Source of the DNA: a virus
Taxonomy: Duplodnaviria > Heunggongvirae > Uroviricota > Caudoviricetes
Length of the DNA stretch: 64,000 nt
Reading direction: 5' to 3' (one strand)
Virus record (IMG/VR): IMGVR_UViG_3300013132_000019
In this document: piece by piece, positions 1 through 64,000 of the stretch
How positions within the stretch are numbered: position 1 is the stretch's first letter
Layout: every line of letters begins with the position of its first letter
Made by a program: the position numbers and the translations under genes
Notes under the pieces: model-generated
Seen by the model: only the letters and a program-made list of their open reading frames with translations
Databases searched by the model: none
Told to the model about the DNA's origin: nothing

Positions 1-8
1 ATTATTTT

Positions 9-824
9 TTAATCCACCAAATCTTGTGGAATTAATTTATTCAAATACTCATAATTCTCATTATCAGCAATTGCCAAACCTTTTAAATACTCAAGCAAAT
101 CAACATGATAACTGTCAACCTTCCTAACCTCATACACCAAATCCAACCTAGCCTTTAAATAATCAGTTATCTCATATCCCTCACTCTCATATATCTCATT
201 GATATAATCAGCATCAACAACATAATCATCACCAGTTATCTCCATCGCCAACTTCAAAGCCTCAGTACTACCACCTTCAGGCGAATACTCATTAACAACA
301 TCACCATCAATAATGGTATATTCACCAAGATTATATCCGAAATCCTCATCAGCATACTGAACAGTAAATACCAAATCAGGATATTTCTCACTCAATTTCA
401 TAATAGCGGGAAATGGTGTATTCCACGCACTCAAAAATTCACACTCATTATCATCAAGTCGTGTACCATCATAGGCACCCCACTTCGTACCCCAATTCTC
501 AATAGCCCAATCATACCAATTGTCACAACCAAATCGAGCAATGTACTCATCTTGCAACTCCTGTGTCAATGAAAAACTCTTTGAATCCCATGGCGATAAC
601 TCACCAGCCAATTCCTTACGCTCATACTCTGAAATCTCAACTAAACGCTCTTCCTCACTTACAATACGTACTGGCGACTTAACCTCACGCAACTCCTTCG
701 GCATTGGAAGAAAATTGTCAAAAGTAATATTATCATCACTGTCAAATAAGGAATCCATAACCTCCTTTACCTTAAGGTCATTATCCCCCACAATACTTAA
801 AATGTTCGTTACATGATTTGGCAT
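9..824 (-). CDS. hypothetical protein (271 aa), Trp-rich motif NWYDWAIENWGTKWGAYDG
   Basis: Complete ORF from the six-frame track. Acidic, with no motif I can assign to a family. Confidence 0.55.
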   Translation of the reverse strand: MPNHVTNILSIVGDNDLKVKEVMDSLFDSDDNITFDNFLPMPKELREVKSPVRIVSEEERLVEISEYERKELAGELSPWDSKSFSLTQELQDEYIARFGCDNWYDWAIENWGTKWGAYDGTRLDDNECEFLSAWNTPFPAIMKLSEKYPDLVFTVQYADEDFGYNLGEYTIIDGDVVNEYSPEGGSTEALKLAMEITGDDYVVDADYINEIYESEGYEITDYLKARLDLVYEVRKVDSYHVDLLEYLKGLAIADNENYEYLNKLIPQDLVD

Positions 825-848
825 AACTCTAATTCTTTTATTCGTTAA

Positions 849-1143
849 TAATTTTAATTGTCACCGACAAAGATACAAACTTTTTTTAAACCACCAAACT
901 ATACCAACAAAAATTTTTCAATACCTAATCATATAATATGGTATCAAAAAAATATTACCATGGTCCCAAATTAATTTACTATCTTTGCAACCTAGCTGTT
1001 TCAAAATAACGGCCTAGAATCATAGTACCCAGTACTAAAATATTTCATAACAGTATACGGACCATAAAACCAGATTATCTATTATGGTCGCGCCTATGAG
1101 TGGTACCCTAAATCCTTTAGAACCCATGGTATACTGGATTATA
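849..1143. promoter_or_regulatory. 295-bp non-coding region rich in CCATGG/GGTACC-type palindromes
   Basis: Repeated palindromes ACCATGGTCCC, AGTACCCAGTACT, GGTCGCGCC, GTGGTACCC and CCCATGGTATAC, with no ORF. Lies upstream of the 9..824 gene on the minus strand. Confidence 0.3.
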
Positions 1144-1362
1144 TCATACTATATAATATATCTGTTCACCATTTGAAGTCTCATAATAGATTACTTTACC
1201 ATTGGTATCATATTCTCGTTTATACCAATATCCAGTTGAATTCTCATAATAGATTATCTTACCATTGGAATCATATTCTCGTTTATACCAAAATCCAGTT
1301 GAATTCTCATAATAGATTACATTACCATTGGAATCAAATTCTTGTTTTATAATTTTACTCAT
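1144..1362 (-). CDS. YD/MORN-like 21-aa-repeat small protein, paralog 1 (72 aa)
   Basis: Three repeats of GYWYKREYDSNGxxIYYENS and the family C-terminus GEQIYYIV. Confidence 0.6.
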   Translation of the reverse strand: MSKIIKQEFDSNGNVIYYENSTGFWYKREYDSNGKIIYYENSTGYWYKREYDTNGKVIYYETSNGEQIYYIV

Positions 1363-1427
1363 ATTTACCGAATTAAATATATTCTAACCAAACAACCCAT
1401 TTGTGTACACATTTGTGTATATATATA

Positions 1428-1772
1428 TCATACTATATAATATATCTGTTCACCATCTGAATTCTCATAATAGATTACATTACCATTGGCATCATATTCA
1501 CGTTTATACCAATATCCATCTGAATCCTCATAATAGATTCGATTACCATTGGAATCAAATTCTTGTTTAATCCAATATCCATCTGAATCCTCATAATAGA
1601 TTCGATTACCATTGGAATCAAATTCTTGTTTAATCCAATATCCATTTGAATTCTCAAAATAGATTAATTTACCATTGGAATCATATTCTCGTTTATACCA
1701 ATATCCATTTGAATACTCATAATAGACTTCATTACCATTGGAATCATATTCTTGTTTTATAATTTTACTCAT
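1428..1772 (-). CDS. YD/MORN-like repeat protein, paralog 2 (114 aa)
   Basis: Five 21-aa repeats, N-terminus MSKIIKQE, C-terminus GEQIYYIV. Confidence 0.65.
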   Translation of the reverse strand: MSKIIKQEYDSNGNEVYYEYSNGYWYKREYDSNGKLIYFENSNGYWIKQEFDSNGNRIYYEDSDGYWIKQEFDSNGNRIYYEDSDGYWYKREYDANGNVIYYENSDGEQIYYIV

Positions 1773-2050
1773 ACTATATAATATATCTGTTCACCATCTG
1801 AAGTCTCATAATAGATTACATTACCATTGGTATCGTATTCACGTTTACACCAAAATCCATCTGAATTCTCATAATGGATTATGTTACCATTGGAATCAAA
1901 TTCTCGTTTATACCAATATCCAGATGAATCCTCACAATAGATTATGTTACCATTGGTGTCAAATTCACGTTTATACCAATATCCTTTTGAATTCTCAGAA
2001 TAGATTACATTACCATTGGTATCGTATTCACGTTTTATAATTTTACTCAT
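1769..2050 (-). CDS. YD/MORN-like repeat protein, paralog 3 (93 aa)
   Basis: Four repeats. ATGA start/stop overlap with the neighbouring gene. Confidence 0.65.
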   Translation of the reverse strand: MSKIIKREYDTNGNVIYSENSKGYWYKREFDTNGNIIYCEDSSGYWYKREFDSNGNIIHYENSDGFWCKREYDTNGNVIYYETSDGEQIYYIV

Positions 2051-2265
2051 AATATATAATATATCTGTTCACCATCTGAATTCTCAAAATAGATTACATT
2101 ACCATTGGTGTCATATTCTTGTTTATACCAATATCCATATGAATTCTCAAAATAAATTCGATTACCATTGGAATCATATTCACGTTTATACCAATATCCA
2201 TTTGAATACTCAGAATAGATTACATTACCATTGGTATCGTATTCACGTTTTATAATCTTAATCAT
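2047..2265 (-). CDS. YD/MORN-like repeat protein, paralog 4 (72 aa)
   Basis: Three repeats. Confidence 0.6.
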   Translation of the reverse strand: MIKIIKREYDTNGNVIYSEYSNGYWYKREYDSNGNRIYFENSYGYWYKQEYDTNGNVIYFENSDGEQIYYIL

Positions 2266-2385
2266 AGTATTGTTATTATTTCGGGGTATAAAGGTACATA
2301 AAAATTTTTAAACTGATTGTGGTATTTTGTGGTAAATGACTTGTATATATCAAAAATATTTTGTAAAATCTATAAATAATTTATG

Positions 2386-2455
2386 AATGGGTTGATTACT
2401 TCAGTATATTCTTAGTATATTCTTAGTATATTCTTAGTATATTCTTAGTATATTT
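2386..2455. repeat. 11-bp tandem repeat (TATATTCTTAG) x5
   Basis: Direct read of cttagtatatt repeated five times, in an intergenic position. Confidence 0.8.
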
Positions 2456-2729
2456 CTCATTGGTCATTAAGGTATAATTTACGTATTATAATATATTTCA
2501 TATACCATTGTTTACCACTTATTGCCATTTTACCATATTTCTCTACCACTTTCACCCACCAGATTATTTCATTTAGCATTATACGGGTTAATTATCATAA
2601 TACTTTAAAAAATGGCACACTTGCTAATAAAAGTATAAAATGGTACCTGAGTATGGTTTATACCGAGAAAGTGTCTTAGGCTTGATTTATGGGGTTTTTA
2701 ATTACTGATTCAATGTCGTGATTCTGTCA

Positions 2730-3092
2730 TTATATGTTTTTCAGTAGTTGGTATATAGTTATGAATTTGGTTATTTTATTTAATAGTTCTGTTGCGTTTT
2801 GATTATCCATTAGGTAAAGTTCTAATGTTTGTGGTGACCATTGATTTTTAGCGTTTCGGTATACGTGAGTTACTATTTGTTTATATATTGTTTCATTATT
2901 TAGGTGGTCATAAAGTTCAATGTTTGTTGCTTTAAGTTTTATATTATCATTAGCTTTGCTTGGTATTGTGAATTCTGGTGAAATATTTTTTATTGTATAT
3001 ATTTTAAAATCTGTTTGGTTTATTGACGGTGAGTTGACCAACAGTTTGTTTATAATATTTTGGTTGATTTGATTTCCTTTAAGTTTTTTCAT
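2730..3092 (-). CDS. hypothetical protein (120 aa) interrupting the repeat-protein array
   Basis: ORF with a 4-nt ATGA overlap with the downstream paralog. Confidence 0.5.
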   Translation of the reverse strand: MKKLKGNQINQNIINKLLVNSPSINQTDFKIYTIKNISPEFTIPSKANDNIKLKATNIELYDHLNNETIYKQIVTHVYRNAKNQWSPQTLELYLMDNQNATELLNKITKFITIYQLLKNI

Positions 3093-3433
3093 AGTATGTA
3101 GTATATCTGCTTACCATCTGAATTCTCATAATAGATTAATTTACCATTGGTATCATATTCATATTTATACCAATATCCATTTGAATTCTCAAAATAGATT
3201 ACATTACCATTGGCATCATATTCACGTTTATACCAATATCCATCTGAAGCCTCATAATAGATTTCATTACCATTGGCGTCATATTCTTGTTTATACCAAT
3301 AGCCTCTTGAATCCTCGAAATAGATTACTTTACCATTGGAATCATATTCATATTTATACCAATATCCATTTGAATTCTCACAATAGATTATCTTACCATT
3401 GGTATCAAATTCTTGTTTTATAAGTTCACTCAT
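3089..3433 (-). CDS. YD/MORN-like repeat protein, paralog 5 (114 aa)
   Basis: Five repeats. Confidence 0.65.
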   Translation of the reverse strand: MSELIKQEFDTNGKIIYCENSNGYWYKYEYDSNGKVIYFEDSRGYWYKQEYDANGNEIYYEASDGYWYKREYDANGNVIYFENSNGYWYKYEYDTNGKLIYYENSDGKQIYYIL

Positions 3434-3774
3434 AATATATAATATATCTGTTCACCATATGAATTCTCATAATGGATTATGTTACCATTGGAATCATATT
3501 CACGTTTATACCAATATCCAGATGAATCCTCACAATAGATTATGTTACCATTGGTGTCAAATTCACGTTTACACCAATATCCATCTGAATCCTCATAATA
3601 GATTCGATTACCATTGGTATCAAATTCTTTTTTATGCCAATATCCATTTGAATTCTCAAAATAGATTAATTTACCATTGGAATCAAATTCTTGTTTAGAC
3701 CAATATCCCTTTGAATTCTCAAAATAGATTAATTTACCATTGGTATCATATTCTTGTTTTATAAGTTCACTCAT
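3430..3774 (-). CDS. YD/MORN-like repeat protein, paralog 6 (114 aa)
   Basis: Five repeats. Confidence 0.65.
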   Translation of the reverse strand: MSELIKQEYDTNGKLIYFENSKGYWSKQEFDSNGKLIYFENSNGYWHKKEFDTNGNRIYYEDSDGYWCKREFDTNGNIIYCEDSSGYWYKREYDSNGNIIHYENSYGEQIYYIL

Positions 3775-4052
3775 AATATATAATATATCTGTTCACCATA
3801 TGAATCCTCACAATAGATTATGTTACCATTGGTGTCATATTCTTGTTTATACCAATATCCTTTTGAATTCTCATAATAGATTCTGTTACCATTGGTATCA
3901 TATTCTCGTTTAGACCAAAATCCATTTGAATACTCAGAATAGATTAATTTACCATTGGTATCATATTCATATTTATACCAATATCCATTTGAAGTCTCAT
4001 GATAGATTACATTACCATTGGAATCAAATTCTTTTTTAATAATTTTGCTCAT
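3771..4052 (-). CDS. YD/MORN-like repeat protein, paralog 7 (93 aa)
   Basis: Four repeats. Confidence 0.65.
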   Translation of the reverse strand: MSKIIKKEFDSNGNVIYHETSNGYWYKYEYDTNGKLIYSEYSNGFWSKREYDTNGNRIYYENSKGYWYKQEYDTNGNIIYCEDSYGEQIYYIL

Positions 4053-4408
4053 ACTATATAATATATCTGTTCACCATCTGAATCCTCAAAATAGATTTGA
4101 TTACCATTGGCGTCATATTCACGTTTATCCCAATATCCTTTTGAATTCTCATAATAGATTCTGTTACCATTGGTATCATATTCTCGTTTAGACCAAAATC
4201 CATTTGAATACTCAGAATATATTTCATTACCATTGGAATCAAATTCATATTTAGACCAATATCCATATGAATCCTCAGAATAGATTACATTACCATTGGA
4301 ATCAAATTCATATTTAAACAAATATCCATCTGAATCCTCAGAATAGATTACATTACCATTGGAATCAAATTCTTTTTTAATAATTTTGCTCATAGTGCTA
4401 AGGTACAA
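4049..4408 (-). CDS. YD/MORN-like repeat protein, paralog 8 (119 aa; the probable start is the MSKIIKK Met at 4393)
   Basis: Five repeats. Confidence 0.6.
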   Translation of the reverse strand: MYLSTMSKIIKKEFDSNGNVIYSEDSDGYLFKYEFDSNGNVIYSEDSYGYWSKYEFDSNGNEIYSEYSNGFWSKREYDTNGNRIYYENSKGYWDKREYDANGNQIYFEDSDGEQIYYIV

Positions 4409-4409
4409 A

Positions 4410-4466
4410 AAAAAATGGGAAGGTATTTGAACATTCCCATTAATTTATTTTTAAGTTGTTAACCTA
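4410..4466 (-). terminator. rho-independent terminator (AATGGGAA-loop-TTCCCATT followed by a T-run on the minus strand)
   Basis: Perfect 8-bp stem followed by T9 on the minus strand, downstream of the 4467..4709 gene. Confidence 0.55.
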
Positions 4467-4709
4467 TTAATCAAAAGCTGCTTGCATTTTTTTGGTAACT
4501 GGGTTAACTTCTTGTTGTACGTATTTGATAATGTTAGGTGTTTCGGTTGCTATTGTTCCATGTTCGCCATGTGTTACAATTGCTTTTCCGTTGGTTTTGA
4601 TTTTCATTGTACCATTACCCAAATCTTTTGCTTGAATACCATTTGCTGTTAGTTTGTGAGTGTTTGTTGATGGTTCCAATACGATTGTGTTATTTTCAAA
4701 ATTTTCCAT
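4467..4709 (-). CDS. hypothetical small protein (80 aa)
   Basis: ORF flanked by a terminator and an (ATT)n tract. Confidence 0.45.
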   Translation of the reverse strand: MENFENNTIVLEPSTNTHKLTANGIQAKDLGNGTMKIKTNGKAIVTHGEHGTIATETPNIIKYVQQEVNPVTKKMQAAFD

Positions 4710-4724
4710 GATTTTTTGTTTTTG

Positions 4725-5113
<389 letters not shown>

Positions 5114-5114
5114 A

Positions 5115-5852
5115 TTAGCTTTGTGCTGATAAGAATTTGAAGTATTGTTCTGCTGTTAATGGTACAATTTCACCTGATGGTTCAACTTCGCTATTAAGTT
5201 CCACTAAAAGCACATCACCTTGTCGTTTTATTTCCTTTATGTGAGGTATTAGGTTTTCATGAATTCTAAATGTTGAGGCAACAGCTTCGAGTGGTGAATC
5301 TTTATATTGGTCTTCAATCCATAGCCAATGTTCTTTGTTGGTTGTTGTGCACCAACATTTGAGAGCATATAGATTTTCTTCAAGTCCAAGTTTTTCACCA
5401 GACACTTCGTGTACTTCATAGATATTATCAAATTCGTGATAGCCCAAAAATTCGCCAGATTCGGAATATACTTTTTGGTTAACGTGTTTTCCATCGGTTG
5501 CAATTCTTGTTGCTCCCAATTCGTTAATCATTTCGCTTACATCTATTGACCCGAATACTGTTGCTCTGAATTGTGAGTTTTCAATTTGGAAAGCTTCACG
5601 GTATGTGAATGGTTCAACTTTATCGTATTCATTTAGAACCTTTTCAATGAATGAGTCGGTATTCCAACCAGTATTTGTTGAGGTTGTCTGTATTGGTTTA
5701 ACAAATCGTTCGATGAAACGATTTTTATTTGTGAATATACCTTTAAGGTATTTAACACCATCTGTTATTGATATGTCATTATCGAATGATTGGTTATCGA
5801 TATTGATATTGATATCTGTATTGAATTTTTTGAAGTTGAATACTTGGCTCAT
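5115..5852 (-). CDS. hypothetical protein (245 aa)
   Basis: ORF with the TATATTTG promoter box 34 nt upstream. Confidence 0.6.
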   Translation of the reverse strand: MSQVFNFKKFNTDININIDNQSFDNDISITDGVKYLKGIFTNKNRFIERFVKPIQTTSTNTGWNTDSFIEKVLNEYDKVEPFTYREAFQIENSQFRATVFGSIDVSEMINELGATRIATDGKHVNQKVYSESGEFLGYHEFDNIYEVHEVSGEKLGLEENLYALKCWCTTTNKEHWLWIEDQYKDSPLEAVASTFRIHENLIPHIKEIKRQGDVLLVELNSEVEPSGEIVPLTAEQYFKFLSAQS

Positions 5853-5885
5853 TTTTATTTATTTTCGTTTTTTAATTTATAATGC

Positions 5886-5893
5886 AAATATAT
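5886..5893 (-). promoter_or_regulatory. -7 promoter box TATATTTG (Bacteroidetes type) within a duplicated ~50-bp upstream segment
   Basis: The segment ttttcgttttttaatttataatgcaaatatatgaaataatttttaat occurs at 5857-5908 and again at 6847-6898. Confidence 0.5.
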
Positions 5894-5907
5894 GAAATAA
5901 TTTTTAA

Positions 5908-6381
5908 TCACCATTTTTTAATTTCAATAAAATTTGGTGTATCATCAGTGAAGGCGTAACCTCTTAATGTATAATCAAATCCGCGATACTCTTGTTCGGC
6001 ACTAATATTAAAAGAAATTCTATTTTGTAACCAAAAATACTTAAAACCTTCGTTTTCTATAAGTTTAATTATGTTATCTTTTTTTATTTGTACCAAACGA
6101 CAATTTAATGTTTTACAGTTACAATCGACACACAGTTTTCGTGGTCTAGTATCAATATTAGCCACCTGAACCCATGGCCAAGATAAGTTTGGTCCTGCTG
6201 TAGTATCTACGTGTATCTCACCGTTAAATATATTTCGTTCAATGCTTAATTGGTGATATCCAGTCCAATTAAAAAAACCTAACCAAAATAATAATATTGT
6301 AATTAAAGGTAAAATTAAGCTTTTATTGGTTGATAGAAAGTGTGTCAACGGCACTTTTAATTTTGTTATCGTAATTTTCAT
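5908..6381 (-). CDS. membrane protein with N-terminal TM helix (157 aa), paralog of 6323..6847
   Basis: Hydrophobic N-terminus and a shared LNC(R/K)LVQ motif with the neighbouring ORF. Confidence 0.5.
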   Translation of the reverse strand: MKITITKLKVPLTHFLSTNKSLILPLITILLFWLGFFNWTGYHQLSIERNIFNGEIHVDTTAGPNLSWPWVQVANIDTRPRKLCVDCNCKTLNCRLVQIKKDNIIKLIENEGFKYFWLQNRISFNISAEQEYRGFDYTLRGYAFTDDTPNFIEIKKW

Positions 6382-6847
6382 TTTTAAGTTCTTTTGTTAT
6401 TGTAAAAAACGGATAACCTTTTTGTGATTCATCATAAGCATAGTTCATTAATAGGTTAGTTAGGTTATTATGACTATAATCCCCTCTTCCGTGCCAAGAT
6501 ATAAAGGTTTCGTAACCTGCTGGATTAAACTGGACTAACTTGCAATTGAGTACTCTAGAATTTGCAGTACTTTGGGTATTACCGCCATTAATACAAATTT
6601 GTATTGGTCTTAAATCAATCCGATGTGCGATTTTAATAAATGGTATGGTTTTAACATATCCATGTTTATATGAACCGTCTTCATTTAATATTGGTGAGGT
6701 TTGACCAGTTCTAGCATCAAAATAGTATGCAAACTCGTAATTATCGACAAAGGTTAAGAATGCTATTCGATACGTAGCTAAACCAATTAAGCCTAAAAAG
6801 ATTAACGCACCGACAACCACGCCTAAACTAATTAAATTGTTTTTCAT
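6323..6847 (-). CDS. membrane protein with N-terminal TM helix (174 aa), paralog of 5908..6381
   Basis: Hydrophobic N-terminus, the same duplicated promoter segment upstream. Confidence 0.55.
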   Translation of the reverse strand: MKNNLISLGVVVGALIFLGLIGLATYRIAFLTFVDNYEFAYYFDARTGQTSPILNEDGSYKHGYVKTIPFIKIAHRIDLRPIQICINGGNTQSTANSRVLNCKLVQFNPAGYETFISWHGRGDYSHNNLTNLLMNYAYDESQKGYPFFTITKELKNENYDNKIKSAVDTLSINQ

Positions 6848-6875
6848 TTTTATTTTCGTTTTTTAATTTATAATG

Positions 6876-6883
6876 CAAATATA
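6876..6883 (-). promoter_or_regulatory. -7 promoter box TATATTTG (second copy of the duplicated upstream segment)
   Basis: Identical ~50-bp segment to the one at 5857-5908. Confidence 0.5.
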
Positions 6884-6913
6884 TGAAATAATTTTTAATG
6901 TGCAAAATTATTT

Positions 6914-7369
6914 TTATTGATATTTTTTGATAAATTCAATCATTTTCTGGTCGTATTGGTTTGGCGGTAATGTTTCCATTTCTTCTGACCAATAACCTTC
7001 TTTCACCATTCTATCTTTAACAGCTTTTTGTGGTTGTTCATTGCGTTTTTTGCAAACCCATTCAACTGTTCCATAATAACCTTTGCTCGTGACCAATTTA
7101 AAATAATCGATTATTGGAGTTGGTTCATCTGGTTCACCATAATTATCGCAGAATTCTATTGGTTCAGCGTCCGCTACTCCCCAAGCCATGATATCGGAAA
7201 CATTAACCATAAGTGCTACTGTATATTCACCATTATGTGTTTTAATATTTGTAACCAAGAGATATTCATATTTTAATAACCAAGCCAAAGCTTGTTCTTC
7301 GTCATTATTTCTTATTGTTTCAAAAACAGATTCGGTCATTTTAATATTTTTTTTAAGAATAGACACCAT
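6914..7369 (-). CDS. hypothetical protein (151 aa)
   Basis: ORF. Confidence 0.5.
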   Translation of the reverse strand: MVSILKKNIKMTESVFETIRNNDEEQALAWLLKYEYLLVTNIKTHNGEYTVALMVNVSDIMAWGVADAEPIEFCDNYGEPDEPTPIIDYFKLVTSKGYYGTVEWVCKKRNEQPQKAVKDRMVKEGYWSEEMETLPPNQYDQKMIEFIKKYQ

Positions 7370-7538
7370 GTTCGATTCGTGTCATTACGGTAATGATTTC
7401 TTCTTTGGTGTATTCTATAGGTTTATTACCGCCCATTGCTTTGCAAGGTGTGTTTAACCATTCAATTAGTTTATTATAGTCTCCGCTCCAAACATCATAA
7501 CCCATTACAATAATTTCGATTAAATCTTCTTTACTCAT
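7353..7538 (-). CDS. hypothetical small protein (61 aa)
   Basis: ORF with a short overlap with its neighbour. Confidence 0.35.
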   Translation of the reverse strand: MSKEDLIEIIVMGYDVWSGDYNKLIEWLNTPCKAMGGNKPIEYTKEEIITVMTRIEHGVYS

Positions 7539-7679
7539 CTTTGTTTTGGTTTAATTTGTCTCTGAAGTATTTCTTCCATAATAACTTGTGTTCTTAACAT
7601 AGCACCTCTCTGTCTTACAGATAGTTTGAGTTCTAGTGCTAACTGTTCATCAGTCATATTTTTAAAAATGCTTTTCATA

Positions 7680-7889
7680 TCACCAGTCGGCATAATCGCT
7701 CCTATAATTATCTTTAGGTGCTTTATAGTTACTAATTATCTTATCTACTAACTCTACTTTAAGTTTAATACCTACTACGGCATTTTCTATACCTTGCTTA
7801 TCCCAAGAAATTGTTAGTATACCTTCATCCTCGTTGAATGATATGTGTTTCAGTTGTTCTTTTGAGCAGCTATATATTCTATTACTCAT
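7680..7889 (-). CDS. hypothetical small protein (69 aa)
   Basis: ORF. Confidence 0.35.
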   Translation of the reverse strand: MSNRIYSCSKEQLKHISFNEDEGILTISWDKQGIENAVVGIKLKVELVDKIISNYKAPKDNYRSDYADW

Positions 7890-7901
7890 TTTTGTTTTGG
7901 T

Positions 7902-8129
7902 TTAATCTTTTGTTGAGATGTACGTATTACAATTAGCACACCATTTACCGTCATACTCTACTTTCATCAAAGTAGAACAGAAATCACAGGCTTCTGGTGG
8001 AAAATCATCCATTCTTATGTTAGCGATGGCTAATGCCAATCCTCTTCGCACTCCTTCATCATAGTCTGTATCTGATTTAAATTCACTCATCTTAGATACT
8101 AGATGTTGTATAAGTTCTTCTTTATTCAT
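7902..8129 (-). CDS. hypothetical zinc-ribbon-like protein (75 aa)
   Basis: C-terminal CDFC...CANC pattern. Confidence 0.4.
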   Translation of the reverse strand: MNKEELIQHLVSKMSEFKSDTDYDEGVRRGLALAIANIRMDDFPPEACDFCSTLMKVEYDGKWCANCNTYISTKD

Positions 8130-8523
8130 CTTTACAATATTTTCTAATCAAATCAAAAACTTCTGACATATTATCAGTTAGTTTTAATTGTTCATTTCTT
8201 TTAGTTGGTAGCCATGCAATAACATAGCCATGATTACCACCGTTTCCAACCTCTGTTACTTTTTTACCATTCACTTTATCCAGATAAATCCATGGTACAT
8301 TACTAACGCATTCGATTGTAATTCCAATTTTTTCTAATCGATTAATTAATGTTGTTAGTTTATCATAGTTTAATCTATTACTTGAATTGCACATAGTACA
8401 AAGTCTTCTATTGGAACCAACCAATCCAAGTTTGGTTGTGTGCCATGTATCCTGTTTACAATGTTCACAGTATTGCCAACCTTGTTCAGTCACATTATAA
8501 ATAGATTTACGTTTAGCGCTCAT
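8122..8523 (-). CDS. hypothetical Cys-rich protein (133 aa)
   Basis: N-terminal CEHC...CTMC pattern. Confidence 0.5.
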   Translation of the reverse strand: MSAKRKSIYNVTEQGWQYCEHCKQDTWHTTKLGLVGSNRRLCTMCNSSNRLNYDKLTTLINRLEKIGITIECVSNVPWIYLDKVNGKKVTEVGNGGNHGYVIAWLPTKRNEQLKLTDNMSEVFDLIRKYCKDE

Positions 8524-8840
8524 TCTTTAACATATAATGTATCCAACTTATCCCACAGTTCGTTATTGAATTCTTCCCATTTATCATCCAAAATTCTAAG
8601 ACCGAAACCTTTGATTCTATATGGTTTTTCCAAGAACCAATAGGCAAGTTCAATTGATGACCTCATTGTTTGTTCGATATTACCGAACTCGTGGTTATCA
8701 TTGTACCAATATGTTTGGCGGCCATAATCTCTGAACTCAATTGAGAAGCAGAGGTTACAACCATCATCATAATGTTCAATAACATAATGAATGAAAACAT
8801 TTTTGTTTTCCAAATCGGTATATGAACTTAGGTCAATCAT
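8520..8840 (-). CDS. hypothetical protein (106 aa)
   Basis: ORF. Confidence 0.5.
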   Translation of the reverse strand: MIDLSSYTDLENKNVFIHYVIEHYDDGCNLCFSIEFRDYGRQTYWYNDNHEFGNIEQTMRSSIELAYWFLEKPYRIKGFGLRILDDKWEEFNNELWDKLDTLYVKE

Positions 8841-8870
8841 TATATTATTTTTACAAAGATAGTAATTTTT

Positions 8871-9290
8871 TTAATATGGTTTCTTGTTTTTTTCGTATCC
8901 TAAGAATTTAAGAAGTTGTACAAGTTCTGTGAAAGTTGAGATGTTGAGTGGGGTAATTGACCCATCAATGTAAACCAATTCATTTTCACATTCTACGTTA
9001 AAAAATGGTGTTTCTACCATCTGGTTATTAAATCCAATCTCCTCAAGTCTCCAAGGAACTATTCTATCTTCCAGTAGGTCGATGAAGTGTTGGGCGGGGA
9101 TTTCGGTTCGACCTTGAAGCTTAAGTAAGTGTGGGTTCGTAGGACCTACAACTCCATTGTTCATAGGCATGTCATAACTCCAAAAAACGGCAGATTTTTC
9201 AGCGTAAACATGAGACTTTAAGCCTAATTTTGTCCAATCTTCATCAGTCTTAAGTACACAGTAAACGTCTTTTAATTCAGTCTTTTTCAT
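8871..9290 (-). CDS. hypothetical protein (139 aa)
   Basis: ORF. Confidence 0.5.
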   Translation of the reverse strand: MKKTELKDVYCVLKTDEDWTKLGLKSHVYAEKSAVFWSYDMPMNNGVVGPTNPHLLKLQGRTEIPAQHFIDLLEDRIVPWRLEEIGFNNQMVETPFFNVECENELVYIDGSITPLNISTFTELVQLLKFLGYEKNKKPY

Positions 9291-9306
9291 TGTTGTTGTT
9301 GATTGT

Positions 9307-9720
9307 TCAAAAATTTTTTTGTATCAATTCCATTGATTGGTATAATCCAGCTTCAAGAGCTTCTTCGTATGTCTCAAATTCCAATTCATCAAGAGTTTTA
9401 CCGTTAATGGTAACATAGTAATGTTGAAACCATCTGTTCGTATTATATTGGGAAATTGAACAGACGTGGACGCCATGTTCCTCTCTCAACCATTTTTGGA
9501 GTAAGGATTGAGTTGGTGCTGATATTTTTTCTTGGTCATTAATCCATCGAGAAAAAATCATTGCGTGTCGGCATGCTAATGTTTTTTGTTTAAATACACC
9601 ATCAAATGTACCGAAAGCATAATCGCTTAAATTACATTCGGGGTCAAAACCCTTCTCTTTAGCGAGCTTAGCCGTTTTGAACGATATAAGTTGTTCTTTC
9701 ATAATCTCTTTTTTATCCAA
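9307..9720 (-). CDS. hypothetical protein (137 aa)
   Basis: ORF. Confidence 0.5.
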   Translation of the reverse strand: MDKKEIMKEQLISFKTAKLAKEKGFDPECNLSDYAFGTFDGVFKQKTLACRHAMIFSRWINDQEKISAPTQSLLQKWLREEHGVHVCSISQYNTNRWFQHYYVTINGKTLDELEFETYEEALEAGLYQSMELIQKNF

Positions 9721-10328
9721 TTTAACACAAATTCAGCACATTTGTTGCTGTTAGGTTGAACAATTCGTTCAGGTTTACAATGTGAATCGTTAACAATGTC
9801 ATGCAACATCTGTTCGACCTCTTCTCTTGTATACAATTTCGCTTCAATCGGATGAATGGTGATTTCGTGGCGTGGGTTGACTTTAAGTTCAAGTTCATAT
9901 TTAGGAACTGTCACAATATACTCCACATCAACTTCATCAACACCACCCTTTCTACAATATTCTTTGATGAATGATTTTGGAATCAATGCGCACCCTTGTC
10001 CGTATTTATCAGAAGCAGAATGCCATAATTTATCATCAGTGGTTGCTATGATTTTATGTCTCCAATCGTTGTTTACAGCGTCTTTTTCAGCTTGATAAAT
10101 GCCTACCGATTGACCTATTCCACCTGATATGTAATACCAATCGCCTTCCTTTATCTCTGAATCATCTATGATGTAGAGGTTTTGATTTTGAAGAGACTCT
10201 TCTATTGTGGGAACTTCTCCATAAAAAATACCCTTACGTTCGTTATACTTACACAAAGCAATCTGTGATGCTTTATTCGTAGGTAGCATCACTACTTTAC
10301 ATCGTTTTGTTTCCATTGTTTTTAACAT
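9699..10328 (-). CDS. hypothetical protein (209 aa)
   Basis: ORF. Confidence 0.5.
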   Translation of the reverse strand: MLKTMETKRCKVVMLPTNKASQIALCKYNERKGIFYGEVPTIEESLQNQNLYIIDDSEIKEGDWYYISGGIGQSVGIYQAEKDAVNNDWRHKIIATTDDKLWHSASDKYGQGCALIPKSFIKEYCRKGGVDEVDVEYIVTVPKYELELKVNPRHEITIHPIEAKLYTREEVEQMLHDIVNDSHCKPERIVQPNSNKCAEFVLNWIKKRL

Positions 10329-10849
10329 TCTAAAAGTTTCTCCAAATATACGAATAATTCTTGATATCTTTCAAGATATAATCGTTCTTTTACTTTCGGA
10401 TATTCTTTTTTGTACTTATTGAACATTGATGAGTTTGTTAATAGTGAATATTTAACATTAGCTATTATATCACACAACTTAACAAATACCGCCAATTCAT
10501 TTTCTTTAAGTTCGTTAAAGTATTTTTCTGAATGACGTTCATCACGATTCTTACCTTTTTCTTCAGTACAACAGTAGATTATATCAGCAACGCCATCACC
10601 AACCTTATGTTTAATATCGTTGTAGGTTACTCTGGCGTCTTCGATAAGGTCATGACCTATGGCACCGCAAAGCACCTTAATCTGTTCATCGCGATTAAAA
10701 CCAACTTCATTATAGAATTTTTTGACTTGGTTAACTACCAAATCTAGATGGAATGAATATGGATGAATGTCACCATATTTTTGGTTGCAAACAACGTCAT
10801 GTTGATTCACTGCAAACTCTCTAAATTTTTCAAAATCGTTATAGTTCAT
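10322..10849 (-). CDS. HD-domain hydrolase of RelA/SpoT type, a candidate small alarmone ((p)ppGpp) hydrolase (175 aa)
   Basis: HPYSFHLDLV...GAIGHDLIEDARVTYNDI matches the SpoT/Mesh1 HD signature (H...HD..ED). The size fits a stand-alone small alarmone hydrolase. Confidence 0.5.
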   Translation of the reverse strand: MNYNDFEKFREFAVNQHDVVCNQKYGDIHPYSFHLDLVVNQVKKFYNEVGFNRDEQIKVLCGAIGHDLIEDARVTYNDIKHKVGDGVADIIYCCTEEKGKNRDERHSEKYFNELKENELAVFVKLCDIIANVKYSLLTNSSMFNKYKKEYPKVKERLYLERYQELFVYLEKLLEC

Positions 10850-11228
10850 CGTTAACCCAACCTTTTTTTTGTAATTTAATTAAAAACTGTCTAAGTAATT
10901 GTCTATCCTCTGTTAAGTCAATTTCACCATCCAAATCATCAAACGCTAATGGCTCATTATTTATTATTCTGATGAACCAATTCTCGTTATCTGCTATGTG
11001 TATTACTTTGGAATCTTTCACTCTCTTGTTACAATACTGTAATGACGGCATTATTAATTCATCGTAATCGTTTTCCAATACCTCAAACTCAAACAAACAA
11101 TTATCGTTTTCAAAAGTACATTTTCTTGAAAATGTCAAATCTTCATCATTAATTAGTAATGGCTCATTTTTCTCTGTTTGGTCTTCTCTTACATACCAAA
11201 TACCATTAACTTGTATTCTATCTTCCAT
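10839..11228 (-). CDS. hypothetical protein (129 aa)
   Basis: ORF. Confidence 0.5.
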   Translation of the reverse strand: MEDRIQVNGIWYVREDQTEKNEPLLINDEDLTFSRKCTFENDNCLFEFEVLENDYDELIMPSLQYCNKRVKDSKVIHIADNENWFIRIINNEPLAFDDLDGEIDLTEDRQLLRQFLIKLQKKGWVNDEL

Positions 11229-11947
11229 TATTGTTTTGGTATTAAATTATTAAAATATTCTCGTTCTTGGGTAAAAACTGGTGGTGCTATACTAACCCAT
11301 CGACTTCTCGTTGACCCATTTTTATCGTAGTTTTCTTTAACGATTAATCGACCTCTTTTAAGTTTTGGGTCAAAATCATTCCAATTAACGCCCTTTTGAA
11401 AACACATTTCTTGCATTTGATTGGTGTTTTTACCATTAAGTTCTTTATGACTGTATAAAGATTGTGCAACTGACGAGATACTATTTCTAACAGTATCTTG
11501 TTGTCTCCAAATCATGTAATTCTCAACTTCAACTGCTGTCGGAATGGTAAATACGCGACTATCAAACATTGCCAATTTTTTTGGTCTAAGTTGGTTAAAC
11601 TTAGCTGTTGCCAAACTAGCTGAAATACTCGCCATTTTTTGAACATTACCATCAAACCAAGCTGAGGTTGTTAGTTCATTGAAGTCAGTTAAAAGAATTG
11701 AAATCTCATCACTTTGAACAAATGCAAATTTGGCACCTTGAATATTTTCACATAGGTACTTTGCGGTTTCATCCATATCATTCACCAATTTCCAATCAAA
11801 TGGTCTTTCAAGACCTCTAGTGTATGTGTGAAAAGCTTTTCCGTCAATGCGTATTATCGTATAAGTCCTTCTAGGTAGAAAGGTTCTTGTTCTATTCTCA
11901 TAGAATTCCTTCATACGGTCACCCAATGAATCTTTTTTATTTCCCAT
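11228..11947 (-). CDS. Thg1-like protein: tRNA-His guanylyltransferase family 3'-5' nucleotidyltransferase (239 aa)
   Basis: RIDGKAFHTYT and QSDEISILL align with the Thg1/TLP motifs RIDGRNFHKF and QSDEYSF. The length is right for a Thg1-like protein. Confidence 0.6.
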   Translation of the reverse strand: MGNKKDSLGDRMKEFYENRTRTFLPRRTYTIIRIDGKAFHTYTRGLERPFDWKLVNDMDETAKYLCENIQGAKFAFVQSDEISILLTDFNELTTSAWFDGNVQKMASISASLATAKFNQLRPKKLAMFDSRVFTIPTAVEVENYMIWRQQDTVRNSISSVAQSLYSHKELNGKNTNQMQEMCFQKGVNWNDFDPKLKRGRLIVKENYDKNGSTRSRWVSIAPPVFTQEREYFNNLIPKQ

Positions 11948-11973
11948 TATTGTTTTTTTTTTGGTTTATGATA

Positions 11974-11981
11974 CAAATATA
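11974..11981 (-). promoter_or_regulatory. -7 promoter box TATATTTG, 26 nt upstream of the Thg1-like ATG
   Basis: gatacaaatatatgaa on the plus strand, followed by an A-rich leader. Confidence 0.5.
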
Positions 11982-12002
11982 TGAATTATTAATGATATAA
12001 AC

Positions 12003-12036
12003 AAAAAAAGGTGAGAAATATTTCTCACCTTTTTAG
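12003..12036 (-). terminator. rho-independent terminator (AAAAAGGTGAGAAAT-ATTTCTCACCTTTTTTT)
   Basis: A 13-bp stem plus a T-run, read on the minus strand immediately after the stop of 12059..13453. Confidence 0.6.
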
Positions 12037-12058
12037 AATTACTAACTAACTATTTTGA

Positions 12059-13453
12059 TTATTTTGTTTTCGGAATCATTGTTTTTGCAAATTCCGCACC
12101 TAATAGGTCTGTTAGTATGCCGTTATTACCTTTACCACTTGAACCAGCAACATACACTTCAGGTAGATTAAGTTTTGCCAACTCAGCAGCAACACCGATT
12201 GCTGTTTCTTTTTGAATTTGGGCTTTTTCTTGTGGTGTAAGTCCAGCACTAACCAATCTAGCGTTCTGATACGATTCAGCATCGGCTTTAACTTTTTGTG
12301 CTTTAGCTTCAAGTTCGGCAGTCTTAAGAGCAATTTCAGCCAATTCACGTTTAGATTCCTCTTGCTTAACTTTGGTTTCAATTGCGATAAGTGTTTTAAC
12401 CTGCTCTCGTTCTTGTGCTACACGTTCAGCAGCTTTATCACGCTCACCTTCTGCAAGAATCTTTTGTTGTGCAATTTTTGCGGCTTCAACAGCTTCCATT
12501 TCAATTCTCTTCTGAGAGGCAATGTCTCTTTGTTTTTCAAGACGTTTTTGGAATGCTTCTTCAAGTACCAATTGGTCAACGATTACTTGTGAAACGATAA
12601 CGTTATTCTTGGTAATATCGTGTGGGATTCTTGTTGGAAATCCATCGGTACCGATTCGTTTTTCAACCTCATAGCGTGTTGATATTTCACGGATTTTTCG
12701 TTCACCATCTTCTTGAATACCAGTATTAACATATGTGGTATCAAAATATTCTTTCTTTTCAACTGAGAACCCACCATTCTTTAACTGGTCATCCAAAGTT
12801 TGTCTGAAATCTGATGCGGCACCAGAGATATAATCTTGGGCTGCAAACATATAGCCAGTATTAATTACTTGTTCACGAACTGTTGGCACCAATGTATTGT
12901 TAACAAAGTTCTGTGGGTGTCTGAACTCTTCAGCCAAAACCATAAAACTTTCTGGGTCTGAAGGTATTTGAACTCGTACAGATACCTTTACAGCAGCTTT
13001 TACTTGGTCAATAAATCTAATTGGAATACCACCTTTAATAATACCTTCAATACCCTCAGTTGGGTCACCTTCGTCAATAACTTTTACGTCAACGAATTTC
13101 TCCCATTCTTGAATCCTAGAAAATGGAATCTTGAATACATATCCAGATTTTGTTGTTACAGCACTCTTAGTACCGAATGGTGATACAACATAATACTGAT
13201 GGCCTGGTGTGGCATAGAATAAAAAGCTTGGTAATACAATAAGCAATGCGCCAACGCCTAATAGAATCGTTCTAGGTTTCTTTGTCCACATGGTTAAGAA
13301 TGTTGGTGATGCTGGTAGTTCTTCAGTGACATTATCACCCCATCGGTTTTTACCTTTTTTTGTTTCAGGTTGAAGTCTCAGTGTGGGATGCATCACTGAC
13401 ATCGCAATAGCGAACGCAACCATAATAAATCCCAAAATTGTTAATAGAATCAT
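12059..13453 (-). CDS. membrane-anchored protein with an SPFH/band-7-like region and a long C-terminal coiled coil (464 aa)
   Basis: N-terminal TM segment and a second hydrophobic segment, then an E/K/A/Q-rich heptad region (EAVEAAKIAQQKILAEGERDKAAER...). Confidence 0.45.
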   Translation of the reverse strand: MILLTILGFIMVAFAIAMSVMHPTLRLQPETKKGKNRWGDNVTEELPASPTFLTMWTKKPRTILLGVGALLIVLPSFLFYATPGHQYYVVSPFGTKSAVTTKSGYVFKIPFSRIQEWEKFVDVKVIDEGDPTEGIEGIIKGGIPIRFIDQVKAAVKVSVRVQIPSDPESFMVLAEEFRHPQNFVNNTLVPTVREQVINTGYMFAAQDYISGAASDFRQTLDDQLKNGGFSVEKKEYFDTTYVNTGIQEDGERKIREISTRYEVEKRIGTDGFPTRIPHDITKNNVIVSQVIVDQLVLEEAFQKRLEKQRDIASQKRIEMEAVEAAKIAQQKILAEGERDKAAERVAQEREQVKTLIAIETKVKQEESKRELAEIALKTAELEAKAQKVKADAESYQNARLVSAGLTPQEKAQIQKETAIGVAAELAKLNLPEVYVAGSSGKGNNGILTDLLGAEFAKTMIPKTK

Positions 13454-13527
13454 TTTTCTTTTTTTTTAGTTAATAATTAATTTTAGTTAGTAATTTATAT
13501 TTCGGATACAAATATATGAATTATATT

Positions 13528-13980
13528 TTAATCATCCAAGTTTTTTTCTTCTTTCACGTCAGAAGTTTCCAACCAGAAGTCAGTGAATTGTTCTTTAATC
13601 CAATCAGCCATATCATAATGCTGATTATATGACACGCTATGTGATGTGTCCCATTTTGTTTGATAAACATCACCAAAATCAGCCGTATCTATTGTTGGTG
13701 GGTTCAATGTTTTTTGTTCCCACTTAACCGCATGAATTGAATCAGAATTACGATGTTCAAAAAACGCAACATTCAATTGTCTGCTATAATCTTTAGACTT
13801 AAGTGATAAGACATAACCTTGTTCTCTACAGTTATGCCAACGAGCGACTTTGATTTCAGCGCGATAAACATGTCTTTCAGAATCCCAAGATTCTTCAATA
13901 TCAAACCAACTCAATAGAGCCAACACAGCTTTTGCTGATGGATGCGCACCATCATTCATGTAATCTTTAATTGTTACCAT
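13528..13980 (-). CDS. hypothetical protein (150 aa)
   Basis: ORF with a promoter box at 13509-13516. Confidence 0.5.
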   Translation of the reverse strand: MVTIKDYMNDGAHPSAKAVLALLSWFDIEESWDSERHVYRAEIKVARWHNCREQGYVLSLKSKDYSRQLNVAFFEHRNSDSIHAVKWEQKTLNPPTIDTADFGDVYQTKWDTSHSVSYNQHYDMADWIKEQFTDFWLETSDVKEEKNLDD

Positions 13981-13990
13981 TCTTTTTTAT

Positions 13991-14227
13991 TTATTGTTTT
14001 TTTTCTAAAATTAGTTTGATACCATCAAATATCTCATATTGATAAGCATCAGATGGATAAATTGACTGCTCATATTCAACTCTTTGAACATCTTCGATAT
14101 CGGTTATGGTATAGTCTCTTAATTCAGACTCAATACCGAATAGCAATGGTGCTATTGAATTTAATTTTTCAATAAGTTCTTGTTTTGTTAATTTAACCGT
14201 AGCAGTATGTCTTGTAGTTATTTTCAT
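13991..14227 (-). CDS. hypothetical protein (78 aa)
   Basis: ORF. Confidence 0.4.
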   Translation of the reverse strand: MKITTRHTATVKLTKQELIEKLNSIAPLLFGIESELRDYTITDIEDVQRVEYEQSIYPSDAYQYEIFDGIKLILEKKQ

Positions 14228-14249
14228 TTTTTCTTACAAATATAGTCAA

Positions 14250-14687
14250 TTAATCTAAACCATCAAAATCCATATCATAATTAACAATTTCAATATAATT
14301 ATCAATATTCAACTGATTTTGATTACATAAATCAATGATTTTTTGAATTAATGTTTCAATCTTAGCTTCAACACTGATTTTATTTTTGGTGTAGTCAATC
14401 AATTCAATTAGAATTGCTAAAACGTTTTCAATATTATCATCAGACTTTAGTTCTATGGATTCTTCAAATGTTGAATCTTCAGTTGTATCATATAATTGAA
14501 CTACAACATAACCTTCATTGTCAGTATCATCCGTTTCAATTTGTACCCAACATGCTTTGCTACCGACAAAGATTTCATAATTGATAGTATCGGTTTCGCC
14601 ACCATGAATAACATAATTAATCCGTTGGTTCTTTAACAGATTAACAATTTCTGATTCAACATTATTTGAAATTTCTCTACTTGTCAT
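14250..14687 (-). CDS. hypothetical acidic protein (145 aa)
   Basis: ORF with a promoter box at 14713-14720. Confidence 0.5.
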   Translation of the reverse strand: MTSREISNNVESEIVNLLKNQRINYVIHGGETDTINYEIFVGSKACWVQIETDDTDNEGYVVVQLYDTTEDSTFEESIELKSDDNIENVLAILIELIDYTKNKISVEAKIETLIQKIIDLCNQNQLNIDNYIEIVNYDMDFDGLD

Positions 14688-14737
14688 TTTACGTTTTTTT
14701 TAGTTTATGGTACAAATATACGAATTATTTTTCAAAC

Positions 14738-15052
14738 TCAGTTACAATCAATATGGAAATCCCAATAATAATCGGTATTCAACTTGCTTTTTGGGATTGT
14801 ATCACCAATTTCAACGCAAGAATATTCACCAAAATTAAAATATCCGTAATCTGAATCATTAAATGCTACCATATATCTAACCTTTCCACTCGCAAAAAAT
14901 GAACCTTCAGTTATTATTATTTCCTTATTGACAACAATAACAGTATCATATAATGTCCATGGGGTTTCATCGGCATTTTTTGGTGGCATATAACATGAGG
15001 ACAGACCTATTGAAATTAAAAACAAGCATATTAATATATTCTTCATAGTCAT
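14738..15052 (-). CDS. putative lipoprotein (104 aa)
   Basis: Signal peptide MTMKNILICLFLISIGLSSC with an LSSC lipobox. Confidence 0.5.
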   Translation of the reverse strand: MTMKNILICLFLISIGLSSCYMPPKNADETPWTLYDTVIVVNKEIIITEGSFFASGKVRYMVAFNDSDYGYFNFGEYSCVEIGDTIPKSKLNTDYYWDFHIDCN

Positions 15053-15053
15053 A

Positions 15054-15911
15054 TTATTTTTTAAAACCGATTTTTCGTTTACCGTAAGTGTGATTTTTCA
15101 GGTCCATTATTTTATCAAAACATTTATGTTTAATGACATCGATGGTTTGACCTTTAAGGTCTTGTACCATTGAATCAAGTTCATCTGCGGTAATAATGTC
15201 ACCAATTAGTTCCGTTATGATATTTTTAACGGCTGTTTCTTCTTGAATACCTTCAATATTAAACTTATATTTGAATCTTGATGGTCTATCTTTAATTGCG
15301 CTGGGGATTCGGTCAATATAGTTAGTGGTGCCCAGATAAATACAATTATTGATTGATAAACTACCATCCATAGCCATTTTCAGATATGACTCCTTACCGT
15401 TAAACGGGAAAATGCTATCCATTTCTTCAAAAATAACAATGAAAGGATTGTCTTGTATTGCTCTGACATCCATAACAAACTGCCAACATTTCTGAAGAAA
15501 TTCGTAATCGTTTATAAAAAAAACAATAGCTTCATGTTTTTCGATAGCATCACAATAATATCGCTTAAGGATTGTGCTTTTACCAGTACCTTCAATACCA
15601 TACAATAAGATACCGATTTTATGATAATAACCTAAAGATTCAATTCTATTTTTAATATCGTTATCAAAAAAGGCGTTGAACAATGCATCTAATTTATCAG
15701 CATCAGGGAAATCATGTTTTTTAATGGTTTCAGTATTTTTATCACATTTCACTAAAACACGACTATCTGGATAAGGTAGATAATTTATATGATAGACACC
15801 AGCATCCAATTTATTTGTTGTTTTAATTGTGTCTAAGTTATTGTAAGCAATTTCACCATCCTCCAAATAATTGAACGATTTTAGACCATAGGTATTGTTA
15901 TTTTGACGCAT
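15054..15911 (-). CDS. AAA-family ATPase (285 aa)
   Basis: Walker A GIEGTGKST, Walker B IVIFEEMD, sensor TTNYIDRIPSAIKDRPSRF. Confidence 0.65.
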   Translation of the reverse strand: MRQNNNTYGLKSFNYLEDGEIAYNNLDTIKTTNKLDAGVYHINYLPYPDSRVLVKCDKNTETIKKHDFPDADKLDALFNAFFDNDIKNRIESLGYYHKIGILLYGIEGTGKSTILKRYYCDAIEKHEAIVFFINDYEFLQKCWQFVMDVRAIQDNPFIVIFEEMDSIFPFNGKESYLKMAMDGSLSINNCIYLGTTNYIDRIPSAIKDRPSRFKYKFNIEGIQEETAVKNIITELIGDIITADELDSMVQDLKGQTIDVIKHKCFDKIMDLKNHTYGKRKIGFKK

Positions 15912-15925
15912 TTTAATTTATTTTT

Positions 15926-16345
15926 TTAATCATTTTCTTTATCATAAGGGTCGAAACCATTTATTTGGTAATAAATGTTTTGAAATTCATGTACATATTT
16001 TATTTTCTTAAGGAACCATGTTGAACCATCGTATTCACTATGGCTCATGACCCACCATGACTTACCATCTTTTTTAAACGCAAGTTCCCATGTACCATCT
16101 ATCCAATATTTAAATTCATCATTATAATGAAAACCAGCTTTTTTAAACCAGTCTTCAGTTAAAGTTATTGGTTCACAATCTCTAAGGAAAGTTCCTTTAT
16201 CGTCAATAATCCAGCCGCAATTTGTTTCTGGCTCAAGACATGCGTGATAAATATCAGTAACTGTTATTATCGAGCCGTCTACTGTTGATTTAATTAGATT
16301 TCCGATTCTAATTTCTTCTGGTCTAATATGCGAGTTCGGTACCAT
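15926..16345 (-). CDS. hypothetical protein (139 aa)
   Basis: ORF. Confidence 0.5.
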   Translation of the reverse strand: MVPNSHIRPEEIRIGNLIKSTVDGSIITVTDIYHACLEPETNCGWIIDDKGTFLRDCEPITLTEDWFKKAGFHYNDEFKYWIDGTWELAFKKDGKSWWVMSHSEYDGSTWFLKKIKYVHEFQNIYYQINGFDPYDKEND

Positions 16346-16551
16346 TATTTCTCATAAATTTTCATGATGCAGAATGTATCCCACGAATGGCAATATTCGT
16401 ATAACCATTTTTCAGAACAATTAATCATATATTCTTCAGCTTCTTCATAGGTTTCAAAACCTTCTTCTGGGTTTACGTGAGATTTGGTTATATTATGACT
16501 ACCAACATTGCCTGTTTGCCATAACTGCATGATGTAATACGCTGATTTCAT
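16345..16551 (-). CDS. hypothetical protein (68 aa)
   Basis: ORF. Confidence 0.4.
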   Translation of the reverse strand: MKSAYYIMQLWQTGNVGSHNITKSHVNPEEGFETYEEAEEYMINCSEKWLYEYCHSWDTFCIMKIYEK

Positions 16552-16623
16552 TTTTTTGTTATTTATTTATAATTTCGATAAATTTGTCAATTACCGAGAC
16601 CAATTTCTGAAATTGATTTTCTA

Positions 16624-16806
16624 TCATAATTCTAACAATTTTGATTCAATTTTAATATTTTCTATGAAGAAATGTTGTTCGTCATCTTCACCAAATATAA
16701 CAACCGATGACGGAATTATGTGACTATCAAGAGCTTTAAGCTCAATATCACTAAGTGGTTCATCGTCTGTCAAAACAGTAACTGTTAATATATATTGTTT
16801 TGTCAT
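16624..16806 (-). CDS. hypothetical protein (60 aa)
   Basis: ORF. Confidence 0.3.
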   Translation of the reverse strand: MTKQYILTVTVLTDDEPLSDIELKALDSHIIPSSVVIFGEDDEQHFFIENIKIESKLLEL

Positions 16807-17030
16807 GTATTATGAAAATTATCTATAGTATTCAAAAACTCTTTAACTGAACAGTGTTTCATATTGGTAATGTCAACGTTACTATCCGTATCATCTATAA
16901 TATGCGGAAAAGGAAACGCTGTGAATATACATAAATTACCTCTATTTCTTAAACGTATATAATTTCTTACGCTTAAATTACTTCTAAGCAACTTCCAGTC
17001 TTTCTTATTTTTTGGTGAGCAATAAATCAT
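16803..17030 (-). CDS. hypothetical protein (75 aa)
   Basis: ORF with an ATGA overlap. Confidence 0.35.
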   Translation of the reverse strand: MIYCSPKNKKDWKLLRSNLSVRNYIRLRNRGNLCIFTAFPFPHIIDDTDSNVDITNMKHCSVKEFLNTIDNFHNT

Positions 17031-17276
17031 TTATTTCTTTAGCTGACGTTCTAATTCACAAATCGCATTATATAGTTCTGTTTGGTCATTTGTACCTTCA
17101 AACCGCAAACTTACAACTTTTTCGGCAGAATTCCTAACCTCATAATGATTAATAGCTTTTTTAACAGCATTCCATATATCATGTGCATCACTTTCATTAC
17201 ATGAGAATCCCAAGTCGTTTGTCGCTTGATAGATGGCAGCTATCGCTGGATGAATTGTGTATGTTTCTTTTTCCAT
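17031..17276 (-). CDS. hypothetical protein (81 aa)
   Basis: ORF. Confidence 0.4.
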   Translation of the reverse strand: MEKETYTIHPAIAAIYQATNDLGFSCNESDAHDIWNAVKKAINHYEVRNSAEKVVSLRFEGTNDQTELYNAICELERQLKK

Positions 17277-17510
17277 TTAACTTTTAATATAATCGATTAA
17301 TGCATTATGTTCTGAAACAATTTGTTCTGCAAATTCTCTATCTATTGCACCAGCACTGACAATCTCATAGGTTTCTTTGTCGTTATGGTAATCATATTCA
17401 ATAGGTTCTTCTGGTACAATTATTCGGCACCAGCAGTCCTCACCTGTATGACAGGTATCGACTTTCCACCTAACTATTTTGGCTTTTTCTTTTGCTTCTT
17501 TGTATGTCAT
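17277..17510 (-). CDS. hypothetical protein (77 aa)
   Basis: ORF. Confidence 0.4.
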   Translation of the reverse strand: MTYKEAKEKAKIVRWKVDTCHTGEDCWCRIIVPEEPIEYDYHNDKETYEIVSAGAIDREFAEQIVSEHNALIDYIKS

Positions 17511-17653
17511 AGTTTGTCAAGTAACATTACAGCCAAACTAAACCACTCGTCAAAAAATAAAATTAATGGTACTATGCCAATAATTGTTGCAATAATGGTT
17601 AGTGTTGTGGCTAACCATGCAAGAAAACCTATAATTACCGCTAATTCTTTCAT
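17507..17653 (-). CDS. small hydrophobic membrane protein (48 aa, below the ORF-track cutoff): MKELAVIIGFLAWLATTLTIIATIIGIVPLILFFDEWFSLAVMLLDKL
   Basis: Translated by hand from the reverse complement. It fills an otherwise empty 174-bp gap. TATATTTG lies 4 nt upstream of the ATG, which implies a leaderless mRNA. Confidence 0.4.
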   Translation of the reverse strand: MKELAVIIGFLAWLATTLTIIATIIGIVPLILFFDEWFSLAVMLLDKL

Positions 17654-17684
17654 ATTGCAAATATACAAATTATTTTTTAAATAA

Positions 17685-17978
17685 TTACCATTGTTCAGCG
17701 GCCCTACGATAATTTTCTTCAGTTACCTTATCCAAATGTGCCGCAATATCATTTAAAGCATCCGCATCTTCTGGCCTTAAGATTATTTCAGAATACGCAC
17801 CGTAGTTACTTTGCCAACCAAAAATATATTTTATTGCATACCAAATCCTTTTGTGAAGTGGTTTGTTTTGTTCAACATAAACATTACAATAAACTTCGTT
17901 ATCATCAGAATCATAATTAAACGTGATAATATGATTCCCTGAGCTACATTGACAATTTAATAATTCTTTTTTAATCAT
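17685..17978 (-). CDS. hypothetical protein (97 aa)
   Basis: ORF. Confidence 0.45.
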   Translation of the reverse strand: MIKKELLNCQCSSGNHIITFNYDSDDNEVYCNVYVEQNKPLHKRIWYAIKYIFGWQSNYGAYSEIILRPEDADALNDIAAHLDKVTEENYRRAAEQW

Positions 17979-18300
17979 TTTTCAAAGATATGAAATTAAA
18001 GTTACCCTCCAAAATTTTTATATTATAACCGTGTTTCTCGGTATTTTTAATAAACCCATTTAAAACTGACGAACCATAACTGGTTGCACCGTAAGTTTCT
18101 TTGTGGCATTGATATATTGAACCAGATTCGCCATGAAAATAAAAGTTTGTGTCATCTTCTGTCACATCCACAATACCACTATTCATTTGCCAATAATCAC
18201 CACCTAAATAGCCACCATACCAACTACCAAAAACTTTATATAATATATTATTATTTTCTTGTGGTATACTAATAACGCACCATCGGTCAGGAGTTTCCAT
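17971..18300 (-). CDS. hypothetical protein (109 aa)
   Basis: ORF. Confidence 0.45.
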   Translation of the reverse strand: METPDRWCVISIPQENNNILYKVFGSWYGGYLGGDYWQMNSGIVDVTEDDTNFYFHGESGSIYQCHKETYGATSYGSSVLNGFIKNTEKHGYNIKILEGNFNFISLKND

Positions 18301-18305
18301 AGTAA

Positions 18306-18776
18306 TTAAAGGTTTAAATGTTTAATAGCGTTTTTTAGGTACATATCTATATTTTTTCTACCAACAGGATTCTGCGAATGTACAACAAATTCTGGCAACT
18401 TCAAATTATTTTCTTCACAATAATTCACCAACCATTTAGCACAATCTAAACCAGTTTCTTCAACGCCTAATTGCTCTGAAGAAAAACTTTCCCAATCATC
18501 AAAATCGATTTGATAATGGTCAGTTGACAAATCATGGTCAAAAGATATTAAATCTGGAAAATCATTATTTTTAATGTATTCCACAAATTCCAAATAAGAC
18601 CTAACTAAAATCCAATTATCCTCCAAATATAGATGTTTACTTTCATTTGGTACCAAATGAAAGGCACCAATAGGTTCACGTATATCATCTAAAAATAATT
18701 TCCTCATCGTTTTCGTTTGGTTTTTGGTTCGTGAGTCAAAATCATTGACAGTACGCCAGACGCTGTTATTGTACAT
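18306..18776 (-). CDS. hypothetical protein (156 aa; the start may be the internal Met at 18707)
   Basis: The long ORF overlaps its upstream neighbour by 73 nt. The internal MRKLFLDD start removes most of that overlap. Confidence 0.45.
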   Translation of the reverse strand: MYNNSVWRTVNDFDSRTKNQTKTMRKLFLDDIREPIGAFHLVPNESKHLYLEDNWILVRSYLEFVEYIKNNDFPDLISFDHDLSTDHYQIDFDDWESFSSEQLGVEETGLDCAKWLVNYCEENNLKLPEFVVHSQNPVGRKNIDMYLKNAIKHLNL

Positions 18777-19021
18777 CCAGTTATTACGCCAGCAAATCTA
18801 GCATCTTGTTTATATATTGGCATTGTTTGCCATCTACCATTGACCATTTGAAGTTCTGAAGCTGTGAAAACGGAACCGATTGTCAAAGCAACGCCACCAG
18901 TTGTGACAACTATTCCACTGGTCATAATATCTTTCTTAGTATCTTTATCCATGCTTTGAGCAAAAGCAAAAATTGGTAGTAAAAAAGATACTGTTAATAA
19001 TTTAATAATCTTTTGGCACAT
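18704..19021 (-). CDS. secreted or membrane protein with a signal peptide and a glycine-zipper segment (105 aa)
   Basis: MCQKIIKLLTVSFLLPIFAFAQS, then GIVVTTGGVALTIGSVF. Confidence 0.45.
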   Translation of the reverse strand: MCQKIIKLLTVSFLLPIFAFAQSMDKDTKKDIMTSGIVVTTGGVALTIGSVFTASELQMVNGRWQTMPIYKQDARFAGVITGCTITASGVLSMILTHEPKTKRKR

Positions 19022-19364
19022 ATTGTATATTTATTTTTTTGGTTATTAAACCTAATCGTTCAAAATGTGGTAGCATATCAGAATCTGGATTGTTAAATGG
19101 CTCTCGGTCCCGATAGTCATTCCACCAGTGAAACGCAACTCTGATTAAATCATCACCACAAAATATTTCGTCAACTGTATTGTATCTGGTGTGACAAAAT
19201 ATTTTGCCATTATCTTCAAACAAAGTTGCGGTACCAGACTTGCTGAAACCATTAAAAACAAAACCTAATTTGTTGTCTGACGTTAAATTAACGCCAGAAC
19301 AAGTTAAACCGTTCTCTAACAAGATGCTAACTAATTCAACAATATCTGTACATTTTTGGTTCAT
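19002..19364 (-). CDS. hypothetical protein (120 aa)
   Basis: ORF. Confidence 0.45.
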   Translation of the reverse strand: MNQKCTDIVELVSILLENGLTCSGVNLTSDNKLGFVFNGFSKSGTATLFEDNGKIFCHTRYNTVDEIFCGDDLIRVAFHWWNDYRDREPFNNPDSDMLPHFERLGLITKKINIQYVPKDY

Positions 19365-19693
19365 GTTGTTTCAATTTCAGTTTTTAATATTATAATTTCG
19401 TTTAAATTATATATTATGTTGTTCGTTGATTTGATATAAAAGTTTAACTTATAACCTCCCCATTTATGATTAACCGTGGGTTTATCGTATGTTGGTGGTT
19501 CAACCTTAACCGACACATCAGATAGATATTTATGGATGTTATAACCTGTTACAGCATCAAAATGTACTGTATGTTCAATATGAACATCTGATATTTCACC
19601 AATGGTTTCACCACCATATTTGGATTTGTATAGAAATTTTCTACCAACCAAATCACGCCTAAGTCCATATCTTATGTTTTCAAACCAATCCAT
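19361..19693 (-). CDS. hypothetical protein (start corrected to MDWFEN; the track extends to 19708 through the promoter box)
   Basis: The track's N-terminal MYICAM is the TATATTTG box read in frame. The box sits 4 nt before the ATG at 19693, which implies a leaderless mRNA. Confidence 0.45.
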   Translation of the reverse strand: MDWFENIRYGLRRDLVGRKFLYKSKYGGETIGEISDVHIEHTVHFDAVTGYNIHKYLSDVSVKVEPPTYDKPTVNHKWGGYKLNFYIKSTNNIIYNLNEIIILKTEIETT

Positions 19694-19750
19694 TGCACAA
19701 ATATACAAAATATATTTTAATTAAACAAAATTTTCCCCATATTTATTATT

Positions 19751-20191
19751 ATGGGCGTTAACCGAATTAGACATATATTAAAGGAAAATTTAAAAAAAAC
19801 TGAATCTTATGGTCGAACAGAATCTTTTAATGATTTTGTTCAATACTGTAAAGATTACTTAGAATTAACTGATTTACCTAAAATAGAATTAACAAAAGAC
19901 AAGTCTAAAACTAAGACTTATGCGCATAATGACATTGTTAATGATGAAATTGTCGTTTATATGGGTAATCGTAGTCTGGGCGATGTTATGAGAAGTCTTG
20001 CCCATGAGTTGGTTCATTATCAACAAAAACAAAACGGTAAGCTAAAAAACGATGGTACTGATGGTGAAACTGGTTCAGACATCGAAAATGAAGCTAATGC
20101 TATTGCTGGTATCATTATGAGAACCTATGGTCAGGATAACCCACATATATTTGAATCAATCGAAAAAATCAAACCAATTATCACCAATTAA
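19751..20191 (+). CDS. putative zinc metallopeptidase-like protein with an HExxH motif (146 aa)
   Basis: HELVHYQQ. One of the few plus-strand genes. Confidence 0.45.
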   Translation: MGVNRIRHILKENLKKTESYGRTESFNDFVQYCKDYLELTDLPKIELTKDKSKTKTYAHNDIVNDEIVVYMGNRSLGDVMRSLAHELVHYQQKQNGKLKNDGTDGETGSDIENEANAIAGIIMRTYGQDNPHIFESIEKIKPIITN

Positions 20192-20500
20192 GTTTTGTTC
20201 AACGAATTGACGTAATTGGAAATCATTCAAAAAATATTTGATTTCATAGTGCCGATTTGACAAATAAATGGTTAATTTAGCCTTGTTTACTAAATATGGT
20301 TTATCATCATCACTATATTTAACAGTAAACTTATTGTGATTTTCGGCTTCCTCTAAAGTATAAGAGTTGTAACCATTACTAAAAGCACCATCTTTAATTG
20401 TTAAACCAAAAATGTTAATAGGTTTAAACCAAGAATATTCTTCGTTGTTATGTTCTTTTTCAATTTCACATTTAACAACATGATTTTTGTTAATTTTCAT
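20156..20500 (-). CDS. hypothetical protein (114 aa)
   Basis: ORF convergent with the plus-strand gene, overlapping its 3' end by 36 nt. Confidence 0.4.
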   Translation of the reverse strand: MKINKNHVVKCEIEKEHNNEEYSWFKPINIFGLTIKDGAFSNGYNSYTLEEAENHNKFTVKYSDDDKPYLVNKAKLTIYLSNRHYEIKYFLNDFQLRQFVEQNLIGDNWFDFFD

Positions 20501-20697
20501 TTTTTTAGTGGTCTTAAAATGTTAAAAATGTCGATTATCTGCAATATCTCCAGAAAAGATTTTAAATCGGCTTTGGCCAATTTTCGAAAAAATACAACTC
20601 TTTCATCAATCGGTCTTTTTGTGAAAGATTGAATTATTTCGTCATCAGTGACCTCAAACTTTAATTGTATACCGTTAATATTCCGTTCTATTTCCAT
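20497..20697 (-). CDS. hypothetical protein (66 aa)
   Basis: ORF. Confidence 0.35.
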   Translation of the reverse strand: MEIERNINGIQLKFEVTDDEIIQSFTKRPIDERVVFFRKLAKADLKSFLEILQIIDIFNILRPLKK

Positions 20698-20699
20698 TT

Positions 20700-20924
20700 T
20701 CAGTTAATATTATCAAAATTTTCAAATAGATTAATAGCAAATGCAATCGACATTGCCAAAGATATTACAAATATGTCAACTCTAGCGGTGAAAAGCGCGG
20801 AGTACGTAATGCCAGAAAATAGTAAGGCTAAAATTCCAAATATTGTTGTCATTGTCCCATAGTAATAATTTTTCAATTTACCACCTCTAAATTTCAGCCA
20901 CTTATCAAATTTTGGAAACATCAT
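20700..20924 (-). CDS. small membrane protein with two TM helices (74 aa)
   Basis: Hydrophobic segments ILALLFSGITYSALF and FVISLAMSIAFAI. Confidence 0.4.
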   Translation of the reverse strand: MMFPKFDKWLKFRGGKLKNYYYGTMTTIFGILALLFSGITYSALFTARVDIFVISLAMSIAFAINLFENFDNIN

Positions 20925-21472
20925 TGCTCATATTTTGGAAAAAAATGTACATCGAATGATTTACCTCTGGTTTCACCACCCATATTATCTATTTCTTCAC
21001 CGTTATAAGTAACCTCATTGACAATTTCATGACCGACAGATAAGTCTTGTCCCTCATCTTCGATTAGAATGTCTTTTAACGTCAATTTAATATTTTCAAT
21101 GTCAAATTCGTCATCGTCACCCAATTCAATTGTACCGTCAAAAAACAATCCCTTTTCACTATTTAAACAAACTATTATATTATCTTCGGTTGGTTCAAAA
21201 TACAATTCATCCAAGTCAAATGGGTCTCCATTCAACTCACCTAATTCACCTTCATATATCACTTCATCAGTATCAACATCGATTACTTCAATAACAGCAC
21301 CATCTGGATGTACACCATAAGCATGTACTAAATCGTCCATTTCGTACCATTCTAAATTTTGGATACCGTTTTCACTATCATAATCCAACATATTCATGTA
21401 AGCATCATCTGATAATGTACCAGCAGTTAATTCACCCCCATAACCATAAATTTTAATTCTAATTGTTCTCAT
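20921..21472 (-). CDS. hypothetical acidic protein (183 aa)
   Basis: ORF, rich in D/E. Confidence 0.5.
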   Translation of the reverse strand: MRTIRIKIYGYGGELTAGTLSDDAYMNMLDYDSENGIQNLEWYEMDDLVHAYGVHPDGAVIEVIDVDTDEVIYEGELGELNGDPFDLDELYFEPTEDNIIVCLNSEKGLFFDGTIELGDDDEFDIENIKLTLKDILIEDEGQDLSVGHEIVNEVTYNGEEIDNMGGETRGKSFDVHFFPKYEQ

Positions 21473-21488
21473 ATTTTAAAATAATTAA

Positions 21489-21671
21489 TTAATCAAAAAG
21501 TGTATCAATCCTAACTATTGAGTCATATTGATATCGGTACAAATATTTTGTTTGTAACAAATCATCTAACTCAAATAGTCTTTCAGCTTCAATATCCATA
21601 TGGTCTAGAGTTGTTCTTTCTTTGTCCTTATAGAAATGTACTCGCCAAGTTTTAATTTTTTTTTCTACCAT
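21489..21671 (-). CDS. hypothetical protein (60 aa)
   Basis: ORF. Confidence 0.3.
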   Translation of the reverse strand: MVEKKIKTWRVHFYKDKERTTLDHMDIEAERLFELDDLLQTKYLYRYQYDSIVRIDTLFD

Positions 21672-21853
21672 TTGTCAACGTCTGTTAAGTCCAATTCAGT
21701 TTTAGTTAAATGTGAACGCACTTTTACAGCCGTTCCAATTCCGTTTGGTGTAAATATGAAATCATACAAGCCATATTTTCCAAATATTTCTTTTATTTTC
21801 TCTTGCCATTCTTTAAGTTTGACTTCTTGTTCTTCGACTAATTTAAACTCCAT
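21665..21853 (-). CDS. hypothetical protein (62 aa)
   Basis: ORF. Confidence 0.3.
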   Translation of the reverse strand: MEFKLVEEQEVKLKEWQEKIKEIFGKYGLYDFIFTPNGIGTAVKVRSHLTKTELDLTDVDKW

Positions 21854-22299
21854 TACTTTAATATTTTTGTTTCTCCTAAATATGCGGCACTTACGCCATT
21901 TTCATTTATAACACAGAATTCTGCCGATAAGACTTCCAACCTATTAATTGTTAAATTATCACAAAAAAAACCATGTTTATTAAATGGGTCATATTCAATT
22001 TTTGCTGGTAGTTTATCAATTGCCGTTGTACCCATACCAGATTTTCTCAAGTAGCCAACAATAAAGGCGTGAACATTTCTTTGTTGTTCTTTGATGGCTC
22101 TCTTTTTACCAGATTGGTTAATTAAAAATCTAGGTTTTGACAAACATAATCTTTGTGCGTGAGCAACGACCAGATTATCTTGTTTAATTGAGTACCATTT
22201 ACCTTTTTTATGTAGGTTTCGATAAACTTTAATTGGCTTATCGATATCTATTGACCTATTTTTAAAGGATATGATTATATTATCATTGGCTTCTATCAT
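21853..22299 (-). CDS. hypothetical protein (start corrected to MIEANDN; the track extends to 22314)
   Basis: The MYICIM N-terminus is the promoter box read in frame. TATATTTG sits 4 nt before the ATG at 22299. Confidence 0.45.
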   Translation of the reverse strand: MIEANDNIIISFKNRSIDIDKPIKVYRNLHKKGKWYSIKQDNLVVAHAQRLCLSKPRFLINQSGKKRAIKEQQRNVHAFIVGYLRKSGMGTTAIDKLPAKIEYDPFNKHGFFCDNLTINRLEVLSAEFCVINENGVSAAYLGETKILK

Positions 22300-22316
22300 A
22301 ATGCAAATATACAAAA

Positions 22317-22916
22317 TTAAATAGGTAATACAACGTTTTCTAACGCTTTTTTTGAAATGTGTGTGTATATTTCTGTAGTTTTTGATGATGAGTGCCCTGC
22401 TATCACTTGAATTGTCCGAAGGTTTGTTCCGTTCTCCAACAAATTAGTAAAACATGAATGTCTCAGGCTATGGAATGACTTATCATTATCAATATATTTT
22501 TTAAATATTCTTTGACAAGAACCTACTGAATATGCTAATGTGAGGATTGTTCTATGTTTAATATTTGTGATTGTTTCAATTTTTTGTTTTAGAACATCAC
22601 CGTCAATAACACGAGGTAGTTTCTTTTCTTTTTTAGGACGTTTGAAACTTACTTTATCATATTTTTTGTTCAAACCGTACTTATATAAGAACCTGATTGC
22701 GTTGATAACTTGGTTTTGTTGTGATATAGACGTGAATTTATAATTATCAATGAAATATTGGAAATGTTTTGAATTACAATGGATTATTTGTATATCGTTT
22801 AAACTATCTAAAAATTGCTTGATATAGCATAGATATATATCACTAGTTCTTTTCGAGTAATTCAAAAATATAAACTTTTCAGTGCAAATCTTTATAATTT
22901 TTTGGTTTTTAGCCAT
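22317..22916 (-). CDS. small tyrosine recombinase (phage integrase / XerC-XerD family), 199 aa
   Basis: C-terminal LRHSCFTNLLENGTNLRTIQVIAGHSSSKTTEIYTH matches the R..H..R...GH...T..Y catalytic signature. Confidence 0.65.
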   Translation of the reverse strand: MAKNQKIIKICTEKFIFLNYSKRTSDIYLCYIKQFLDSLNDIQIIHCNSKHFQYFIDNYKFTSISQQNQVINAIRFLYKYGLNKKYDKVSFKRPKKEKKLPRVIDGDVLKQKIETITNIKHRTILTLAYSVGSCQRIFKKYIDNDKSFHSLRHSCFTNLLENGTNLRTIQVIAGHSSSKTTEIYTHISKKALENVVLPI

Positions 22917-22978
22917 ATAACTTATTGATAATTAATTGATTATAAATTATTACATATATATACTAGTTAGGCGTAATG

Positions 22979-23176
22979 CTACAAACGCCTGAATCTAATC
23001 GTGTAAACTATTTGGTCAATTAGTTGCCAACCAAATGAACCGATTGAAAAACTAATCCAATCATTTGTTTTGAACCCGAAGTGCCATACTAAAAATGCCA
23101 CAGAGCAAAGTATTACACTAATTGTTAATCTTTCATACCATCTAATTTGTATCATATTTTTTTGATTTAAAAGCAC
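22979..23176 (-). CDS. small hydrophobic protein (65 aa)
   Basis: ORF with two hydrophobic segments. Confidence 0.3.
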   Translation of the reverse strand: MLLNQKNMIQIRWYERLTISVILCSVAFLVWHFGFKTNDWISFSIGSFGWQLIDQIVYTIRFRRL

Positions 23177-23317
23177 ATACGCCTAACAATATGTATAAAA
23201 TATAGGCTGTTTTAGTGCAGGTTTATACTTTTCTACTTTCTATTTAATTTTGTGTAGGTTGATAAGGCAGTAGTTCCTATCCGCCTACATTTCATACATT
23301 TAACGTTAGCACCAATT

Positions 23318-23542
23318 TTAGCGAACCTTATCATCACGTTTAGCCGTGAACCGTACATCACCATCTAAATAACTGATAGCATTCCAAAGGTCTTCTAAAA
23401 CAATAGTGCCTAATGGTAACAAATTACCTTTACCATCTTTTAATCCCGAAAGATAGATGGCTAATGATTTTAGCGATTCTGTGCCTACTTTTACTTTTTC
23501 TTGAACTGGTTGATTTTCCATAATAAAAACTGGTGCTAACAT
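23318..23542 (-). CDS. hypothetical protein (74 aa)
   Basis: ORF. Confidence 0.4.
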   Translation of the reverse strand: MLAPVFIMENQPVQEKVKVGTESLKSLAIYLSGLKDGKGNLLPLGTIVLEDLWNAISYLDGDVRFTAKRDDKVR

Positions 23543-23675
23543 TGGTTTTACGCAAGTGGGGGTTAGCGTTTAAACCCAGCTTACGTGCTTTTAATAATCT
23601 TTTGTGCAGGTTGAAAGTTTTGTGCTATTTAGCCCCACCTACGTAAAGCCAAATAACGTTATAAGTAATAAAATA

Positions 23676-23850
23676 AAAATTATCTATATCTTTCTTTCAT
23701 AATGCGTTGTTCTGTTTCTAAACTTTCTTTAAACCATTTAGATAAAAAAAATCTTTCCTTATCTGTCAATGTATTTATTTCAGTTATTGTCATTTTACCA
23801 ATTTTCATCAGTATAAACATTTCTTCCGATTTTTTTTGTTCTTCGTCCAT
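23676..23850 (-). CDS. hypothetical small protein (about 58 aa, below the track cutoff): MDEEQKKSEEMFILMKIGKMTITEINTLTDKERFFLSKWFKESLETEQRIMKERYR
   Basis: Translated by hand. It fills a gap in a region with its own repeat motifs. Confidence 0.3.
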
Positions 23851-23958
23851 ATTTTTATTTTTTAATTTGTATAATTTTTATTTTACATACTTATAACAGC
23901 GTATAAAAAACATTAAAACGATTTTTTATACACAAAACGTTAGCAGAAATAAAATTGC

Positions 23959-24162
23959 CTACCCAACCTTTGTACACTCATCAAGGAAGCAATTATCATT
24001 CGTTTCTTCAAACCAAACTACCTTACCAATAATGTGCTGTACTGTTAAGATAGGCTTAGTTCCTTTATCAATTCTTACTTTATCACCAACGGCAATTTTA
24101 CTATCTGCTAACACGGGCTTTGCATCAGCAGGGGTTTGGTTGTTTAAATTTACTTTTGTCAT
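23959..24162 (-). CDS. hypothetical protein (67 aa)
   Basis: ORF. Confidence 0.4.
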   Translation of the reverse strand: MTKVNLNNQTPADAKPVLADSKIAVGDKVRIDKGTKPILTVQHIIGKVVWFEETNDNCFLDECTKVG

Positions 24163-24263
24163 ATTATGAAATTTTAGTTTTTCAAATCAAGTTTAGTGCT
24201 TCTAAGCCCTGCCGAACGCAAAGCCCGAAAACGTTATAAGTAATGTTTAAATTTTTATGAATT

Positions 24264-24626
24264 TTATATTCGTTCCTCAAAATATTCATCCGTTTCACTT
24301 CCACTATCTTCCCAAGGTGTATGATTCCCTACAAATTCATCATCAAATCCCCAATCATTAAATCCATCAAACCTTTCTTCTAATGTTGGTTCATTCATTT
24401 TTTTCAATAGGAAATCAACAAAGTTTAAGCAGTCAATAATATTCCCATAAACTTTTGTATTAGGATGAATATTGTTTCGTTGAAGTTTTTGATACATTGT
24501 TTCGTTATCAGTAACTTCATCTTCGTAAAAATTAATCCAACGATGACCATCACCGTAATCAAAGTTAACTCCAAGTCGAGATGCACTCAACAATCTTTTT
24601 GTAGTTCTATTTATCATATTAATCAT
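24264..24626 (-). CDS. hypothetical protein (120 aa)
   Basis: ORF. Confidence 0.45.
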   Translation of the reverse strand: MINMINRTTKRLLSASRLGVNFDYGDGHRWINFYEDEVTDNETMYQKLQRNNIHPNTKVYGNIIDCLNFVDFLLKKMNEPTLEERFDGFNDWGFDDEFVGNHTPWEDSGSETDEYFEERI

Positions 24627-24718
24627 TTTTTATAAGGTATAAAAATTTAAACACATACTTATAACAAAGTGTAAAAAACATTAAAACGATTTTTTACACT
24701 CAACCGTTATAAAACATT

Positions 24719-24991
24719 TCATTTAACAATTTTCATAACCCTCCAATGTCCCTTAATTGTTCTAACATCAAAAGTATATTCGTTATAAATTGGATGTATT
24801 GATGTAATTACCTTCCATTCTCTACCATACCAAGATAGGACATTATATTTCTTAATGATTCGTATGATTTCACTTTCAATAATATCTTTCCATTCTGTAA
24901 ATGACTCAAAAATAATCGAATCAATTAAATTATTAATTTCGGTTTGGAGTAAATCCCATCTTTGTTTTACTCTTTCTTTTTTTTTACTCAT
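24719..24991 (-). CDS. hypothetical protein (90 aa)
   Basis: ORF. Confidence 0.45.
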   Translation of the reverse strand: MSKKKERVKQRWDLLQTEINNLIDSIIFESFTEWKDIIESEIIRIIKKYNVLSWYGREWKVITSIHPIYNEYTFDVRTIKGHWRVMKIVK

Positions 24992-25036
24992 ATTATTTTA
25001 ATTTATGAAACGTTTTATAACAAATATTATAAGTAA

Positions 25037-25216
25037 TTACACGAGTAATGATTTGTAATGTGTAAAAAATTCATACCCATCATTAAAGTCGTTATCCCCA
25101 CCAACAACTTTACAATAAATTGTGTCATCTTCTGTGAAATAATATAATACATTTAATACGTGCGCTCCAATTTGAACAACACCTTTCTTTCCATTTGTTT
25201 CAAAATAAGTTTCCAT
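25037..25216 (-). CDS. hypothetical small protein (59 aa, below the track cutoff)
   Basis: Translated by hand: METYFETNGKKGVVQIGAHVLNVLYYFTEDDTIYCKVVGGDNDFNDGYEFFTHYKSLLV. Confidence 0.3.
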   Translation of the reverse strand: METYFETNGKKGVVQIGAHVLNVLYYFTEDDTIYCKVVGGDNDFNDGYEFFTHYKSLLV

Positions 25217-25564
25217 AATGAATTTTTTAATTGTTTGTAACTACTTATAACAAGGTGTATATGTAATTTCCTTGTCTTTCTATTATACGTATTTGGTTAG
25301 GTAAATGCTCTCATATCTTTTTATTTTAACTAATTTATAACAACAAATATAAGAAATAAATTTTGAAATAAAAAATTTACTTCCCATATTTGCAACCGTT
25401 AGCGACAATTTAACCACTTCGCTAACAACTCTGCTTGTTTATCACTAATTTCAAACTCTACAGTACTATTTTGAGTTTTCACCGTAAATTTTACTCCGTT
25501 ATCATTTTTCACTCCACCAACAACAGTTTCTACACTTCTAATTTTAAAACTGTCGCTTTTTTAA

Positions 25565-26611
25565 TTACAAAAAAACATTATCCGTTTTTTCAAAAAACCA
25601 CAATCTGGCTTTGGTTGATAATGCTGAACTAATGTCCTTTGGTTCAAAACCGTTGCCAGTTATTGTATCAAGTTCTTCTTTAACAACATCTTCAAATATC
25701 CAACGAAGATAATTACCAGTACTCTTTCGTGATATATCCATATGGTTTTCCCTAAGATAATCAAGCCCTTGATTTAACCTTGATTCAGTCAAAAAATTAT
25801 CAACCAGTGAATCTATATTGCTAACTCGTTCAATGTCAATTGGTACTTTGGTTTTGGTCTTACTGCTTTGGTGTTTCTCACCTTTAGATTTAAACCAAAA
25901 CCTAGAATCACCCCAACCTTCAGTAACACAAACAAATACCAAACCCTCACCAGTACCAGATACCCCAAAAGATTTACCAACTGGGCATTCATTCTCAACA
26001 CTATCAACGTAGTCAGAAATCAGTTCAGCCGATTCACTAACATTATTAAAATCAATGTCAATAACGAAAGTTGGGTAATCTAAAATGTTATATATCTTTT
26101 GCTCAGGAATTTTAATATTTTTTAATTCAGAGTCTTTCATCCATAAACCATCAATCTTAATCGCAAAAATAACAAACATTTTTTCAAGCTCGTTCAGGGC
26201 AACACCTTTTTGAATATTACCGCCACACCATTCACCATAGACTTGAATAATCTTATAATCAGAAACGCTACCGTTCCGTTTAATTAAATCGAATATTTTA
26301 TTAACATCGATGGTTGTAACAAATGTAGCAAACCCAGCATTATCTTTTAATGGCGTTATTATATTTGTTCTGGATTGAACTTGAGTTTTGATGTTACCAT
26401 GCTCATTTTTCAATCGAATTATTGACGCATTCGTACCATGTAATTTGATACTGCCACGAAATTTTAACGTTGGTAGAATGCCTTCAGTCTCATCATATAT
26501 TGGTTCACCACTCTCAGTTGTACCTCTAAATCTAATACGATGATTAACCTCCTTAATTACAGTTCTGAGCTGTTCAATTGAAGGGAATTTATAAACTTTT
26601 TCAGTCATCAT
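25565..26611 (-). CDS. RNA ligase, Rnl2 family (348 aa)
   Basis: Motif I KLHGTN corresponds to T4 Rnl2 KIHGTN. YGEWCGGNIQKG resembles Rnl2 FGEFAGPGIQK. Lys-rich motif V near KSKGEKHQSSK. Confidence 0.65.
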   Translation of the reverse strand: MMTEKVYKFPSIEQLRTVIKEVNHRIRFRGTTESGEPIYDETEGILPTLKFRGSIKLHGTNASIIRLKNEHGNIKTQVQSRTNIITPLKDNAGFATFVTTIDVNKIFDLIKRNGSVSDYKIIQVYGEWCGGNIQKGVALNELEKMFVIFAIKIDGLWMKDSELKNIKIPEQKIYNILDYPTFVIDIDFNNVSESAELISDYVDSVENECPVGKSFGVSGTGEGLVFVCVTEGWGDSRFWFKSKGEKHQSSKTKTKVPIDIERVSNIDSLVDNFLTESRLNQGLDYLRENHMDISRKSTGNYLRWIFEDVVKEELDTITGNGFEPKDISSALSTKARLWFFEKTDNVFL

Positions 26612-26622
26612 GATTAATCTTT

Positions 26623-26838
26623 TTAGTTGTACAAAAGTTCTATCAAGATTTTAAGGTCTTCATCTCTGTCAGATTCTTTTTTATATATGAAAGAATCATA
26701 TACATTATCTGTCTTGCTAATAACCATCTCTATCGAATACCCACCAACTTTACCCTTATATGGTCGCTCTTCGAGATTAATTTCTTTTGATTCCATTACG
26801 AAATTATTCAATGCCTGATTTTTAAACTGACTATTCAT
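26623..26838 (-). CDS. hypothetical protein (71 aa)
   Basis: ORF with a promoter box at 26867-26874. Confidence 0.4.
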   Translation of the reverse strand: MNSQFKNQALNNFVMESKEINLEERPYKGKVGGYSIEMVISKTDNVYDSFIYKKESDRDEDLKILIELLYN

Positions 26839-26874
26839 AGTTTTTTTTAATGAAACAAATATACAAATAAATTT

Positions 26875-27345
26875 TTAAACTGGCAAAAACCATTCAGGTG
26901 TTTCGCGATTTTTCCAATCACAAAAGGATTTTTTGTGAATTCGATAATATTCACGATATGAAGAAACTGCATCACCAATTTTGCATTCGTCTGGCATAGC
27001 CAAAGCAAATGGCGTGATATTACCATATTCAGGTAACTCAGGTAAATTAATCATGCACCATTCAAGAATGTCTTGGCTTTTGTGTCTTTTACCATATCGA
27101 TATGTGTACTCTTTACAAAGAGCAAGTCCTAAATCACAAAGCCAAACATAATTTTCAATACAGGTTCTTGCCCATATACTACATGGATGATTCTTATGCG
27201 ATAAACCATATGGTGCCGCACCGCCAGTCATCCAATGGACACCACACAAAATTTGGCTTGTTTCCAATATCATTTTTACGCAATGTTTGTCATTGTGATA
27301 TTGCGCACATTTGGTTGTATCCAAATCCAATACAAAAATATTCAT
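26875..27345 (-). CDS. hypothetical Cys/His-rich protein (156 aa)
   Basis: ORF. No family could be assigned with confidence. Confidence 0.45.
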   Translation of the reverse strand: MNIFVLDLDTTKCAQYHNDKHCVKMILETSQILCGVHWMTGGAAPYGLSHKNHPCSIWARTCIENYVWLCDLGLALCKEYTYRYGKRHKSQDILEWCMINLPELPEYGNITPFALAMPDECKIGDAVSSYREYYRIHKKSFCDWKNRETPEWFLPV

Positions 27346-27402
27346 GCTTATTTTTTTTTAGTTAGTTAAACAAAAATAAGAATAATATTTTAAACAACCA
27401 AA

Positions 27403-27630
27403 TTATTTTCCCAATATTTTGTCTCTGCTCCAGTTAACCCCACGTTCAAAGATTGCCGATTCTTTTAGATTTAACCCGCCAAATATTTGAGCCATTGAAA
27501 CTTCCTTATCTGTTGGTAATTTGGCTTTTTCTGTTAATAGAACAATAATTTCGTCAGCAATGGTGTTTGCTAAATTATCATCTTGAATGTGATTTGTTAA
27601 TATTGAAAGTAGTTCGTTTTTCATAATCAA
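27403..27630 (-). CDS. hypothetical protein (75 aa)
   Basis: ORF. Confidence 0.4.
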   Translation of the reverse strand: MIMKNELLSILTNHIQDDNLANTIADEIIVLLTEKAKLPTDKEVSMAQIFGGLNLKESAIFERGVNWSRDKILGK

Positions 27631-28155
27631 TTATTTTTTTCCGTACATTGCACTGTCTAAGTGCTTATTAAATGTTTTTGCCAAAGCAATTATTTCCCTA
27701 AGTTTAACACTATCAACTTCAGTACCGTCACGTTGCGCTTTAATTAAAAAACGGTTAACTCTAGCCCAAGCATTCTTAATATCATTAAGCGCCAACATCG
27801 CTGAATGTAATTCGGTCTTAACCCCATTGTTTTCAGCAATCAATGACTCGATTTTCGTCTTGCCAAACCACTTAGATTGTCTTTTTGCTTTAGCTTTTGG
27901 TTTGGTGTTATCATTGTCGATTGACAAATTATTATATGCATTTAATAAGTAATCATCGTTAAGAATTATTAAATCAAATACTTGATTAATAGATTGTAAA
28001 ATATTTTCTGGTAAGGTCTTTGACCCAATCATGGACTTAACCATTACCAAATCATGTGACTTTGTAAATGAATTTTTTAATAATTCATTAGATTCGATAA
28101 TAAATAAAACTTTATTTAAATCAAACTCAACGATATTTTCTTTTACTGAATCCAT
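27631..28155 (-). CDS. hypothetical protein (174 aa)
   Basis: ORF with a promoter box at 28180-28187. Confidence 0.5.
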   Translation of the reverse strand: MDSVKENIVEFDLNKVLFIIESNELLKNSFTKSHDLVMVKSMIGSKTLPENILQSINQVFDLIILNDDYLLNAYNNLSIDNDNTKPKAKAKRQSKWFGKTKIESLIAENNGVKTELHSAMLALNDIKNAWARVNRFLIKAQRDGTEVDSVKLREIIALAKTFNKHLDSAMYGKK

Positions 28156-28204
28156 AGTTCACGTTTTAAAGTTATGATACAAATATAAGAAAAAAAAATC
28201 GATA

Positions 28205-28630
28205 TTAACCAATTCCCAATATAGAGCGTATCTTAGCCAATTCTTCAATACTAAAAAGATATTGACCACCCTCGTCATTAGTTTCTTTATTTAATTTTTT
28301 TCTAAACAAAGAACGTTCAGTCGCTTGTTCACTAGGTGATAGATTATCGTAATTTGGGTTTAAAATTCTAATAACACCAGCTTGAGATGGGGCTGTTGGT
28401 TTCTTTTCTTTATTTAAATCGTTTTGAACATCAGTATACCATTTACTGAATTTTTTAGTGTCCTTCTCACCGATATCTTTTTTTTCATCTTCACCTATTA
28501 AATCCCTTATTGGCGTTTTAAGGTTCTTTTTTAAAGATTCGTAAAGGTGACTGATTTCAACGTCACAATTAACATTAATAGGTCGTAACCCCTCTTTTAA
28601 AATTTGAGCAATAAACTTCTTATCTTCCAT
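28205..28630 (-). CDS. hypothetical protein (141 aa)
   Basis: ORF. Confidence 0.5.
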   Translation of the reverse strand: MEDKKFIAQILKEGLRPINVNCDVEISHLYESLKKNLKTPIRDLIGEDEKKDIGEKDTKKFSKWYTDVQNDLNKEKKPTAPSQAGVIRILNPNYDNLSPSEQATERSLFRKKLNKETNDEGGQYLFSIEELAKIRSILGIG

Positions 28631-28665
28631 AATAATATACCTTTACATATAAATATGTTGAGTTC

Positions 28666-28872
28666 TTAGTTATTGCTCATTATTTTGGCTAATGTTTCAT
28701 CATCTAGATTTTTTGAGTTTAAATTAATATAAACATCCCCGTACCAACAGAATATTGTATCGCCAAAATATTTGTTTTTAAAGACTTTGCTAACAACTAA
28801 TTCATCGATATTCACATTTGCCAATATCGGATATGACTCGTTTGGGAATGTTATTAAAATAGTTTTTCGCAT
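28666..28872 (-). CDS. hypothetical protein (68 aa)
   Basis: ORF. Confidence 0.4.
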   Translation of the reverse strand: MRKTILITFPNESYPILANVNIDELVVSKVFKNKYFGDTIFCWYGDVYINLNSKNLDDETLAKIMSNN

Positions 28873-28876
28873 AAGA

Positions 28877-29749
28877 TTAACAAATTAATTCTTTAGATGT
28901 AATAGCTTTTAATTTTTTCAACACACCTTTCTCAATCTGTCTGATTCTCTCCCTTGTTAATGACATATCATCACACTCACTCACCTCTTTAAGTGTCATA
29001 GGTATGTTACCATCAAGACCATACCGTCTAACAATAATCGTCTTTTCGATTGGTTTCATGTTTTCCAATAAACCCATCAAATAATCACCATTATCCGAAT
29101 TATCCAAATAATCTTCTGGTGTCAATTCATCCGAATCAAATAATATATCATGATAAGTCGAGCTATCTTCATCATTACTAATTGGTGAATCCATGGAAGT
29201 GAAGCCAAGTTCAACCAAATCAATCATTATTTTTAGATTTTCAATTTCCTTATCTGTTGATGCGGACTCAATTAGGTCATATACCGTTACAGGTCTACCC
29301 AATTCCTGTTCCAAATCAGATAGTTGTCGTTTGACATTTCTAATATTATCAACCTTATTGATTGGTAATCTTACTGTTCTTGAATTATTAGATATGAATT
29401 GTCGTATATTACGAACAATCCAATATACCGCATAAGTAAAAAACTTATTACCCATCGTAGGGTCAAATTTTTCAGCAGCCTCAATCAAACCAATATTACC
29501 CTCATTAATCAAATCCTCAATGTAAACACCTTCGGTCATATATGATTTAGCCACAGTTATAACAAATCGTAGATTTCTACGTATTAACTCATTTTTAGCA
29601 TCTACATCACCAGCATATGCTTTATATGCACATTCAGCTTCAGCATCAGCACTTTCGAAAAGTTTAATGTTATATATATCTGAAAGATATTGTTTAAGTA
29701 CACCATCACGATTAGTGATGCGTTTTTCTGTTGTATACAGGTTCGCCAT
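28877..29749 (-). CDS. RNA polymerase sigma factor, sigma-70 family (290 aa)
   Basis: Region 2 NLRFVITVAKSY...DLINEGNIGLIEAAEKFDP...YAVYWIVRNI. Region 4 LTRERIRQIEKGVLKKLK. Confidence 0.75.
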   Translation of the reverse strand: MANLYTTEKRITNRDGVLKQYLSDIYNIKLFESADAEAECAYKAYAGDVDAKNELIRRNLRFVITVAKSYMTEGVYIEDLINEGNIGLIEAAEKFDPTMGNKFFTYAVYWIVRNIRQFISNNSRTVRLPINKVDNIRNVKRQLSDLEQELGRPVTVYDLIESASTDKEIENLKIMIDLVELGFTSMDSPISNDEDSSTYHDILFDSDELTPEDYLDNSDNGDYLMGLLENMKPIEKTIIVRRYGLDGNIPMTLKEVSECDDMSLTRERIRQIEKGVLKKLKAITSKELIC

Positions 29750-29793
29750 ATTAATTACGTTAATTGATTTTTAAATTATAAAACTAAGTTTGA

Positions 29794-30156
29794 TTATGCA
29801 AATATACAAAAAATAAGCCCGAAAAGCAAGCCAATTACGAAGGTTTTTATCGAAAACTTCTTCTTGTCTTTAAACTCACCAGAAACTAATAACGCTCCCC
29901 AGATTCTTTTGCTGGCACTCCCAATGAGTACTTTGTTAATATCACCATGAGCGTCAATAGTTTGCCGCAACGCCCCATTGATTTTTTTTAACTCTAATTG
30001 TCGTACTCTTTTAAGTTTATCAATCGTATCTAAATTATCCTTTTCATATTCATCAACAAAGGACAATATATCAGCTATATTTTTTGTATCTCCAGAAAGT
30101 AATTCAGTCAATGAATCTTGTAACTTTGACCTTCTGGATTTAAAACGCTTCACCAT
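29794..30156 (-). CDS. C-terminally membrane-anchored protein (120 aa)
   Basis: C-terminal hydrophobic helix IKTFVIGLLFGLIFCIFA. The sigma-factor promoter box lies inside its 3' end. Confidence 0.45.
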   Translation of the reverse strand: MVKRFKSRRSKLQDSLTELLSGDTKNIADILSFVDEYEKDNLDTIDKLKRVRQLELKKINGALRQTIDAHGDINKVLIGSASKRIWGALLVSGEFKDKKKFSIKTFVIGLLFGLIFCIFA

Positions 30157-30181
30157 ATCAATAAATATGGTGAACTTATTG

Positions 30182-30679
30182 TTAACGTTTTAAGTTATGG
30201 AAGGTTTCCAAGAATATTTCTTTTGATTGTTTTTGTGTCCAACAATCAAAATTATCATTACCCAACATGACGCCATTGAACTCAATATTTAACATCTTTG
30301 AATCAACCTCTTTGACCGAGTTATTCAATGGGTACTCAAAACCATATTTTTCACTTATGGTTTTCATTAACCTATCCTCCATAACCTTATATTCTGGTAA
30401 TAGATTCTTCAATGGTGTTGGTATATCCATAAGATACGCCTCAGAAGCATCGTGCAACAAAGCTTCCAACGCATATTTAGGTTCAATAATCTGAGAACAT
30501 AAAACCGAATGTTGTGCAATACTGTAGAATCTTGGTAGATGACCGCCAAATCTACATTGCATACTCAATGAATGTGCAATATCCTCAATATCAATCATAT
30601 CGACATCAGTATCGATGAAATTGAAATATTTCCCAGATGATGTCCTAATTGAATTAGGTACTAATAATAGTTTGTTCAT
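30182..30679 (-). CDS. HD-domain phosphohydrolase (YfbR-like 5'-deoxynucleotidase type), 165 aa
   Basis: H...HSVL...LLHDASEAY spacing is typical of the HD domain. Confidence 0.55.
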   Translation of the reverse strand: MNKLLLVPNSIRTSSGKYFNFIDTDVDMIDIEDIAHSLSMQCRFGGHLPRFYSIAQHSVLCSQIIEPKYALEALLHDASEAYLMDIPTPLKNLLPEYKVMEDRLMKTISEKYGFEYPLNNSVKEVDSKMLNIEFNGVMLGNDNFDCWTQKQSKEIFLETFHNLKR

Positions 30680-31179
30680 TATTTATTTTTTGGTTTAATT
30701 ACTACTATATATTTATTACCTTCAAAATTAGGTACATTTTCAGCAATACCATACTCTTCAACCTGAACGAGCAAATCCAATAGTATTTTTTGACCCTGTT
30801 CTTGATAATTCATTTCCCGACCCTTAAAGGTTACATAGGCTTTAACTTTATGACCTTTTTCGAGAAACTTTATGACATGATTTAACTTAAATTTAAGGTC
30901 ATTCTCATCAGTATTTGGTGTATACCGCATTTCCTTTATAGGTTTAGGTTTACTCTTTGGTTTATTCTTTTCCTTATTATATTGGAATTTGCTGTAATCC
31001 ATAATCTTACAGATAACGGGTTTTGTACTATCACTCATAAGTACAAGGTCCATACCCATATCTTCAGCTAATTGCATTGCCGATTCAATTGTCATTATAC
31101 CATCTTTAGTACTATCAACATTGTCACCGACCAACCTAACGGTTTTAAATTTAATTTCTTCGTTTATCTTATTAGACAT
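30679..31179 (-). CDS. infC: translation initiation factor IF-3 homologue (166 aa)
   Basis: Aligns along its length with bacterial IF3: VRLVGDN...ESAMQLAEDMGMDLVLMS...KPVICKIMDYSKFQY...YTPNTDENDLKFKLNHVIKFLEKGHKVKAYVTFKGREM. Confidence 0.8.
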   Translation of the reverse strand: MSNKINEEIKFKTVRLVGDNVDSTKDGIMTIESAMQLAEDMGMDLVLMSDSTKPVICKIMDYSKFQYNKEKNKPKSKPKPIKEMRYTPNTDENDLKFKLNHVIKFLEKGHKVKAYVTFKGREMNYQEQGQKILLDLLVQVEEYGIAENVPNFEGNKYIVVIKPKNK

Positions 31180-31233
31180 TATTTGATTTTTTTGTTCGAT
31201 ACAAATTTAAGAAAAAAATATTAACTGACAAAA

Positions 31234-32814
31234 TTATTTTAGCGTTGTATATTCCAAACCATTGTCTGTCTGAAATAATACGATGTGTTGAAACTTTCCC
31301 AACCTATTAACAATACCATGAGCTTGTACCCATGTTGACGCTCCGCGCACATATCTTAAATTCAAATATGTGCTTGTACCAACACTTACAGCACCACCAA
31401 CCCTACCAATAGTGTGTGAATGTCCAGTAACAGTCTTTGTAGCCAATTTACTGAATTGATTTATACTACCTCTGCTACCAGAAGCACCCAAATGACCATG
31501 ATTTGACATCAAATAACCTTTAACTGAAATATTATCGTCATAACCTAAACATTTCATTTTAGGGTAATTTAAATTGATGATGTATGGTACGATACCATTT
31601 TTAGCTTTACCATTCAACTTAGCCAATGAATACTCCATATATGGAATCGCATTTTTAAATGTATTCATTTTACGCCAATCAGTTTCGTTGAGGAATTTAT
31701 CAATATGTTCATCATGATTAGAACGAACAATATATGTATCAAAAGGTTCCAATGGTTTTAACCATTCAATCATTTCATTAATCTCTTCAGATAAATCATT
31801 TCTACCAGAAGCTTCAAGTTCATGCTGTAAAAACGGGTCTTTAAGATTATGGTGTGAAATACTTTCACTATCTATTATATCATGAATAAAAACCTTCTTA
31901 GGTGGTAGTTTTTTAAAAATGTCATTAAACGTTATATTTGTAACATTAGGGTCACAATTTCTAACATGAATGTCACCCAAAGCTATTGCCTCAACACCAC
32001 TTTCCGCTGATACCACACCGTCTTTAACTCCATAAAACAAATCAATGAATTCACCAGTTCTATCATTTGCTGAAACTTGTCTAAAAAAGAAAGTGTTATC
32101 ATCCTTTATTTCAACAATGGCAAAACCATATGTGTGATGAAATTCACCCTTCTTACCAGCTTTTGAATCAGTATAGTTTGGTTTCGTTACAGCACCAGTT
32201 GTAAACATTATTTTTGGTTTGGTCGTATCCATTACTGGAACAGTTTTTAGTTCCAATCTCGGATGTCCAACAACACAAGAATGGTCACCTGTCATACCCT
32301 CAAGCCCTTGAAGTGGTTGTGAAGCTGTGGGTTGAATCTTAACATCTGATAATACCGAAACCCTATTATTTAAATCGTGTCGATTTAACGTTAAATATTT
32401 AGTTATTGATGAATCCCACCAATCATCAGCCTCTTGATTAATTGTGAATACGCTGGTCGGATTCTTATATCTAAACGGTATAACTAAAATTTCAGCATCT
32501 AAAAATTCAGCATACGATTCCATATTGGTTAAGAATTGTCTATGAACCTTTGTAGCGTTTTGTGCCGAAGTAATTAGAAATATCTTTTTTGATTGGTCAT
32601 GTTCACGCTTTTTGGCCATCGAAAGTACTTCAGGTTCAACAACCGTTGGTGTTTTGGATAAACCTAATTTAATTAACCATTTTCTAGTGGTTCTTTCACT
32701 TATACCAGCAAAAGTCTTAATCTTATCAATTCTATCATCCCACGACATGTCTTTATTGAGAAAAATGTCTTTGATGTTATCGATATCATTATCTGTTAAG
32801 TCTTTAAATTTCAT
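31234..32814 (-). CDS. large metallophosphoesterase-domain protein with an N-terminal HTH-like region (526 aa)
   Basis: Calcineurin-like motifs GDIHV, NHDEH and GHSHT in the C-terminal half. ISERTTRKWLIKLGL near the N-terminus. Confidence 0.5.
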   Translation of the reverse strand: MKFKDLTDNDIDNIKDIFLNKDMSWDDRIDKIKTFAGISERTTRKWLIKLGLSKTPTVVEPEVLSMAKKREHDQSKKIFLITSAQNATKVHRQFLTNMESYAEFLDAEILVIPFRYKNPTSVFTINQEADDWWDSSITKYLTLNRHDLNNRVSVLSDVKIQPTASQPLQGLEGMTGDHSCVVGHPRLELKTVPVMDTTKPKIMFTTGAVTKPNYTDSKAGKKGEFHHTYGFAIVEIKDDNTFFFRQVSANDRTGEFIDLFYGVKDGVVSAESGVEAIALGDIHVRNCDPNVTNITFNDIFKKLPPKKVFIHDIIDSESISHHNLKDPFLQHELEASGRNDLSEEINEMIEWLKPLEPFDTYIVRSNHDEHIDKFLNETDWRKMNTFKNAIPYMEYSLAKLNGKAKNGIVPYIINLNYPKMKCLGYDDNISVKGYLMSNHGHLGASGSRGSINQFSKLATKTVTGHSHTIGRVGGAVSVGTSTYLNLRYVRGASTWVQAHGIVNRLGKFQHIVLFQTDNGLEYTTLK

Positions 32815-32828
32815 GCAATTTTTTTTCC

Positions 32829-33887
32829 TTATTTGTTATTTTGAATACGGCTTAAACTAATTCCGTAATCGTTTGCAAGTATCGCTTTACCAATTTCTGA
32901 CGCAACACTTATTGTCCTTAATTTATTATGCTTTACCACATTCAATGAATTTGAACCCATCACATACGTTAATGAAGATTTTTCAATTCTATCAACGGCA
33001 TTACCACTTAAAATCAAATGAGTTGTCACAGCGGATACGCTTTTCGCGCCCAATTCAATCATTTTGTCAGCGTTGGCACATAAGGTTCCAGCCGTATCAC
33101 ACATATCATCCAATAAGATTACATTTTTATCCTTAACATCACCAATTATTATAACCTCATCAACTTTATTGTCCTCAACTCTGTTCTTATGCGCGAATAC
33201 AAATGGTAAATTAACACCGTATTTATCCCTAATGCGATTCTGCATTTTAACAACACGTTTACCACCACCAGCATCAGTAGCAGCCAATACAACATCACCT
33301 AATCTGGCGTGTTCATTATGAATGAATTCAGTAAACAAATATTGACCCTTGATGTTTGTAACTGGAATATCAAAAAAACCTTCAATCTGGTCGGCATGTA
33401 ACTCCATCGTAATTATACCTGTTGCACCCAACATCTCTAATTTCTTAGCCAATACCTTAGCACCAATTGAACCTCTGTGTTGGTCTCTTTTATCTTGACG
33501 TGAGTATGGAAAATACGGTAATATCGGTATAATCTCATGCGCTGATGCTCGTCTTGCAGCATCAATGGCAAACTCCAACTTAATTATTTCATCAGAATTA
33601 ATCGGTGTTGTTAATAGATAAACCTTTTTACCTCGTATTGACTTATTAAAATCAACGTTCAATTCCCCATCAGAGAATTTTCTATTGGTCATTTCACCAA
33701 CAGAAATCGGTTCTGTGAAACCATTACCAGTAAAGTCAACAATTTCTCTCAATAGGTCAAGCCTACCATCGACAGAGAATATAATAGAATTAGTCTTTTC
33801 CATGTATTTTTTTAACAGTATATTTCCAACCAGAGTCCGAATTGACTTCGAATAATTGAGCCATCTTATTGGCTGATTCATAATCAT
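32829..33887 (-). CDS. prs: ribose-phosphate pyrophosphokinase (PRPP synthetase); the probable true start is the MEKTNSII Met at 33803
   Basis: FSDGELNV, PYFPYSRQDKR, ELHADQIEGFFDIPV and IIGDVKDKNVILLDDMCDTAGTL match Prs signatures (PRPP-binding loop DDM.DT.GT). The internal start removes the overlap with 33790..34002. Confidence 0.85.
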   Translation of the reverse strand: MIMNQPIRWLNYSKSIRTLVGNILLKKYMEKTNSIIFSVDGRLDLLREIVDFTGNGFTEPISVGEMTNRKFSDGELNVDFNKSIRGKKVYLLTTPINSDEIIKLEFAIDAARRASAHEIIPILPYFPYSRQDKRDQHRGSIGAKVLAKKLEMLGATGIITMELHADQIEGFFDIPVTNIKGQYLFTEFIHNEHARLGDVVLAATDAGGGKRVVKMQNRIRDKYGVNLPFVFAHKNRVEDNKVDEVIIIGDVKDKNVILLDDMCDTAGTLCANADKMIELGAKSVSAVTTHLILSGNAVDRIEKSSLTYVMGSNSLNVVKHNKLRTISVASEIGKAILANDYGISLSRIQNNK

Positions 33888-34002
33888 CGAACTCCATCAC
33901 TTCACTTAAACCATCCAATAAGATAATTGGTACTGTAACGCCAAATTGATTCTTAGTGTTCTTGATAATAATATAACTTTCCTTCATCCTACAAATTAAC
34001 AA
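33790..34002 (-). CDS. hypothetical small protein (70 aa)
   Basis: ORF. Plausible only if prs starts at 33803. Confidence 0.3.
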   Translation of the reverse strand: MLICRMKESYIIIKNTKNQFGVTVPIILLDGLSEVMEFDDYESANKMAQLFEVNSDSGWKYTVKKIHGKD

Positions 34003-34008
34003 ATTATT

Positions 34009-34359
34009 TTAATAGTTTACAACTGTTACCTTAATATTTTTTTCGCTGGCTAAATTAATCATATGGTTTGTTCCCTTTGATTTTTCATCCCAGAACGCTA
34101 TCAGTGCATCAGCATAATCAGCCATTTCAGCATTCCGCTTATAACCTGCACTTTTACCGAATTTATCCCATTGTGCCGCAAACTCTTTAACTGGGTATCC
34201 TCGTTCCTTAGCATATCTAAGACCTAACGAATCCGCACCTTTGGCTAAACCAGAGACAATCTCAATCTCTGATTGTTGCGATAACATATGGTCACAGGTT
34301 TTGCAGAGTAATTCGTAATTATCGAAATCTCTACCACCAGCAATAATAACTTTAAACAT
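34009..34359 (-). CDS. SLOG-superfamily protein (DUF2493/YspA-like), 116 aa
   Basis: IIAGGRDF...SGLAKGADSLGLRYAKERGY...FAAQWDKFGKSAGYKRNAEMA...ALIAFW is the DprA/LOG-like Rossmann signature. Confidence 0.5.
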   Translation of the reverse strand: MFKVIIAGGRDFDNYELLCKTCDHMLSQQSEIEIVSGLAKGADSLGLRYAKERGYPVKEFAAQWDKFGKSAGYKRNAEMADYADALIAFWDEKSKGTNHMINLASEKNIKVTVVNY

Positions 34360-34718
34360 TACTTCGGACTATAAGGTTTCCAACCTAATCTATCGTGATA
34401 CTTTCTCTTATAGTGTCCAGTTTCAAAAGTACCTAAAGATAATACAATCTCCAGAGCATTAGGTAACTCTTTGAATAACTCAAAGTATTCTTCTTCCTTA
34501 GCTTCACTCAATGGTTTATATTCGCCCATTGGGTCAAAATCTTCTGGCTTACCGTTTAAAATTATATCGATATCCTCATAAAGATTACTACCACCAAACG
34601 GTGAATTAAAACCATATTCATCCGTTACAGTAATATTATAATCCCTATCCATTCTAAACCTCAAAGCTTTCATAAGCTTTATATGCTCATCCTTCAATTC
34701 AAATTTTATTACACTCAT
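34359..34718 (-). CDS. hypothetical protein (119 aa)
   Basis: ORF. Confidence 0.45.
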   Translation of the reverse strand: MSVIKFELKDEHIKLMKALRFRMDRDYNITVTDEYGFNSPFGGSNLYEDIDIILNGKPEDFDPMGEYKPLSEAKEEEYFELFKELPNALEIVLSLGTFETGHYKRKYHDRLGWKPYSPK

Positions 34719-35149
34719 ATTAATCGTTTTTTTAAAAAATTATTTAATTCAGTCCAATCAGTTTCAGCATCAAAACCAGCTTTATCATCCATCAGGACAT
34801 TATAATATGGTTTCTTATCATAACAACCATAACCATTTAGATTGGTCGTTACTTCAGAATTTTCGTTTATATAGTCCCATTTAATTCCCAAACCATCAAA
34901 AAACCTAATGTATTCATCAATCTCATGTGGATGACTACAGGTATACATTATTATTTTAACATCCTTAGCTTCTTGAAGCATTTTAAGCCCCTCTAACGCA
35001 CCATCATACATTTCTGTTGGTATGTTACCATATTGGTAGTTTGGTTTAATTAACGTTGAATGTAGGTCAATAAACACATAAATATATGGCCATTGTTTGC
35101 GTTCCATTTCTTTGAACGCATTAATAAATGCTTTAACGACTGCTATCAT
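34715..35149 (-). CDS. HAD/NIF-like hydrolase-fold protein with a degenerate DLHSTL motif (144 aa)
   Basis: FIDLHSTL resembles the NIF/HAD motif I LDLDETL, with the second Asp replaced by His. Confidence 0.3.
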   Translation of the reverse strand: MIAVVKAFINAFKEMERKQWPYIYVFIDLHSTLIKPNYQYGNIPTEMYDGALEGLKMLQEAKDVKIIMYTCSHPHEIDEYIRFFDGLGIKWDYINENSEVTTNLNGYGCYDKKPYYNVLMDDKAGFDAETDWTELNNFLKKRLI

Positions 35150-35475
35150 AATTTCTCTTCTATTACCTTTTTAATAACATCACCATGACAATCTTTTGGC
35201 TTGCAAAAACAAACCAAATTAACATCACCAAGTTTAGCCATTTTGTGAATCTTATTCAATTCTTGACAAATATAGTTATTTTTATTTGAAATTGCAAGCC
35301 TTAAATAATTTTCGTAACTTTCGATAGCTTCTTCACGAGAAGCGCATTGAAATTCAGCCTTTGTCGCTTCAAGTTTTTTAGAACCTGTGAATGGATTACC
35401 TAAAGGTGAACCTCTACCAATGTATACATCGTTATCAGTCGGTTGATGTTTGTACTTGTTAACTACATTAATCAT
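35146..35475 (-). CDS. DUF4326-family protein (109 aa)
   Basis: YIGRGSPLGNPF...C.C.P..CHGDVI signature. Confidence 0.45.
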   Translation of the reverse strand: MINVVNKYKHQPTDNDVYIGRGSPLGNPFTGSKKLEATKAEFQCASREEAIESYENYLRLAISNKNNYICQELNKIHKMAKLGDVNLVCFCKPKDCHGDVIKKVIEEKL

Positions 35476-35634
35476 TATGGTTTTTTGTTACCTTTGATTC
35501 AAGTTCATCGTTAATCTTTTTAGACATTGAACGAAGAGCTTCTGCTATGTCATTATCCGACATATGTTCAATTAAATGTTCAGCCTTAACTTCTTTAATT
35601 AGGTCTTTGTATTGTTGGACTAACCGATTATCAC

Positions 35635-37293
35635 TCATGACAGTTCAAACTCACTAACAACTAATTTAGCGTTTTCACGCACTTGTTCAAAAGTATAATT
35701 TTTAAGTATTTTACCATTTTCGAAAACTGGCACCAATTCATCGGTGGCTTCTTCAAAACCCTCATCATTTGATGTTAGGGTATAGTAAGAACCGTCTTGG
35801 TCTTTAACCAACTTCAATTGTCCAGACTTAGATTTCTTAAACGATTGTACTTCGTTGAAGTTTTCGTCAATCTCGATAGGACTTTTTGCAACATCAATTT
35901 CCTTACCATCAATAATACTAAAACAACATTTCGTGGCGAAATTTTGAGTATCTCGGTCTATACCAGCTTGCAGCAGTTTACCACCCATCCCAAATACAAT
36001 ATTTTCCGCTGAAATTTTCCTTTCTTTCATCATTTCATATACACCAGCAATGCTATCAATATTAACACCATCCCCTTGAATTATTCGCACTTGTGGTGGT
36101 AACACCTTAAATCCTTTACTGTTTGTTGTATATCCGAAAGTTTCAAATAACGAATCGAACACCATAATCAATGTGTTAATTACATGACCACTATCAGGTC
36201 TTATAACCAATTGATTAGCTGGTTCATTTGGTCTACTCAAAATTTCAGCTTTTAGCTCTTTACCCCATAGATTCTTAACAGCATTCATAATACCAAAGGT
36301 ATCAGAGACACAAGCAACAATACCAGTTGGGTATTTTTCTAACACTCTTCGCATCATATCGACTTCACCTTCTTTACCAAGCAACGTCATAATAGAATGC
36401 TCTGTGGCTGGAACTGATTGCCCATAAACAGTATCCGTATCATAATACTCGCATATTAATCTAGATGCTGCCGTAGTATCTGAACCCCTAAAGTTAACAA
36501 GGTGTGCGGACCCACCAATTTCTGCTGACTGTACGCTTGAAACACCTCTAAAACCAAAGTCATTCAGTACATATTCCATTAAGAATTCTTTGGTTTCGGA
36601 ATCAAAATCCGTTGTTTCATCCCAAGCATTATTAACAATCTTTTTAACTTCCCTTGATAAAGTTGCGACTGTAATTGGATACCAAACCTGCAAAATCAAA
36701 GTCTCCAAGAAATTTGTTAACCATGAACATTTTGGGTCAGTATTCTCAATATATAAAAGCACATTCTTAACCCCAACAACTGAACCTTCGGGAACTGCCT
36801 TTATTTTAATTGGTAATCTACCACCATGATGTTCAACAATATAATCAAATTTGGTTCTATCAAAAACATCTTCTCTACCAAACACACCATGTACAGTACC
36901 CAAATAATCATAAGCCTCATCGACATCTTCTCTTGTTATCGCAACACCCTCAAGATATTGTTTCATAAACCATTGGAGTCCGTAGAATACCGTTTCATTG
37001 AATTTACCACCCCTTGATTCCAGATATGAACCCATTTTTGTCATACCATCTGGATAAAACTTATGGTGTGAATATTTATAAGCATCACCCAATAATACTA
37101 AATTATGTGGTTTATCTAAATATTTCTGTAACATGTCATTAAGTTCCAACATGTCACCATAATTACCTGATTTTAACGCTTGTTTAAGCTGTCTTTTAAT
37201 TTCTCTTTTTAAACTCATAATGTATTTTTTTTTAATTGTGAAATCTAGTTGATGTGAAAAACGCATCCAAAAATTTAATATGTTCTGGTACAA
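35635..37293 (-). CDS. nadV: nicotinamide phosphoribosyltransferase (NAMPT/NadV); the probable true start is MSLKRE at 37218
   Basis: Extensive identity with NAMPT: ETVFYGLQWFMKQYL, KIKAVPEGSVV, NTDPKCSWLTNFLETLILQVWYPITVAT, IRPDSGH, RIIQGDGV. Confidence 0.9.
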   Translation of the reverse strand: MYQNILNFWMRFSHQLDFTIKKKYIMSLKREIKRQLKQALKSGNYGDMLELNDMLQKYLDKPHNLVLLGDAYKYSHHKFYPDGMTKMGSYLESRGGKFNETVFYGLQWFMKQYLEGVAITREDVDEAYDYLGTVHGVFGREDVFDRTKFDYIVEHHGGRLPIKIKAVPEGSVVGVKNVLLYIENTDPKCSWLTNFLETLILQVWYPITVATLSREVKKIVNNAWDETTDFDSETKEFLMEYVLNDFGFRGVSSVQSAEIGGSAHLVNFRGSDTTAASRLICEYYDTDTVYGQSVPATEHSIMTLLGKEGEVDMMRRVLEKYPTGIVACVSDTFGIMNAVKNLWGKELKAEILSRPNEPANQLVIRPDSGHVINTLIMVFDSLFETFGYTTNSKGFKVLPPQVRIIQGDGVNIDSIAGVYEMMKERKISAENIVFGMGGKLLQAGIDRDTQNFATKCCFSIIDGKEIDVAKSPIEIDENFNEVQSFKKSKSGQLKLVKDQDGSYYTLTSNDEGFEEATDELVPVFENGKILKNYTFEQVRENAKLVVSEFELS

Positions 37294-38173
37294 TTATATC
37301 TCTACGATAATCATAAGTTAATTCATCGGTTGTGAACCATTTAACAGCATGAATATCGTCATTTGGTTTTGGTGTGCCGAATACATATTTGCATTTGAAT
37401 ACCGTGGTCATAATTCCATCCTCACACCCATTATATCTCCAATCGTCAACTTGACCACTGGTGACATATTCCATGTTACCAACTTCAATTTGACCAACCT
37501 CTTCAAACAATTCCCTTTTAGCCGCAGCTTCCCAATTACTATCTGTTCGGTCAACAAAACCACCCACCATTCGCCATTTGGTTTCGTTTGGTTTTTGCGC
37601 CAATAAGATTTTACCACCGCCTTCGGGGTTAATTTGATATGGTATAATGTCAACTGTAGGGTAAGTCACTGGATATCTATCATAAGTGGCATGAATCACG
37701 CCAGCCCTCCAATCCTCAGAAGCCCCAATCTCTTCAGAAATTAATTTCCTTGCTTGAGTACCTGAGTAAAATATATCAGTAATTAATTCTGTGGTGTCAA
37801 ATCTACCAGAATAATGACTTATAAATGAGTCTCTTGAACCATAAAGAAGGAACTTTTGATTACCGTATGGTTGTGTAACTAGATTGTCAAGTTGCTTACT
37901 CCAATCGGAATCACTTCGCATATCCTGTAATGGCAGTATTACAATATTAGGATATTCTTCTTGAATCATCAACTTCCTTGCAGCAAACGGTAATGGATTG
38001 CTTTTTGAACCAGATTTTCTAGGTACACCAAGAAAGATAACCACTTTTTTATGATGACTAACAACCTTATCAATTAAGGCTCTATGACCGTCATGAAGCT
38101 TCGCAACTTGAAATCTACCAACTAAAACGCCACAGGTATATTCTTCTGGATTGACTACAGTTTTTATTTGCAT
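37232..38173 (-). CDS. bifunctional NMN adenylyltransferase / Nudix hydrolase (NadM-Nudix, NatV-like), 313 aa
   Basis: N-terminal cytidylyltransferase motif GVLVGRFQVAKLHDGH. C-terminal Nudix box GGFVDRTDSNWEAAAKRELFEEVG. Confidence 0.8.
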   Translation of the reverse strand: MQIKTVVNPEEYTCGVLVGRFQVAKLHDGHRALIDKVVSHHKKVVIFLGVPRKSGSKSNPLPFAARKLMIQEEYPNIVILPLQDMRSDSDWSKQLDNLVTQPYGNQKFLLYGSRDSFISHYSGRFDTTELITDIFYSGTQARKLISEEIGASEDWRAGVIHATYDRYPVTYPTVDIIPYQINPEGGGKILLAQKPNETKWRMVGGFVDRTDSNWEAAAKRELFEEVGQIEVGNMEYVTSGQVDDWRYNGCEDGIMTTVFKCKYVFGTPKPNDDIHAVKWFTTDELTYDYRRDIIVPEHIKFLDAFFTSTRFHN

Positions 38174-38190
38174 ATTTTTATTTTTTTTTA

Positions 38191-38198
38191 CAAATATA
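38191..38198 (-). promoter_or_regulatory. -7 promoter box TATATTTG upstream of the NMNAT-Nudix / NAMPT genes
   Basis: ttacaaatatagtaat, 18 nt upstream of the ATG. Confidence 0.45.
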
Positions 38199-38215
38199 GT
38201 AATTTTTTCTTTAAC

Positions 38216-39559
38216 TCACAAGGGCAAACCATCATCATTGTGATTTTGAACAAATCCAATTCTTTTTGCTCGATTAACCTGACTCGAATAGAATCCCTTA
38301 TATGAAGACCTAATTAAACCTAATGTATGTGCCATTGTCCACTCTTCACCATCCTCTTCAGCATCCAAATACATTTCATTTAGGTTGTTAGCTAAATTAG
38401 CTATAAATGCACCAGTTATCTTAGCCTTTTTACCATCAATATTACCTGTAAGAGCATCAAAAACTTCTTTTACTTGCCATCTTTCATTCAAATGTATCTT
38501 GCAGACCTTTATAACCGCTTCATCGGAAAGATAATCAAAATCAATTATGGCATTAAATCTACCTGGTCTCTCAGCCGCCTCATCAACTAATGACTTGTCA
38601 TTTGTTGAGGCAAGAATACTTATCTGTCGTTTCTTTACACCATCAAAGAAGTTTAGAAATTCACCAAGTACGTTGGTGTAATTGCCCTTTTGTCGTGAAC
38701 CAATGAATAAATCAATGTCATCCATGATAATCGTACCATTATCAAAAATTTCACAAGACGTCAATATGGTTCTAAGGTCATCGATATTATTGAATCTTGG
38801 TATAACAAAGGTCACTTGAGGTGTCAATTCTGATATTACCTTTCTAATCAATTCAGTTTTACCAGTACCTGGCACACCATTTAATAGAATCCGCATGTTA
38901 CGACCACGTTTTAGTCGTTTAATAAAATGCTTCATAAAGGTTTCTTGGGCTTCACTTAAAATCAATTCGTTAACGACATCTTTAACCTCTACAATCTTTA
39001 CACCCTCAAACATGCCGTTGCGAATTTCAACCTCCAAACACTTACCCTTGAATCTTGAATTATTAAAGGCGACTTTCTTTATATTCTCAACCATATCTTC
39101 CAATTTGTTAATTGGTATGGTTTTTTTACATGTAAATGAAATTTCAGTTATATATCGGTCATTTCGGTCGAAATAAGCGCCTGTTTGAAAATACATCTGG
39201 TTATCTGGTTCGGAATCAAGCTTAACTTGAAACCACCAGCCTCTACTATTATCAAAAGTTCCGTTCATGAAGAATTTTTTATTATAAAGCCCACCATAAG
39301 CTTCAACCGTTACCCCGTTATTTGGCCCATTCTTATATGTGTCAAAAAGGTATTGATTAATAATGCCCAACTCAACTGGACTTATAACCCTCTCCATAAA
39401 ATTATCCAAATCATATATCATATCAGGATAATCTTCAGGATATTCATCAAATTCATCCAACTCGTAATTTTCAATTTCACTTTTAATTCCGTCTAACCGT
39501 TTCAATAAAATGGCAGCACCTTCCACGCTTAATTCATTTTCTTTTTCTAAACTCATCAC
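38216..39559 (-). CDS. AAA+ ATPase (447 aa)
   Basis: Walker A GVPGTGKTE, Walker B IIMDDIDLF, and NAIIDFDYLSDEAV in the C-terminal region. Confidence 0.65.
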   Translation of the reverse strand: MMSLEKENELSVEGAAILLKRLDGIKSEIENYELDEFDEYPEDYPDMIYDLDNFMERVISPVELGIINQYLFDTYKNGPNNGVTVEAYGGLYNKKFFMNGTFDNSRGWWFQVKLDSEPDNQMYFQTGAYFDRNDRYITEISFTCKKTIPINKLEDMVENIKKVAFNNSRFKGKCLEVEIRNGMFEGVKIVEVKDVVNELILSEAQETFMKHFIKRLKRGRNMRILLNGVPGTGKTELIRKVISELTPQVTFVIPRFNNIDDLRTILTSCEIFDNGTIIMDDIDLFIGSRQKGNYTNVLGEFLNFFDGVKKRQISILASTNDKSLVDEAAERPGRFNAIIDFDYLSDEAVIKVCKIHLNERWQVKEVFDALTGNIDGKKAKITGAFIANLANNLNEMYLDAEEDGEEWTMAHTLGLIRSSYKGFYSSQVNRAKRIGFVQNHNDDGLPL

Positions 39560-40014
39560 ATTAAACTTTTAATAATTAAACTTAATTCCTTACCGTCATA
39601 TTGACCAGCATAATTCACTTTAAAATAATTCATTATTGCACCAATGTTTACGTTACCAGCACTTTCTTCAGATAACACAAATTCCTTTACTATTTCAATC
39701 AACTCAAAATTTGATAATTGTTTGGGTAGATATCCTTCCAAAACCGTAATTTCAAACTCATCATTAGTGGTCTCTTTAACGCCTTGAATCGATTTCTTAA
39801 CCAATGCAACAATATCATTATCTGATAATTCAACCTTACCCTTAGATGTTTGTTCATTACGTTCAATCTCACCTTTCAATACTCGAAGTACCCCCAACTT
39901 TTGAGATTCTTTGTTTTTCATGGCATTTTTTATATCACCATTAATTTTATTTTTTAATGTCATTTTAATATATTTTTTTTCTTTTTTGTGAATAATAATA
40001 GAACGATAACGCAA
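39556..40014 (-). CDS. yqeY: GatB/YqeY-domain protein (the probable start is MTLKNK at 39963)
   Basis: GVLRVLKGEIERNE and VLEGYLPKQLSNFELIEIVKEFV align with YqeY SVIRMLKAAIKN and ILESYLPEQLSEEEL. Confidence 0.65.
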   Translation of the reverse strand: MRYRSIIIHKKEKKYIKMTLKNKINGDIKNAMKNKESQKLGVLRVLKGEIERNEQTSKGKVELSDNDIVALVKKSIQGVKETTNDEFEITVLEGYLPKQLSNFELIEIVKEFVLSEESAGNVNIGAIMNYFKVNYAGQYDGKELSLIIKSLM

Positions 40015-40168
40015 ATAATAATAAAGAAATTAAGAATGGTAGTGCTGAAACTAAAGTTATCAAACAAAATATGCCAGTAATAAACATCGGCAACATATGT
40101 ATATTAAACTTAAAATTAGACAACTTCCTTTCTTTTAAAAAATGGTTTAGATATTTTCCCACACCCAC
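39965..40168 (-). CDS. small membrane protein (67 aa)
   Basis: TM helix. Overlaps neighbours, so one of the overlapping calls is probably spurious. Confidence 0.25.
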   Translation of the reverse strand: MGVGKYLNHFLKERKLSNFKFNIHMLPMFITGIFCLITLVSALPFLISLLLFALSFYYYSQKRKKIY

Positions 40169-40343
40169 ATGTCACGATAAAAAAATCACCATAAGTATTC
40201 CCACCAATCCATTGATTATCACCTTTAAAATTATTTCTCTCCGCACAACTTAATACTTCTTTTGGGAAATTATTAACAATGGTTCTTAAACCACAATTTT
40301 TGTCATTATTAACATTAACTGACTCATCGAAATTAGTTGTCAT
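40116..40343 (-). CDS. hypothetical Cys-rich small protein (75 aa)
   Basis: ORF. Confidence 0.3.
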   Translation of the reverse strand: MTTNFDESVNVNNDKNCGLRTIVNNFPKEVLSCAERNNFKGDNQWIGGNTYGDFFIVTCGCGKISKPFFKRKEVV

Positions 40344-40753
40344 GGCATCAAATTTAAGCGTTGAACCATCTTATCACCAAGAAAAGACTCCAATTCTCTG
40401 GTTGATGTAAAGTACTTAAATAGCTTTGTTAATAGCTTTACCCTATATTCATCATCCAAAGTCTTAATAGATTCACCTTTAAAACCCTCTTCAAAACCAT
40501 ATTCAGCAAATAAATTACGTAAGTTACTTTCAGACATATAATCTAAATAATCAGTGACATCCGAATATGACATATTATCACGAATATAGTCATACTCAAT
40601 AAAGTCTTCTTCTGAGAAATGATATGAATCTTGAATCACATCATGTAAATCCCAATATTGTTTATGTGTGAAATCTGACGTGTTTCTAATATCTCTTAAC
40701 TTAGCGATTGTTTCATCAATCTCTTCCTGTGAATAAAATTTTTCTTCTTTCAT
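40340..40753 (-). CDS. hypothetical protein (137 aa)
   Basis: ORF. Confidence 0.5.
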   Translation of the reverse strand: MKEEKFYSQEEIDETIAKLRDIRNTSDFTHKQYWDLHDVIQDSYHFSEEDFIEYDYIRDNMSYSDVTDYLDYMSESNLRNLFAEYGFEEGFKGESIKTLDDEYRVKLLTKLFKYFTSTRELESFLGDKMVQRLNLMP

Positions 40754-40761
40754 ATCAATTA

Positions 40762-40965
40762 TTATTTAAGTGCATCAATTAATTCTTCAATTTCTAAGGT
40801 TGCTTCACGTATTTTTTGCCACTCATCAAATAAATCACCGCTATTATTATGTGTTTCGTTATAGAGTATTTCGTCAACCTCACAAAGATTTTCGTTTATA
40901 TTAGTTAGTTTTTCAACTAAAATTTTCACAAAAAACTCTCTTGTTATTTCTATTTTATCTGACAT
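40762..40965 (-). CDS. hypothetical protein (67 aa)
   Basis: ORF. Confidence 0.4.
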   Translation of the reverse strand: MSDKIEITREFFVKILVEKLTNINENLCEVDEILYNETHNNSGDLFDEWQKIREATLEIEELIDALK

Positions 40966-41369
40966 TATTTATTAATTTTTACGATTGGAATTGGTGAACC
41001 ATCAGCATCGATTCTAACAAACGTAATATTTGTTTTGCAAACCAATGATTCTTTATCATTATGGGGATTGTAAACCCTAGCTTCAATTGCCACCGTTATT
41101 GACGTGTTACCTAATTTAACTGTATCACCATATATCTTAACCATTCTACCTAACTTCACTGGTTTGATGAATTCAACCTTATCCATCGCAACAGTTACCA
41201 TGTTAGTGGAACATGCCTCTTCAGATGCATATACAGCACCAGCCTCATCTATCCATGACAAAATTGTACCACCGAATAGATTTCCATGAACACCCAAATT
41301 AAAATTCTTAACAACATGCGTTGCTATTAATTTCATAGTTTCACCCTTTTGTCTTGTTTTTTCAACCAT
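40965..41369 (-). CDS. acyl-CoA thioesterase, hotdog fold (YciA-like), 134 aa
   Basis: GNLFGGTILSWIDEAG is the 4HBT/YciA signature. Confidence 0.65.
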   Translation of the reverse strand: MVEKTRQKGETMKLIATHVVKNFNLGVHGNLFGGTILSWIDEAGAVYASEEACSTNMVTVAMDKVEFIKPVKLGRMVKIYGDTVKLGNTSITVAIEARVYNPHNDKESLVCKTNITFVRIDADGSPIPIVKINK

Positions 41370-41623
41370 GATACAAATGTAGCAATTTTTTTGCTTAGTT
41401 GCAACAATTCTTTCGAATAATATTCTCTAGCTAAAGTGATGTGGTCAAAAAACTTGTGAATCGCCCTATGACAATCATCACAAACAAATATACCAGAATT
41501 ATGCATAACTTCTTTGCTATGCATTTTTTTCACCGATTTTCTGGAATGTACTTTCTTGGGAATCAAGTGATGAAAGGTTAGTTCCCTTTCCCTATCACAA
41601 AGTTCACAATTATTTATCGGCAT
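41333..41623 (-). CDS. HNH-endonuclease-like zinc-finger protein (96 aa)
   Basis: CELCD...FHHLIPK...CDDCHRAIH. Confidence 0.45.
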   Translation of the reverse strand: MPINNCELCDRERELTFHHLIPKKVHSRKSVKKMHSKEVMHNSGIFVCDDCHRAIHKFFDHITLAREYYSKELLQLSKKIATFVSWLKKQDKRVKL

Positions 41624-41864
41624 TTGGGTCGAGATTTAAGTGTTTGATTACAGCATCAATCAAGATTTCTTTCTTATGAAAACCATTCAAATCTGATAAC
41701 CTAATCAACTGAGCCAAACCTTCGGTTAAAGTCTTAATATCCTCAAATAATTGTGCCTTGCGCTCATTAACATCCTCTGATAAAACAAAATCCTCCGTCT
41801 TACCAACAATCAATGGTTTATCCTTTCTATCCGTATCAATATCTACTACTACTATATTTTTCAT
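41610..41864 (-). CDS. hypothetical protein (84 aa)
   Basis: ORF. TATATTTG sits 4 nt before the ATG. Confidence 0.45.
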   Translation of the reverse strand: MKNIVVVDIDTDRKDKPLIVGKTEDFVLSEDVNERKAQLFEDIKTLTEGLAQLIRLSDLNGFHKKEILIDAVIKHLNLDPNADK

Positions 41865-41899
41865 GTCACAAATATATAAATCAAATTTGAATAATACAA

Positions 41900-42724
41900 C
41901 TATTTTTTCAAATCAGATTCGATTAAGCCTCTGATATAATCCGATAATGTTAAATCGTTATTCATTAAATGAACGGCAATCGAAGTATACATATCAGCAT
42001 CGACCCTAACTTGAAGTGTTTTGTCTTTTGTTGACTTATTAACTTGTTTAACTTTAGTACCCCCATATGTTGGCGATAGATTATTAAATTCCGCGTCAAA
42101 AGCGTCCTCACCTATACTTTTAATCCTATCTTTACGCCACTTAGAATCAAAAAATTCAATCTCAGACCAATGTATGGTCTTTAATTTAAAAACCCCCAGA
42201 TATTCTGGTGTTTTACCACATATTATCACTCTGGATTCTGGAACGTTTGAAATTAAACCGATAATATCATGATAATGTTTATCAGCACCCTTAATGAATT
42301 CAAAATTGTCAAAAATAATACCATAAAGAGAGTCTCTTTTGACACCAACATCAGAATATAATCTTAACGAATTACCATTAACAATAATTTCCGATAACTT
42401 ATCCGTGGTTACAAAATCGCCATAAACCTGTTCACCATAATATTTTTTGAGCTTTTCGCTTATACCTTTAAAAAAAAATTTAGACGCAATCATATTTGGA
42501 TGTGCAATATATAGTACATTACGACTTGAATTATTGTTAACCAAAAAATTAACACAATAGTTACTCAATATATTCGTAGCACCAACATGCCTACTACTAA
42601 CTATCTGAACAAAACGATGAGCTTCCAAAATGTCATAAACATCATTATGCGCTTCATAAACTTTATTTGACTTATCAATAAAACCAACACCATTAACCTT
42701 TTTTGCGAATTCTTTTAACTTCAT
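41900..42724 (-). CDS. hypothetical protein (274 aa)
   Basis: ORF. Confidence 0.5.
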   Translation of the reverse strand: MKLKEFAKKVNGVGFIDKSNKVYEAHNDVYDILEAHRFVQIVSSRHVGATNILSNYCVNFLVNNNSSRNVLYIAHPNMIASKFFFKGISEKLKKYYGEQVYGDFVTTDKLSEIIVNGNSLRLYSDVGVKRDSLYGIIFDNFEFIKGADKHYHDIIGLISNVPESRVIICGKTPEYLGVFKLKTIHWSEIEFFDSKWRKDRIKSIGEDAFDAEFNNLSPTYGGTKVKQVNKSTKDKTLQVRVDADMYTSIAVHLMNNDLTLSDYIRGLIESDLKK

Positions 42725-42786
42725 AATCTTTATTTTTGTAATACAGTGTAATACAAAACGATTAAAAGTAAATTATGTTGCAAAAA

Positions 42787-42813
42787 AAAAAGATTGGATT
42801 TTCCAATCTTTTT
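42787..42813 (-). terminator. perfect hairpin AAAAGATTGGA-TTTT-TCCAATCTTTT (bidirectional terminator)
   Basis: 11-bp stem flanked by A/T runs, immediately after the stop of 42816..43415. Confidence 0.55.
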
Positions 42814-42815
42814 TG

Positions 42816-43415
42816 TTATGTTCTTTTGGTGGTTTTTTTTTCTTTCCTATATTTTTTTCTATTACTGGATTTACTACCACCACCTCTACATTCTCTATCA
42901 GCGGCTTTGGTTGCCACTTGAACCATGTATTTAGTATTGTCGTCTTCCCAATCAAGTTTAATATTCGCTTTCAAACCCATTGATTCAGCCCAACCTTTGG
43001 TTGCCGCAACAAGCATGTTGCTTTTTGCATTAGGTTTAACATTATAATCCAAATCTATTGTTATATCACATAAAGGGAATTCTTTTTGAAACCATTCAGC
43101 AATTTCCATGGTATATTCGGTTTCCTTATATAACCTTGAAAATGTATCCCTTAATCTTGCGATGTTTTCTTTGGTATATATATAATGAACACCATAACCA
43201 TTAAATTCAAATTCACCTTTTTTAACCTCAACGTCATTACCGTACCAATAACAAATACAGGTCGCGTAAGTTGATTTACTGCCCTTGTCCTGTGAGTCTG
43301 TACCGATGAAAATTTTAACTTTGTTACCAATAGCTTTTTGACCAGCTAAAATGTCCTTTGTGTGTTGAATAACGTCAACAATTTCACCTTGCTTTGTTTT
43401 AAAAACTCTTTCCAT
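42816..43415 (-). CDS. DUF458/YkuK-like predicted RNase-H-fold protein with a basic C-terminal tail (199 aa)
   Basis: KIFIGTDSQ motif and a K/R-rich C-terminus. Confidence 0.4.
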   Translation of the reverse strand: MERVFKTKQGEIVDVIQHTKDILAGQKAIGNKVKIFIGTDSQDKGSKSTYATCICYWYGNDVEVKKGEFEFNGYGVHYIYTKENIARLRDTFSRLYKETEYTMEIAEWFQKEFPLCDITIDLDYNVKPNAKSNMLVAATKGWAESMGLKANIKLDWEDDNTKYMVQVATKAADRECRGGGSKSSNRKKYRKEKKTTKRT

Positions 43416-43478
43416 TTTAATTTAACATTTACCGTTATTAATAATTATTCGTTTGTAACGGCAACCATTAAATTAATT

Positions 43479-44060
43479 TTAGCTTGCCGCTACATGATGG
43501 TCAATTTCCTTCGAGACTCTTTGACTGAGAATACCATCAATCTCATCAAAAGTGAATGGTCTATATTCGCCTAATATTCTGGCAGCACTATCAATACCAA
43601 CGTCCATGCTTTTCCCCCATTGTTCATATTCCAATGAGTCATGTGAGTGTCCATAAAGGTGGTATGAACCGTGATGTGACTTATTCCAGACTCTCATGGC
43701 ATAATGACACATTACAATCATATTACGTTTACCATTGTATTCATACTTTAACTCGTAGTAATCCTTAATCCATTCAAATCTATCACGATTTTCTTTGCTG
43801 GACATAACGCTCTTCTCATGGTTACCTTTAATCAGATATAACCTACCGTTAAGTCTGTTAAGAATCTTATTGGTTTCTTCTTGATTTGTCAAACTGACAT
43901 CACCAAGAATATATACCTCATCATTCGGCTTAATAAGATTATTCCAGTTTTTGATTATGGTTTCATTCATATTATCAACAGACTCAAATGGTCTATTAGC
44001 GTATTTAATAATATTTTTGTGCCCGAAATGCGGGTCTGAAATAAAATAAGTATTTTTCAT
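43479..44060 (-). CDS. metallophosphoesterase (calcineurin-like), 193 aa
   Basis: ISDPHFGH, GDVSL and GNHE motifs. Confidence 0.7.
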   Translation of the reverse strand: MKNTYFISDPHFGHKNIIKYANRPFESVDNMNETIIKNWNNLIKPNDEVYILGDVSLTNQEETNKILNRLNGRLYLIKGNHEKSVMSSKENRDRFEWIKDYYELKYEYNGKRNMIVMCHYAMRVWNKSHHGSYHLYGHSHDSLEYEQWGKSMDVGIDSAARILGEYRPFTFDEIDGILSQRVSKEIDHHVAAS

Positions 44061-44075
44061 TTGTTTGTTGTTTAA

Positions 44076-44297
44076 TTATTTATTATTGTTTTTGATTTCT
44101 TCTAAATCCTTTTCAAGTTGCTGAACGATGAACTCAACTTCATAGCTTATCTGTTCCATCTTACTCCCCTCACCTTCATAGTACGTAAACGAATGTTTGG
44201 TTTTTGGATGATATAGTTTTCGTATGGCGTTTAGTGCCGTAGCCTTTTTGTACTGTATCAATTCTGTTTTTGTCATAAAAGTAGTTTTAGTTAACAA
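44076..44297 (-). CDS. hypothetical protein (73 aa)
   Basis: ORF. Confidence 0.4.
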   Translation of the reverse strand: MLTKTTFMTKTELIQYKKATALNAIRKLYHPKTKHSFTYYEGEGSKMEQISYEVEFIVQQLEKDLEEIKNNNK

Positions 44298-44343
44298 TAC
44301 AAAAATAACATTTTTTTTTTGACTACGTGACAGTTAAATTCAG

Positions 44344-44754
44344 TTAATCTTTTGGTCTGATATATTTGTAAGTAACATTAAAAATATTAATTTTGTCTAA
44401 GGGTTGGTTAGTTCCCCCGAATCTTATTACACCGACTTCTTCTTCCCTAAAATCTATTAAAACATGAAATACGCCATTAATTCCTATATTTCTAGTCCCA
44501 GCATCTAACAGTACAATGTTTGCTATGCTGGATGGGTCGGTAGGTTGCCAAACTTCTTCACTGAAAATAATTCGGGCCTCTCTGTCGTGAAAGATACTGT
44601 TTAACCAATTGGTCATGAATTCCATTTTCCGTTCCTTAGTCATTTTACGACCATAGAAAAAGGATTGGCAACGATAAGTGAATTCTTGTATCTTTTGTAT
44701 TGTCTCCGCGACATCGGCACTATATTGTAATTGAATGTTAATTAAATCTTTCAT
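44344..44754 (-). CDS. hypothetical protein (136 aa)
   Basis: ORF. TATATTTG sits 4 nt before the ATG. Confidence 0.5.
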   Translation of the reverse strand: MKDLINIQLQYSADVAETIQKIQEFTYRCQSFFYGRKMTKERKMEFMTNWLNSIFHDREARIIFSEEVWQPTDPSSIANIVLLDAGTRNIGINGVFHVLIDFREEEVGVIRFGGTNQPLDKINIFNVTYKYIRPKD

Positions 44755-44796
44755 AGAGCAAATATATAAATTATTTTATTAATAAACAAATTTTTG

Positions 44797-44871
44797 TTCC
44801 CCCAGCTGGACTCGAACCAGCACCCCTTAATTAAAAGTTAAGTAGTCTAAACCAATTGAACCTATGAGGGA
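44797..44871 (-). tRNA. tRNA-Lys (anticodon UUU)
   Basis: Hand fold. Acceptor TCCCTCA/TGGGGGA, anticodon arm CTTAA-CTTTTAA-TTAAG, T-arm CTGG-TTCGAGT-CCAG. Confidence 0.6.
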
Positions 44872-44879
44872 ATTTAAAA

Positions 44880-44953
44880 TGGAGCCGCATGAGAGAGTCG
44901 AACTCTCGCCTTCTGATTGGAAGTCAGATGTGCTGCCGTAACACCTATGCGGC
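44880..44953 (-). tRNA. tRNA-Gly (anticodon UCC), CCA encoded
   Basis: Acceptor GCCGCAT/ATGCGGC, anticodon arm TCTGA-CTTCCAA-TCAGA, T-arm GAGAG-TTCGACT-CTCTC, followed by TCCA. Confidence 0.6.
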
Positions 44954-44968
44954 AAAAAAAATCAACTG

Positions 44969-45040
44969 AGCACCCACTCAGGCTTGAACTGAGGACTGAA
45001 GATTACAAATCTACCGTTTTCCCAACTAAACTATGGGTGC
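44969..45040 (-). tRNA. tRNA-Thr (anticodon UGU); one U-U mismatch in the anticodon stem
   Basis: Acceptor GCACCCA/TGGGTGC, D-arm GTTT..AAAC, anticodon loop TTTGTAA, T-arm CTCAG-TTCAAGC-CTGAG. Confidence 0.5.
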
Positions 45041-45048
45041 ATTAATTG

Positions 45049-45121
45049 TGGGGAACAATAGACTCGAACTATATTGCGGTTCGCTTTTACAGAGCGTCCG
45101 ACCAACCCTGGGCGATTCCCC
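45049..45121 (-). tRNA. tRNA, probably Tyr (anticodon GUA) with a short variable arm
   Basis: Acceptor GGGGAAT/GTTCCCC, anticodon loop CTGTAAA, T-loop TTCGAGT. Position 8 is C, which is unusual. Confidence 0.4.
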
Positions 45122-45197
45122 TATTTTGTATTATTTTTATAATTAGAGCCTGTGCGTTATCTATAATATGACATCACGCTTTATCTCTAAAGTCAAG

Positions 45198-45270
45198 TTG
45201 CCCCGCTAGGTCTCGAACCTAGACTCTTCTGCTTCAAAAACAGACGTGTTCCCAATTACACCACAGGGCA
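45198..45270 (-). tRNA. tRNA-Gln (anticodon UUG)
   Basis: Acceptor TGCCCTG/CGGGGCA, anticodon arm TCTGT-TTTTGAA-GCAGA, T-arm CTAGG-TTCGAGA-CCTAG. Confidence 0.55.
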
Positions 45271-45307
45271 ATTTAATTATTATCCCGACAATTTGTCGGG
45301 ATTAATG

Positions 45308-45382
45308 TCGGGAGAGTGGGATTCGAACCCACGAACCGATACGTCCAAGGTACCGTTGTATAGCCATCTGCATAACCTCCCG
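45308..45382 (-). tRNA. tRNA-Pro (anticodon UGG)
   Basis: Acceptor CGGGAGG/TCTCCCG, anticodon arm GGTAC-CTTGGAC-GTATC, T-arm GTGGG-TTCGAAT-CCCAC. Confidence 0.55.
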
Positions 45383-45527
45383 TTATACTATCCCATTATT
45401 TTTCCCAGCAGCCGACTGAGGCTTCCAATGCCCCCGCGCCTAGTTTTATTTTTTTTTCATTACCACGATGTCAAAGAACACGAATTTTATTTTTTATGTT
45501 GTTAAAATTCAAGCAACAAAAAAGCCC

Positions 45528-45560
45528 AGAAGGTTTTTAATCCTCTGGGCTTGCCTTATC
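45528..45560 (-). terminator. rho-independent terminator (GCCCAGA...TCTGGGC followed by T6 on the minus strand)
   Basis: 7-bp GC stem with a 13-nt loop and a T-run. Separates the leader cassette from the tRNA cluster. Confidence 0.55.
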
Positions 45561-45581
45561 GTTATTATACTTTTATCCTAT

Positions 45582-45680
45582 CATAAGAAGAACAATGAGT
45601 TTAGATACGACATGCCCAGTTCGCTCGGCTTCGTGCCTTGCGGATACTGTTTTCCTTGATATGTCGTATAAGTTTTCATT
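45582..45680 (-). CDS. conserved leader small ORF (32 codons, MKTYTTYQGKQYPQGTKPSELGMSYLNSLFFL) within a GC-rich structured segment; may be a non-coding RNA rather than a protein gene
   Basis: Begins CCATATTTAATTAAAAGAAGTAATGAAAACT, as do the cassettes at 54351 and 57888. Contains the inverted repeat TACGACAT...ATGTCGTA. Confidence 0.3.
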
Positions 45681-45810
45681 ACTTCTTTTAATTAAATATG
45701 GTTAAGTTTTAAAAAGTTTATTTTTTTGTAAATAAAACAGATTCAGTTTCTTTTATCCAAATATAAAGTTTAAAATTTGCTGAAGTGAATCTTCAAATCA
45801 TTTACAGAAC

Positions 45811-45818
45811 AAATATAT
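45811..45818 (-). promoter_or_regulatory. -7 box TATATTTG with upstream CTTGCA (-33-like) element; promoter of the leader cassette for tRNA cluster 1
   Basis: A ~50-bp block, acaaatatataacatgttttctaataatgcaagtctttt, repeated nearly identically at 58082-58130. Confidence 0.5.
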
Positions 45819-45859
45819 AACATGTTTTCTAATAATGCAAGTCTTTTGAAAAAAAAAAA

Positions 45860-46090
45860 TTAATTTTCTAACCATAACCATATTAATCTTTTCAATTTTG
45901 ACCAATAACTTCTTGGTTTCCAATCACTTATATTACAGTTATAACAATGATTTATGTTAAAAATATCTCTACTGGTATAATACAAGTAGAATGGTGTTTT
46001 TTGACATATCTCACATTTTTGTGCGGTTCCGATTGGTTGACTGTCATAATCTTCAAAATATTTATGGTCAAACTTGTTTTTGGTACTCAT
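45860..46090 (-). CDS. hypothetical Cys-rich protein (76 aa)
   Basis: ORF with CEICQ...CYNCN. Confidence 0.4.
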   Translation of the reverse strand: MSTKNKFDHKYFEDYDSQPIGTAQKCEICQKTPFYLYYTSRDIFNINHCYNCNISDWKPRSYWSKLKRLIWLWLEN

Positions 46091-46610
46091 ATGGATTATG
46101 TTCTAATTTAGTTACATCTATAGCTTCACCTGAATCAATTAAACCAAATATATCAATTTTTTCTGATAATAGTTCTCTGAAAACAAAAAATGGTGCATGA
46201 AATAACATGGTACCATGAGTTGGATTATCGATAAAGGTTTCTAACCACTCACGATGAGCATCACAGCAATTACTATTTCCTTCAACCATAAAATATATTC
46301 GATGATTAGTCTCACCATTAACAGTTATTTCATCCAACAAATAACTTTTTGGTAATAGTAATGGTTTAACCTCAAACTTAGCGTAATTATTCTCACCGTC
46401 CCACGCAAAATAATTACCAACAGGTGATTTAAATGTATCAATATTTAATACATCAATGTATGTAGTTTCAAATTCTGATTTGGCTAACCCAGTTAATAGC
46501 TGTATGTTTTCAAAACTATCATAAGGGCACTCCACTAATAACCCAAACGGTAAATAAAAACTTAATTCTTCTATTTTCATGTTTTTAATTTTAAAAATTG
46601 TCTGATACAT
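46068..46610 (-). CDS. hypothetical protein (180 aa)
   Basis: ORF. Confidence 0.5.
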   Translation of the reverse strand: MYQTIFKIKNMKIEELSFYLPFGLLVECPYDSFENIQLLTGLAKSEFETTYIDVLNIDTFKSPVGNYFAWDGENNYAKFEVKPLLLPKSYLLDEITVNGETNHRIYFMVEGNSNCCDAHREWLETFIDNPTHGTMLFHAPFFVFRELLSEKIDIFGLIDSGEAIDVTKLEHNPYEYQKQV

Positions 46611-47115
46611 TATTAATTGCCCATCTTTCTGGATTAGCTTCCCATGGGCTTAAGTAATGTCTTCTTTTTCGATATTTAAATTGCTTTAGATTTTCTCTAG
46701 CATATTTTTTATATGTATCAAAATGATTGTATCTAATGATATATGCAGCATAATTATGTTCAAAAACCTTTTCAAATTTAGGGTTTATCGTTCTTACAAA
46801 TTCTCGGCTACTGTCTTGAACGTTGATACCTATTGAACAACCAAACGACCAAACGGGATTAGCTAATTTTTTATGTATAATTCTTAATTTAGGTTTATGT
46901 ATAAGATTGAAAGCCCAGTCTTTTACGAATTCATCAAAAATTACTTGATAATCATCTAAATTAACTTTTCGGTTTAATTTACGACTGGCCGCGTATTTTG
47001 CTAAATTATTGTAAGATTTAGAATAAAACTTTAACATATTTAATGGGTCTTTTGGTTTAGACCTAATTATGTCATTATGATTTGGATTATTGAAGCTCAT
47101 GTTAATATTTACCAA
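46591..47115 (-). CDS. hypothetical protein (174 aa)
   Basis: ORF. Confidence 0.5.
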   Translation of the reverse strand: MVNINMSFNNPNHNDIIRSKPKDPLNMLKFYSKSYNNLAKYAASRKLNRKVNLDDYQVIFDEFVKDWAFNLIHKPKLRIIHKKLANPVWSFGCSIGINVQDSSREFVRTINPKFEKVFEHNYAAYIIRYNHFDTYKKYARENLKQFKYRKRRHYLSPWEANPERWAINNVSDNF

Positions 47116-47392
47116 CGAATTTTTCTAAATCTTTATCGATTTTATATTGCTCGTATTTTTCATGTAGCCGTTCCCATTCCTTATCTCTATCGATATTATC
47201 ACCTAAGTGACTTAAAATTAATCTTGTCATTTCTTCGGTCAGCCCAAAGTAGGTTATTGCCATCTCAAAACTATCCTCAGAACCAGATAATAGTCCTGTC
47301 AATTCTTCTTCGGTAACGTATACGACCATCATTCGGTCACGATTGAATAATGCATCAAATGCAATTTTTAATCTTGCTAATAGTTTGTTCAT
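47102..47392 (-). CDS. hypothetical protein (96 aa)
   Basis: ORF. Confidence 0.45.
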   Translation of the reverse strand: MNKLLARLKIAFDALFNRDRMMVVYVTEEELTGLLSGSEDSFEMAITYFGLTEEMTRLILSHLGDNIDRDKEWERLHEKYEQYKIDKDLEKFVGKY

Positions 47393-47456
47393 TAATTATG
47401 TTTTTTTTTTTCAGTTCGTTTACCTTTGGCTAAAAAACCCATATTAAATTAATTTT

Positions 47457-47546
47457 GTGGTTGTGGTGGCTACGAACCACTTGAGGCTTCTCACCTCTGA
47501 TTAAACGGATTTGCACCGTTTACGGCCCATTGCGTCCGCACAACCA
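47457..47546 (-). tRNA. class II tRNA (90 nt, long variable stem-loop); the anticodon reads CAA (Leu) but position 33 is G, so identity is uncertain
   Basis: Acceptor TGGTTGT/ACAACCA, anticodon arm AACGG-TGCAAAT-CCGTT, variable arm GAGG-TGAGAAG-CCTC, T-arm GTGG-TTCGTAG-CCAC. Confidence 0.4.
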
Positions 47547-47558
47547 ATATTATTAAAA

Positions 47559-47645
47559 ACCAAACCGTGGGATTCGAACCCCAAAGGCCTTACGTATTGG
47601 CCACCCTCCTGTCCGTCCTTTCCACAAGTAACTTTCCTAATTTGG
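47559..47645 (-). ncRNA. degenerate tRNA-like element (87 nt), intact acceptor stem and TTCGAAT T-loop but a weak T-stem and no clear anticodon arm
   Basis: Acceptor CCAAATT/GGTTTGG, GGGG-TTCGAAT-CCC, internal GGCC-AATACGTAA-GGCC hairpin. Confidence 0.3.
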
Positions 47646-47654
47646 TTTTTATAA

Positions 47655-47700
47655 TTCAATAGGGCGGTTACGAACCGCTAGGACAGGTACTCCTATCGAA
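47655..47700 (-). ncRNA. tRNA-like minihelix (acceptor-like stem, TAGGA-GTACCTG-TCCTA hairpin, GCGG-TTCGTAA-CCGC T-arm-like hairpin)
   Basis: About 48 nt, lacking a D-arm. Confidence 0.3.
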
Positions 47701-47745
47701 CATTTTTTCTTTAATCACCTTACAAATATAGTAATTTTTTTGATT

Positions 47746-48132
47746 TCACAACAGTAGCATTAAGGTTAAAAACAATTGTACATAATGTAATACTTGGTCA
47801 AAACCAACGCTAACAAAAAAATTATGCACGTCACCTTTTGCCCACAACCTTGAGTTTAGTCTGCTAGTAAAATAATCAGTAACTGTATGTGATATAAATG
47901 TGATTAAGGTGAACATTATTGAATTCAATACGTACCAATTAGTTGTGTGTCCACCTGACATTAAACCAAAAAGTATACAACTAACAAGTAACCATACCGA
48001 ACTATATGTACTGGTATGCGCTAATAAGTCACGCCAATTATTACTTTTACCTTTAGCTTGTTTATCAGTTTGTAACACAAAATCAGCAAACCAATGGGTT
48101 ATAAGAACTAAAAAAACTACGGTTAATGTCAT
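47746..48132 (-). CDS. integral membrane protein, about four TM helices (128 aa)
   Basis: Hydrophobic segments throughout. Confidence 0.5.
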   Translation of the reverse strand: MTLTVVFLVLITHWFADFVLQTDKQAKGKSNNWRDLLAHTSTYSSVWLLVSCILFGLMSGGHTTNWYVLNSIMFTLITFISHTVTDYFTSRLNSRLWAKGDVHNFFVSVGFDQVLHYVQLFLTLMLLL

Positions 48133-48171
48133 ATTATCTTTTTTATGTTTTTAAATTTTAAAATTAAATTT

Positions 48172-48235
48172 AGATTGGGGTGGGAGTCGAACCCACCTAT
48201 GCCAACCAATCTTGAAGGATTCGAACCCCCGTAAA
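48172..48235 (-). ncRNA. tRNA-like minihelix / pseudo-tRNA fragments (acceptor AGATTGG/CCAATCT plus GTGGG-TTCGACT-CCCAC T-arm, and a second GGGGG-TTCGAAT motif)
   Basis: Two T-arm-like motifs with no complete cloverleaf. Confidence 0.3.
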
Positions 48236-48284
48236 ACAAAGCGGAACCGAAAACTGACAACCATTCAGTTTTAGTTTTAAGCTC

Positions 48285-48387
48285 GTAGTCAGGACAGGAT
48301 TCGAACCTATATGAAGTATCATCTAATGACCTTATTCTTTTACCCACAATGTAGGGTATTATGCGTCTACCAATTCCGCCACCTGAC
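48285..48387 (-). tRNA. tRNA-Leu-like gene (Leu-type D-arm GGTGGCGGAATTGGTAGACGC), 103 nt, with about 18 nt more than a normal class II tRNA; anticodon unresolved; possible small intron or insert
   Basis: Perfect acceptor AGTCAGG/CCTGACT and T-arm ATAGG-TTCGAAT-CCTGT. The candidate anticodon hairpin TACCC-TACATTGT-GGGTA has an 8-nt loop. A separate ATGA-TACT-TCAT hairpin sits where a variable arm would be. Confidence 0.4.
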
Positions 48388-48589
48388 TATATTCGGGACG
48401 GGAGTAAGCCGCTCCCGTTTGTCCCTACTTCTTTACTGTCGTTTGAGTTTTGAGTTTAGGTCTGAAAACTCCTTCGGTAAGGAAAAGGACCACAGTTTTC
48501 TGGAAAACTTACCTAAACCCCTTTATACAACATTTGTTTCATCTCGTTAAACAATAGTCTCATAGGACGAGGACTAAAAAACGGCTTGT

Positions 48590-48719
48590 GGTCAGTAAAG
48601 GATTCGAACCTTTATAAGATGAGGTGTGTTTTTCTCTCAGGGCTTATTACGCGTTACTCACCCGTCTTGATTACCGACACTTGTTACCAATCTGTGTTTC
48701 GCCAATACACCGACTGACC
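48590..48719 (-). tRNA. tRNA-like gene (130 nt) whose ~50-nt internal insert is derived from the 16S rRNA 5' domain (GACGGGTGAGTAACGCGTAATAAGCCCTGAGAGAAA...ACACCTCAT)
   Basis: Acceptor GGTCAGT/ACTGACC, D-arm GTGT-ATTGGCGAA-ACAC and T-arm AAAGG-TTCGAAT-CCTTT are all perfect. The insert contains an exact 18-mer of the universally conserved bacterial 16S region GACGGGTGAGTAACGCGT. Confidence 0.4.
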
Positions 48720-48850
48720 GTTTAAAAAATTCAATGAGGGTTTCCATTTCCTCTCCGATAACTGTTGTCAATGTGATTTGTGTTAGTGTACCTCTAACTT
48801 AGACACATCGGTGACTCCCATTGTATATGGTTTTAACGTCAATTGAATTG

Positions 48851-48980
48851 TAGTCAGGACAGGATTCGAACCTGTACAGTGTAGTTATATTTTCCCGATA
48901 CCTTTGGAAACTTAATTCCTCAATCTTGTGTAATCTACACCATTATCTTTTTTAGCGTCTACCAATTCCGCCACCTGACT
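48851..48980 (-). tRNA. second tRNA-Leu-like gene (same acceptor, D-arm and T-arm as 48285..48387), 130 nt, with a ~45-nt internal insert; anticodon unresolved
   Basis: The exon-like ends are identical to the first copy. The middle segment differs and contains a GTGTA-GAT-TACAC hairpin. Confidence 0.4.
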
Positions 48981-49444
48981 ATGAAATTATCATCTGCCTC
49001 CCACCACAGGAGGATGCAGTTAATCTGAATCCCTTTCACAGTAATCATATTACTAGGTGTACCAGATGCCATTTTGAGTTAATGGTAACCACACTTTCAA
49101 ACAGACAACGCCCTTTGGTGTCGGGCTATACTTTGATGGCAGCTCCAGACCATCTCTTTTCGGAACTTCATAACTGAAAGTACTGTCTGCTGAAACAGAT
49201 GAATTTTAATATTATAAAACCAATTGGATGAGTCAAAATATGTTACGGTTGATGGCCTCGGTGAAATTTTTAGTTTTCATAAAAGCAATTTCAACTTAAC
49301 TTGTACCAAACAACCATAATTCTAAATAGGTGGCCTACACACTCAGCACCAGTTGCATGGTGGCAACCTGAAATGTGGACGATGCTGCCTCGCCATTAAA
49401 CTGCTATCGGCCTACCTTTATAATATTGTCAAAGAACGATGATA
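48981..49444 (-). ncRNA. ~460-nt GC-enriched, structured, ORF-poor leader transcribed from the promoter at 49445 into the tRNA cluster; contains an ATGAAAACT-initiated 15-codon ORF
   Basis: There is a TATATTTG box at 49445-49452 and no ORF of 60 codons or more. Multiple hairpins are present, and gcttttATGAAAACTAAAAATTTC resembles the other cassette leaders. Confidence 0.3.
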
Positions 49445-49476
49445 CAAATATAGTGATTATTTTTCATATCACCAAA

Positions 49477-50037
49477 TTATTTTTCACTTTTTTCTGAATT
49501 TTTTTCTTCTTTAAGTTCAGCTATCATATCTCTAAGTCTAGCAGCTCTTTCATAGTTTTCGGTATCAACACAATACTGCAACTTGGTAGTCAATAGGTCA
49601 AGTTTTTCTTCTTTGGTTATTTCTCGATTTTTAAAAGGTTTCCTATTAGCCGAACCCATCCCGCTAACAAATGAAAAGAAGTCTTCAATATCATTCATAT
49701 TAATACCCAATGAATCATAATCTGTTATACTTTCAATATCAAAATCATCATTCTCAATGTTAATGTTGGTTGACTCAATGATTTTAACTTTACCTGTTGG
49801 TGTATTCCATATTTTTTCAATAAAAGTGTGACCATCTTGTTTAAACTCCCTTACTGAATCTGGTTCACCCAAATCTTCTTTGTCGTTGAAGTGGTGTTCC
49901 CTAAACCCTTTAAGGAATGAACCGAAACCACCAAAACCTCTTATAAAATCATCATCAAATCCGTCACCGAACATATCACCAAAGAAATCGTCATCGTTTT
50001 TTTTCATAGTATTTTTATTTTTTACAAATATACACAA
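49477..50037 (-). CDS. acidic protein with a C-terminal UVR (UvrB/UvrC-type) motif (186 aa)
   Basis: YERAARLRDMIAELKEEK matches the UVR domain consensus. Confidence 0.5.
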   Translation of the reverse strand: MCIFVKNKNTMKKNDDDFFGDMFGDGFDDDFIRGFGGFGSFLKGFREHHFNDKEDLGEPDSVREFKQDGHTFIEKIWNTPTGKVKIIESTNINIENDDFDIESITDYDSLGINMNDIEDFFSFVSGMGSANRKPFKNREITKEEKLDLLTTKLQYCVDTENYERAARLRDMIAELKEEKNSEKSEK

Positions 50038-50074
50038 ATTTTAAACCATATAGGTTTTCCTGTCAAATTGACAT

Positions 50075-50359
50075 TTAAAGTATCTTTTTAATCGTATTCA
50101 AAGTATTTCTTAGTTTTTCTCTAAAATATAATAAAGGGTTTATTTTAGAGAAATAGAAAAATAAGCCAAAGAACAGAGCCGATAGGCAATAGAAAATTAA
50201 AGTTGTAGTCCAATAATCCCCTGTCCAACTCATTATCGATGCAAACGCCACATCGAACCCGAATGGGTTTGTCCAAGTCGCTAGAATTAGACAAATCGTT
50301 GCTATCTTTCTGTTTACTGTCACCATCAGTATTTTCCATGAATTATTATTTAATATCAA
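50075..50359 (-). CDS. small membrane protein (94 aa)
   Basis: Two or three hydrophobic helices. Lies just outside the right end of the IS. Confidence 0.35.
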   Translation of the reverse strand: MILNNNSWKILMVTVNRKIATICLILATWTNPFGFDVAFASIMSWTGDYWTTTLIFYCLSALFFGLFFYFSKINPLLYFREKLRNTLNTIKKIL

Positions 50360-50399
50360 TTCGATTTAATCATCTAATATATGATACTATCGAATTCTT

Positions 50400-50560
50400 A
50401 TTTATTATAAATATGTTAAAAAAAAAAGAAGGGGAGCCATTACGGTCTTTCTTGTGATTCAATGCGCAATCACCACAATAACAATCGGTCTTCGAGAGGT
50501 CGGTGAACTACCCACCCACGCCAGAGGCGATGGGTTGGGCTTCATGAGTCAGCACTCCCA
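50400..50560 (-). ncRNA. candidate omega-RNA (TnpB guide RNA scaffold) overlapping the tnpB 3' end and the IS right end
   Basis: An exceptionally GC-rich, hairpin-rich ~150 nt (for example CCCACCCACGCCAGAGGCGATGGGTTGGG), in the position where IS605-family omega-RNAs are encoded. Confidence 0.35.
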
Positions 50561-51785
50561 CTAACGTGGGCAGTTCGTCATGATTTTTTCTGTCAGTTCC
50601 TGACAAAATATTTCTTAAACTAAAATTTTTAATATTAATTGCCGCATTTATATCCCTATCATGTTCAGTATTACAGTTAACACAAGTCCATTCTCTATCT
50701 TTTAACGTTAGTTCTTTATTAATATAACCACAGTTAGAACATGTCTTTGATGATGGTTCAAATCTACCTATCTTAAGTATATTTGTTCCATACCATTCAG
50801 ACTTATATTCTAACATATTAACAAAAGTTGACCAACTTACATCTGATATTGCTTGTGCTAAATTATGATTTTTAATCATATTACTTACAGCAAGATTTTC
50901 TAAACTGATTGTTTGGTTCTCACGAACCAGTTTAGAAGATATTTTATGCAAATAATCTTTTCTTTTATTTGTTACTTTTTCATGTAACTTTGCTAATTTT
51001 TGTTTTGTTCTTTTTCCTTTATTTTTACTATACTTACTCTGTATGTATTTTAATTTAGATTGTGCTTTACGTAAGTGCTTAGGGTTATCAAATACTTCAC
51101 CATCTGATGTTATTACGAAATCTTTAATTCCTAAGTCTATACCAATAGTAGTTTCTTCTTTTATCTTAGATTTAGGTTTACATTGTTCACCAGTTTCACA
51201 AAGAATGGAAACAAAATACTTACCTGTGGGTGTTTTAGATATTGTTGCTTGTCTTATTTCACCTTTAAGTGGTCTATGTAATATAATATCTAACCCATTT
51301 TTCTTTGTGAATTTAGGTATAATTAATTTATTATTTTCTACTTTTACTCTTTGTGGTATGTTAAAACTACCACCATTAGATTTCTTTTTATACTTAGGAA
51401 ATGAATTTTGACCTTTAAAAAAAGCGGTATATGCTTTATCTAAATTAGTTATACTTTGCTGTAATGATTGTGAATTAATTTCCTTTAACCAAGACAATTC
51501 TTCTTTCAATTCTTTTAGTTGTGAATGCAGTTCAAAACAAGAAAGATTATGTTTATTGCCAGCATAAGCTATTTGTTTGGTTTCCAACGCTAAATTATAT
51601 ATAAACCTAGAAGCACCAATATGCTTATTCAGAAGAACTTTTTGTTCTTCAGTCGGATTAAGTCTATATTTAAAAGCTTTCAACATCATATATAAATATG
51701 TAGAAAAATTAAAAAGTTTAAAGAAAATATAAAATTTATTTACATTTATTGAATTAATGTTGTTATTGTCGCTTTCATCCCACCC
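50471..51785 (-). mobile_element. TnpB-only IS200/IS605-family (IS1341-like) insertion element, about 1.3 kb, with a short inverted motif at the ends
   Basis: tnpB runs 50508..51689. CACAATAACAATCG at 50474-50487 and its inverse CGACAATAACAAC at 51770-51782 flank it. A GC-rich segment overlaps the tnpB 3' end. Confidence 0.55.
50508..51689 (-). CDS. tnpB: TnpB (IS605 OrfB-family RuvC-like RNA-guided endonuclease), 393 aa
   Basis: N-terminal FKYRLNPT. RuvC-I IGIDLGIKDF. Zinc finger CSNCG...CVNC. RuvC-III DRDINAAINI. Confidence 0.8.
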   Translation of the reverse strand: MMLKAFKYRLNPTEEQKVLLNKHIGASRFIYNLALETKQIAYAGNKHNLSCFELHSQLKELKEELSWLKEINSQSLQQSITNLDKAYTAFFKGQNSFPKYKKKSNGGSFNIPQRVKVENNKLIIPKFTKKNGLDIILHRPLKGEIRQATISKTPTGKYFVSILCETGEQCKPKSKIKEETTIGIDLGIKDFVITSDGEVFDNPKHLRKAQSKLKYIQSKYSKNKGKRTKQKLAKLHEKVTNKRKDYLHKISSKLVRENQTISLENLAVSNMIKNHNLAQAISDVSWSTFVNMLEYKSEWYGTNILKIGRFEPSSKTCSNCGYINKELTLKDREWTCVNCNTEHDRDINAAINIKNFSLRNILSGTDRKNHDELPTLVGVLTHEAQPIASGVGG

Positions 51786-51930
51786 ACTTTCTATGTAAGT
51801 TTCAGGTTCACGTTTCTAACTGCTTCAAAGAAAAAATTTGATGTTAATACGAATTTGCTGAAATGAACCTTTAATGTTTTAATTTCAAAGAACAATACAA
51901 ATATACAAATTATATTTTAATTGTGCAAAT

Positions 51931-52338
51931 TTATTCATAAAAAGTTACCATTCTTTGTTGCGGTCTAACTTCACGGCAAGAACCCCAACCGTCAAATTCA
52001 GTACCATGGTATGATTGATACCAACCATCAACTCTGACATAAACATCATGGTCAACAAAATGGTATACAATGTACCATTCTTCACCTTCACCTTCACCAC
52101 CGTGTTGGTCAACAACATTTACGGTACCAAATTTAGTCGTTTTAAGATATTCCTCTCTTCGTTGCTTTCTAGACTCATAGTCACTATCAAGTTCTGGCAT
52201 GAAATCATTTGGTACCGTGATGTAGTAAAAACCATCATGAGCAAATTCTGAAACGTCACCAAAGGTAGCTTCAATTTCCGTCATTAATTCTGAGAATGTT
52301 AATTTTTCCATTTTTTTTCTAATTTTAAAGTGATTCAA
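51931..52338 (-). CDS. hypothetical protein (135 aa)
   Basis: ORF. Confidence 0.5.
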   Translation of the reverse strand: MNHFKIRKKMEKLTFSELMTEIEATFGDVSEFAHDGFYYITVPNDFMPELDSDYESRKQRREEYLKTTKFGTVNVVDQHGGEGEGEEWYIVYHFVDHDVYVRVDGWYQSYHGTEFDGWGSCREVRPQQRMVTFYE

Positions 52339-52561
52339 ATTTTGTTATTTTAACTTCCGTTGGTTCAACGAACTGTATACCAATCAATTCCTTATATCCA
52401 TAGGAATCTCTGTAGTAGTCTAATTTAATATATAATTTATCAGATAATTTTTTAACCTCATAACATGATTGGTCATCGTCATAATCATAAGGTGTTCTGG
52501 ACTCAGCTATTTCGAGTCCGTTAACATTATGTAATAATTTGTTAATTTCAGTTAAGTTCAT
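52325..52561 (-). CDS. hypothetical protein (78 aa)
   Basis: ORF. Confidence 0.4.
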   Translation of the reverse strand: MNLTEINKLLHNVNGLEIAESRTPYDYDDDQSCYEVKKLSDKLYIKLDYYRDSYGYKELIGIQFVEPTEVKITKFESL

Positions 52562-53315
52562 AGTTTAATTGATTTTTAATTAAGTTAATAAAATTGATTT
52601 CGGCTCTATTGATTTTTAAATAATTTTCAACAACAAATGGGAACATCCATATTGGCGCATGTTGCATGATGAACTTCTTTAACATCTTTGAATATGCAAT
52701 CAAATAATGTTTATTCTTATACCGTTCATAAGCCATAACATACACTTCTTCCCTAATAACATCAAGTTTCTCATTTAATGATAACCCATTGAATTTATCT
52801 TCAGATATTTCAACGTCCTTACCGTCAACCAATATTTTTTGATATGTTGGTTCTGGATTGATTAATGTATGTAAATGGTCATGCTCATGTTCATCATAAT
52901 TGATAGCGTTAGTGAAAAATTCATCCTTTGTCATATTAAGATTGCTCCTTCTATGTCTTGGGTGAAAATCTTTCCAATAATCATATAACTCCAATAACAG
53001 ATTATAATCATATTGACAACCCTTTTTCAATAAGAACTGCACATCCCACATATGTTTATCCCAATTGATGTTGAAAAATAAATGAGACATCTTAAGTGTC
53101 AATAACATATTCGGGTCAATATACTTCTGACCATCTGAGATATGCTTGAATAAAATTGGATTTTCCAAATACTCAACCTCTCTGGTGGTTTTAAGACCTT
53201 CAGTTGATTCAACAGCAATGTCGATATCTTTTGGTTCCCTATTAAAGTCAGGGAAATGATACCTCATTGCTGTTGAACCTATTATCAACTCTTTATTGAT
53301 TGTCTCATTTTGCAT
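52548..53315 (-). CDS. nucleotidyltransferase-fold protein (start corrected to MQNETINK), with a pol-beta-like GS...D.D motif
   Basis: IGSTAMRYHFPDFNREPKDIDIAV, plus the His-rich EHEHDHLH. The track start MYICTM is the promoter box read in frame. Confidence 0.4.
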   Translation of the reverse strand: MQNETINKELIIGSTAMRYHFPDFNREPKDIDIAVESTEGLKTTREVEYLENPILFKHISDGQKYIDPNMLLTLKMSHLFFNINWDKHMWDVQFLLKKGCQYDYNLLLELYDYWKDFHPRHRRSNLNMTKDEFFTNAINYDEHEHDHLHTLINPEPTYQKILVDGKDVEISEDKFNGLSLNEKLDVIREEVYVMAYERYKNKHYLIAYSKMLKKFIMQHAPIWMFPFVVENYLKINRAEINFINLIKNQLNYELN

Positions 53316-53351
53316 GGTACAAATATACAAAATATTTTTAACTATGCAAAT

Positions 53352-53792
53352 CTATTTTCTTTTACGTTTATTTTTCCTAGATGTTTTTTTCTTAATCTTG
53401 TTAGATTTACTTTTGTTTTTAGACTTATGGTTCTTAATTCTATATCGATTTTTTCGTTTCTTTGATTTAGCTAATGTTCTTGATTCTTTGCTTGACATGT
53501 AACCACCATCACCACCTTCTTTGAGGTTTAAACATTTGGAATCTTTTAATATATCACCAGTTACAATAGTTTTTTCGATTTCAGATAATATTTTTCGATT
53601 ATCAGCAAAAGCTAATATTTCATTGACATGATTTTCAACACCATATTTCTTCACCGAATGTTTCAACAAAACACCTGAACCAATATACCCATCGTTAAGG
53701 TCACTGGTTGAATGTATACCAATATAATATTTACCAGTTACCTGACAGGTTGTTTTGTATATATAATGATATTTTTTATTATTGTTCGCCAC
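53352..53792 (-). CDS. GIY-YIG endonuclease (Seg-like homing endonuclease) with a basic C-terminal tail; GTG start
   Basis: KYHYIYKTTCQVTGKYYIGIHS is the GIY-YIG signature. The C-terminus is Lys/Arg-rich. It lies adjacent to a tRNA cluster. Confidence 0.6.
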   Translation of the reverse strand: MANNNKKYHYIYKTTCQVTGKYYIGIHSTSDLNDGYIGSGVLLKHSVKKYGVENHVNEILAFADNRKILSEIEKTIVTGDILKDSKCLNLKEGGDGGYMSSKESRTLAKSKKRKNRYRIKNHKSKNKSKSNKIKKKTSRKNKRKRK

Positions 53793-53811
53793 AATAATAA
53801 ATATTTTAAAG

Positions 53812-53884
53812 TGTAGCGTATCGGCCTCGAACCGATGACTCCGCCTTGCAAGGGCAGTATTATAGCCAGCTTAACTAACACCAC
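53812..53884 (-). tRNA. tRNA-Ala (anticodon UGC) with a G3:U70 pair
   Basis: Acceptor GTGGTGT/ACGCTAC, anticodon arm CTGCC-CTTGCAA-GGCGG, T-arm ATCGG-TTCGAGG-CCGAT. Confidence 0.6.
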
Positions 53885-53909
53885 AATAAGTGCCAAAAAT
53901 ATGTCTAGG

Positions 53910-53982
53910 CGGACGCCACGGGGGTTGAACCCGCAATCTCAGCCGTGACAGGGCCGTATGTTACCAACAACACCTCGCGTCC
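53910..53982 (-). tRNA. tRNA-Asp (anticodon GUC)
   Basis: Anticodon arm CGGCC-CTGTCAC-GGCTG, T-arm GCGGG-TTCAACC-CCCGT. Confidence 0.55.
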
Positions 53983-54035
53983 GTTAATATCCGTCTTTCC
54001 AGATTGTCAAAAGGCTTTAAAACTCTATATTTTCA

Positions 54036-54109
54036 GTAGTCCGTATGGGATTTGAACCCATGACTCCGCTGTGAAAGAGCGGTGACTTAAACCACTTGTC
54101 GAACGGACC
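54036..54109 (-). tRNA. tRNA-Glu (anticodon UUC)
   Basis: Acceptor GGTCCGT/ACGGACT, anticodon arm CCGCT-CTTTCAC-AGCGG, T-arm ATGGG-TTCAAAT-CCCAT. Confidence 0.6.
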
Positions 54110-54115
54110 GTTTTG

Positions 54116-54188
54116 TGTGATGGGTTGGAATCGAACCAACATTATCGCTTTTTCAGAGCGACACCTTGACCAACTTGGTAACCACCAC
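54116..54188 (-). tRNA. tRNA-Phe (anticodon GAA)
   Basis: Acceptor GTGGTGG/CCATCAC, anticodon arm TCGCT-CTGAAAA-AGCGA, T-arm GTTGG-TTCGATT-CCAAC. Confidence 0.6.
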
Positions 54189-54203
54189 ATACATCAAAAA
54201 AAA

Positions 54204-54232
54204 AACCCTTCGGATATCCGAAGGGTTTCTTA
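54204..54232 (-). terminator. rho-independent terminator (perfect palindrome AACCCTTCGGATATCCGAAGGGTT followed by T10 on the minus strand)
   Basis: Direct read. Separates the leader cassette from tRNA cluster 3. Confidence 0.65.
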
Positions 54233-54258
54233 TCGTTTTTTATTTGACTTTTAGTTAC

Positions 54259-54351
54259 GACAAATCCTTCGGATTGTAAACACAATCATCCTCCTCCGCT
54301 GCGAATGCGGCAAAGTTGAAAGCAAATATGTCGTTAAAAGTTTTCATAGTT
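54259..54351 (-). CDS. conserved leader small ORF (30 codons, MKTFNDIFAFNFAAFAAEEDDCVYNPKDLS) with embedded hairpins; may be non-coding
   Basis: The leader CCATATTTAATTAATAAGAGAAAAAACTATGAAAACT is conserved with the 45680 and 57888 loci. Confidence 0.3.
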
Positions 54352-54377
54352 TTTTCTCTTATTAATTAAATATGGTG

Positions 54378-54385
54378 CAAATATA
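54378..54385 (-). promoter_or_regulatory. -7 box TATATTTG with a CTTGCATAGTTA -33-like element; promoter of the leader cassette for tRNA cluster 3
   Basis: On the minus strand: CTTGCATAGTTAATAAGTCTTTTGTATATTTG. Confidence 0.5.
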
Positions 54386-54431
54386 CAAAAGACTTATTAA
54401 CTATGCAAGTTTTTTCAAAAAAAAAATGAAA

Positions 54432-55577
54432 TTAGTTTTTTGTCCCGTAGAAAGATGGTTTTGGACCACCTAATTTGATGTCCTGTAATAACTGATATTG
54501 TCTTTGCGTTAGAAATATGAACTCATCCTTACCAGCTTTATTAATCCAACCACTTAAAACCTTTTCACCACTTCTATTGGTTGTGTTCTTTTTTAAACCT
54601 TTTAGATAACCAACAGATATTCGTTTCTTTTCATCGTTTTCAGTTATGGTGACTGATTTATCGTATGCTTGAGTTTGTATATCATTCAATTTACCCATAA
54701 ATTCATTTCGTCTTAAAAGTTTAAACACAATGTTTGTTGGTGAAAACTCACCACCAGTTTCTAAACCAGATTTTCGCATTTTTCTGATTCGTTCTTTCAG
54801 TTTGGTAATATCATCAATTACACCGTCTAAGTCATCACCTTTTTTAAAATCCTTTTCGATGTCTTCAATACGTTTGATTATTGTATCGTATTTTTTCTCG
54901 ATTGTTGGTCTATCCAATTCAACTATGTCTTTTATTGGTTCTTTAACCCAAGCATTATCAGTAATTGAGTAGACACCTGTTGAATGATGTGGTTCGTCTT
55001 TATCCTGTAGATAAAGTTCGACATCAAAACCTTTAACCGTTATGTCATGGTCAGAATTCCATTTTCTGGTTTTGGTATCCAATAAATCTTTAATCAATTC
55101 AGGGTCACCTTCAAGTTGGTTCACATCAAATACTATATGTAGGTCAATATCTGAATACTTTGACCAATTATAATTCGCCAAACTACCAGTCATTGTTACA
55201 TCATCATATGTGAAACCAAGTTCCAATGAATCCCAATAATCGTTTGCGATTTTTAATAATACTTTACGTATGTCTTCTTTAATTTTACCACCATCCCATA
55301 TTTCAGAATTAAGGGTGTCGTTCATTTTGAATGTGGATAGGTCAACCTCATTCAATATTTCTTCTAAGTGTTTAGCTTTATTGATTTCAATCGCGGCCAG
55401 CTGTTTAAGTGCTTTCTCTTTAGTGTCGTGAGTACCTAATCGTTTACCACCCTTTTTTGGATATACAACATACTTACCATTTTGTTTTTTAATGGTTTCG
55501 TTAAGTTGTTCACGTAAAGATTTTCTAATATCTTGCCTCATAACAATAAATATGGTCAGAAGTAGACAACATTCCAA
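54432..55577 (-). CDS. polymerase-beta-superfamily nucleotidyltransferase-domain protein (381 aa; the start is probably the internal MRQDIRK)
   Basis: TMTGSLANYNWSKYSDIDLHIVFD fits the GS-x(9-13)-DhD NTase motif. The rest is uncharacterised. Confidence 0.45.
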   Translation of the reverse strand: MECCLLLTIFIVMRQDIRKSLREQLNETIKKQNGKYVVYPKKGGKRLGTHDTKEKALKQLAAIEINKAKHLEEILNEVDLSTFKMNDTLNSEIWDGGKIKEDIRKVLLKIANDYWDSLELGFTYDDVTMTGSLANYNWSKYSDIDLHIVFDVNQLEGDPELIKDLLDTKTRKWNSDHDITVKGFDVELYLQDKDEPHHSTGVYSITDNAWVKEPIKDIVELDRPTIEKKYDTIIKRIEDIEKDFKKGDDLDGVIDDITKLKERIRKMRKSGLETGGEFSPTNIVFKLLRRNEFMGKLNDIQTQAYDKSVTITENDEKKRISVGYLKGLKKNTTNRSGEKVLSGWINKAGKDEFIFLTQRQYQLLQDIKLGGPKPSFYGTKN

Positions 55578-56305
55578 TTACCATCAAAATCTTCAACCAA
55601 ACAAGAAAGGTTTTCCACCCAATCACCACTATTCAGATATTCAATATCATTAATGTTCTTTTTCTCTGGTTGATGTATATGTCCACAGATAACACCATCA
55701 TAACCTTTTTTCTTAGCGACTGACGTTATATAATTTTCAAAATCCGTTACAAATTTAACTGCTTGCTTAACACTATCTTTAATCATTTTACTCACAGACA
55801 AATACGGCAAACCTCTCCACTTTCTCCATTCATTGTACCAATAGTTGAACCATAGTGCCAAATCATAACCTATTGAACCTATTTTGGCTAACCAACCCAT
55901 TTTAGTTATGAAAACATCAAAGATGTCACCATGTGTAATCAAATAGCGGTTCCCGTTTGCACCGATATAATCCATTTCCTTTAAAACCGTTATACCATTG
56001 ATTTTTGACTCAAACGGTAAAAAATCATCTAAAAAGTCATCATGGTTACCTCTAACCCAATAAACCTCACTTTCTTTTTGTGCTAACCTGAAAAACTTCT
56101 TAATGCACTTGGTGTGCTTATCCTTCCATTTACTTCCCCGTTTTAAAGCCCAACCATCGATTATATCGCCATTCAATATTAATGTCTCAGCTTTATTTTG
56201 ATTTAAAAATTTTACAACTTCTTCCGCTTTTGATTCTCTAATACCTAAGTGAATGTCACTTAAAACTATTGTTCTCCATTCAGTGGTTTTTTTACTCATG
56301 ACCAA
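55556..56305 (-). CDS. metallophosphoesterase (249 aa)
   Basis: LSDIHLG, GDIIDGW, GNHD and GHIH motifs. Confidence 0.65.
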   Translation of the reverse strand: MVMSKKTTEWRTIVLSDIHLGIRESKAEEVVKFLNQNKAETLILNGDIIDGWALKRGSKWKDKHTKCIKKFFRLAQKESEVYWVRGNHDDFLDDFLPFESKINGITVLKEMDYIGANGNRYLITHGDIFDVFITKMGWLAKIGSIGYDLALWFNYWYNEWRKWRGLPYLSVSKMIKDSVKQAVKFVTDFENYITSVAKKKGYDGVICGHIHQPEKKNINDIEYLNSGDWVENLSCLVEDFDGNWNVVYF

Positions 56306-56991
56306 TAACCAATATCTTTTCTAAACTCGTCATCATTCTTATATCTGTTTCGCATTATGCGAATGAATTCTTTCATTAAACCAAAATAACCCATCTTTTG
56401 GAAACGCCTATCATCAGTATATACACCCGTTTTAATTAGAATCCAAAACTTGCGTCTTTTAATCTTTCGTGATAAATGATAATCCTCGGCAAAATGCAAA
56501 GTCTCATCAAACCCACCCAACTCAAAGAACTTCTTTTTATCCACAGCCATAAAACAACCTGTGGAAAATGGCATACCTTCAACAACCGAAAATAGTTGTA
56601 TGAAATTACACACTTTATAAATATTATGAGCAATTGTGTTATTACGACATTTAAGTTTCGTTGTAACCATATGATAACCTTTTTTTAACTTCTTAACAGC
56701 CTTGTTAATCAATTTTTTATCATCAAAGGTTATATCCGCATCAATGAATATAATATAATCACCCTTTGCCTTTTTCGCACCATTGTTCCTAGCTTGAGAA
56801 ACATTACCACCTTTAACAATCTTAACATCAGGATAATGGTTTTTGATTATCTGTCTAGTATTATCTGTTGATGAGTCTGCAACAATAACCTCAAATGGAT
56901 ATTTGATGTCGGAATTGTATATTGAATCTAAAATACCATCTATGTAATTCTCCTCATTATATGATGGTATCACTATTGAAACTTTGGTCAT
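56296..56991 (-). CDS. family 2 glycosyltransferase (231 aa)
   Basis: VSIVIPSYNEE...VADSSTDNT...FIDADITF (DxD). Confidence 0.65.
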   Translation of the reverse strand: MTKVSIVIPSYNEENYIDGILDSIYNSDIKYPFEVIVADSSTDNTRQIIKNHYPDVKIVKGGNVSQARNNGAKKAKGDYIIFIDADITFDDKKLINKAVKKLKKGYHMVTTKLKCRNNTIAHNIYKVCNFIQLFSVVEGMPFSTGCFMAVDKKKFFELGGFDETLHFAEDYHLSRKIKRRKFWILIKTGVYTDDRRFQKMGYFGLMKEFIRIMRNRYKNDDEFRKDIGYWS

Positions 56992-57051
56992 TTGCGAACT
57001 TTATAATAAATAGTTTAGTAATTCTACAAATGTACTAAAATTTAATTAATG

Positions 57052-57129
57052 TGGGCAAGACGGGAATCGAACCCGTATATCCTTTACTTTTGAGGTAAAG
57101 AGGCTTCACCAGCTTTCCATCACTCGCCC
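57052..57129 (-). tRNA. tRNA with a Leu anticodon (CAA) but class-I architecture (short variable arm, enlarged D-loop)
   Basis: Acceptor GGGCGAG/CTTGCCC, anticodon arm TTTAC-CTCAAAA-GTAAA, T-arm ACGGG-TTCGATT-CCCGT, D-loop containing AAAGCTGGTGAAG. Confidence 0.5.
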
Positions 57130-57139
57130 AAATTTTTAG

Positions 57140-57217
57140 TAGGGAAGACGGGAGTCGAACCCGTATATCCTTTGATTTTAAGTCAAAGAGGCTTCACCAG
57201 CTTTCCATCACTTCCCC
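57140..57217 (-). tRNA. paralogous tRNA with a Leu anticodon (UAA), same atypical architecture
   Basis: Acceptor GGGGAAG/CTTCCCT, anticodon arm TTTGA-CTTAAAA-TCAAA, T-arm ACGGG-TTCGACT-CCCGT. Confidence 0.5.
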
Positions 57218-57447
57218 TTAACTACCTTATCAAAAAAGCCTTTTGGCATATTAGCGTTCATCGTCATAAACTCTTCTTCTGTTTGAATACCTTCGTTCGC
57301 TTCCCACATACTTTTACAGTATTCTATAAAGGCATTACCATGGTTTTTGGTCATGTATTTGAAGTCATACTTGAAGTTGTTTACGTCAGAATCATAATCC
57401 ATTGTTTCAATGAACTTATCCCATGCAACTTTTTTAATTTCACGCAT
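57208..57447 (-). CDS. hypothetical protein (79 aa)
   Basis: ORF whose 3' end overlaps the 5' end of the adjacent tRNA by a few nt. The start may lie later. Confidence 0.35.
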   Translation of the reverse strand: MREIKKVAWDKFIETMDYDSDVNNFKYDFKYMTKNHGNAFIEYCKSMWEANEGIQTEEEFMTMNANMPKGFFDKVVKGK

Positions 57448-57472
57448 AATTAATTTATTAACTCATTATCTG

Positions 57473-57550
57473 TACGGGTAGAGGGAGTCGAACCCCCAAA
57501 TCAGCAGTTCCTAAGACTGCTCGGCTTCACCAAACTTTCCGCATACCCGC
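57473..57550 (-). tRNA. third paralog with a Leu anticodon (UAG), same atypical architecture
   Basis: Acceptor GCGGGTA/TACCCGT, D-stem CGG/CCG with a 14-nt loop, anticodon arm GCAGT-CTTAGGA-ACTGC, T-arm GGGGG-TTCGACT-CCCTC. Confidence 0.5.
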
Positions 57551-57559
57551 ATTTTTTTG

Positions 57560-57631
57560 TACCCCAGACTGGAATCGAACCAGTTCTCCCGCCATGTAAA
57601 AACGGAGCGCTAACCATTACACCACTGGGGC
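57560..57631 (-). tRNA. tRNA-Val (anticodon UAC)
   Basis: Acceptor GCCCCAG/CTGGGGT, anticodon arm CCGTT-TTTACAT-GGCGG, T-arm ACTGG-TTCGATT-CCAGT. Confidence 0.55.
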
Positions 57632-57751
57632 TTACTTGAGAAGATGGTCAGATTCGAACTGACGTAAACATGATTTGCAGTCATGTGGCTAATTCCAACT
57701 CACCCACACCTTCAATTATTTTATTTCAAAGAACCGATAAAAAACAAAAAA

Positions 57752-57785
57752 CCCGACTCATATTGCTATGGTCGGGTTACCCTTT
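57752..57785 (-). terminator. rho-independent terminator (AACCCGAC-loop-GTCGGGTT followed by TTTTGTTTTTT on the minus strand)
   Basis: Direct read. Separates the leader cassette from tRNA cluster 4. Confidence 0.6.
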
Positions 57786-57804
57786 TTGTGTTATTAACAA
57801 TTCA

Positions 57805-57888
57805 TCAGTTAACACAATAGTCCGACCATCTCGGTTCCACGACCAAGAGACATAGGTTTAAGACTAAAGTGTTTACTACTGTATTCAT
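57805..57888 (-). CDS. conserved leader small ORF (27 codons, MNTVVNTLVLNLCLLVVEPRWSDYCVN); may be non-coding
   Basis: The leader CTATTTAATTAATAATAGAAAAAACTATGAATACA is conserved with the other cassettes. Confidence 0.3.
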   Translation of the reverse strand: MNTVVNTLVLNLCLLVVEPRWSDYCVN

Positions 57889-58083
57889 AGTTTTTTCTAT
57901 TATTAATTAAATAGTTGTTAATTTACAAAAAGTTATTCTTTATATTAAAAATGTAAATGAAACAGATTCTGATAACTTCAGGTTATCACTCTTTGATTTG
58001 GTCAGTGTGACTGGCACACCCCAAATCTCTCCTTTCATAAATAAAAATTTGTTGCTGTAACGAATCTTTATTCATTTACAGTA

Positions 58084-58091
58084 CAAATATA
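58084..58091 (-). promoter_or_regulatory. -7 box TATATTTG within a ~50-bp promoter block duplicated from 45812-45862; drives the leader cassette for tRNA cluster 4
   Basis: acaaatatataacatgttttctaataatgcaagtcttttt is nearly identical to the 45.8-kb copy. Confidence 0.5.
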
Positions 58092-58165
58092 TAACATGTT
58101 TTCTAATAATGCAAGTCTTTTTGAAAAAAAATTCACTTTTAATCAGCTGTAATTATAATTGATAT

Positions 58166-58480
58166 ATGGGAACAGTATATCTTTTAGGTGAGTTTGTGGA
58201 TAATCCGAGATACAAAATTGGAATAACAAAAAACAATGTTAATTCCCGTTTGAAGGAATTGCAAACAGGTAATCCAAATGAAATAATCCTAATTAACCAA
58301 TACGAATCTGAGAATTATAGAAAGATTGAGGGGATGCTACATAGAAAATTCTTTATGAATCGAGCTAAAGGTGAATGGTTTGATTTAACCAATGAACAAG
58401 TTTTTTCGTTTCTTGATGAAGCAAAAAAAGCTGATGAACTCATCAGCTTTTTAAAGGAGAACAATTGTTTCTACGACTAA
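58166..58480 (+). CDS. T5orf172 (GIY-YIG-like, MUG113) domain protein (104 aa)
   Basis: VYLLGEF...YKIGITKNNVNSRLKELQTGNP signature. Plus strand. Confidence 0.55.
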   Translation: MGTVYLLGEFVDNPRYKIGITKNNVNSRLKELQTGNPNEIILINQYESENYRKIEGMLHRKFFMNRAKGEWFDLTNEQVFSFLDEAKKADELISFLKENNCFYD

Positions 58481-59490
58481 TCTTTGTTAACCACGCAAGT
58501 TCCGTTATAATAATAGTCAAACTCTTCTAACATATTATCAGTACCAAACTTTATTGTGATTTCTGTGAAATCGCCAAATTGGTCATTAATATAGTCTTTA
58601 AAACCACCAATTGCCTGACCCAATTCTTTACCTTCAAGACCAAATTTATCGATGATGTGCTTACCGTTGAATAATACGGATGCATATTTGCTTTTTGACA
58701 CCTCATATTCAATTCTAGCGATTTCATCAAAGATTTTTGCGTCTGGAAAGAAATAATCGATTCTTCTATATAGTTCAATATCAGAAAGATTATGTTCGTA
58801 CTTATGGTTATCATCAGCAACATTCTTATCAATCCAATCTAAAAACGCCATATAGGATACTCTTTTAAGGTTTCTTTCGCGATTAATTCGATTAAGTTCA
58901 TCCAACTGGAATTTGGTCCAATTGAAATATGGTGATTCAGAAATGAATTGAAATATCTCATCCAAAGTTTCAAAACCTTTTAACCATCTGTTAAAATCCA
59001 ACCCTAAGAACTCATAAATCTTTTCTTGGTCTTTGCTGACCATTATCTTATGTTTGGTGTCCTTATAGTAATATGTTATCCAAAAACCTTCAGCACCATA
59101 TCTACCACCCATATGATGAGCCAATCTTCCCAGATAATTGCCGAGGTCGTTGAATGAAAGGTAGCTTAAGTATGAATCAAAATGGTCTTCAGAAGTGGTT
59201 ATAAGGTCAATCTGAAATTCTTTATAATCAAATGACCAACAGTTACCATTGTGATATATCTCATTTGGTTTAAACTGTTCGGTTATCAATTCTCTTATAT
59301 TACCAGAATAACCTTTCATTGAAACCAAAATATCCATATCACCAAAACTTTCTTTTGTATGATAATATCTTGGTATTTCGGCTTTGTAAAAAAACCTTCG
59401 GATTTTCCTAAGAACCTCAGAAGTGAGTTTGATATACTCTTCCTTTTGGTAACGTCTTGTATACGCTGTCTTTATTGCTCTGCCACCCAT
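58477..59490 (-). CDS. polymerase-beta-type nucleotidyltransferase-domain protein (337 aa)
   Basis: KESFGDMDILV fits hG[GS]...DhD. The C-terminal region is uncharacterised. Confidence 0.45.
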   Translation of the reverse strand: MGGRAIKTAYTRRYQKEEYIKLTSEVLRKIRRFFYKAEIPRYYHTKESFGDMDILVSMKGYSGNIRELITEQFKPNEIYHNGNCWSFDYKEFQIDLITTSEDHFDSYLSYLSFNDLGNYLGRLAHHMGGRYGAEGFWITYYYKDTKHKIMVSKDQEKIYEFLGLDFNRWLKGFETLDEIFQFISESPYFNWTKFQLDELNRINRERNLKRVSYMAFLDWIDKNVADDNHKYEHNLSDIELYRRIDYFFPDAKIFDEIARIEYEVSKSKYASVLFNGKHIIDKFGLEGKELGQAIGGFKDYINDQFGDFTEITIKFGTDNMLEEFDYYYNGTCVVNKD

Positions 59491-59492
59491 TT

Positions 59493-59804
59493 TTAAAAAT
59501 TGAATTGGTTATCGGTTGCAAATTTAATCAAAAATTTTCTAAGATTCAAAACCGCTTCATTAAAATCTACCCTATCGGTTTCTTTGAATCTTATAGCTTC
59601 TTCGTCCTCTTGAATTGTTTTGTTAATGCTGTGATATATATCACGAACGACTTCAGCTAATTTGTTTTCCATAGTGCTAACGTCAGATTGTCTTAGTTCA
59701 ACAACCTCATCTTCAAGTTCTTTGCAATAATCAACCAATTCTTGAACCTCTGGTTCATCCAATAAGGCGGTATTATATCGGAATATTTGATTAATGGATT
59801 TCAA
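59493..59804 (-). CDS. hypothetical acidic protein (103 aa)
   Basis: ORF. Confidence 0.45.
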   Translation of the reverse strand: MKSINQIFRYNTALLDEPEVQELVDYCKELEDEVVELRQSDVSTMENKLAEVVRDIYHSINKTIQEDEEAIRFKETDRVDFNEAVLNLRKFLIKFATDNQFNF

Positions 59805-59811
59805 ATTAATC

Positions 59812-59979
59812 TAATTCAATATTAAACAATGTTTGACTATAGAAGTCTAACATTAAACCAACGGACATAACCATTTCAAACTCTTTTTGGTTTTTGTCAG
59901 CACCTTCTTTGTTAATCATCTCTAAAGTAGAGATGATGTAATCAGCCGTGAATTGTAATATAGATTTTAACATATTATA
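59812..59979 (-). CDS. hypothetical small protein (55 aa, below the track cutoff)
   Basis: Translated by hand: MLKSILQFTADYIISTLEMINKEGADKNQKEFEMVMSVGLMLDFYSQTLFNIELD. Confidence 0.25.
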
Positions 59980-59991
59980 TTTCTTTAAATG

Positions 59992-60642
59992 CGGTGAGGG
60001 CAGGATTCGAACGCTGCGACCACGAAGTTAACATAACTATTAAAGATTAGTACAATCATTATTTTGTAATTTTAAAAACTTGTATTTATACCAATTTTGT
60101 TCGGTTGCTGTTTTAATTCTATGACAATTAGCACATCGACATTCACACTTATCAATTTCTTTTAATATATTTTCCCAAGAATAACCATCATGAACCATTT
60201 TACTTAACCCATGTATTTTACCATCAGTATCTACGTGGTCAAATTCTAAAACCAGTGGATTCGTGTTTCCACAATCAATACAAGAGGACTCACATAAGAT
60301 GTTATAAAATTTCTCCCGATGTTCGTTTACTCTCTTGTCTCTAGCCAAATTAACCTGCTCTATTATTTTAGTTTTGTTTTTTTCATAATGTTTTTTTGAG
60401 CGAACTTTACCACATTCTCGACACTCACTTTGTAAACCATCTTTTCTACCAGCATTTTTATTAAAATCCGTTAATTTTTTTTCTTCTTTACATACAGTAC
60501 ATTTCTTTTTCATATTTATCCTTTTATAATAAATATGTTAAGAATTAGTAAAGTGCTTAAGAGGCTAATATTAAATTTGCTGAATGTAATCTTTTCAATC
60601 AGATTAACCAAATTACGTGCTCTACCACTGAGCTACCTCACC
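59992..60642 (-). tRNA. split tRNA gene: 5' exon about 60605-60642 (GGTGAGGTAGCTCAGTGGTAGAGCAC...), 3' exon about 59992-60040 (...GCAGCGTTCGAATCCTGCCCTCACCG), interrupted by ~560 nt containing an HNH endonuclease ORF; a candidate tRNA intron
   Basis: The 5' acceptor GGTGAGG and 3' acceptor CCTCACC are exactly complementary. The D-arm is GCTC-AGTGGTA-GAGC. A TTCGAAT T-loop is present in the 3' piece. A TATATTTG promoter box lies at 60660-60667, immediately upstream. Confidence 0.45.
60040..60513 (-). CDS. HNH homing-endonuclease-like protein encoded inside the split tRNA (157 aa)
   Basis: CTVC...CREC zinc knuckle, then SSCIDCGNTNPLVLEFDHVDTDGKIHG...NCHRIK (HNH motif). The stop lies at the 3' exon boundary. 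Confidence 0.6.
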   Translation of the reverse strand: MKKKCTVCKEEKKLTDFNKNAGRKDGLQSECRECGKVRSKKHYEKNKTKIIEQVNLARDKRVNEHREKFYNILCESSCIDCGNTNPLVLEFDHVDTDGKIHGLSKMVHDGYSWENILKEIDKCECRCANCHRIKTATEQNWYKYKFLKLQNNDCTNL

Positions 60643-60682
60643 TTTTAATTATTACAATACAAATATATAAATTATCTTTTAA

Positions 60683-61420
60683 CTATGCAAGTTTTTTATC
60701 TTTTAAAAATGACCTTAAAAACGCATTTTGTTGTCCACCAACTTTTTCAATCCATTTTTCATAATTTTCTCTTTCCATCTTCTCCCATTCCATATAAGTT
60801 GCCTCGTTTGGTTTATGGTTTTCTTTCCATGTGAATGGTGTTGGCTGAAAATCCTCATATGTATTTCTATCAAATACCCTTTCGTCCGTTATGAAACAAA
60901 ACGCTGTCATTGAATCGTTCAAATCAGGTTCATTAAATTCTTGAACAAAGATACCATTATCCAATAACTCATTATAATATTTCTGCATCGTACCAGAATC
61001 AATATAACAATCATTTGTTGTTCCACCATTCAATACTATGCTGGTTTTCCATTTATCAGCCCAACGTTCATATTGTGGTCTTAAATCTTCTGGTACATGC
61101 CGTTCATATTCTGTAACAGCATGTTGAAATTGAATACCCTTTTGGATGCCGCTTAGTTGGTATATAACGAAGCCATACATTCTAAGTTCCAGAAATTCTT
61201 CCATTTTTCTAGCCCTAGAATTTCGTTTAACCTTACAACGTTTAATTCGCTCATCAAACTCTTTACGTGTATATGGCCTAACATGATAATCATATATGTT
61301 TGTTAATTCATCATCAGATGAATCAAACCAATCATCGATGTTTAGGATTCTAATATTATCTTCCAAGCACCAATCGTAAGCTGTTTTAGCTGTCCATGTA
61401 CTACCACTGGCGTGTATCAT
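60683..61420 (-). CDS. hypothetical protein (245 aa)
   Basis: ORF. Confidence 0.5.
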   Translation of the reverse strand: MIHASGSTWTAKTAYDWCLEDNIRILNIDDWFDSSDDELTNIYDYHVRPYTRKEFDERIKRCKVKRNSRARKMEEFLELRMYGFVIYQLSGIQKGIQFQHAVTEYERHVPEDLRPQYERWADKWKTSIVLNGGTTNDCYIDSGTMQKYYNELLDNGIFVQEFNEPDLNDSMTAFCFITDERVFDRNTYEDFQPTPFTWKENHKPNEATYMEWEKMERENYEKWIEKVGGQQNAFLRSFLKDKKLA

Positions 61421-61604
61421 CTTTGAATAGATTTTCGTTAGTAATTATCCAATTGTAAAATAGACTTTGCAATTCTCTAGGTACTGGAAATCCATTCATA
61501 TAAACAACGTTCATAACAATTTCAAACTCTTGACCCTTTTTAAAATCAAAGTCTTTTCTAGGTTTCGCGTCTTGCGTTAATTTAAAAACTTTCGCTATTA
61601 TCAT
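61401..61604 (-). CDS. hypothetical protein (67 aa)
   Basis: ORF. Confidence 0.35.
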   Translation of the reverse strand: MIIAKVFKLTQDAKPRKDFDFKKGQEFEIVMNVVYMNGFPVPRELQSLFYNWIITNENLFKDDTRQW

Positions 61605-61827
61605 CTTTAATATTATATTTTTCTTTTATTTCTTGTTCCGCTAATTTAATAGCCTCAATCGCTTTTTCGATATGGACATATATATCCCCTTCAAAAAATT
61701 GACCTCTTTTTTCAGGTTTGTTACTATAATGTTTTTGGTGTAAGAATAATTTCCTGTACCCCGAACTGGTTTCTAAACCTAAATCATTAGAAACGTTCAC
61801 CCAATAATTATCACTGTTCTTTTCCAT
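61582..61827 (-). CDS. hypothetical protein (81 aa)
   Basis: ORF. Confidence 0.4.
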   Translation of the reverse strand: MEKNSDNYWVNVSNDLGLETSSGYRKLFLHQKHYSNKPEKRGQFFEGDIYVHIEKAIEAIKLAEQEIKEKYNIKDDNSESF

Positions 61828-61850
61828 AATACAAATTAAACATATTTTTT

Positions 61851-62033
61851 TTGGAAAATCAACTATTTATTAAAAAAAATTATAAAATGGCAAAAAAAAG
61901 TTCTAATACCAATACTTCGCAACTTTTGGAAAAACCAAAAGTTAAACGACCAAATGTTCATTCAAAAAAGAAAAGTTCTAATCTTAAATCCTCGAAGAAT
62001 TATAAGAAAAAATACGTTGGTCAAGGTCGGTGA
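61851..62033 (+). CDS. small highly basic Lys/Ser-rich protein (the probable start is MAKKSS at 61887)
   Basis: Plus-strand ORF with a K-rich composition. Confidence 0.3.
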   Translation: MENQLFIKKNYKMAKKSSNTNTSQLLEKPKVKRPNVHSKKKSSNLKSSKNYKKKYVGQGR

Positions 62034-62035
62034 AA

Positions 62036-62725
62036 TCAAGAATAGAATGATTGGTACACGTCATGTGTTAAACCATAATCAATAATAACAACTCTATCCA
62101 CGCCATTCTCGGTGACAACACCATAAGAATTTAACCTAGTCAAATCGCCAGCAGGTATACTGTAGTTTCCTATGAAATCAAAAATACCGTAAACGAATTC
62201 ATCTTCCCACATAGCTTCAACGATTTTTGAGTCTATCTGTCTCTTTTGAGCGTATCTACCAGCGTTTCCAGATTCAACCCCATAGTTATGTACAGCAGTG
62301 GCAAAATCATCGAAATTAAACCCAGTTATCTGTTTAAAATTAGATTTTGTTAGTTTCTTAGCCAATTGCATTTCCAACCACAAATTATTCTCATCATAAT
62401 CATAGACTTTGGCAACAATATTCTCTAAATAACCTTCATTACCATATTGTATTTCAACTTCGTTTTGAGCTAAACCTTTTTGGTTCTTGGCTAACTTCAA
62501 AACCTTTTCATTGTCAATCATGAAAACAACTCTAGATGAACCAGAGCTGATTCTTTTCAGATGTTTATTACAATAGTCAATACGTTTTTTAAATGAGTTT
62601 AATGTTTTGAATTCACCCATATCAAATGTTGATGGGTAATCCTCACCAATCATTTGTTCAATTAAGTCAAAAGTTAACTCTTCGGATAAACGAGTTTTAA
62701 TTCTATTCATAATAATAAATATCAC
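62036..62725 (-). CDS. protein-kinase-like / phosphotransferase-fold protein (229 aa) adjacent to an RNA ligase
   Basis: Gly-rich loop SSGSSRVVF, Lys motif VLKLAK, DFG-like IIDYGLTHD. Confidence 0.35.
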   Translation of the reverse strand: MIFIIMNRIKTRLSEELTFDLIEQMIGEDYPSTFDMGEFKTLNSFKKRIDYCNKHLKRISSGSSRVVFMIDNEKVLKLAKNQKGLAQNEVEIQYGNEGYLENIVAKVYDYDENNLWLEMQLAKKLTKSNFKQITGFNFDDFATAVHNYGVESGNAGRYAQKRQIDSKIVEAMWEDEFVYGIFDFIGNYSIPAGDLTRLNSYGVVTENGVDRVVIIDYGLTHDVYQSFYS

Positions 62726-62743
62726 TAAAAAAAAGAATATGCC

Positions 62744-63898
62744 CTATGTTAGTAGGGCATATAGTTTTTTGTTATCCATTTGACGTAGATAATCTGGTAT
62801 GGTTTTAACTTTACCATCGTTTAATCCGAAGAATAAACCAGTGAAAGATTTTAAATCATTTGAATCTGCTATATCAAAAACCTTATTAGCAAATAATTTT
62901 CTTTCTTCTTTGGTTATATCTTTTGGTCTAAATTGGTTTAAAGCTTCCCATGATGAGTATAACTTATCAGTTAATTCATTATAATTTTGATGTAATGACC
63001 TAACCTCGTCTTCTCTTTCACGGAATGTCGCAACATATTCTTCAATCTCATTAGTTTTTATGACTTCCATGATATGGTGGGCTTCTGTCCCATTTTTTAA
63101 ATGGTGTACAGCGACATATGCTGGATTTTTAACCTTAACTCTGTTAAAATTACCATCAACAACAACATAACCTTCATTATCATAGGGCATCTGTTCGAAT
63201 GTCTTTATAAGATAATCAAAATTACCTTTATTAAGTTCATGTTCTTCAACATATGGAACACCTAACCAATCAGCTATTTGAATCACATCATTCTTTGAGT
63301 ATTCATCTAACGTTTTTAAATCCCTAACAGTTAACAACGTAACACTAGAAGTTGCATGTGGTGTTACTACTATGTTATACGGTGTTGTTAACTCAAACAC
63401 ATAGGTATTATCGACATCTAACGCTTCAGTGAAATTATCATAATCTGTAAAGTTATAAATGGTTTCCCAAAACAAATCGTTGAATGATGTGTTAAGTCTA
63501 TTATTAACCTCACCTTCACCTTCAGCGGTACCAGTAGTGGCAGCAAACCAACGATTTTTATGCCAATCATAATATAAGTTAATGCAGGTACCATCCAACT
63601 TAGTTTGGATTCTGGCCGTTGACCAATCTATTGTAGCGGCATGACCTTCAGCTGAATTATAAAACTTGGTTAGACCAAGACACATGACCTTCCATGTATC
63701 TTTTTCTAATACAATACCTCTACACTCTTCAACCTCTCTATTACCAAATGGAGATTCAATCTGGTCATATTTAATACATATTTTTTTATCATACACACGA
63801 ATCTTAAGTTTGAAGTCGTTTAACGCTTTACTTAATCCGTGTTCTTTTATGTATTTAACTATAGCTAATTCCATTGTATCTTTTAATTTAGGATACAA
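62744..63898 (-). CDS. RNA ligase, Rnl1-like (ATP-dependent nucleotidyltransferase motif I KLDGT); the track start is TTG at 63898, and the ATG at 63874 (MELAIV) is more likely
   Basis: TKLDGTCINLYY resembles Rnl1/ligase motif I KxDG. Length 376-384 aa, similar to T4 Rnl1. A TATATTTG box lies at 63896-63903. Confidence 0.5.
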   Translation of the reverse strand: MYPKLKDTMELAIVKYIKEHGLSKALNDFKLKIRVYDKKICIKYDQIESPFGNREVEECRGIVLEKDTWKVMCLGLTKFYNSAEGHAATIDWSTARIQTKLDGTCINLYYDWHKNRWFAATTGTAEGEGEVNNRLNTSFNDLFWETIYNFTDYDNFTEALDVDNTYVFELTTPYNIVVTPHATSSVTLLTVRDLKTLDEYSKNDVIQIADWLGVPYVEEHELNKGNFDYLIKTFEQMPYDNEGYVVVDGNFNRVKVKNPAYVAVHHLKNGTEAHHIMEVIKTNEIEEYVATFREREDEVRSLHQNYNELTDKLYSSWEALNQFRPKDITKEERKLFANKVFDIADSNDLKSFTGLFFGLNDGKVKTIPDYLRQMDNKKLYALLT

Positions 63899-64000
63899 AT
63901 ATACGAAAAAAATTGAACTTACAAATATTAATGATGATTTGATTGGATGTGGTTCATAACGAAATCATTCAACCGACCATTCGCAACCAAATCATCACCC

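Follow-up and report, generated by a model that had tools for sequence, protein, structure and literature searches.

A long variable arm is the textbook hallmark of tRNA-Leu outside organelles. LeuRS ignores the anticodon, and E. coli LeuRS tolerates deletion of the arm, whereas SerRS needs a long arm. To our knowledge, and within the literature searched, the sole bacterial exception to this hallmark is one Streptomyces isoacceptor. The LeuRS of S. coelicolor charges a type I tRNALeu(CAA) with a 5-nt variable loop, five nucleotides including position 48 being the minimum for good charging, and this ability has been mapped to a special leucine-specific domain of the Streptomyces enzyme (PMC6614811, Fan et al. 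2019, NAR). The elements on which E. coli LeuRS relies are A73, A14, A15-U48, G18G19-U55C56 and U54-A58 (PMC6614811), and deletion of the arm from A. aeolicus tRNALeu mainly lowered affinity (PMC2377443). T5-like and huge phages carry large tRNA clusters together with repair genes, the same arrangement as in the phage studied here, but our literature searches turned up no report of class I tRNA-Leu, either from these clusters or from any other phage.

The DNA analysed here, referred to as the window, is a stretch of 64,000 nt from a phage, and it contains three Leu-anticodon tRNA genes of class I shape (Table 1). Rfam model RF00005 matched all three over its full length (positions 1-71 of 71) with 39.8 (CAA), 43.5 (UAA) and 42.3 bits (UAG), each exceeding the gathering score of 29, and ARAGORN called the anticodons CAA, UAA and UAG, in agreement with the trio of paralogous Leu-anticodon tRNAs proposed in the initial annotation. 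Our covariance model R1 gave 89.9 bits for the CAA gene and 94.5 bits for the UAA gene. Owing to their unusual D arm, ARAGORN clips the 5' end of these two genes and reports them as 69 nt long with the anticodon at position 28.

Table 1. Features of the 64,000-nt window
Feature	Position	Strand	Description
Second RNA ligase	25565-26611		
Three tRNA-like genes	48286-48388, 48589-48719, 48851-48980	-	tRNA acceptor, D and T arms
Accessory block	55368..57943	-	Cys-Val-Leu tRNAs, 79-aa ORF, family-2 glycosyltransferase, most of a metallophosphatase gene (Pfam)
tRNA-Leu(CAA)	57052..57129	-	78 nt, class I shape, 6-nt variable loop, A73, G1-C72
tRNA-Leu(UAA)	57140..57217	-	78 nt, class I shape, 6-nt variable loop, A73, G1.U72
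79-aa ORF	57208..57447	-	Between the UAG and UAA genes; no Pfam hit
tRNA-Leu(UAG)	57473..57550	-	78 nt, class I shape, 6-nt variable loop, A73
tRNA-Val(UAC) and tRNA-Cys(GCA)	57559..57713	-	Ordinary class I genes heading the Cys-Val-Leu cluster (ARAGORN, Rfam)
Rnl1-family ligase	62744-63898		

The Rfam alignment and direct reading of the letters resulted in the same arms for each gene, with a 7-bp acceptor stem, a 5-bp T stem, A73 and a D arm consisting of a 2-3 bp stem and a 13-14 nt loop. The D loop contains GGUGAAGCC in all three genes, so that the enlarged common D loop described earlier was recovered. The D stem is regular in tRNA-Leu(UAG), where it comprises C10-G25, G11-C24 and G12-C23, and weak in the CAA and UAA genes, where it includes a bulged or mismatched nucleotide. 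The anticodon arm is made up of a 5-bp stem plus a 26-44 pair and a 7-nt loop with U33 and a purine at position 37 (CUCAAAA, CUUAAAA and CUUAGGA in the CAA, UAA and UAG genes, respectively), the UAA and CAA genes having A36A37A38 and the UAG gene G36G37. A long variable arm, i.e. a stem-loop of more than 10 nt, is absent; in its place the window genes have 6 nt and the homologues 5-6 nt, with no helix predicted, which confirms the class I shape that had been claimed. Of the CCA end, the genes encode C74 alone. GGTGAAGCC occurs in three exact copies, once in each gene and nowhere else in the window (chance expectation 0.15; at least three copies in none of 100 shuffles), indicating that the anticodon frame is right; a shift of this frame had been named beforehand as a possible refutation.

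The CAA and UAA genes are identical at 68 of 78 positions, and at each of the 10 differing sites that lies in a stem pairing is kept. Single-sequence folds barely beat those of shuffled sequences (z of -1.35 to -2.30), and the minimum free energy cloverleaves are not clean. We then aligned 15 distinct homologues from six sources, i.e. the window and five related metagenomic phage contigs. In this alignment, which is based on a covariance model and therefore leans towards that model, 97.1% of the cells pair, 17 of the 21 pairs change on both sides and none of 500 shuffles matched this, slid controls showing 44-52% pairing. It was preferred to MAFFT, which misaligned the 5' halves of divergent members, and was cross-checked with RNAalifold, which on its own arrived at three of the four arms (acceptor stem, anticodon stem of 6 bp, T arm) and at no variable arm. 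The 7/5 split of acceptor and T stem is preserved with full covariation; one D-stem pair is unpaired in 7 of the 15 sequences. The variable loop is 5 nt long in the homologues of L128, L131 and L132 (L numbers denote collected loci) and 6 nt in the window, and U48 is conserved. tRNA-Leu(UAG) is identical at 78 of 78 positions in L130, L133 and L134, with flanks that are 83-84% identical. The three genes are thus real tRNA genes under strong structural selection.

Judged by these comparisons, the short tRNA-Leu family is one that recurs in many large aquatic phages, and its class I architecture and conservation in related phages support the idea of a phage-specific, paralogous Leu-decoding set. 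The gene order Cys-Val-Leu is conserved in L121, L126, L128 and L131-L137. Intermediate forms also exist, in which a D arm typical of class II tRNA-Leu is paired with a 5-nt variable loop (L149 7952-8026 and L152 3395-3468) or the variable arm measures 11 nt (L149 8266-8346). Class II tRNA-Leu co-occurs with the short form in L126, L128, L142, L147, L149, L151, L152 and L157, and no class II tRNA-Leu was seen in the approximately 71 kb examined of the 100-kb contig of our phage. Long arms are also found on His, Cys, Val, Ile, Asn, Thr, Met and Gln tRNAs in these phage genomes. All such counts are biased, as the loci were gathered by searching for the family motif or for the small phage LeuRS described below. 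In L128, L142, L149 and L157 short and long tRNA-Leu with the same anticodon lie side by side, a pairing that codon supply alone does not explain.

Searches beyond these contigs returned little. In 50,697 phage records blastn with the locus identified no relative, blastn with the tRNAs gave only matches at the level of the T arm among these isolates, and tblastn with the neighbouring 337-aa protein detected no isolate above 35% identity, which leaves the system without a cultured model. A strict motif scan with one genome per species revealed no cellular copy of the family, a weak negative given the strictness of the pattern; four matches in Sphingomonadaceae were dropped as ARAGORN calls no tRNA there. 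Scanning IMG/VR with a 15-base motif yielded only chance matches in coding DNA, and a stricter scan demanding GGTGAAGCC returned nothing real.

The initial annotation had also described separate Leu-type class II genes with inserts at 48.3-49.0 kb. The inserts are indeed present, and two of these three tRNA-like genes have the class II tRNA-Leu-type D arm GUGGCGGAAUUGGUAGACGC, but all three carry 33-69 nt or more of other structure in place of the anticodon arm. Rfam scored 37.4 and 32.1 bits with anticodon-arm insertions of 33 and 69 nt, and neither Rfam nor folding made a normal Leu anticodon loop readable in any of the three; as read, they are not usable Leu decoders.

The closest precedent for the three short-armed genes is the S. 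coelicolor type I tRNALeu(CAA), which likewise combines a Leu anticodon with a short loop (5 nt versus 5-6 nt) and co-exists with class II tRNA-Leu, as in the phage relatives. However, it is one chromosomal isoacceptor of one actinomycete lineage, whereas the phages have a set of UAA, CAA and UAG tRNAs, plus GAG in a relative. The phage tRNAs differ further by their enlarged, class II-like D loop and the covarying 26-44 pair, the likeness drawn here being one of features, and A73, which is not read in Streptomyces charging, is invariant in the phage family. Canonical class II tRNA-Leu, for example of L126 and L128, has the same anticodons, A73, A14, A15-U48 and G18G19 as the short set and, in these phages, shares with it the 3-bp D stem, the unpaired 13-22 position and a frequent G1.U72; what separates the two is the missing variable stem-loop and a D loop of 13-14 instead of 11 nt, i.e. 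2-3 nt longer. Animal mitochondrial class I tRNA-Leu resembles the phage tRNAs in its short variable loop and A73 (PMC6614811), but is of other origin and served by a dedicated mitochondrial LeuRS, whereas the phage tRNAs keep the canonical G18G19/UUC elbow. Allo-tRNAs, with an 8/4 or 9/3 split and a long variable arm (PMC5389517), are unlike the phage tRNAs with their 7/5 split and short loop.

We next asked how the leucine identity of these tRNAs fares without the arm. A73 is invariant in all 15 distinct family sequences, as are A14, G18G19, U54U55C56 and A58, while A15 and U48 are conserved to at least 90%. G18G19-U55C56, U54-A58 and A15-U48 are thus present at the sequence level, the tertiary pairing itself being inferred. 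Altered identity elements, as claimed in the initial annotation, are not what we found, since every E. coli LeuRS element outside the arm is in place and for bacterial LeuRS the long arm contributes to affinity at most and does not determine identity (PMC2377443). The 47 short tRNAs called Leu by ARAGORN in the collected loci have no anticodons other than UAA (17), UAG (17), CAA (12) and GAG (1), and one body combined with an exact Leu anticodon set points to an anticodon-independent synthetase, i.e. LeuRS. The Leu codons of the phage are distributed as TTA 37%, TTG 28%, CTT 18%, CTA 10%, CTG 5% and CTC 2%, so that UUA and UUG account for 65%. In an alignment of phage with human NAMPT 20 of 36 aligned Leu codons correspond to Leu and 8 more to Ile or Val, showing that Leu codons mean leucine in this phage. 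With sense Leu anticodons and this standard codon meaning the genes do not classify as suppressor or recoding tRNAs.

From these data we conclude, with a probability of roughly 68%, that the genes encode three functional phage tRNA-Leu isoacceptors of a lineage that lost the long arm and kept a class II-style D arm, whose stem has 3 bp and whose large loop includes A14, A15 and G18G19. Together, the UAA, CAA and UAG isoacceptors can read all six leucine codons. They would be transcribed along with the neighbouring minus-strand genes, processed by host enzymes and leucylated by the anticodon-blind LeuRS of the host via A73 and the D/T-loop elbow, and might in this way boost decoding of the dominant UUA and UUG as well as of CUN codons. 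A probable reason for the loss of the arm is that bacterial LeuRS can do without it, which SerRS cannot. The tRNA-Ser(GCU) of the same phage (89 nt, on L161, which is 100% identical to the window over 5909 nt) has kept its long arm, as SerRS needs it.

The Cys-Val-Leu cluster belongs to a block that is missing from the close relative L123, in which ARAGORN finds no tRNA genes and for which the blastn alignment jumps from window position 57944 to 55367, identifying the tRNA block as an accessory cassette. The genome is T5-like, its A1 DNA-transfer protein being 43-45% identical to proteins of Flavobacteriia phages, and its co-directional arrays of at least 20 tRNA genes adjoin RNA ligase and kinase/phosphatase genes.

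Streptomyces type I tRNALeu is not charged by E. coli LeuRS (PMC6614811), so the competence of the host LeuRS cannot be assumed, and the short tRNAs might instead be substrates of a phage-encoded LeuRS, forming a partly host-independent pair, with the host enzyme charging them poorly or not at all. A different synthetase had also been considered in the initial annotation. L126 encodes a 424-aa bacterial-type LeuRS fragment 2 kb from its tRNA-Leu cluster (leuS_bact, E = 1.2e-120), whose best PDB match is the CP1-less M. mobile LeuRS 3ziu (residues 35-547 of 637) and which lacks the C-terminal domain. Another 11 viral contigs, 52-508 kb in length, carry homologues of 52-66% identity, as does LR745206.1, a published 635-kb phage in which short and long tRNA-Leu adjoin a 420-aa LeuRS encoded at 404831-406090. 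In L142 the gene lies inside a Leu cluster containing the same short family, and short tRNA-Leu is found within about 15 kb of it in L126, L147, L149, L151, L152 and L157. These phage enzymes of approximately 420 aa have no editing, leucine-specific or C-terminal domain, however. The C-terminal domain of LeuRS contacts the tertiary base pairs of the tRNA (PMC3561953), which makes their own charging ability doubtful, and the leucine-specific domain is the one that conferred type I charging in Streptomyces. Moreover, tblastn revealed no LeuRS homologue in the window, no aminoacyl-tRNA synthetase was seen among the genes that were called and had Pfam hits in the 7.4 kb to the right of the window, and the contigs with the small LeuRS also hold normal class II tRNA-Leu. 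We therefore regard a private synthetase as unlikely. Charging with another amino acid, or no use in translation at all (recoding tRNAs, decoys or decaying pseudogenes), would fit the loss of the defining feature of bacterial tRNA-Leu, the weak D stem, the mis-modelling of two of the three genes by ARAGORN and the fact that the best match of model R1 in the window outside the family is a tRNA-Phe. Decay is nevertheless excluded by the covariation and the 100% conservation of the UAG copy, and a set of anticodons restricted to UAA, CAA, UAG and GAG could not be served by anticodon-reading synthetases. Neither the G3.U70 pair of the AlaRS type nor a long arm for SerRS is present, and since each Leu codon box has codons that line up with Leu in NAMPT, mis-sense decoding would harm the phage's own proteins, rendering this reading very improbable.

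A different kind of explanation, raised in the initial annotation as escape from a host tRNA-Leu-targeting nuclease, takes the class I shape as counter-defence, the phage tRNA-Leu being unseen by a nuclease or other effector, deployed by host or phage, that recognises the class II body or the long arm, so that leucine decoding would outlast tRNA depletion. That phage tRNAs evade tRNA-targeting defences is an established idea (PMC10264068). The genome encodes a tRNA-repair-type toolkit, comprising the Rnl1-family ligase and the second RNA ligase as well as AAA_33 kinase, metallophosphatase, HAD and PolyA_pol/CCA-enzyme family genes just past the window, and tRNA blocks are gained and lost between phages that are about 80% identical, as arms-race accessory genes would be. 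Relatives hold short and long isoacceptors with the same anticodon together, and the same genomes contain anticodon-less tRNA-Leu-like RNAs, which are possible decoys. Nevertheless, our literature searches identified no defence nuclease specific for the body or variable arm of tRNA-Leu, and the anticodon loops are canonical, whereas the escapes from tRNA-targeting defence known to us act through anticodon-loop changes. Nor does counter-defence predict the long arms added to His, Cys, Val and other tRNAs in the same phages, and we consider it rather improbable. More speculatively, and in our view also unlikely, large aquatic phages, probably infecting Bacteroidota, might possess a semi-autonomous Leu-decoding module made up of class I tRNA-Leu, anticodon-less tRNA-Leu-like RNAs and, in many lineages, the 420-aa LeuRS. 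If so, the shape change would uncouple phage Leu decoding from the class II tRNA-Leu pool of the host, either in order to survive destruction of the cellular tRNA-Leu by host or phage or to provide a private substrate for a phage enzyme, and the long arms gained by His, Cys, Val, Ile, Asn, Thr, Met and Gln tRNAs would reflect the same re-engineering of tRNA identity.

If the three genes encode functional isoacceptors, a conserved and widespread phage lineage with a full class I Leu set implies that nature has repeatedly been able to dispense with the arm. Its naturally occurring sequence variants can serve to map what LeuRS reads, and the lineage also points to a compact system of LeuRS and tRNA-Leu in huge phages. 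As LeuRS ignores the anticodon, short tRNA-Leu scaffolds and the 420-aa LeuRS might be useful for orthogonal pairs in genetic-code expansion. For annotation, the mis-modelling by ARAGORN is relevant, and such genes may be given the wrong label by isotype classifiers built around a class II Leu. Finally, the stop codon of the 79-aa ORF falls within the first 10 nt of tRNA-Leu(UAA), and L128 has a small ORF at the equivalent position.

The three minus-strand genes with leucine anticodons are each 78 nt long and have a canonical 7-nt anticodon loop, A73 and an anticodon-to-T-stem spacing of 6 nt. Each aligned across the entire Rfam tRNA model above its gathering score of 29, confirming the initial annotation in that the genes have class I shape, with a short (6-nt) variable loop, and that their anticodons had been read in the correct frame. 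The enlarged D loop proposed to be common to the trio was likewise found; it comprises 13-14 nt and contains GGUGAAGCC in each gene, a motif occurring three times in the window versus 0.15 times expected by chance. ARAGORN trims the 5' end of the CAA and UAA genes owing to an additional or mismatched nucleotide in their D stem. The short tRNAs are genuine tRNA-Leu without the defining class II feature and form part of a lineage that is carried by phages and marked by a D-arm signature of its own.

Leucine tRNAs, mini-LeuRS genes and unusual tRNAs in the window and in collected phage or metagenome loci (L-numbers)
Feature	Location	Strand	Rfam score (bits)
tRNA-Leu(UAG)	window 57473-57550	minus	42.3
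tRNA-Leu(UAA)	window 57140-57217	minus	43.5
tRNA-Leu(CAA)	window 57052-57129	minus	39.8
Short tRNA-Leu, class II D arm, 5-nt loop	L149 7952-8026; L152 3395-3468		
tRNA-Leu, 81 nt, 11-nt stub arm	L149 8266-8346		
Short tRNA-Leu, 4-bp D stem	L126 14875-14949; L142 2816-2892; L144 312-387; L157 9082-9157		
mini-LeuRS	L126 16798-18072 (= L145); L142 1211-2473; L146-L156 at 10001-11280; L157 24832-26091 (LR745206.1 404831-406090)		
tRNA-like, anticodon arm replaced	window 48286-48388, 48589-48719, 48851-48980	minus	
tRNA-like, anticodon arm replaced	L131 8658-8745; L121 ~11843-11966; L132 12594-12692; L142 2712-2808		
Long-armed tRNA (phage of the window, shortly past window position 64000)	L161 2872-2958		
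Long-armed tRNAs	L121 11662-11837; L126 13666-13752; L128 15672-15756; L131 9431-9515; L132 12483-12567; L147 15562-15646; L149 7176-7259; L151 7055-7140, 8285-8371, 8900-8984, 9271-9355, 9530-9615; L157 8056-8145, 8399-8485, 27962-28043		

As single-sequence folding of the trio was unconvincing (z -1.35 to -2.30), we took three approaches to finding homologues. The 337-aa protein encoded nearby brought up L126 and L128, both large metagenomic phage contigs with the Cys-Val-Leu arrangement of the window; a motif from the window and L128 yielded seven contigs from metagenomes and one from IMG/VR, and a looser motif three further viral contigs. R1, a covariance model of the family built from ten homologue sequences, gave 19 matches from six sources at E < 1e-12, representing 15 distinct sequences. 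In their alignment, which was fitted to the model, standard pairs made up 97.1% of cells and 17 of 21 pairs had changes on both sides; none of 500 shuffles scored as high, and sliding the partners left 44-52% paired. RNAalifold, run on the same alignment with no model structure supplied, recovered the acceptor and T stems together with an anticodon stem of 6 bp, and predicted no structure in the variable region. The 26-44 pair covaries (AU 7, CG 7, GC 1). The UAG gene is identical at 78 of 78 positions in L130, L133 and L134, where the surrounding region is 83-84% identical to the window, and 10 nucleotides separate the CAA and UAA copies of the window, those in stems comprising three compensatory double changes and two of GU/GC type. 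The short Leu tRNAs are genes under purifying selection for the class I cloverleaf.

For the short tRNAs, every line of evidence points to leucine as the amino acid. Among all collected loci ARAGORN identified 47 short tRNA-Leu (≤79 nt) with the anticodons UAA (17), UAG (17), CAA (12) and GAG (1); as loci were collected by motif or mini-LeuRS (a conserved leucyl-tRNA synthetase encoded by phages), the proportion of 47 short to 26 long genes reflects a biased sample and is not a population estimate. One body combined with all leucine anticodons implies a synthetase that ignores the anticodon. SerRS, which is anticodon-blind, requires a long arm, and the G3.U70 pair of the AlaRS type is absent from the short tRNA-Leu. 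A36A37A38 is present in the UUR readers and G36G37 in the reader of CUN codons, as is usual in bacterial tRNA-Leu isoacceptors. The nucleotides recognised by E. coli LeuRS (A73, A14, A15-U48, G18G19-U55C56 and U54-A58; PMC6614811) are each invariant or at least 90% conserved in the short family, which does not support the earlier suggestion of altered identity elements. In an alignment with human NAMPT, 20 of 36 phage Leu codons stand opposite Leu and 8 more opposite Ile or Val, with all six codon kinds mostly opposite Leu; a mis-sense tRNA would therefore harm the phage. The CAA, UAA and UAG anticodons fit the Leu codon usage of the phage (TTA 37%, TTG 28%, CTT 18%, CTA 10%, CTG 5%, CTC 2%).

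The best-supported reading of these features is that the short tRNAs are working tRNA-Leu that are probably charged by the host LeuRS and supply the abundant UUR and CUN codons of the phage. Competence of the host enzyme is an assumption, as E. coli LeuRS is unable to charge the type I tRNALeu of Streptomyces, whose charging was mapped to a special leucine-specific domain (PMC6614811). That failure also favours a minority rival in which a dedicated phage synthetase charges the short tRNA-Leu of the window's phage, and many relatives with short tRNA-Leu encode a mini-LeuRS alongside. This ~420-aa protein matches leuS_bact with E = 1.2e-120, has the HIGH and KMSKS motifs and is without CP1 editing domain, leucine-specific domain and C-terminal domain; its top PDB match is 3ziu, the naturally CP1-less LeuRS of Mycoplasma mobile. 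Viral contigs of 31-508 kb encode it, as does the 635-kb LR745206.1 (a record labelled uncultured phage), where short tRNA-Leu genes with UAA, UAG and CAA anticodons are also present. It lies mostly within or beside tRNA-Leu clusters, in L142 embedded in a cluster holding the window's own tRNA family. As no LeuRS gene was found in the 64-kb window and no aaRS among the called genes with Pfam matches in the 7.4 kb beyond it, a dedicated synthetase is only a minority explanation here. In relatives, short and long tRNA-Leu genes that share an anticodon adjoin each other; this coexistence and the adjoining mini-LeuRS, together with the failure of E. coli LeuRS, stop the plain working-tRNA reading from being the whole story. 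Possible escape of the short shape from a tRNA-Leu-targeting nuclease has only contextual support: tRNA blocks are gained and lost like cassettes, the window encodes two RNA ligases (one of them Rnl1-type) and nucleotidyltransferases, and genes of kinase, phosphatase and CCA-enzyme families lie just outside it. No report of a defence recognising the tRNA-Leu body was found in the literature searched.

The nearest precedent for a working class I tRNA-Leu is the Streptomyces coelicolor type I tRNALeu(CAA), a single tRNA, and mitochondrial tRNA-Leu is class I too, like the phage trio (PMC6614811). A full-text literature search of incomplete coverage turned up no account of phage tRNA-Leu of class I, and a strict motif scan covering 185,579 species, each represented by one genome, detected no cellular copy of the short family. 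In its D arm the family follows the class II pattern: the stem has 3 bp, position 13-22 is unpaired and the loop is large. Elsewhere a class II Leu D arm is combined with a 5-nt loop, one tRNA-Leu has a stub arm, and the D stem of a third short type is an ordinary one of 4 bp (see table); from these apparent intermediates, arm loss seems to have occurred more than once. The window's phage retains a normal 89-nt tRNA-Ser(GCU), seen in L161, and thus kept the arm on Ser while losing it on Leu; the long arm of tRNA-Ser is an identity element for SerRS. On tRNA-Leu, bacterial LeuRS does not depend on the long arm: in A. aeolicus its deletion mostly reduces affinity (PMC2377443), and in Streptomyces type I tRNALeu five loop nucleotides are enough (PMC6614811).

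Other tRNAs of these phages are unusual as well. The genes at 48.3-49.0 kb, initially described as class II Leu-type with inserts, do carry inserts, and two of the three have a class II Leu-type D arm. In these and similar tRNA-like genes the acceptor, D and T arms are well formed, the D arm being of class II tRNA-Leu type in several, and the anticodon arm is replaced, for example by an 8-nt loop UACAUUGU, by inserts of 33-69+ nt or, in L131, by a 6-bp stem with a GUGG tetraloop cap. They cannot decode normally; as LeuRS ignores the anticodon, charging might nevertheless occur, or the RNAs might serve as decoys. Downstream (48178-48262, minus strand) lie two T-arm/acceptor-like minihelix fragments, e.g. 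GAUUGG...GGUGGGUUCGACUCCCACC CCAAUC, for which Rfam gave weak tmRNA 3'-end-like matches alone (15.1 and 11.1 bits, gathering score 47). The reverse anomaly, normally class I tRNAs with long variable arms (82-90 nt), was seen for His, Cys, Val, Gln, Ile, Asn, Thr, Met and Arg, with a long-armed tRNA-His in the window's own phage. Of 15 short tRNA-Leu, 11 have a G1.U72 wobble at the top of the acceptor stem, the UAA and UAG genes of the window among them, and the wobble also occurs in several class II Leu and Val tRNAs read in these phages (e.g. 57560-57631).

The window comes from a T5-like phage; its G+C content is ~32%, and the minus strand encodes nearly all genes. The homologue of the A1 DNA-transfer protein shares 43-45% identity with Maribacter and Flavobacterium phage proteins, and from phage protein similarity alone we infer a host on the Flavobacteriia side. 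No nucleotide-level relatives were found among 50,697 deposited phage records. Our view of this phage comprises the window and 7.4 kb beyond its right end, reached via L161 (100% identity over 5909 nt), the source contig Ga0172373_10000165 measuring 100,004 bp. ARAGORN detected 14 tRNA genes in the window, Rfam 15 at the gathering threshold and 16 in a more permissive scan, with clusters near 44.8-45.4, 48.3-48.7, 53.8-54.2 and 57.05-57.71 kb, the last reading Cys(GCA), Val(UAC), Leu(UAG), a 79-aa ORF, Leu(UAA) and Leu(CAA) in transcription order. L123, ~80% identical to the window in shared genes, lacks 55368-57943 (the entire Cys-Val-Leu cluster and two enzymes) and the Phe-Glu-Asp-Ala cluster, and no tRNA gene was found in its 20 kb. 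The Cys-Val-Leu tRNAs are part of an accessory block, and tRNA cassettes appear to be exchanged in and out within the phage group. Compared with L123, the blocks 55368-57943 and 53805-54523 show clean presence/absence.

RNA-repair-type genes around the tRNA clusters (62744-63898, 25565-26611, 54432-55577, 55556-56305; L161 1-1062, 4530-7493) encode a T4 Rnl1-family ligase, a second RNA ligase, an NTP_transf_2 nucleotidyltransferase, metallophosphatases, an AAA_33 kinase, a HAD phosphatase and a PolyA_pol/CCA-adding-enzyme family protein. A transposase gene (50508-51689; PHROG phrog_506, E = 6e-127) lies between tRNA clusters, and related sequence adjoins the Val/Leu tRNA cluster in L130 (2706-3088) and is found at the end of L132 (14026-14129, 92% identity), which suggests that a mobile element travels between tRNA regions in these phages. 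For the conserved 337-aa neighbour (58477-59490) Pfam gave no match, and the sole family match was PHROG phrog_24943, annotated 'DNA polymerase'. At ~1140-5115 the window has a many-copy array of paralogous ~114-aa ORFs with 75-90% nucleotide identity, visible as numerous off-diagonal blastn matches of L158 versus the window. The IMG/VR contig L122, whose metallophosphatase gene is common with the window (53% amino-acid identity), carries a GOLLD RNA at 13880-14301 (Rfam RF02032, 294 bits).

Follow-up and report, generated by a model that had tools for sequence, protein, structure and literature searches.

An HNH endonuclease gene inside a twice-interrupted phage tRNA gene: probable intronless homing at a recombination boundary

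The stretch of DNA analysed here (64,000 nucleotides, hereafter the window) comes from an uncultured marine giant phage and contains a tRNA gene that is interrupted by an HNH endonuclease gene. Comparison with relatives that lack the HNH gene shows that the tRNA gene lies in three pieces, not two, which are separated by inserts of 49 and 529 nt. The features are as follows:

60659-60691, minus strand: promoter motif CTTGCAT-N15-TATATATTTGT, 16 nt upstream of the tRNA 5' end, recognized by its recurrence
60642-60616, minus strand: tRNA piece 1 (nt 1-28), read from the sequence GGTGAGG TA GCTC AGTGGTA GAGC A CG as acceptor 5' strand GGTGAGG, U8 A9, D arm GCTC-AGTGGTA-GAGC, A26, C27 G28
60615-60567, minus strand: 49-nt insert between tRNA nt 28 and 29, in the 5' strand of the anticodon stem, TAATTTGGTTAATCTGATTGAAAAGATTACATTCAGCAAATTTAATATT
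60566-60555, minus strand: tRNA piece 2 (nt 29-40), the anticodon hairpin AGCCTCTTAAGC (AGC-CTCTTAA-GC), 49 nt past piece 1
60554-60026, minus strand: HNH cassette of 529 nt that splits the 3' strand of the anticodon stem after tRNA nt 40 (site 40/41), with boundaries set by the HNH-less alleles
60513-60040, minus strand: HNH homing-endonuclease ORF of 157 aa, from ATG to stop, taken from the ORF list and a PHROG match
60025-59992, minus strand: tRNA piece 3 (nt 41-73), read from the sequence TCG TGGTC GCAG(C)G TTCGAAT CCTGC CCTCACC G as U41 C42 G43, variable loop TGGTC, T arm, acceptor 3' strand CCTCACC, discriminator G

The anticodon loop of piece 2 (C32 U33 C34 U35 U36 A37 A38) carries the anticodon CUU (Lys), and the hairpin forms, with C27 G28 and U41 C42 G43 from the adjoining pieces, a perfect 5-bp anticodon stem (CGAGC/GCUCG). 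Once the inserts are deleted, GAGCACG is joined to AGCCTCTTAAGC (49-nt insert out) and TTAAGC to TCGTGGTC (cassette out). In piece 3, the T arm GCAG(C)G-TTCGAAT-CCTGC holds one bulged extra C (GCAGCG), also seen in the HNH-less allele D of contig L013, and CCA is not encoded.

The original prediction had described two tRNA halves separated by a single interruption of about 560 nt. Both halves are genuine, the 3' one with its TTCGAAT loop, and their acceptor strands are indeed complementary at all seven positions (GGTGAGG/CCTCACC), but the limits were misplaced: positions 60615-60605, assigned to the 5' half, already belong to the 49-nt insert, while 60040-60026, assigned to the 3' half, are the stop codon and tail of the cassette, and the T stem is bulged. 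What had been taken for a single interruption consists of two separate insertions (49 and 529 nt), and the anticodon hairpin at 60566-60555 had been missed. The HNH endonuclease ORF of 157 aa between the halves was confirmed by its match to PHROG phrog_2255 ‘HNH endonuclease’ (E = 8e-32). The upstream box, described as a consensus promoter, matches the sigma-70 consensus at only 3/6 and 5/6 positions, which is no strong match, and sigma-70-like sites occur at chance level in the window; however, CTTGCAT-N15-TATATATTTGT is found at seven places on the minus strand of the window (including 58115, 54409, 45841, 35298, 29830 and 13540), and this recurrence makes it probably a genuine phage promoter motif. 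It is conserved upstream of the tRNA in all alleles, and the split tRNA gene is the first element after it, directly upstream of ORFs.

Deletion of both inserts in silico, by which piece 1 is joined to the other two, produces a canonical tRNA-Lys(CUU) that ARAGORN calls at default settings. As it stands, the window locus yields neither an ARAGORN call at default settings nor a match to the Rfam tRNA model (RF00005). With introns allowed and thresholds relaxed, ARAGORN proposed a tRNA-Pro(tgg) with a 569-nt intron, which was rejected because its anticodon arm is drawn from cassette sequence; the same setting returned about ten further spurious intron-containing calls in the window. In a scan of about 2,250 single deletions, the stringent threshold was passed only at nt 28/29 ± 2 nt, and a high tRNA score was obtained only when 48-50 nt of the 49-nt insert region were removed. 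Deletion scans of contig L025 (2177-2299) and of window positions 48285-48389 gave no clean tRNA. Alleles without the HNH gene score 36.5-51.5 bits on the Rfam tRNA model (gathering score 29) despite carrying the 49-nt insert, and two of the alleles, C from L007 and F from L023, are canonical save for this insert, with about 50 bits. A genuine tRNA-Phe of another phage begins with the same 26 nt as the 5' part, so that this part is tRNA-derived and no chance match, and the arm GAGCA-CGAGC-CTNTTAA-GCTCG is also present in uninterrupted bacterial tRNA-Lys genes. Among phage tRNA genes, this one belongs to the Lys(CUU)/Asn(GUU) type.

Three parental haplotypes have perfect acceptor stems (GGTGAGG/CCTCACC, GACGAGG/CCTCGTC and GAGGAGG/CCTCCTC). 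Compensatory changes are observed among them at pairs 2-71 (G-C/A-U), 3-70 (U-A/C-G/G-C) and 50-64 (C-G/U-A), and only the recombinants B, E and G have lost pairing there. Selection has kept the acceptor stem, the D arm and the T arm, which would suffice for recognition by RNase P and RNase Z. The identity elements form no coherent set among alleles: three anticodon states (CUU, GUU, and GUU with A33) and three discriminators (G, U and A) are combined without a consistent pattern. U33 is lost (A33) in allele D, the allele sampled most often, which differs from the others in its anticodon and variable loops, and the T-stem bulge is found in alleles A, B and D.

In the cassette, the ORF follows a 41-nt leader that contains an AAGGA ribosome-binding site, and is itself followed by a tail of 14 nt. 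Small ORFs at 45705 and 54379 are preceded by sequence similar to this leader, CTTAACATATTTATTATAAAAGGA. Homologues of the HNH protein were found in 240 phage records, mostly annotated as HNH endonuclease, and those at 70-85% identity likewise lie inside or next to tRNA genes. Eleven residues are invariant in 11 homologues (C31, C34, C78, C81, D92, H93, C123, C127, N129, C130 and H131); the window ORF is intact and keeps the Cys4, DH and CxNCH residues, that is, the catalytic residues and zinc cysteines. A Pfam search gave no family for this protein or its neighbours (E ≤ 0.01), and a PDB sequence search with the HNH protein gave no match.

The identical HNH protein is encoded in at least 8 contigs, and the cassette is absent at the same nucleotide in at least 12 related contigs. 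It is present in the window, L003, L004/L006 and L005, and exactly absent from L007, L013/14 and L016-L024, where ...TTAAGC runs straight into TCG.... Rearranged and truncated copies of the gene occur in L025, in the order 3' half then 5' half. One HNH cassette is found in two different upstream backgrounds. The window and L003 are 81-86% identical upstream of the tRNA; identity rises to 97-100% shortly before the anticodon hairpin and stays there through the cassette and for about 2.4 kb past it, the junction lying within about 25 nt of the cassette insertion site. Comparison of the window with L016 gives the reverse pattern (96-100% upstream, 75-88% downstream), and between L016 and L023 identity jumps from 82% to 100% inside the tRNA gene. 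These crossovers lie in or adjoin the 49-nt insert, and the three recombinant alleles (B, E and G) carry acceptor mismatches and persist in several samples. The tRNA gene is, on these identity profiles, a recombination breakpoint between haplotypes about 20% apart. At the orthologous positions of relatives at 50% identity (L002, L008 and L010) no tRNA was found, so that the gene is confined to the close clade. Searches with megablast and blastn, using the region or the HNH-less gene, retrieved no related locus from 50,697 phage records, and scans of IMG/VR gave no match for the tRNA 3' half or the insert core, the 5' half matching only the unrelated tRNA-Phe.

The 49-nt insert is present in all seven allele types, HNH-bearing and HNH-less alike, and is 92-94% identical among alleles, whereas the flanks are about 75-88% identical. 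It is under tighter constraint than the tRNA exons themselves, which are less well conserved, and as it is kept in every allele found, it is the unexpected part of the locus. A leader similar to its core comes after the promoters at 58068, 51871 and 45793, with four occurrences of this leader core in the window, and a homologous insert is found in a second tRNA-like gene of L025. Analysis of the HNH-less gene with RNAfold and RNAalifold detected no significant structure (z = -0.9) and no covariation inside the insert; a common hairpin in the copies of the leader motif was considered and rejected on inspection, as it is not conserved. The resemblance to leaders indicates that the insert derives from, or acts as, a promoter-proximal leader motif of the phage, independently of the HNH gene.

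We consider it probable that a free-standing HNH homing-endonuclease gene invaded the phage tRNA gene by intronless homing at the DNA level, with no self-splicing intron involved. This is the ‘endonuclease-disrupted tRNA’ that the original prediction had mentioned in brackets, and it is favoured by the comparative data (HNH-less alleles and recombination). The locus combines an intact ORF with its catalytic motif, presence or absence at one exact site, and co-converted flanks, as is typical of homing endonucleases. The ribosome-binding site of the ORF lies within the cassette, whose leader is of the ordinary type for this phage. During co-infection, the nuclease would cut HNH-less alleles in or near the conserved tRNA gene, and repair would copy the cassette and its flanks from the HNH-bearing genome. 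Genetic exchange would thereby come to have a boundary at the tRNA gene, with chimeric alleles of unmatched acceptor strands as a result. As no known bacterial pathway would yield a contiguous canonical tRNA in the window genome, it is improbable that the gene functions as a decoder there. Some points speak against this invasion. In the HNH-bearing window allele, the acceptor stem of that allele type is still paired at all 7 bp and the anticodon hairpin is intact, which is unexpected for a long-dead gene; the insertion may, however, be recent. The breakpoints could come from ordinary homologous recombination at a conserved island, without any nuclease. Finally, the conserved 49-nt insert stays outside the account, which is to this extent incomplete.

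A group I intron with a ribozyme core overlapping the HNH ORF, the favoured proposal of the original prediction, is hardly conceivable, being refuted as far as can be read from the DNA. An endonuclease ORF that interrupts a tRNA gene is the classic architecture of such elements, and group I introns, a few with endonuclease genes, are known in bacterial tRNA genes (PMC3984707, PMC13011429). However, a scan of positions 59700-60900 with Rfam 15 gave no match to Intron_gpI or to group II or small-ribozyme models at E ≤ 10, and the whole window gave no intron or ribozyme match at Rfam gathering thresholds. Group I splicing requires that the intron be preceded by U, for the U.G pair in P1, and have G as its last nucleotide (omega G) (PMC3984707). 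Both inserts break these junction rules, the cassette being preceded by C40 and ending in U (...TTAACT) and the 49-nt insert being preceded by G28 and ending in ...ATATT; moreover, the cassette site 40/41 lies in the anticodon stem, not in the anticodon loop. The doubt expressed at the outset over too little non-ORF RNA was well placed, as the cassette contains only 41 + 14 = 55 non-coding nt, and its leader is homologous to ordinary phage gene leaders. Against the 85%-identical L025 homologue, 28 codons show synonymous differences, 11 of them in codons 101-148 (the 3' third of the ORF), and the 3' tails of the two cassettes are unrelated; synonymous changes across the 3' end of the ORF and unrelated tails thus leave no sign of the RNA constraint expected from a ribozyme overlapping the ORF. 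Group II introns are characterized by 5' GUGYG, 3' AY, six domains and a reverse-transcriptase ORF. The present inserts begin with ACUUU and UAAUU, and the ORF codes for an HNH nuclease that lacks a reverse-transcriptase domain, which sets them apart from this class. A bulge-helix-bulge consists of two 3-nt bulges holding the splice sites, with a 4-bp helix between them. On inspection, none could be drawn at the junctions: the sole nearby 4-bp helix, GGUU/AGCC, gives a 6-nt bulge and no second bulge, and is broken in alleles E and F.

The lack of a bulge-helix-bulge at the junctions also weighs against the quite unlikely case in which both inserts would be new protein-dependent intervening sequences, an endoribonuclease from phage or host cutting at the leader-like motif and an RNA ligase joining the exons into a functional tRNA-Lys or tRNA-Asn. 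The candidate ligase is a neighbouring T4 Rnl1-type enzyme, accompanied by kinase and phosphoesterase genes; this Rnl1-family gene, at 62744-63874, lies 2.1 kb upstream, near Metallophos, HAD and AAA_33 genes. Consistent with protein-dependent tRNA splicing are the canonical tRNAs that result from exact insert removal, the conservation of the 49-nt insert above that of the exons, the covariation of acceptor and T stems across haplotypes about 20% apart, an anticodon stem that is perfect in all alleles, and the homologous insert in the second tRNA-like gene of L025. To our knowledge, though, no case of such splicing is on record for bacteria or phages; the upstream haplotype U2 has the same insert but no ligase gene in that neighbourhood, so that a link between the insert and the nearby ligase gene was rejected; anticodon and discriminator vary without a coherent identity set, and the three chimeric alleles with mismatched acceptors persist. 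That the 49-nt insert, and possibly the HNH cassette too, would form a new class of phage tRNA intervening sequence, recognized through the leader motif and removed by an endonuclease and an Rnl1-type ligase, or excised without religation as in fragmented rRNAs, to give a working tRNA from two or three pieces, strikes us as equally doubtful. It also seems unlikely that the gene is no decoder at all but opens the p55-p103-p337 transcript at its 5' end as a tRNA-like processing or scaffold element, whose acceptor stem, D arm and T arm would direct cleavage by RNase P/RNase Z while its anticodon arm could accommodate the leader motif and, in certain genomes, also the HNH mRNA. Covariation limited to the acceptor and T stems would fit such an element, as would the free variation of anticodon loop, variable loop and discriminator (with allele D lacking U33), the tolerance of the anticodon stem to insertions of 49 and 529 nt, and the place of the gene between promoter and ORFs. 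Yet the format of anticodon stem and 7-nt loop is conserved (94% identity) though it would not be required, and recombinants with two acceptor mismatches would weaken the very feature supposed to function. Last, a decaying tRNA pseudogene in every genome, with acceptor matches merely inherited and the 49-nt insert as the scar of an earlier cassette, is very unlikely. The T-stem bulge in A, B and D, A33 in D, the acceptor mismatches in B, E and G and the rearranged and truncated copies in L025 would agree with decay, but three haplotypes about 20% apart maintain 7/7 acceptor pairing by double changes at 2-71 and 3-70, the T-stem pair 50-64 is compensated, alleles C and F are canonical but for the insert at about 50 bits on Rfam tRNA, and the insert itself is 92-94% identical where flanks are at about 80%.

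Free-standing endonucleases that spread by intronless homing have been described (PMC3984707), as have nuclease genes at boundaries of exchange (PMC10448857). The closest parallel is T4 SegB, a GIY-YIG enzyme whose gene lies between tRNA genes of a phage tRNA cluster (PMC2330249): in both cases a selfish nuclease gene among tRNA genes is present or absent in close relatives, with co-inherited flanks and an exchange boundary (PMC2330249, PMC2988022, PMC10448857). Unlike SegB, the HNH gene lies inside one tRNA gene, splitting its anticodon stem. Bacterial tRNA group I introns (cyanobacterial tRNA-Leu and tRNA-fMet, tRNA-Asn and tRNA-Asp of Patescibacteria) likewise interrupt the gene near the anticodon and may carry a homing endonuclease (PMC3984707, PMC13011429), but they sit in the anticodon loop, after a U, their ribozyme core measures some 200 nt or more, and their last nucleotide is G; the present locus shares none of these features. 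In the Aeromonas phage Aeh1, nrdA is split by mobE, a free-standing endonuclease gene inside a conserved gene without intron or intein (PMC3045599); there, the two protein fragments reassemble into an active enzyme, whereas the 12-nt middle piece of the present gene makes reassembly of the RNA unlikely. The leader motif recalls the PeSL cassettes (promoter-early stem-loop repeats) of T4-type phages, which are short repeated promoter-plus-leader motifs found in variable regions and at recombination junctions (PMC2839356, PMC4122927); however, the sequences are unrelated, the part of the motif inside the tRNA gene lacks the promoter, and its putative role in recombination is suggested by breakpoint positions. 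Archaeal non-canonical tRNA introns and split or permuted tRNA genes share the insert in the anticodon stem and, for L025, the order 3' half then 5' half (PMC4090602); in contrast to them, the present locus has no bulge-helix-bulge, no splicing endonuclease was identified, and the host is bacterial by all context.

For annotation, the locus is an example of a gene missed by standard tRNA finders. Excision of the 49-nt insert from the RNA would make it the first tRNA intron of a bacterial system that is not a ribozyme, whereas its retention would mean that the gene is a tRNA-like element with another role. If intronless homing is the true account, the locus would be a clean natural case of a homing endonuclease gene that entered a tRNA gene unprotected by any intron. 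It would further show a short, conserved RNA gene at which crossovers between phage haplotypes about 20% apart take place, and would bear on the mosaicism of giant marine phages.

The locus is a tRNA-type gene with two discrete inserts and, at a fixed site, an optional, intact HNH gene; DNA has been exchanged with breakpoints inside the gene, and ribozyme features are absent. Its anatomy is best read from a related JGI contig (L007), which encodes an 86%-identical relative of the flanking 245-aa protein and in which the HNH gene is missing. The intergenic DNA there reads GACGAGG TA GCTC AGTTGGTTA GAGC A CG [49 nt] AGC CTCTTAA GCTCG TGAC GTAGG TTCGAAT CCTAC CCTCGTC T, which, minus the bracketed 49 nt, is a textbook tRNA-Lys(CUU). 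Indeed, ARAGORN calls the gene at default settings once these 49 nt are deleted, and with the insert retained it scores 49.5 bits on the Rfam tRNA model (gathering score 29). Of approximately 2,250 single deletions scanned, the only ones to pass a stringent threshold took out 48-50 nt at nt 28/29 (± 2); the same anticodon arm, GAGCA CGAGC CTNTTAA GCTCG, is uninterrupted in bacterial tRNA-Lys genes. Mapping this HNH-less allele onto the window set the limits of three tRNA pieces and two inserts:

60642-60616 (-), tRNA nt 1-28
60615-60567 (-), 49-nt insert
60566-60555 (-), tRNA nt 29-40, AGCCTCTTAAGC
60554-60026 (-), HNH cassette, 529 nt
60025-59992 (-), tRNA nt 41-73

The 5' part (GGTGAGG TA GCTC AGTGGTA GAGC A CG) and the 3' part (TCG TGGTC GCAG(C)G TTCGAAT CCTGC CCTCACC G) have acceptor strands complementary at 7/7 positions. 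Because a bona fide tRNA-Phe on an unrelated phage contig opens with exactly the same 26 nt as the 5' part, the halves are tRNA-derived. The original prediction, of tRNA halves split by an HNH ORF, was right about the complementary acceptors and the 157-aa ORF, but the gene is in three pieces with two inserts rather than split once. In-silico excision of both inserts yields a tRNA-Lys(ctt) at default ARAGORN stringency, and the unmodified locus gives neither a default ARAGORN call nor a match to the Rfam tRNA model. With introns allowed, relaxed ARAGORN returned a tRNA-Pro(tgg) with a 569-nt intron, an artefact, as the same setting produced about 10 other spurious intron-containing calls in the window.

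The ORF between the halves (60513-60040, minus strand, ATG to stop) has no Pfam match; it matches PHROG phrog_2255 'HNH endonuclease' at 8e-32 and resembles hundreds of phage genes annotated as HNH endonucleases, some adjoining tRNA genes. The zinc cysteines, D92-H93 and C-x-N129-C-H131 are invariant in an alignment with ten homologues. The noncoding part of the cassette amounts to 41 nt 5' of the ORF, with a ribosome-binding site (AAGGA) among them, and 14 nt 3' of it; its leader, CTTAACATATTTATTATAAAAGGA, is homologous to DNA upstream of small ORFs at 45705 and 54379, and is an ordinary gene leader of this phage. Homologues of 70-85% identity also lie within or adjoining tRNA genes in contigs L025 and L026/27. 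At L025:200-1000 and 1477-1548, the 85%-identical gene comes after AGCCTGTTAAGC, with the tRNA 5' half absent upstream; at L026/L027:1960-3130, the 70%-identical one ends a tRNA cluster with three tRNA-Lys(UUU) genes and is followed by an apparent interrupted tRNA (D arm and CTGCAAT loop, approx. 110 nt, then GTAGGTTCGAATCCTAC).

A group I intron carrying a homing endonuclease, as originally proposed, is not supported. Neither group I or group II introns nor small self-cleaving ribozymes were found in 59700-60900 by a permissive Rfam scan (E <= 10), and at gathering thresholds no such model matches anywhere in the window. Group I introns require that a U precede the 5' site and that the intron end in G (PMC3984707), whereas the empty alleles unambiguously fix cassette junctions at which C precedes and U is the last base, and the 49-nt insert is preceded by G and ends in U. 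Both inserts, moreover, sit in the anticodon stem, whereas known bacterial tRNA group I introns occupy the anticodon loop (PMC13011429). Nor does a ribozyme core overlap the ORF, because synonymous differences from the 85%-identical L025 gene are spread along the ORF (11 in codons 101-148) and the 3' ends of the two cassettes are unrelated. The alternative of an endonuclease-disrupted tRNA is supported by the empty alleles, which lack the HNH gene at its fixed site.

The 49-nt insert is present in 7/7 allele types. Its identity between parental haplotypes is 92-94%, versus approximately 75-88% in the flanks, and the mean over all 21 allele pairs is 95.6%, against 74.6% for the 3' exon part (variable loop, T arm, acceptor 3' strand). 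The latter is identical at 19/31 positions between the HNH-containing window and either HNH-less parental allele, and at 27/29 between those two alleles. The insert has no Rfam match, no further copy in the window when up to 3 mismatches are allowed, and no relative among 50,697 phage records. Its core, GATTNAAAGATTACATTCAGCAAATTT, resembles sequence 3' of a recurrent promoter motif of the phage, CTTGCAT-N15-17-TATATATTTGT, of which the window carries seven copies on one strand:

60691, 58115, 54409, 45841, 35298, 29830, 13540 (-), promoter motif copies
58068, 51871, 45793 (-), leader core

The likeness is seen downstream of three promoters: 45841, 58115 and a variant (TTTGCAC...TGTATATTTGT) that lies upstream of 51871. 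A homologous insert occurs in another L025 tRNA-like gene (nhmmer E = 3.6e-10) with its own matched acceptor stem, CGAGAGG/CCTCTCG. The insert thus seems to have been copied from a leader or regulatory motif of the phage, comparable in logic to the PeSL (promoter-early stem-loop) cassettes of T4-type phages (PMC2839356, PMC4122927); it is no ribozyme. RNAalifold suggests a 12-bp hairpin (G28 and insert nt 1-30) before an A/U-rich tail, and the two variable positions are compatible with it; the hairpin displays no covariation, the fold is no better than shuffles, and no bulge-helix-bulge motif can be drawn. At several promoter sites, a conserved leader AAGATTCNNTWCAGCAA is followed further on by CCATATTTAATTAA-type sequence, then by small ORFs preceding tRNA clusters; these promoter-leader units have the appearance of paralogous regulatory cassettes.

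Cluster members of the 245-aa protein provided twelve more HNH-less contigs, and a metagenome pattern scan two, both duplicates of the twelve. Seven allele types were found, with these acceptor strands:

Allele A (window, with HNH), parental, GGTGAGG/CCTCACC
Alleles C and D, parental, GACGAGG/CCTCGTC
Allele F, parental, GAGGAGG/CCTCCTC
Allele B (contigs L003/L005, with HNH), recombinant, GAGGAGG/CCTCACC
Allele E, recombinant, GGTGAGG/CCTCCTC
Allele G, recombinant, GAGGAGG/CCTCGTC

Parental haplotypes keep pair 2-71 as G-C or A-U, pair 3-70 as U-A, C-G or G-C, and T-stem pair 50-64 as C-G or U-A. Recombinant alleles join the 5' strand of one haplotype to the 3' strand of another, with 1 or 2 mismatches, because haplotypes switch within the gene. 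Indeed, in sliding identity profiles the window is 81-86% identical to L003 upstream and 97-100% from the gene onward for approximately 2.4 kb, 96-100% identical to L016 upstream and 75-88% downstream, and the identity of L016 to L023 rises within the gene from about 82% to 100%. Every crossover is located between D loop and anticodon hairpin; therefore, an identical HNH cassette stands in two upstream backgrounds. Conversion tracts of the cassette are short on the 5' side (< ~25 nt) and long on the 3' side. This pattern is characteristic of intronless homing, in which the mobile element is a free-standing endonuclease gene (PMC3984707; T4 SegB, PMC2330249), and of nuclease genes that mark boundaries of exchange (PMC10448857). 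The DNA break was presumably made by the HNH nuclease itself, which would cut HNH-less alleles in co-infection, repair then spreading the cassette. Variation among HNH-less alleles, clustered around nt 33-48 (anticodon loop CTCTTAA, CTGTTAA or CAGTTAA; variable loop TGAC or GTGTC), may reflect escape from cleavage.

The region around the genes for the 245-aa protein and p337 (a 337-aa nucleotidyltransferase-like protein; window 58477-59490) attracts homing endonucleases, as the arrangement in a 50-60%-identity relative indicates (L002:970-6561): the p337 homologue is fragmented and interleaved with three GIY-YIG endonuclease ORFs, and a reverse-oriented HNH ORF directly follows the 245-aa homologue. 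In related loci, the p337 gene is directly followed, on the opposite strand, by an ORF with T5orf172/MUG113 domains (GIY-YIG-like nuclease fold). The corresponding window site is ~58160-58475 (+), between that gene and promoter 58115, and the ORF may encode a further selfish nuclease at the border of this block.

In the window genome, a contiguous tRNA would not form by known bacterial pathways, and with a middle piece of just 12 nt a fragmented tRNA is implausible; decoding function is thus probably lost. For the HNH-less alleles, we place a tRNA-like processing role slightly above enzymatic splicing of the inserts into a working tRNA, because the parts kept by long-term selection (acceptor stem, D arm, T arm) are those needed by RNase P and RNase Z, whereas anticodon, U33 and discriminator vary across alleles with no coherent identity set. 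Splicing is a tempting idea given a T4 Rnl1-family RNA ligase (62744-63874, minus strand; PF09511, 46.7 bits) 2.1 kb upstream of the split gene, adjoining Metallophos, HAD_SAK_1 and AAA_33 genes. However, the ligase and a 224-aa ORF occur in one upstream haplotype (L004/L006, L016) and are absent from this neighbourhood in the other (L003, L017), termed U2, which has the same insert. Gene sets of this kind, such as T4 Pnkp and Rnl1, are also the usual means by which phages counter host anticodon nucleases.

Other odd tRNA-like genes were observed. A 103-nt gene at 48286-48388 (-) reaches 37.4 bits with the Rfam tRNA model. Its D arm is of type II and its acceptor and T arms are good, but ~33 nt take the place of a 15-nt anticodon arm. 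ARAGORN needs the intron option to call it (Leu aag; insert of 21 nt with a CCC...GGG hairpin and A-rich tail), and the gene is a possible second insert-bearing tRNA of this phage. In the L025 region given above for the HNH gene, just 3 nt separate the 3' half (...CCAGC CTTGTCC T) from a complementary 5' half (GGGCAAG TAGCTCAATTGGTTAGAGCACG) that comes after it with a leader-like insert; the order looks permuted and is probably what is left of a tandem pair. A tRNA with anticodon UUA, of ochre-suppressor type, lies there too. L002:7662-7963 contains tRNA-Cys and tRNA-Val of 85-86 nt with long variable arms, and a 122-nt tRNA-like gene (34.5 bits) with a G+C-rich hairpin after the D arm.

Our limited literature search and the phage collection yielded no description of a tRNA gene with covarying stems and a conserved leader-like 49-nt insert in every allele, nor of an HNH gene lying directly in an anticodon stem without an intron. 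Phage tRNA clusters are already known to contain free-standing endonuclease genes, and bacterial tRNA genes to contain group I introns that bear an endonuclease; the intronless HNH gene in the anticodon stem is a variant of these known systems.
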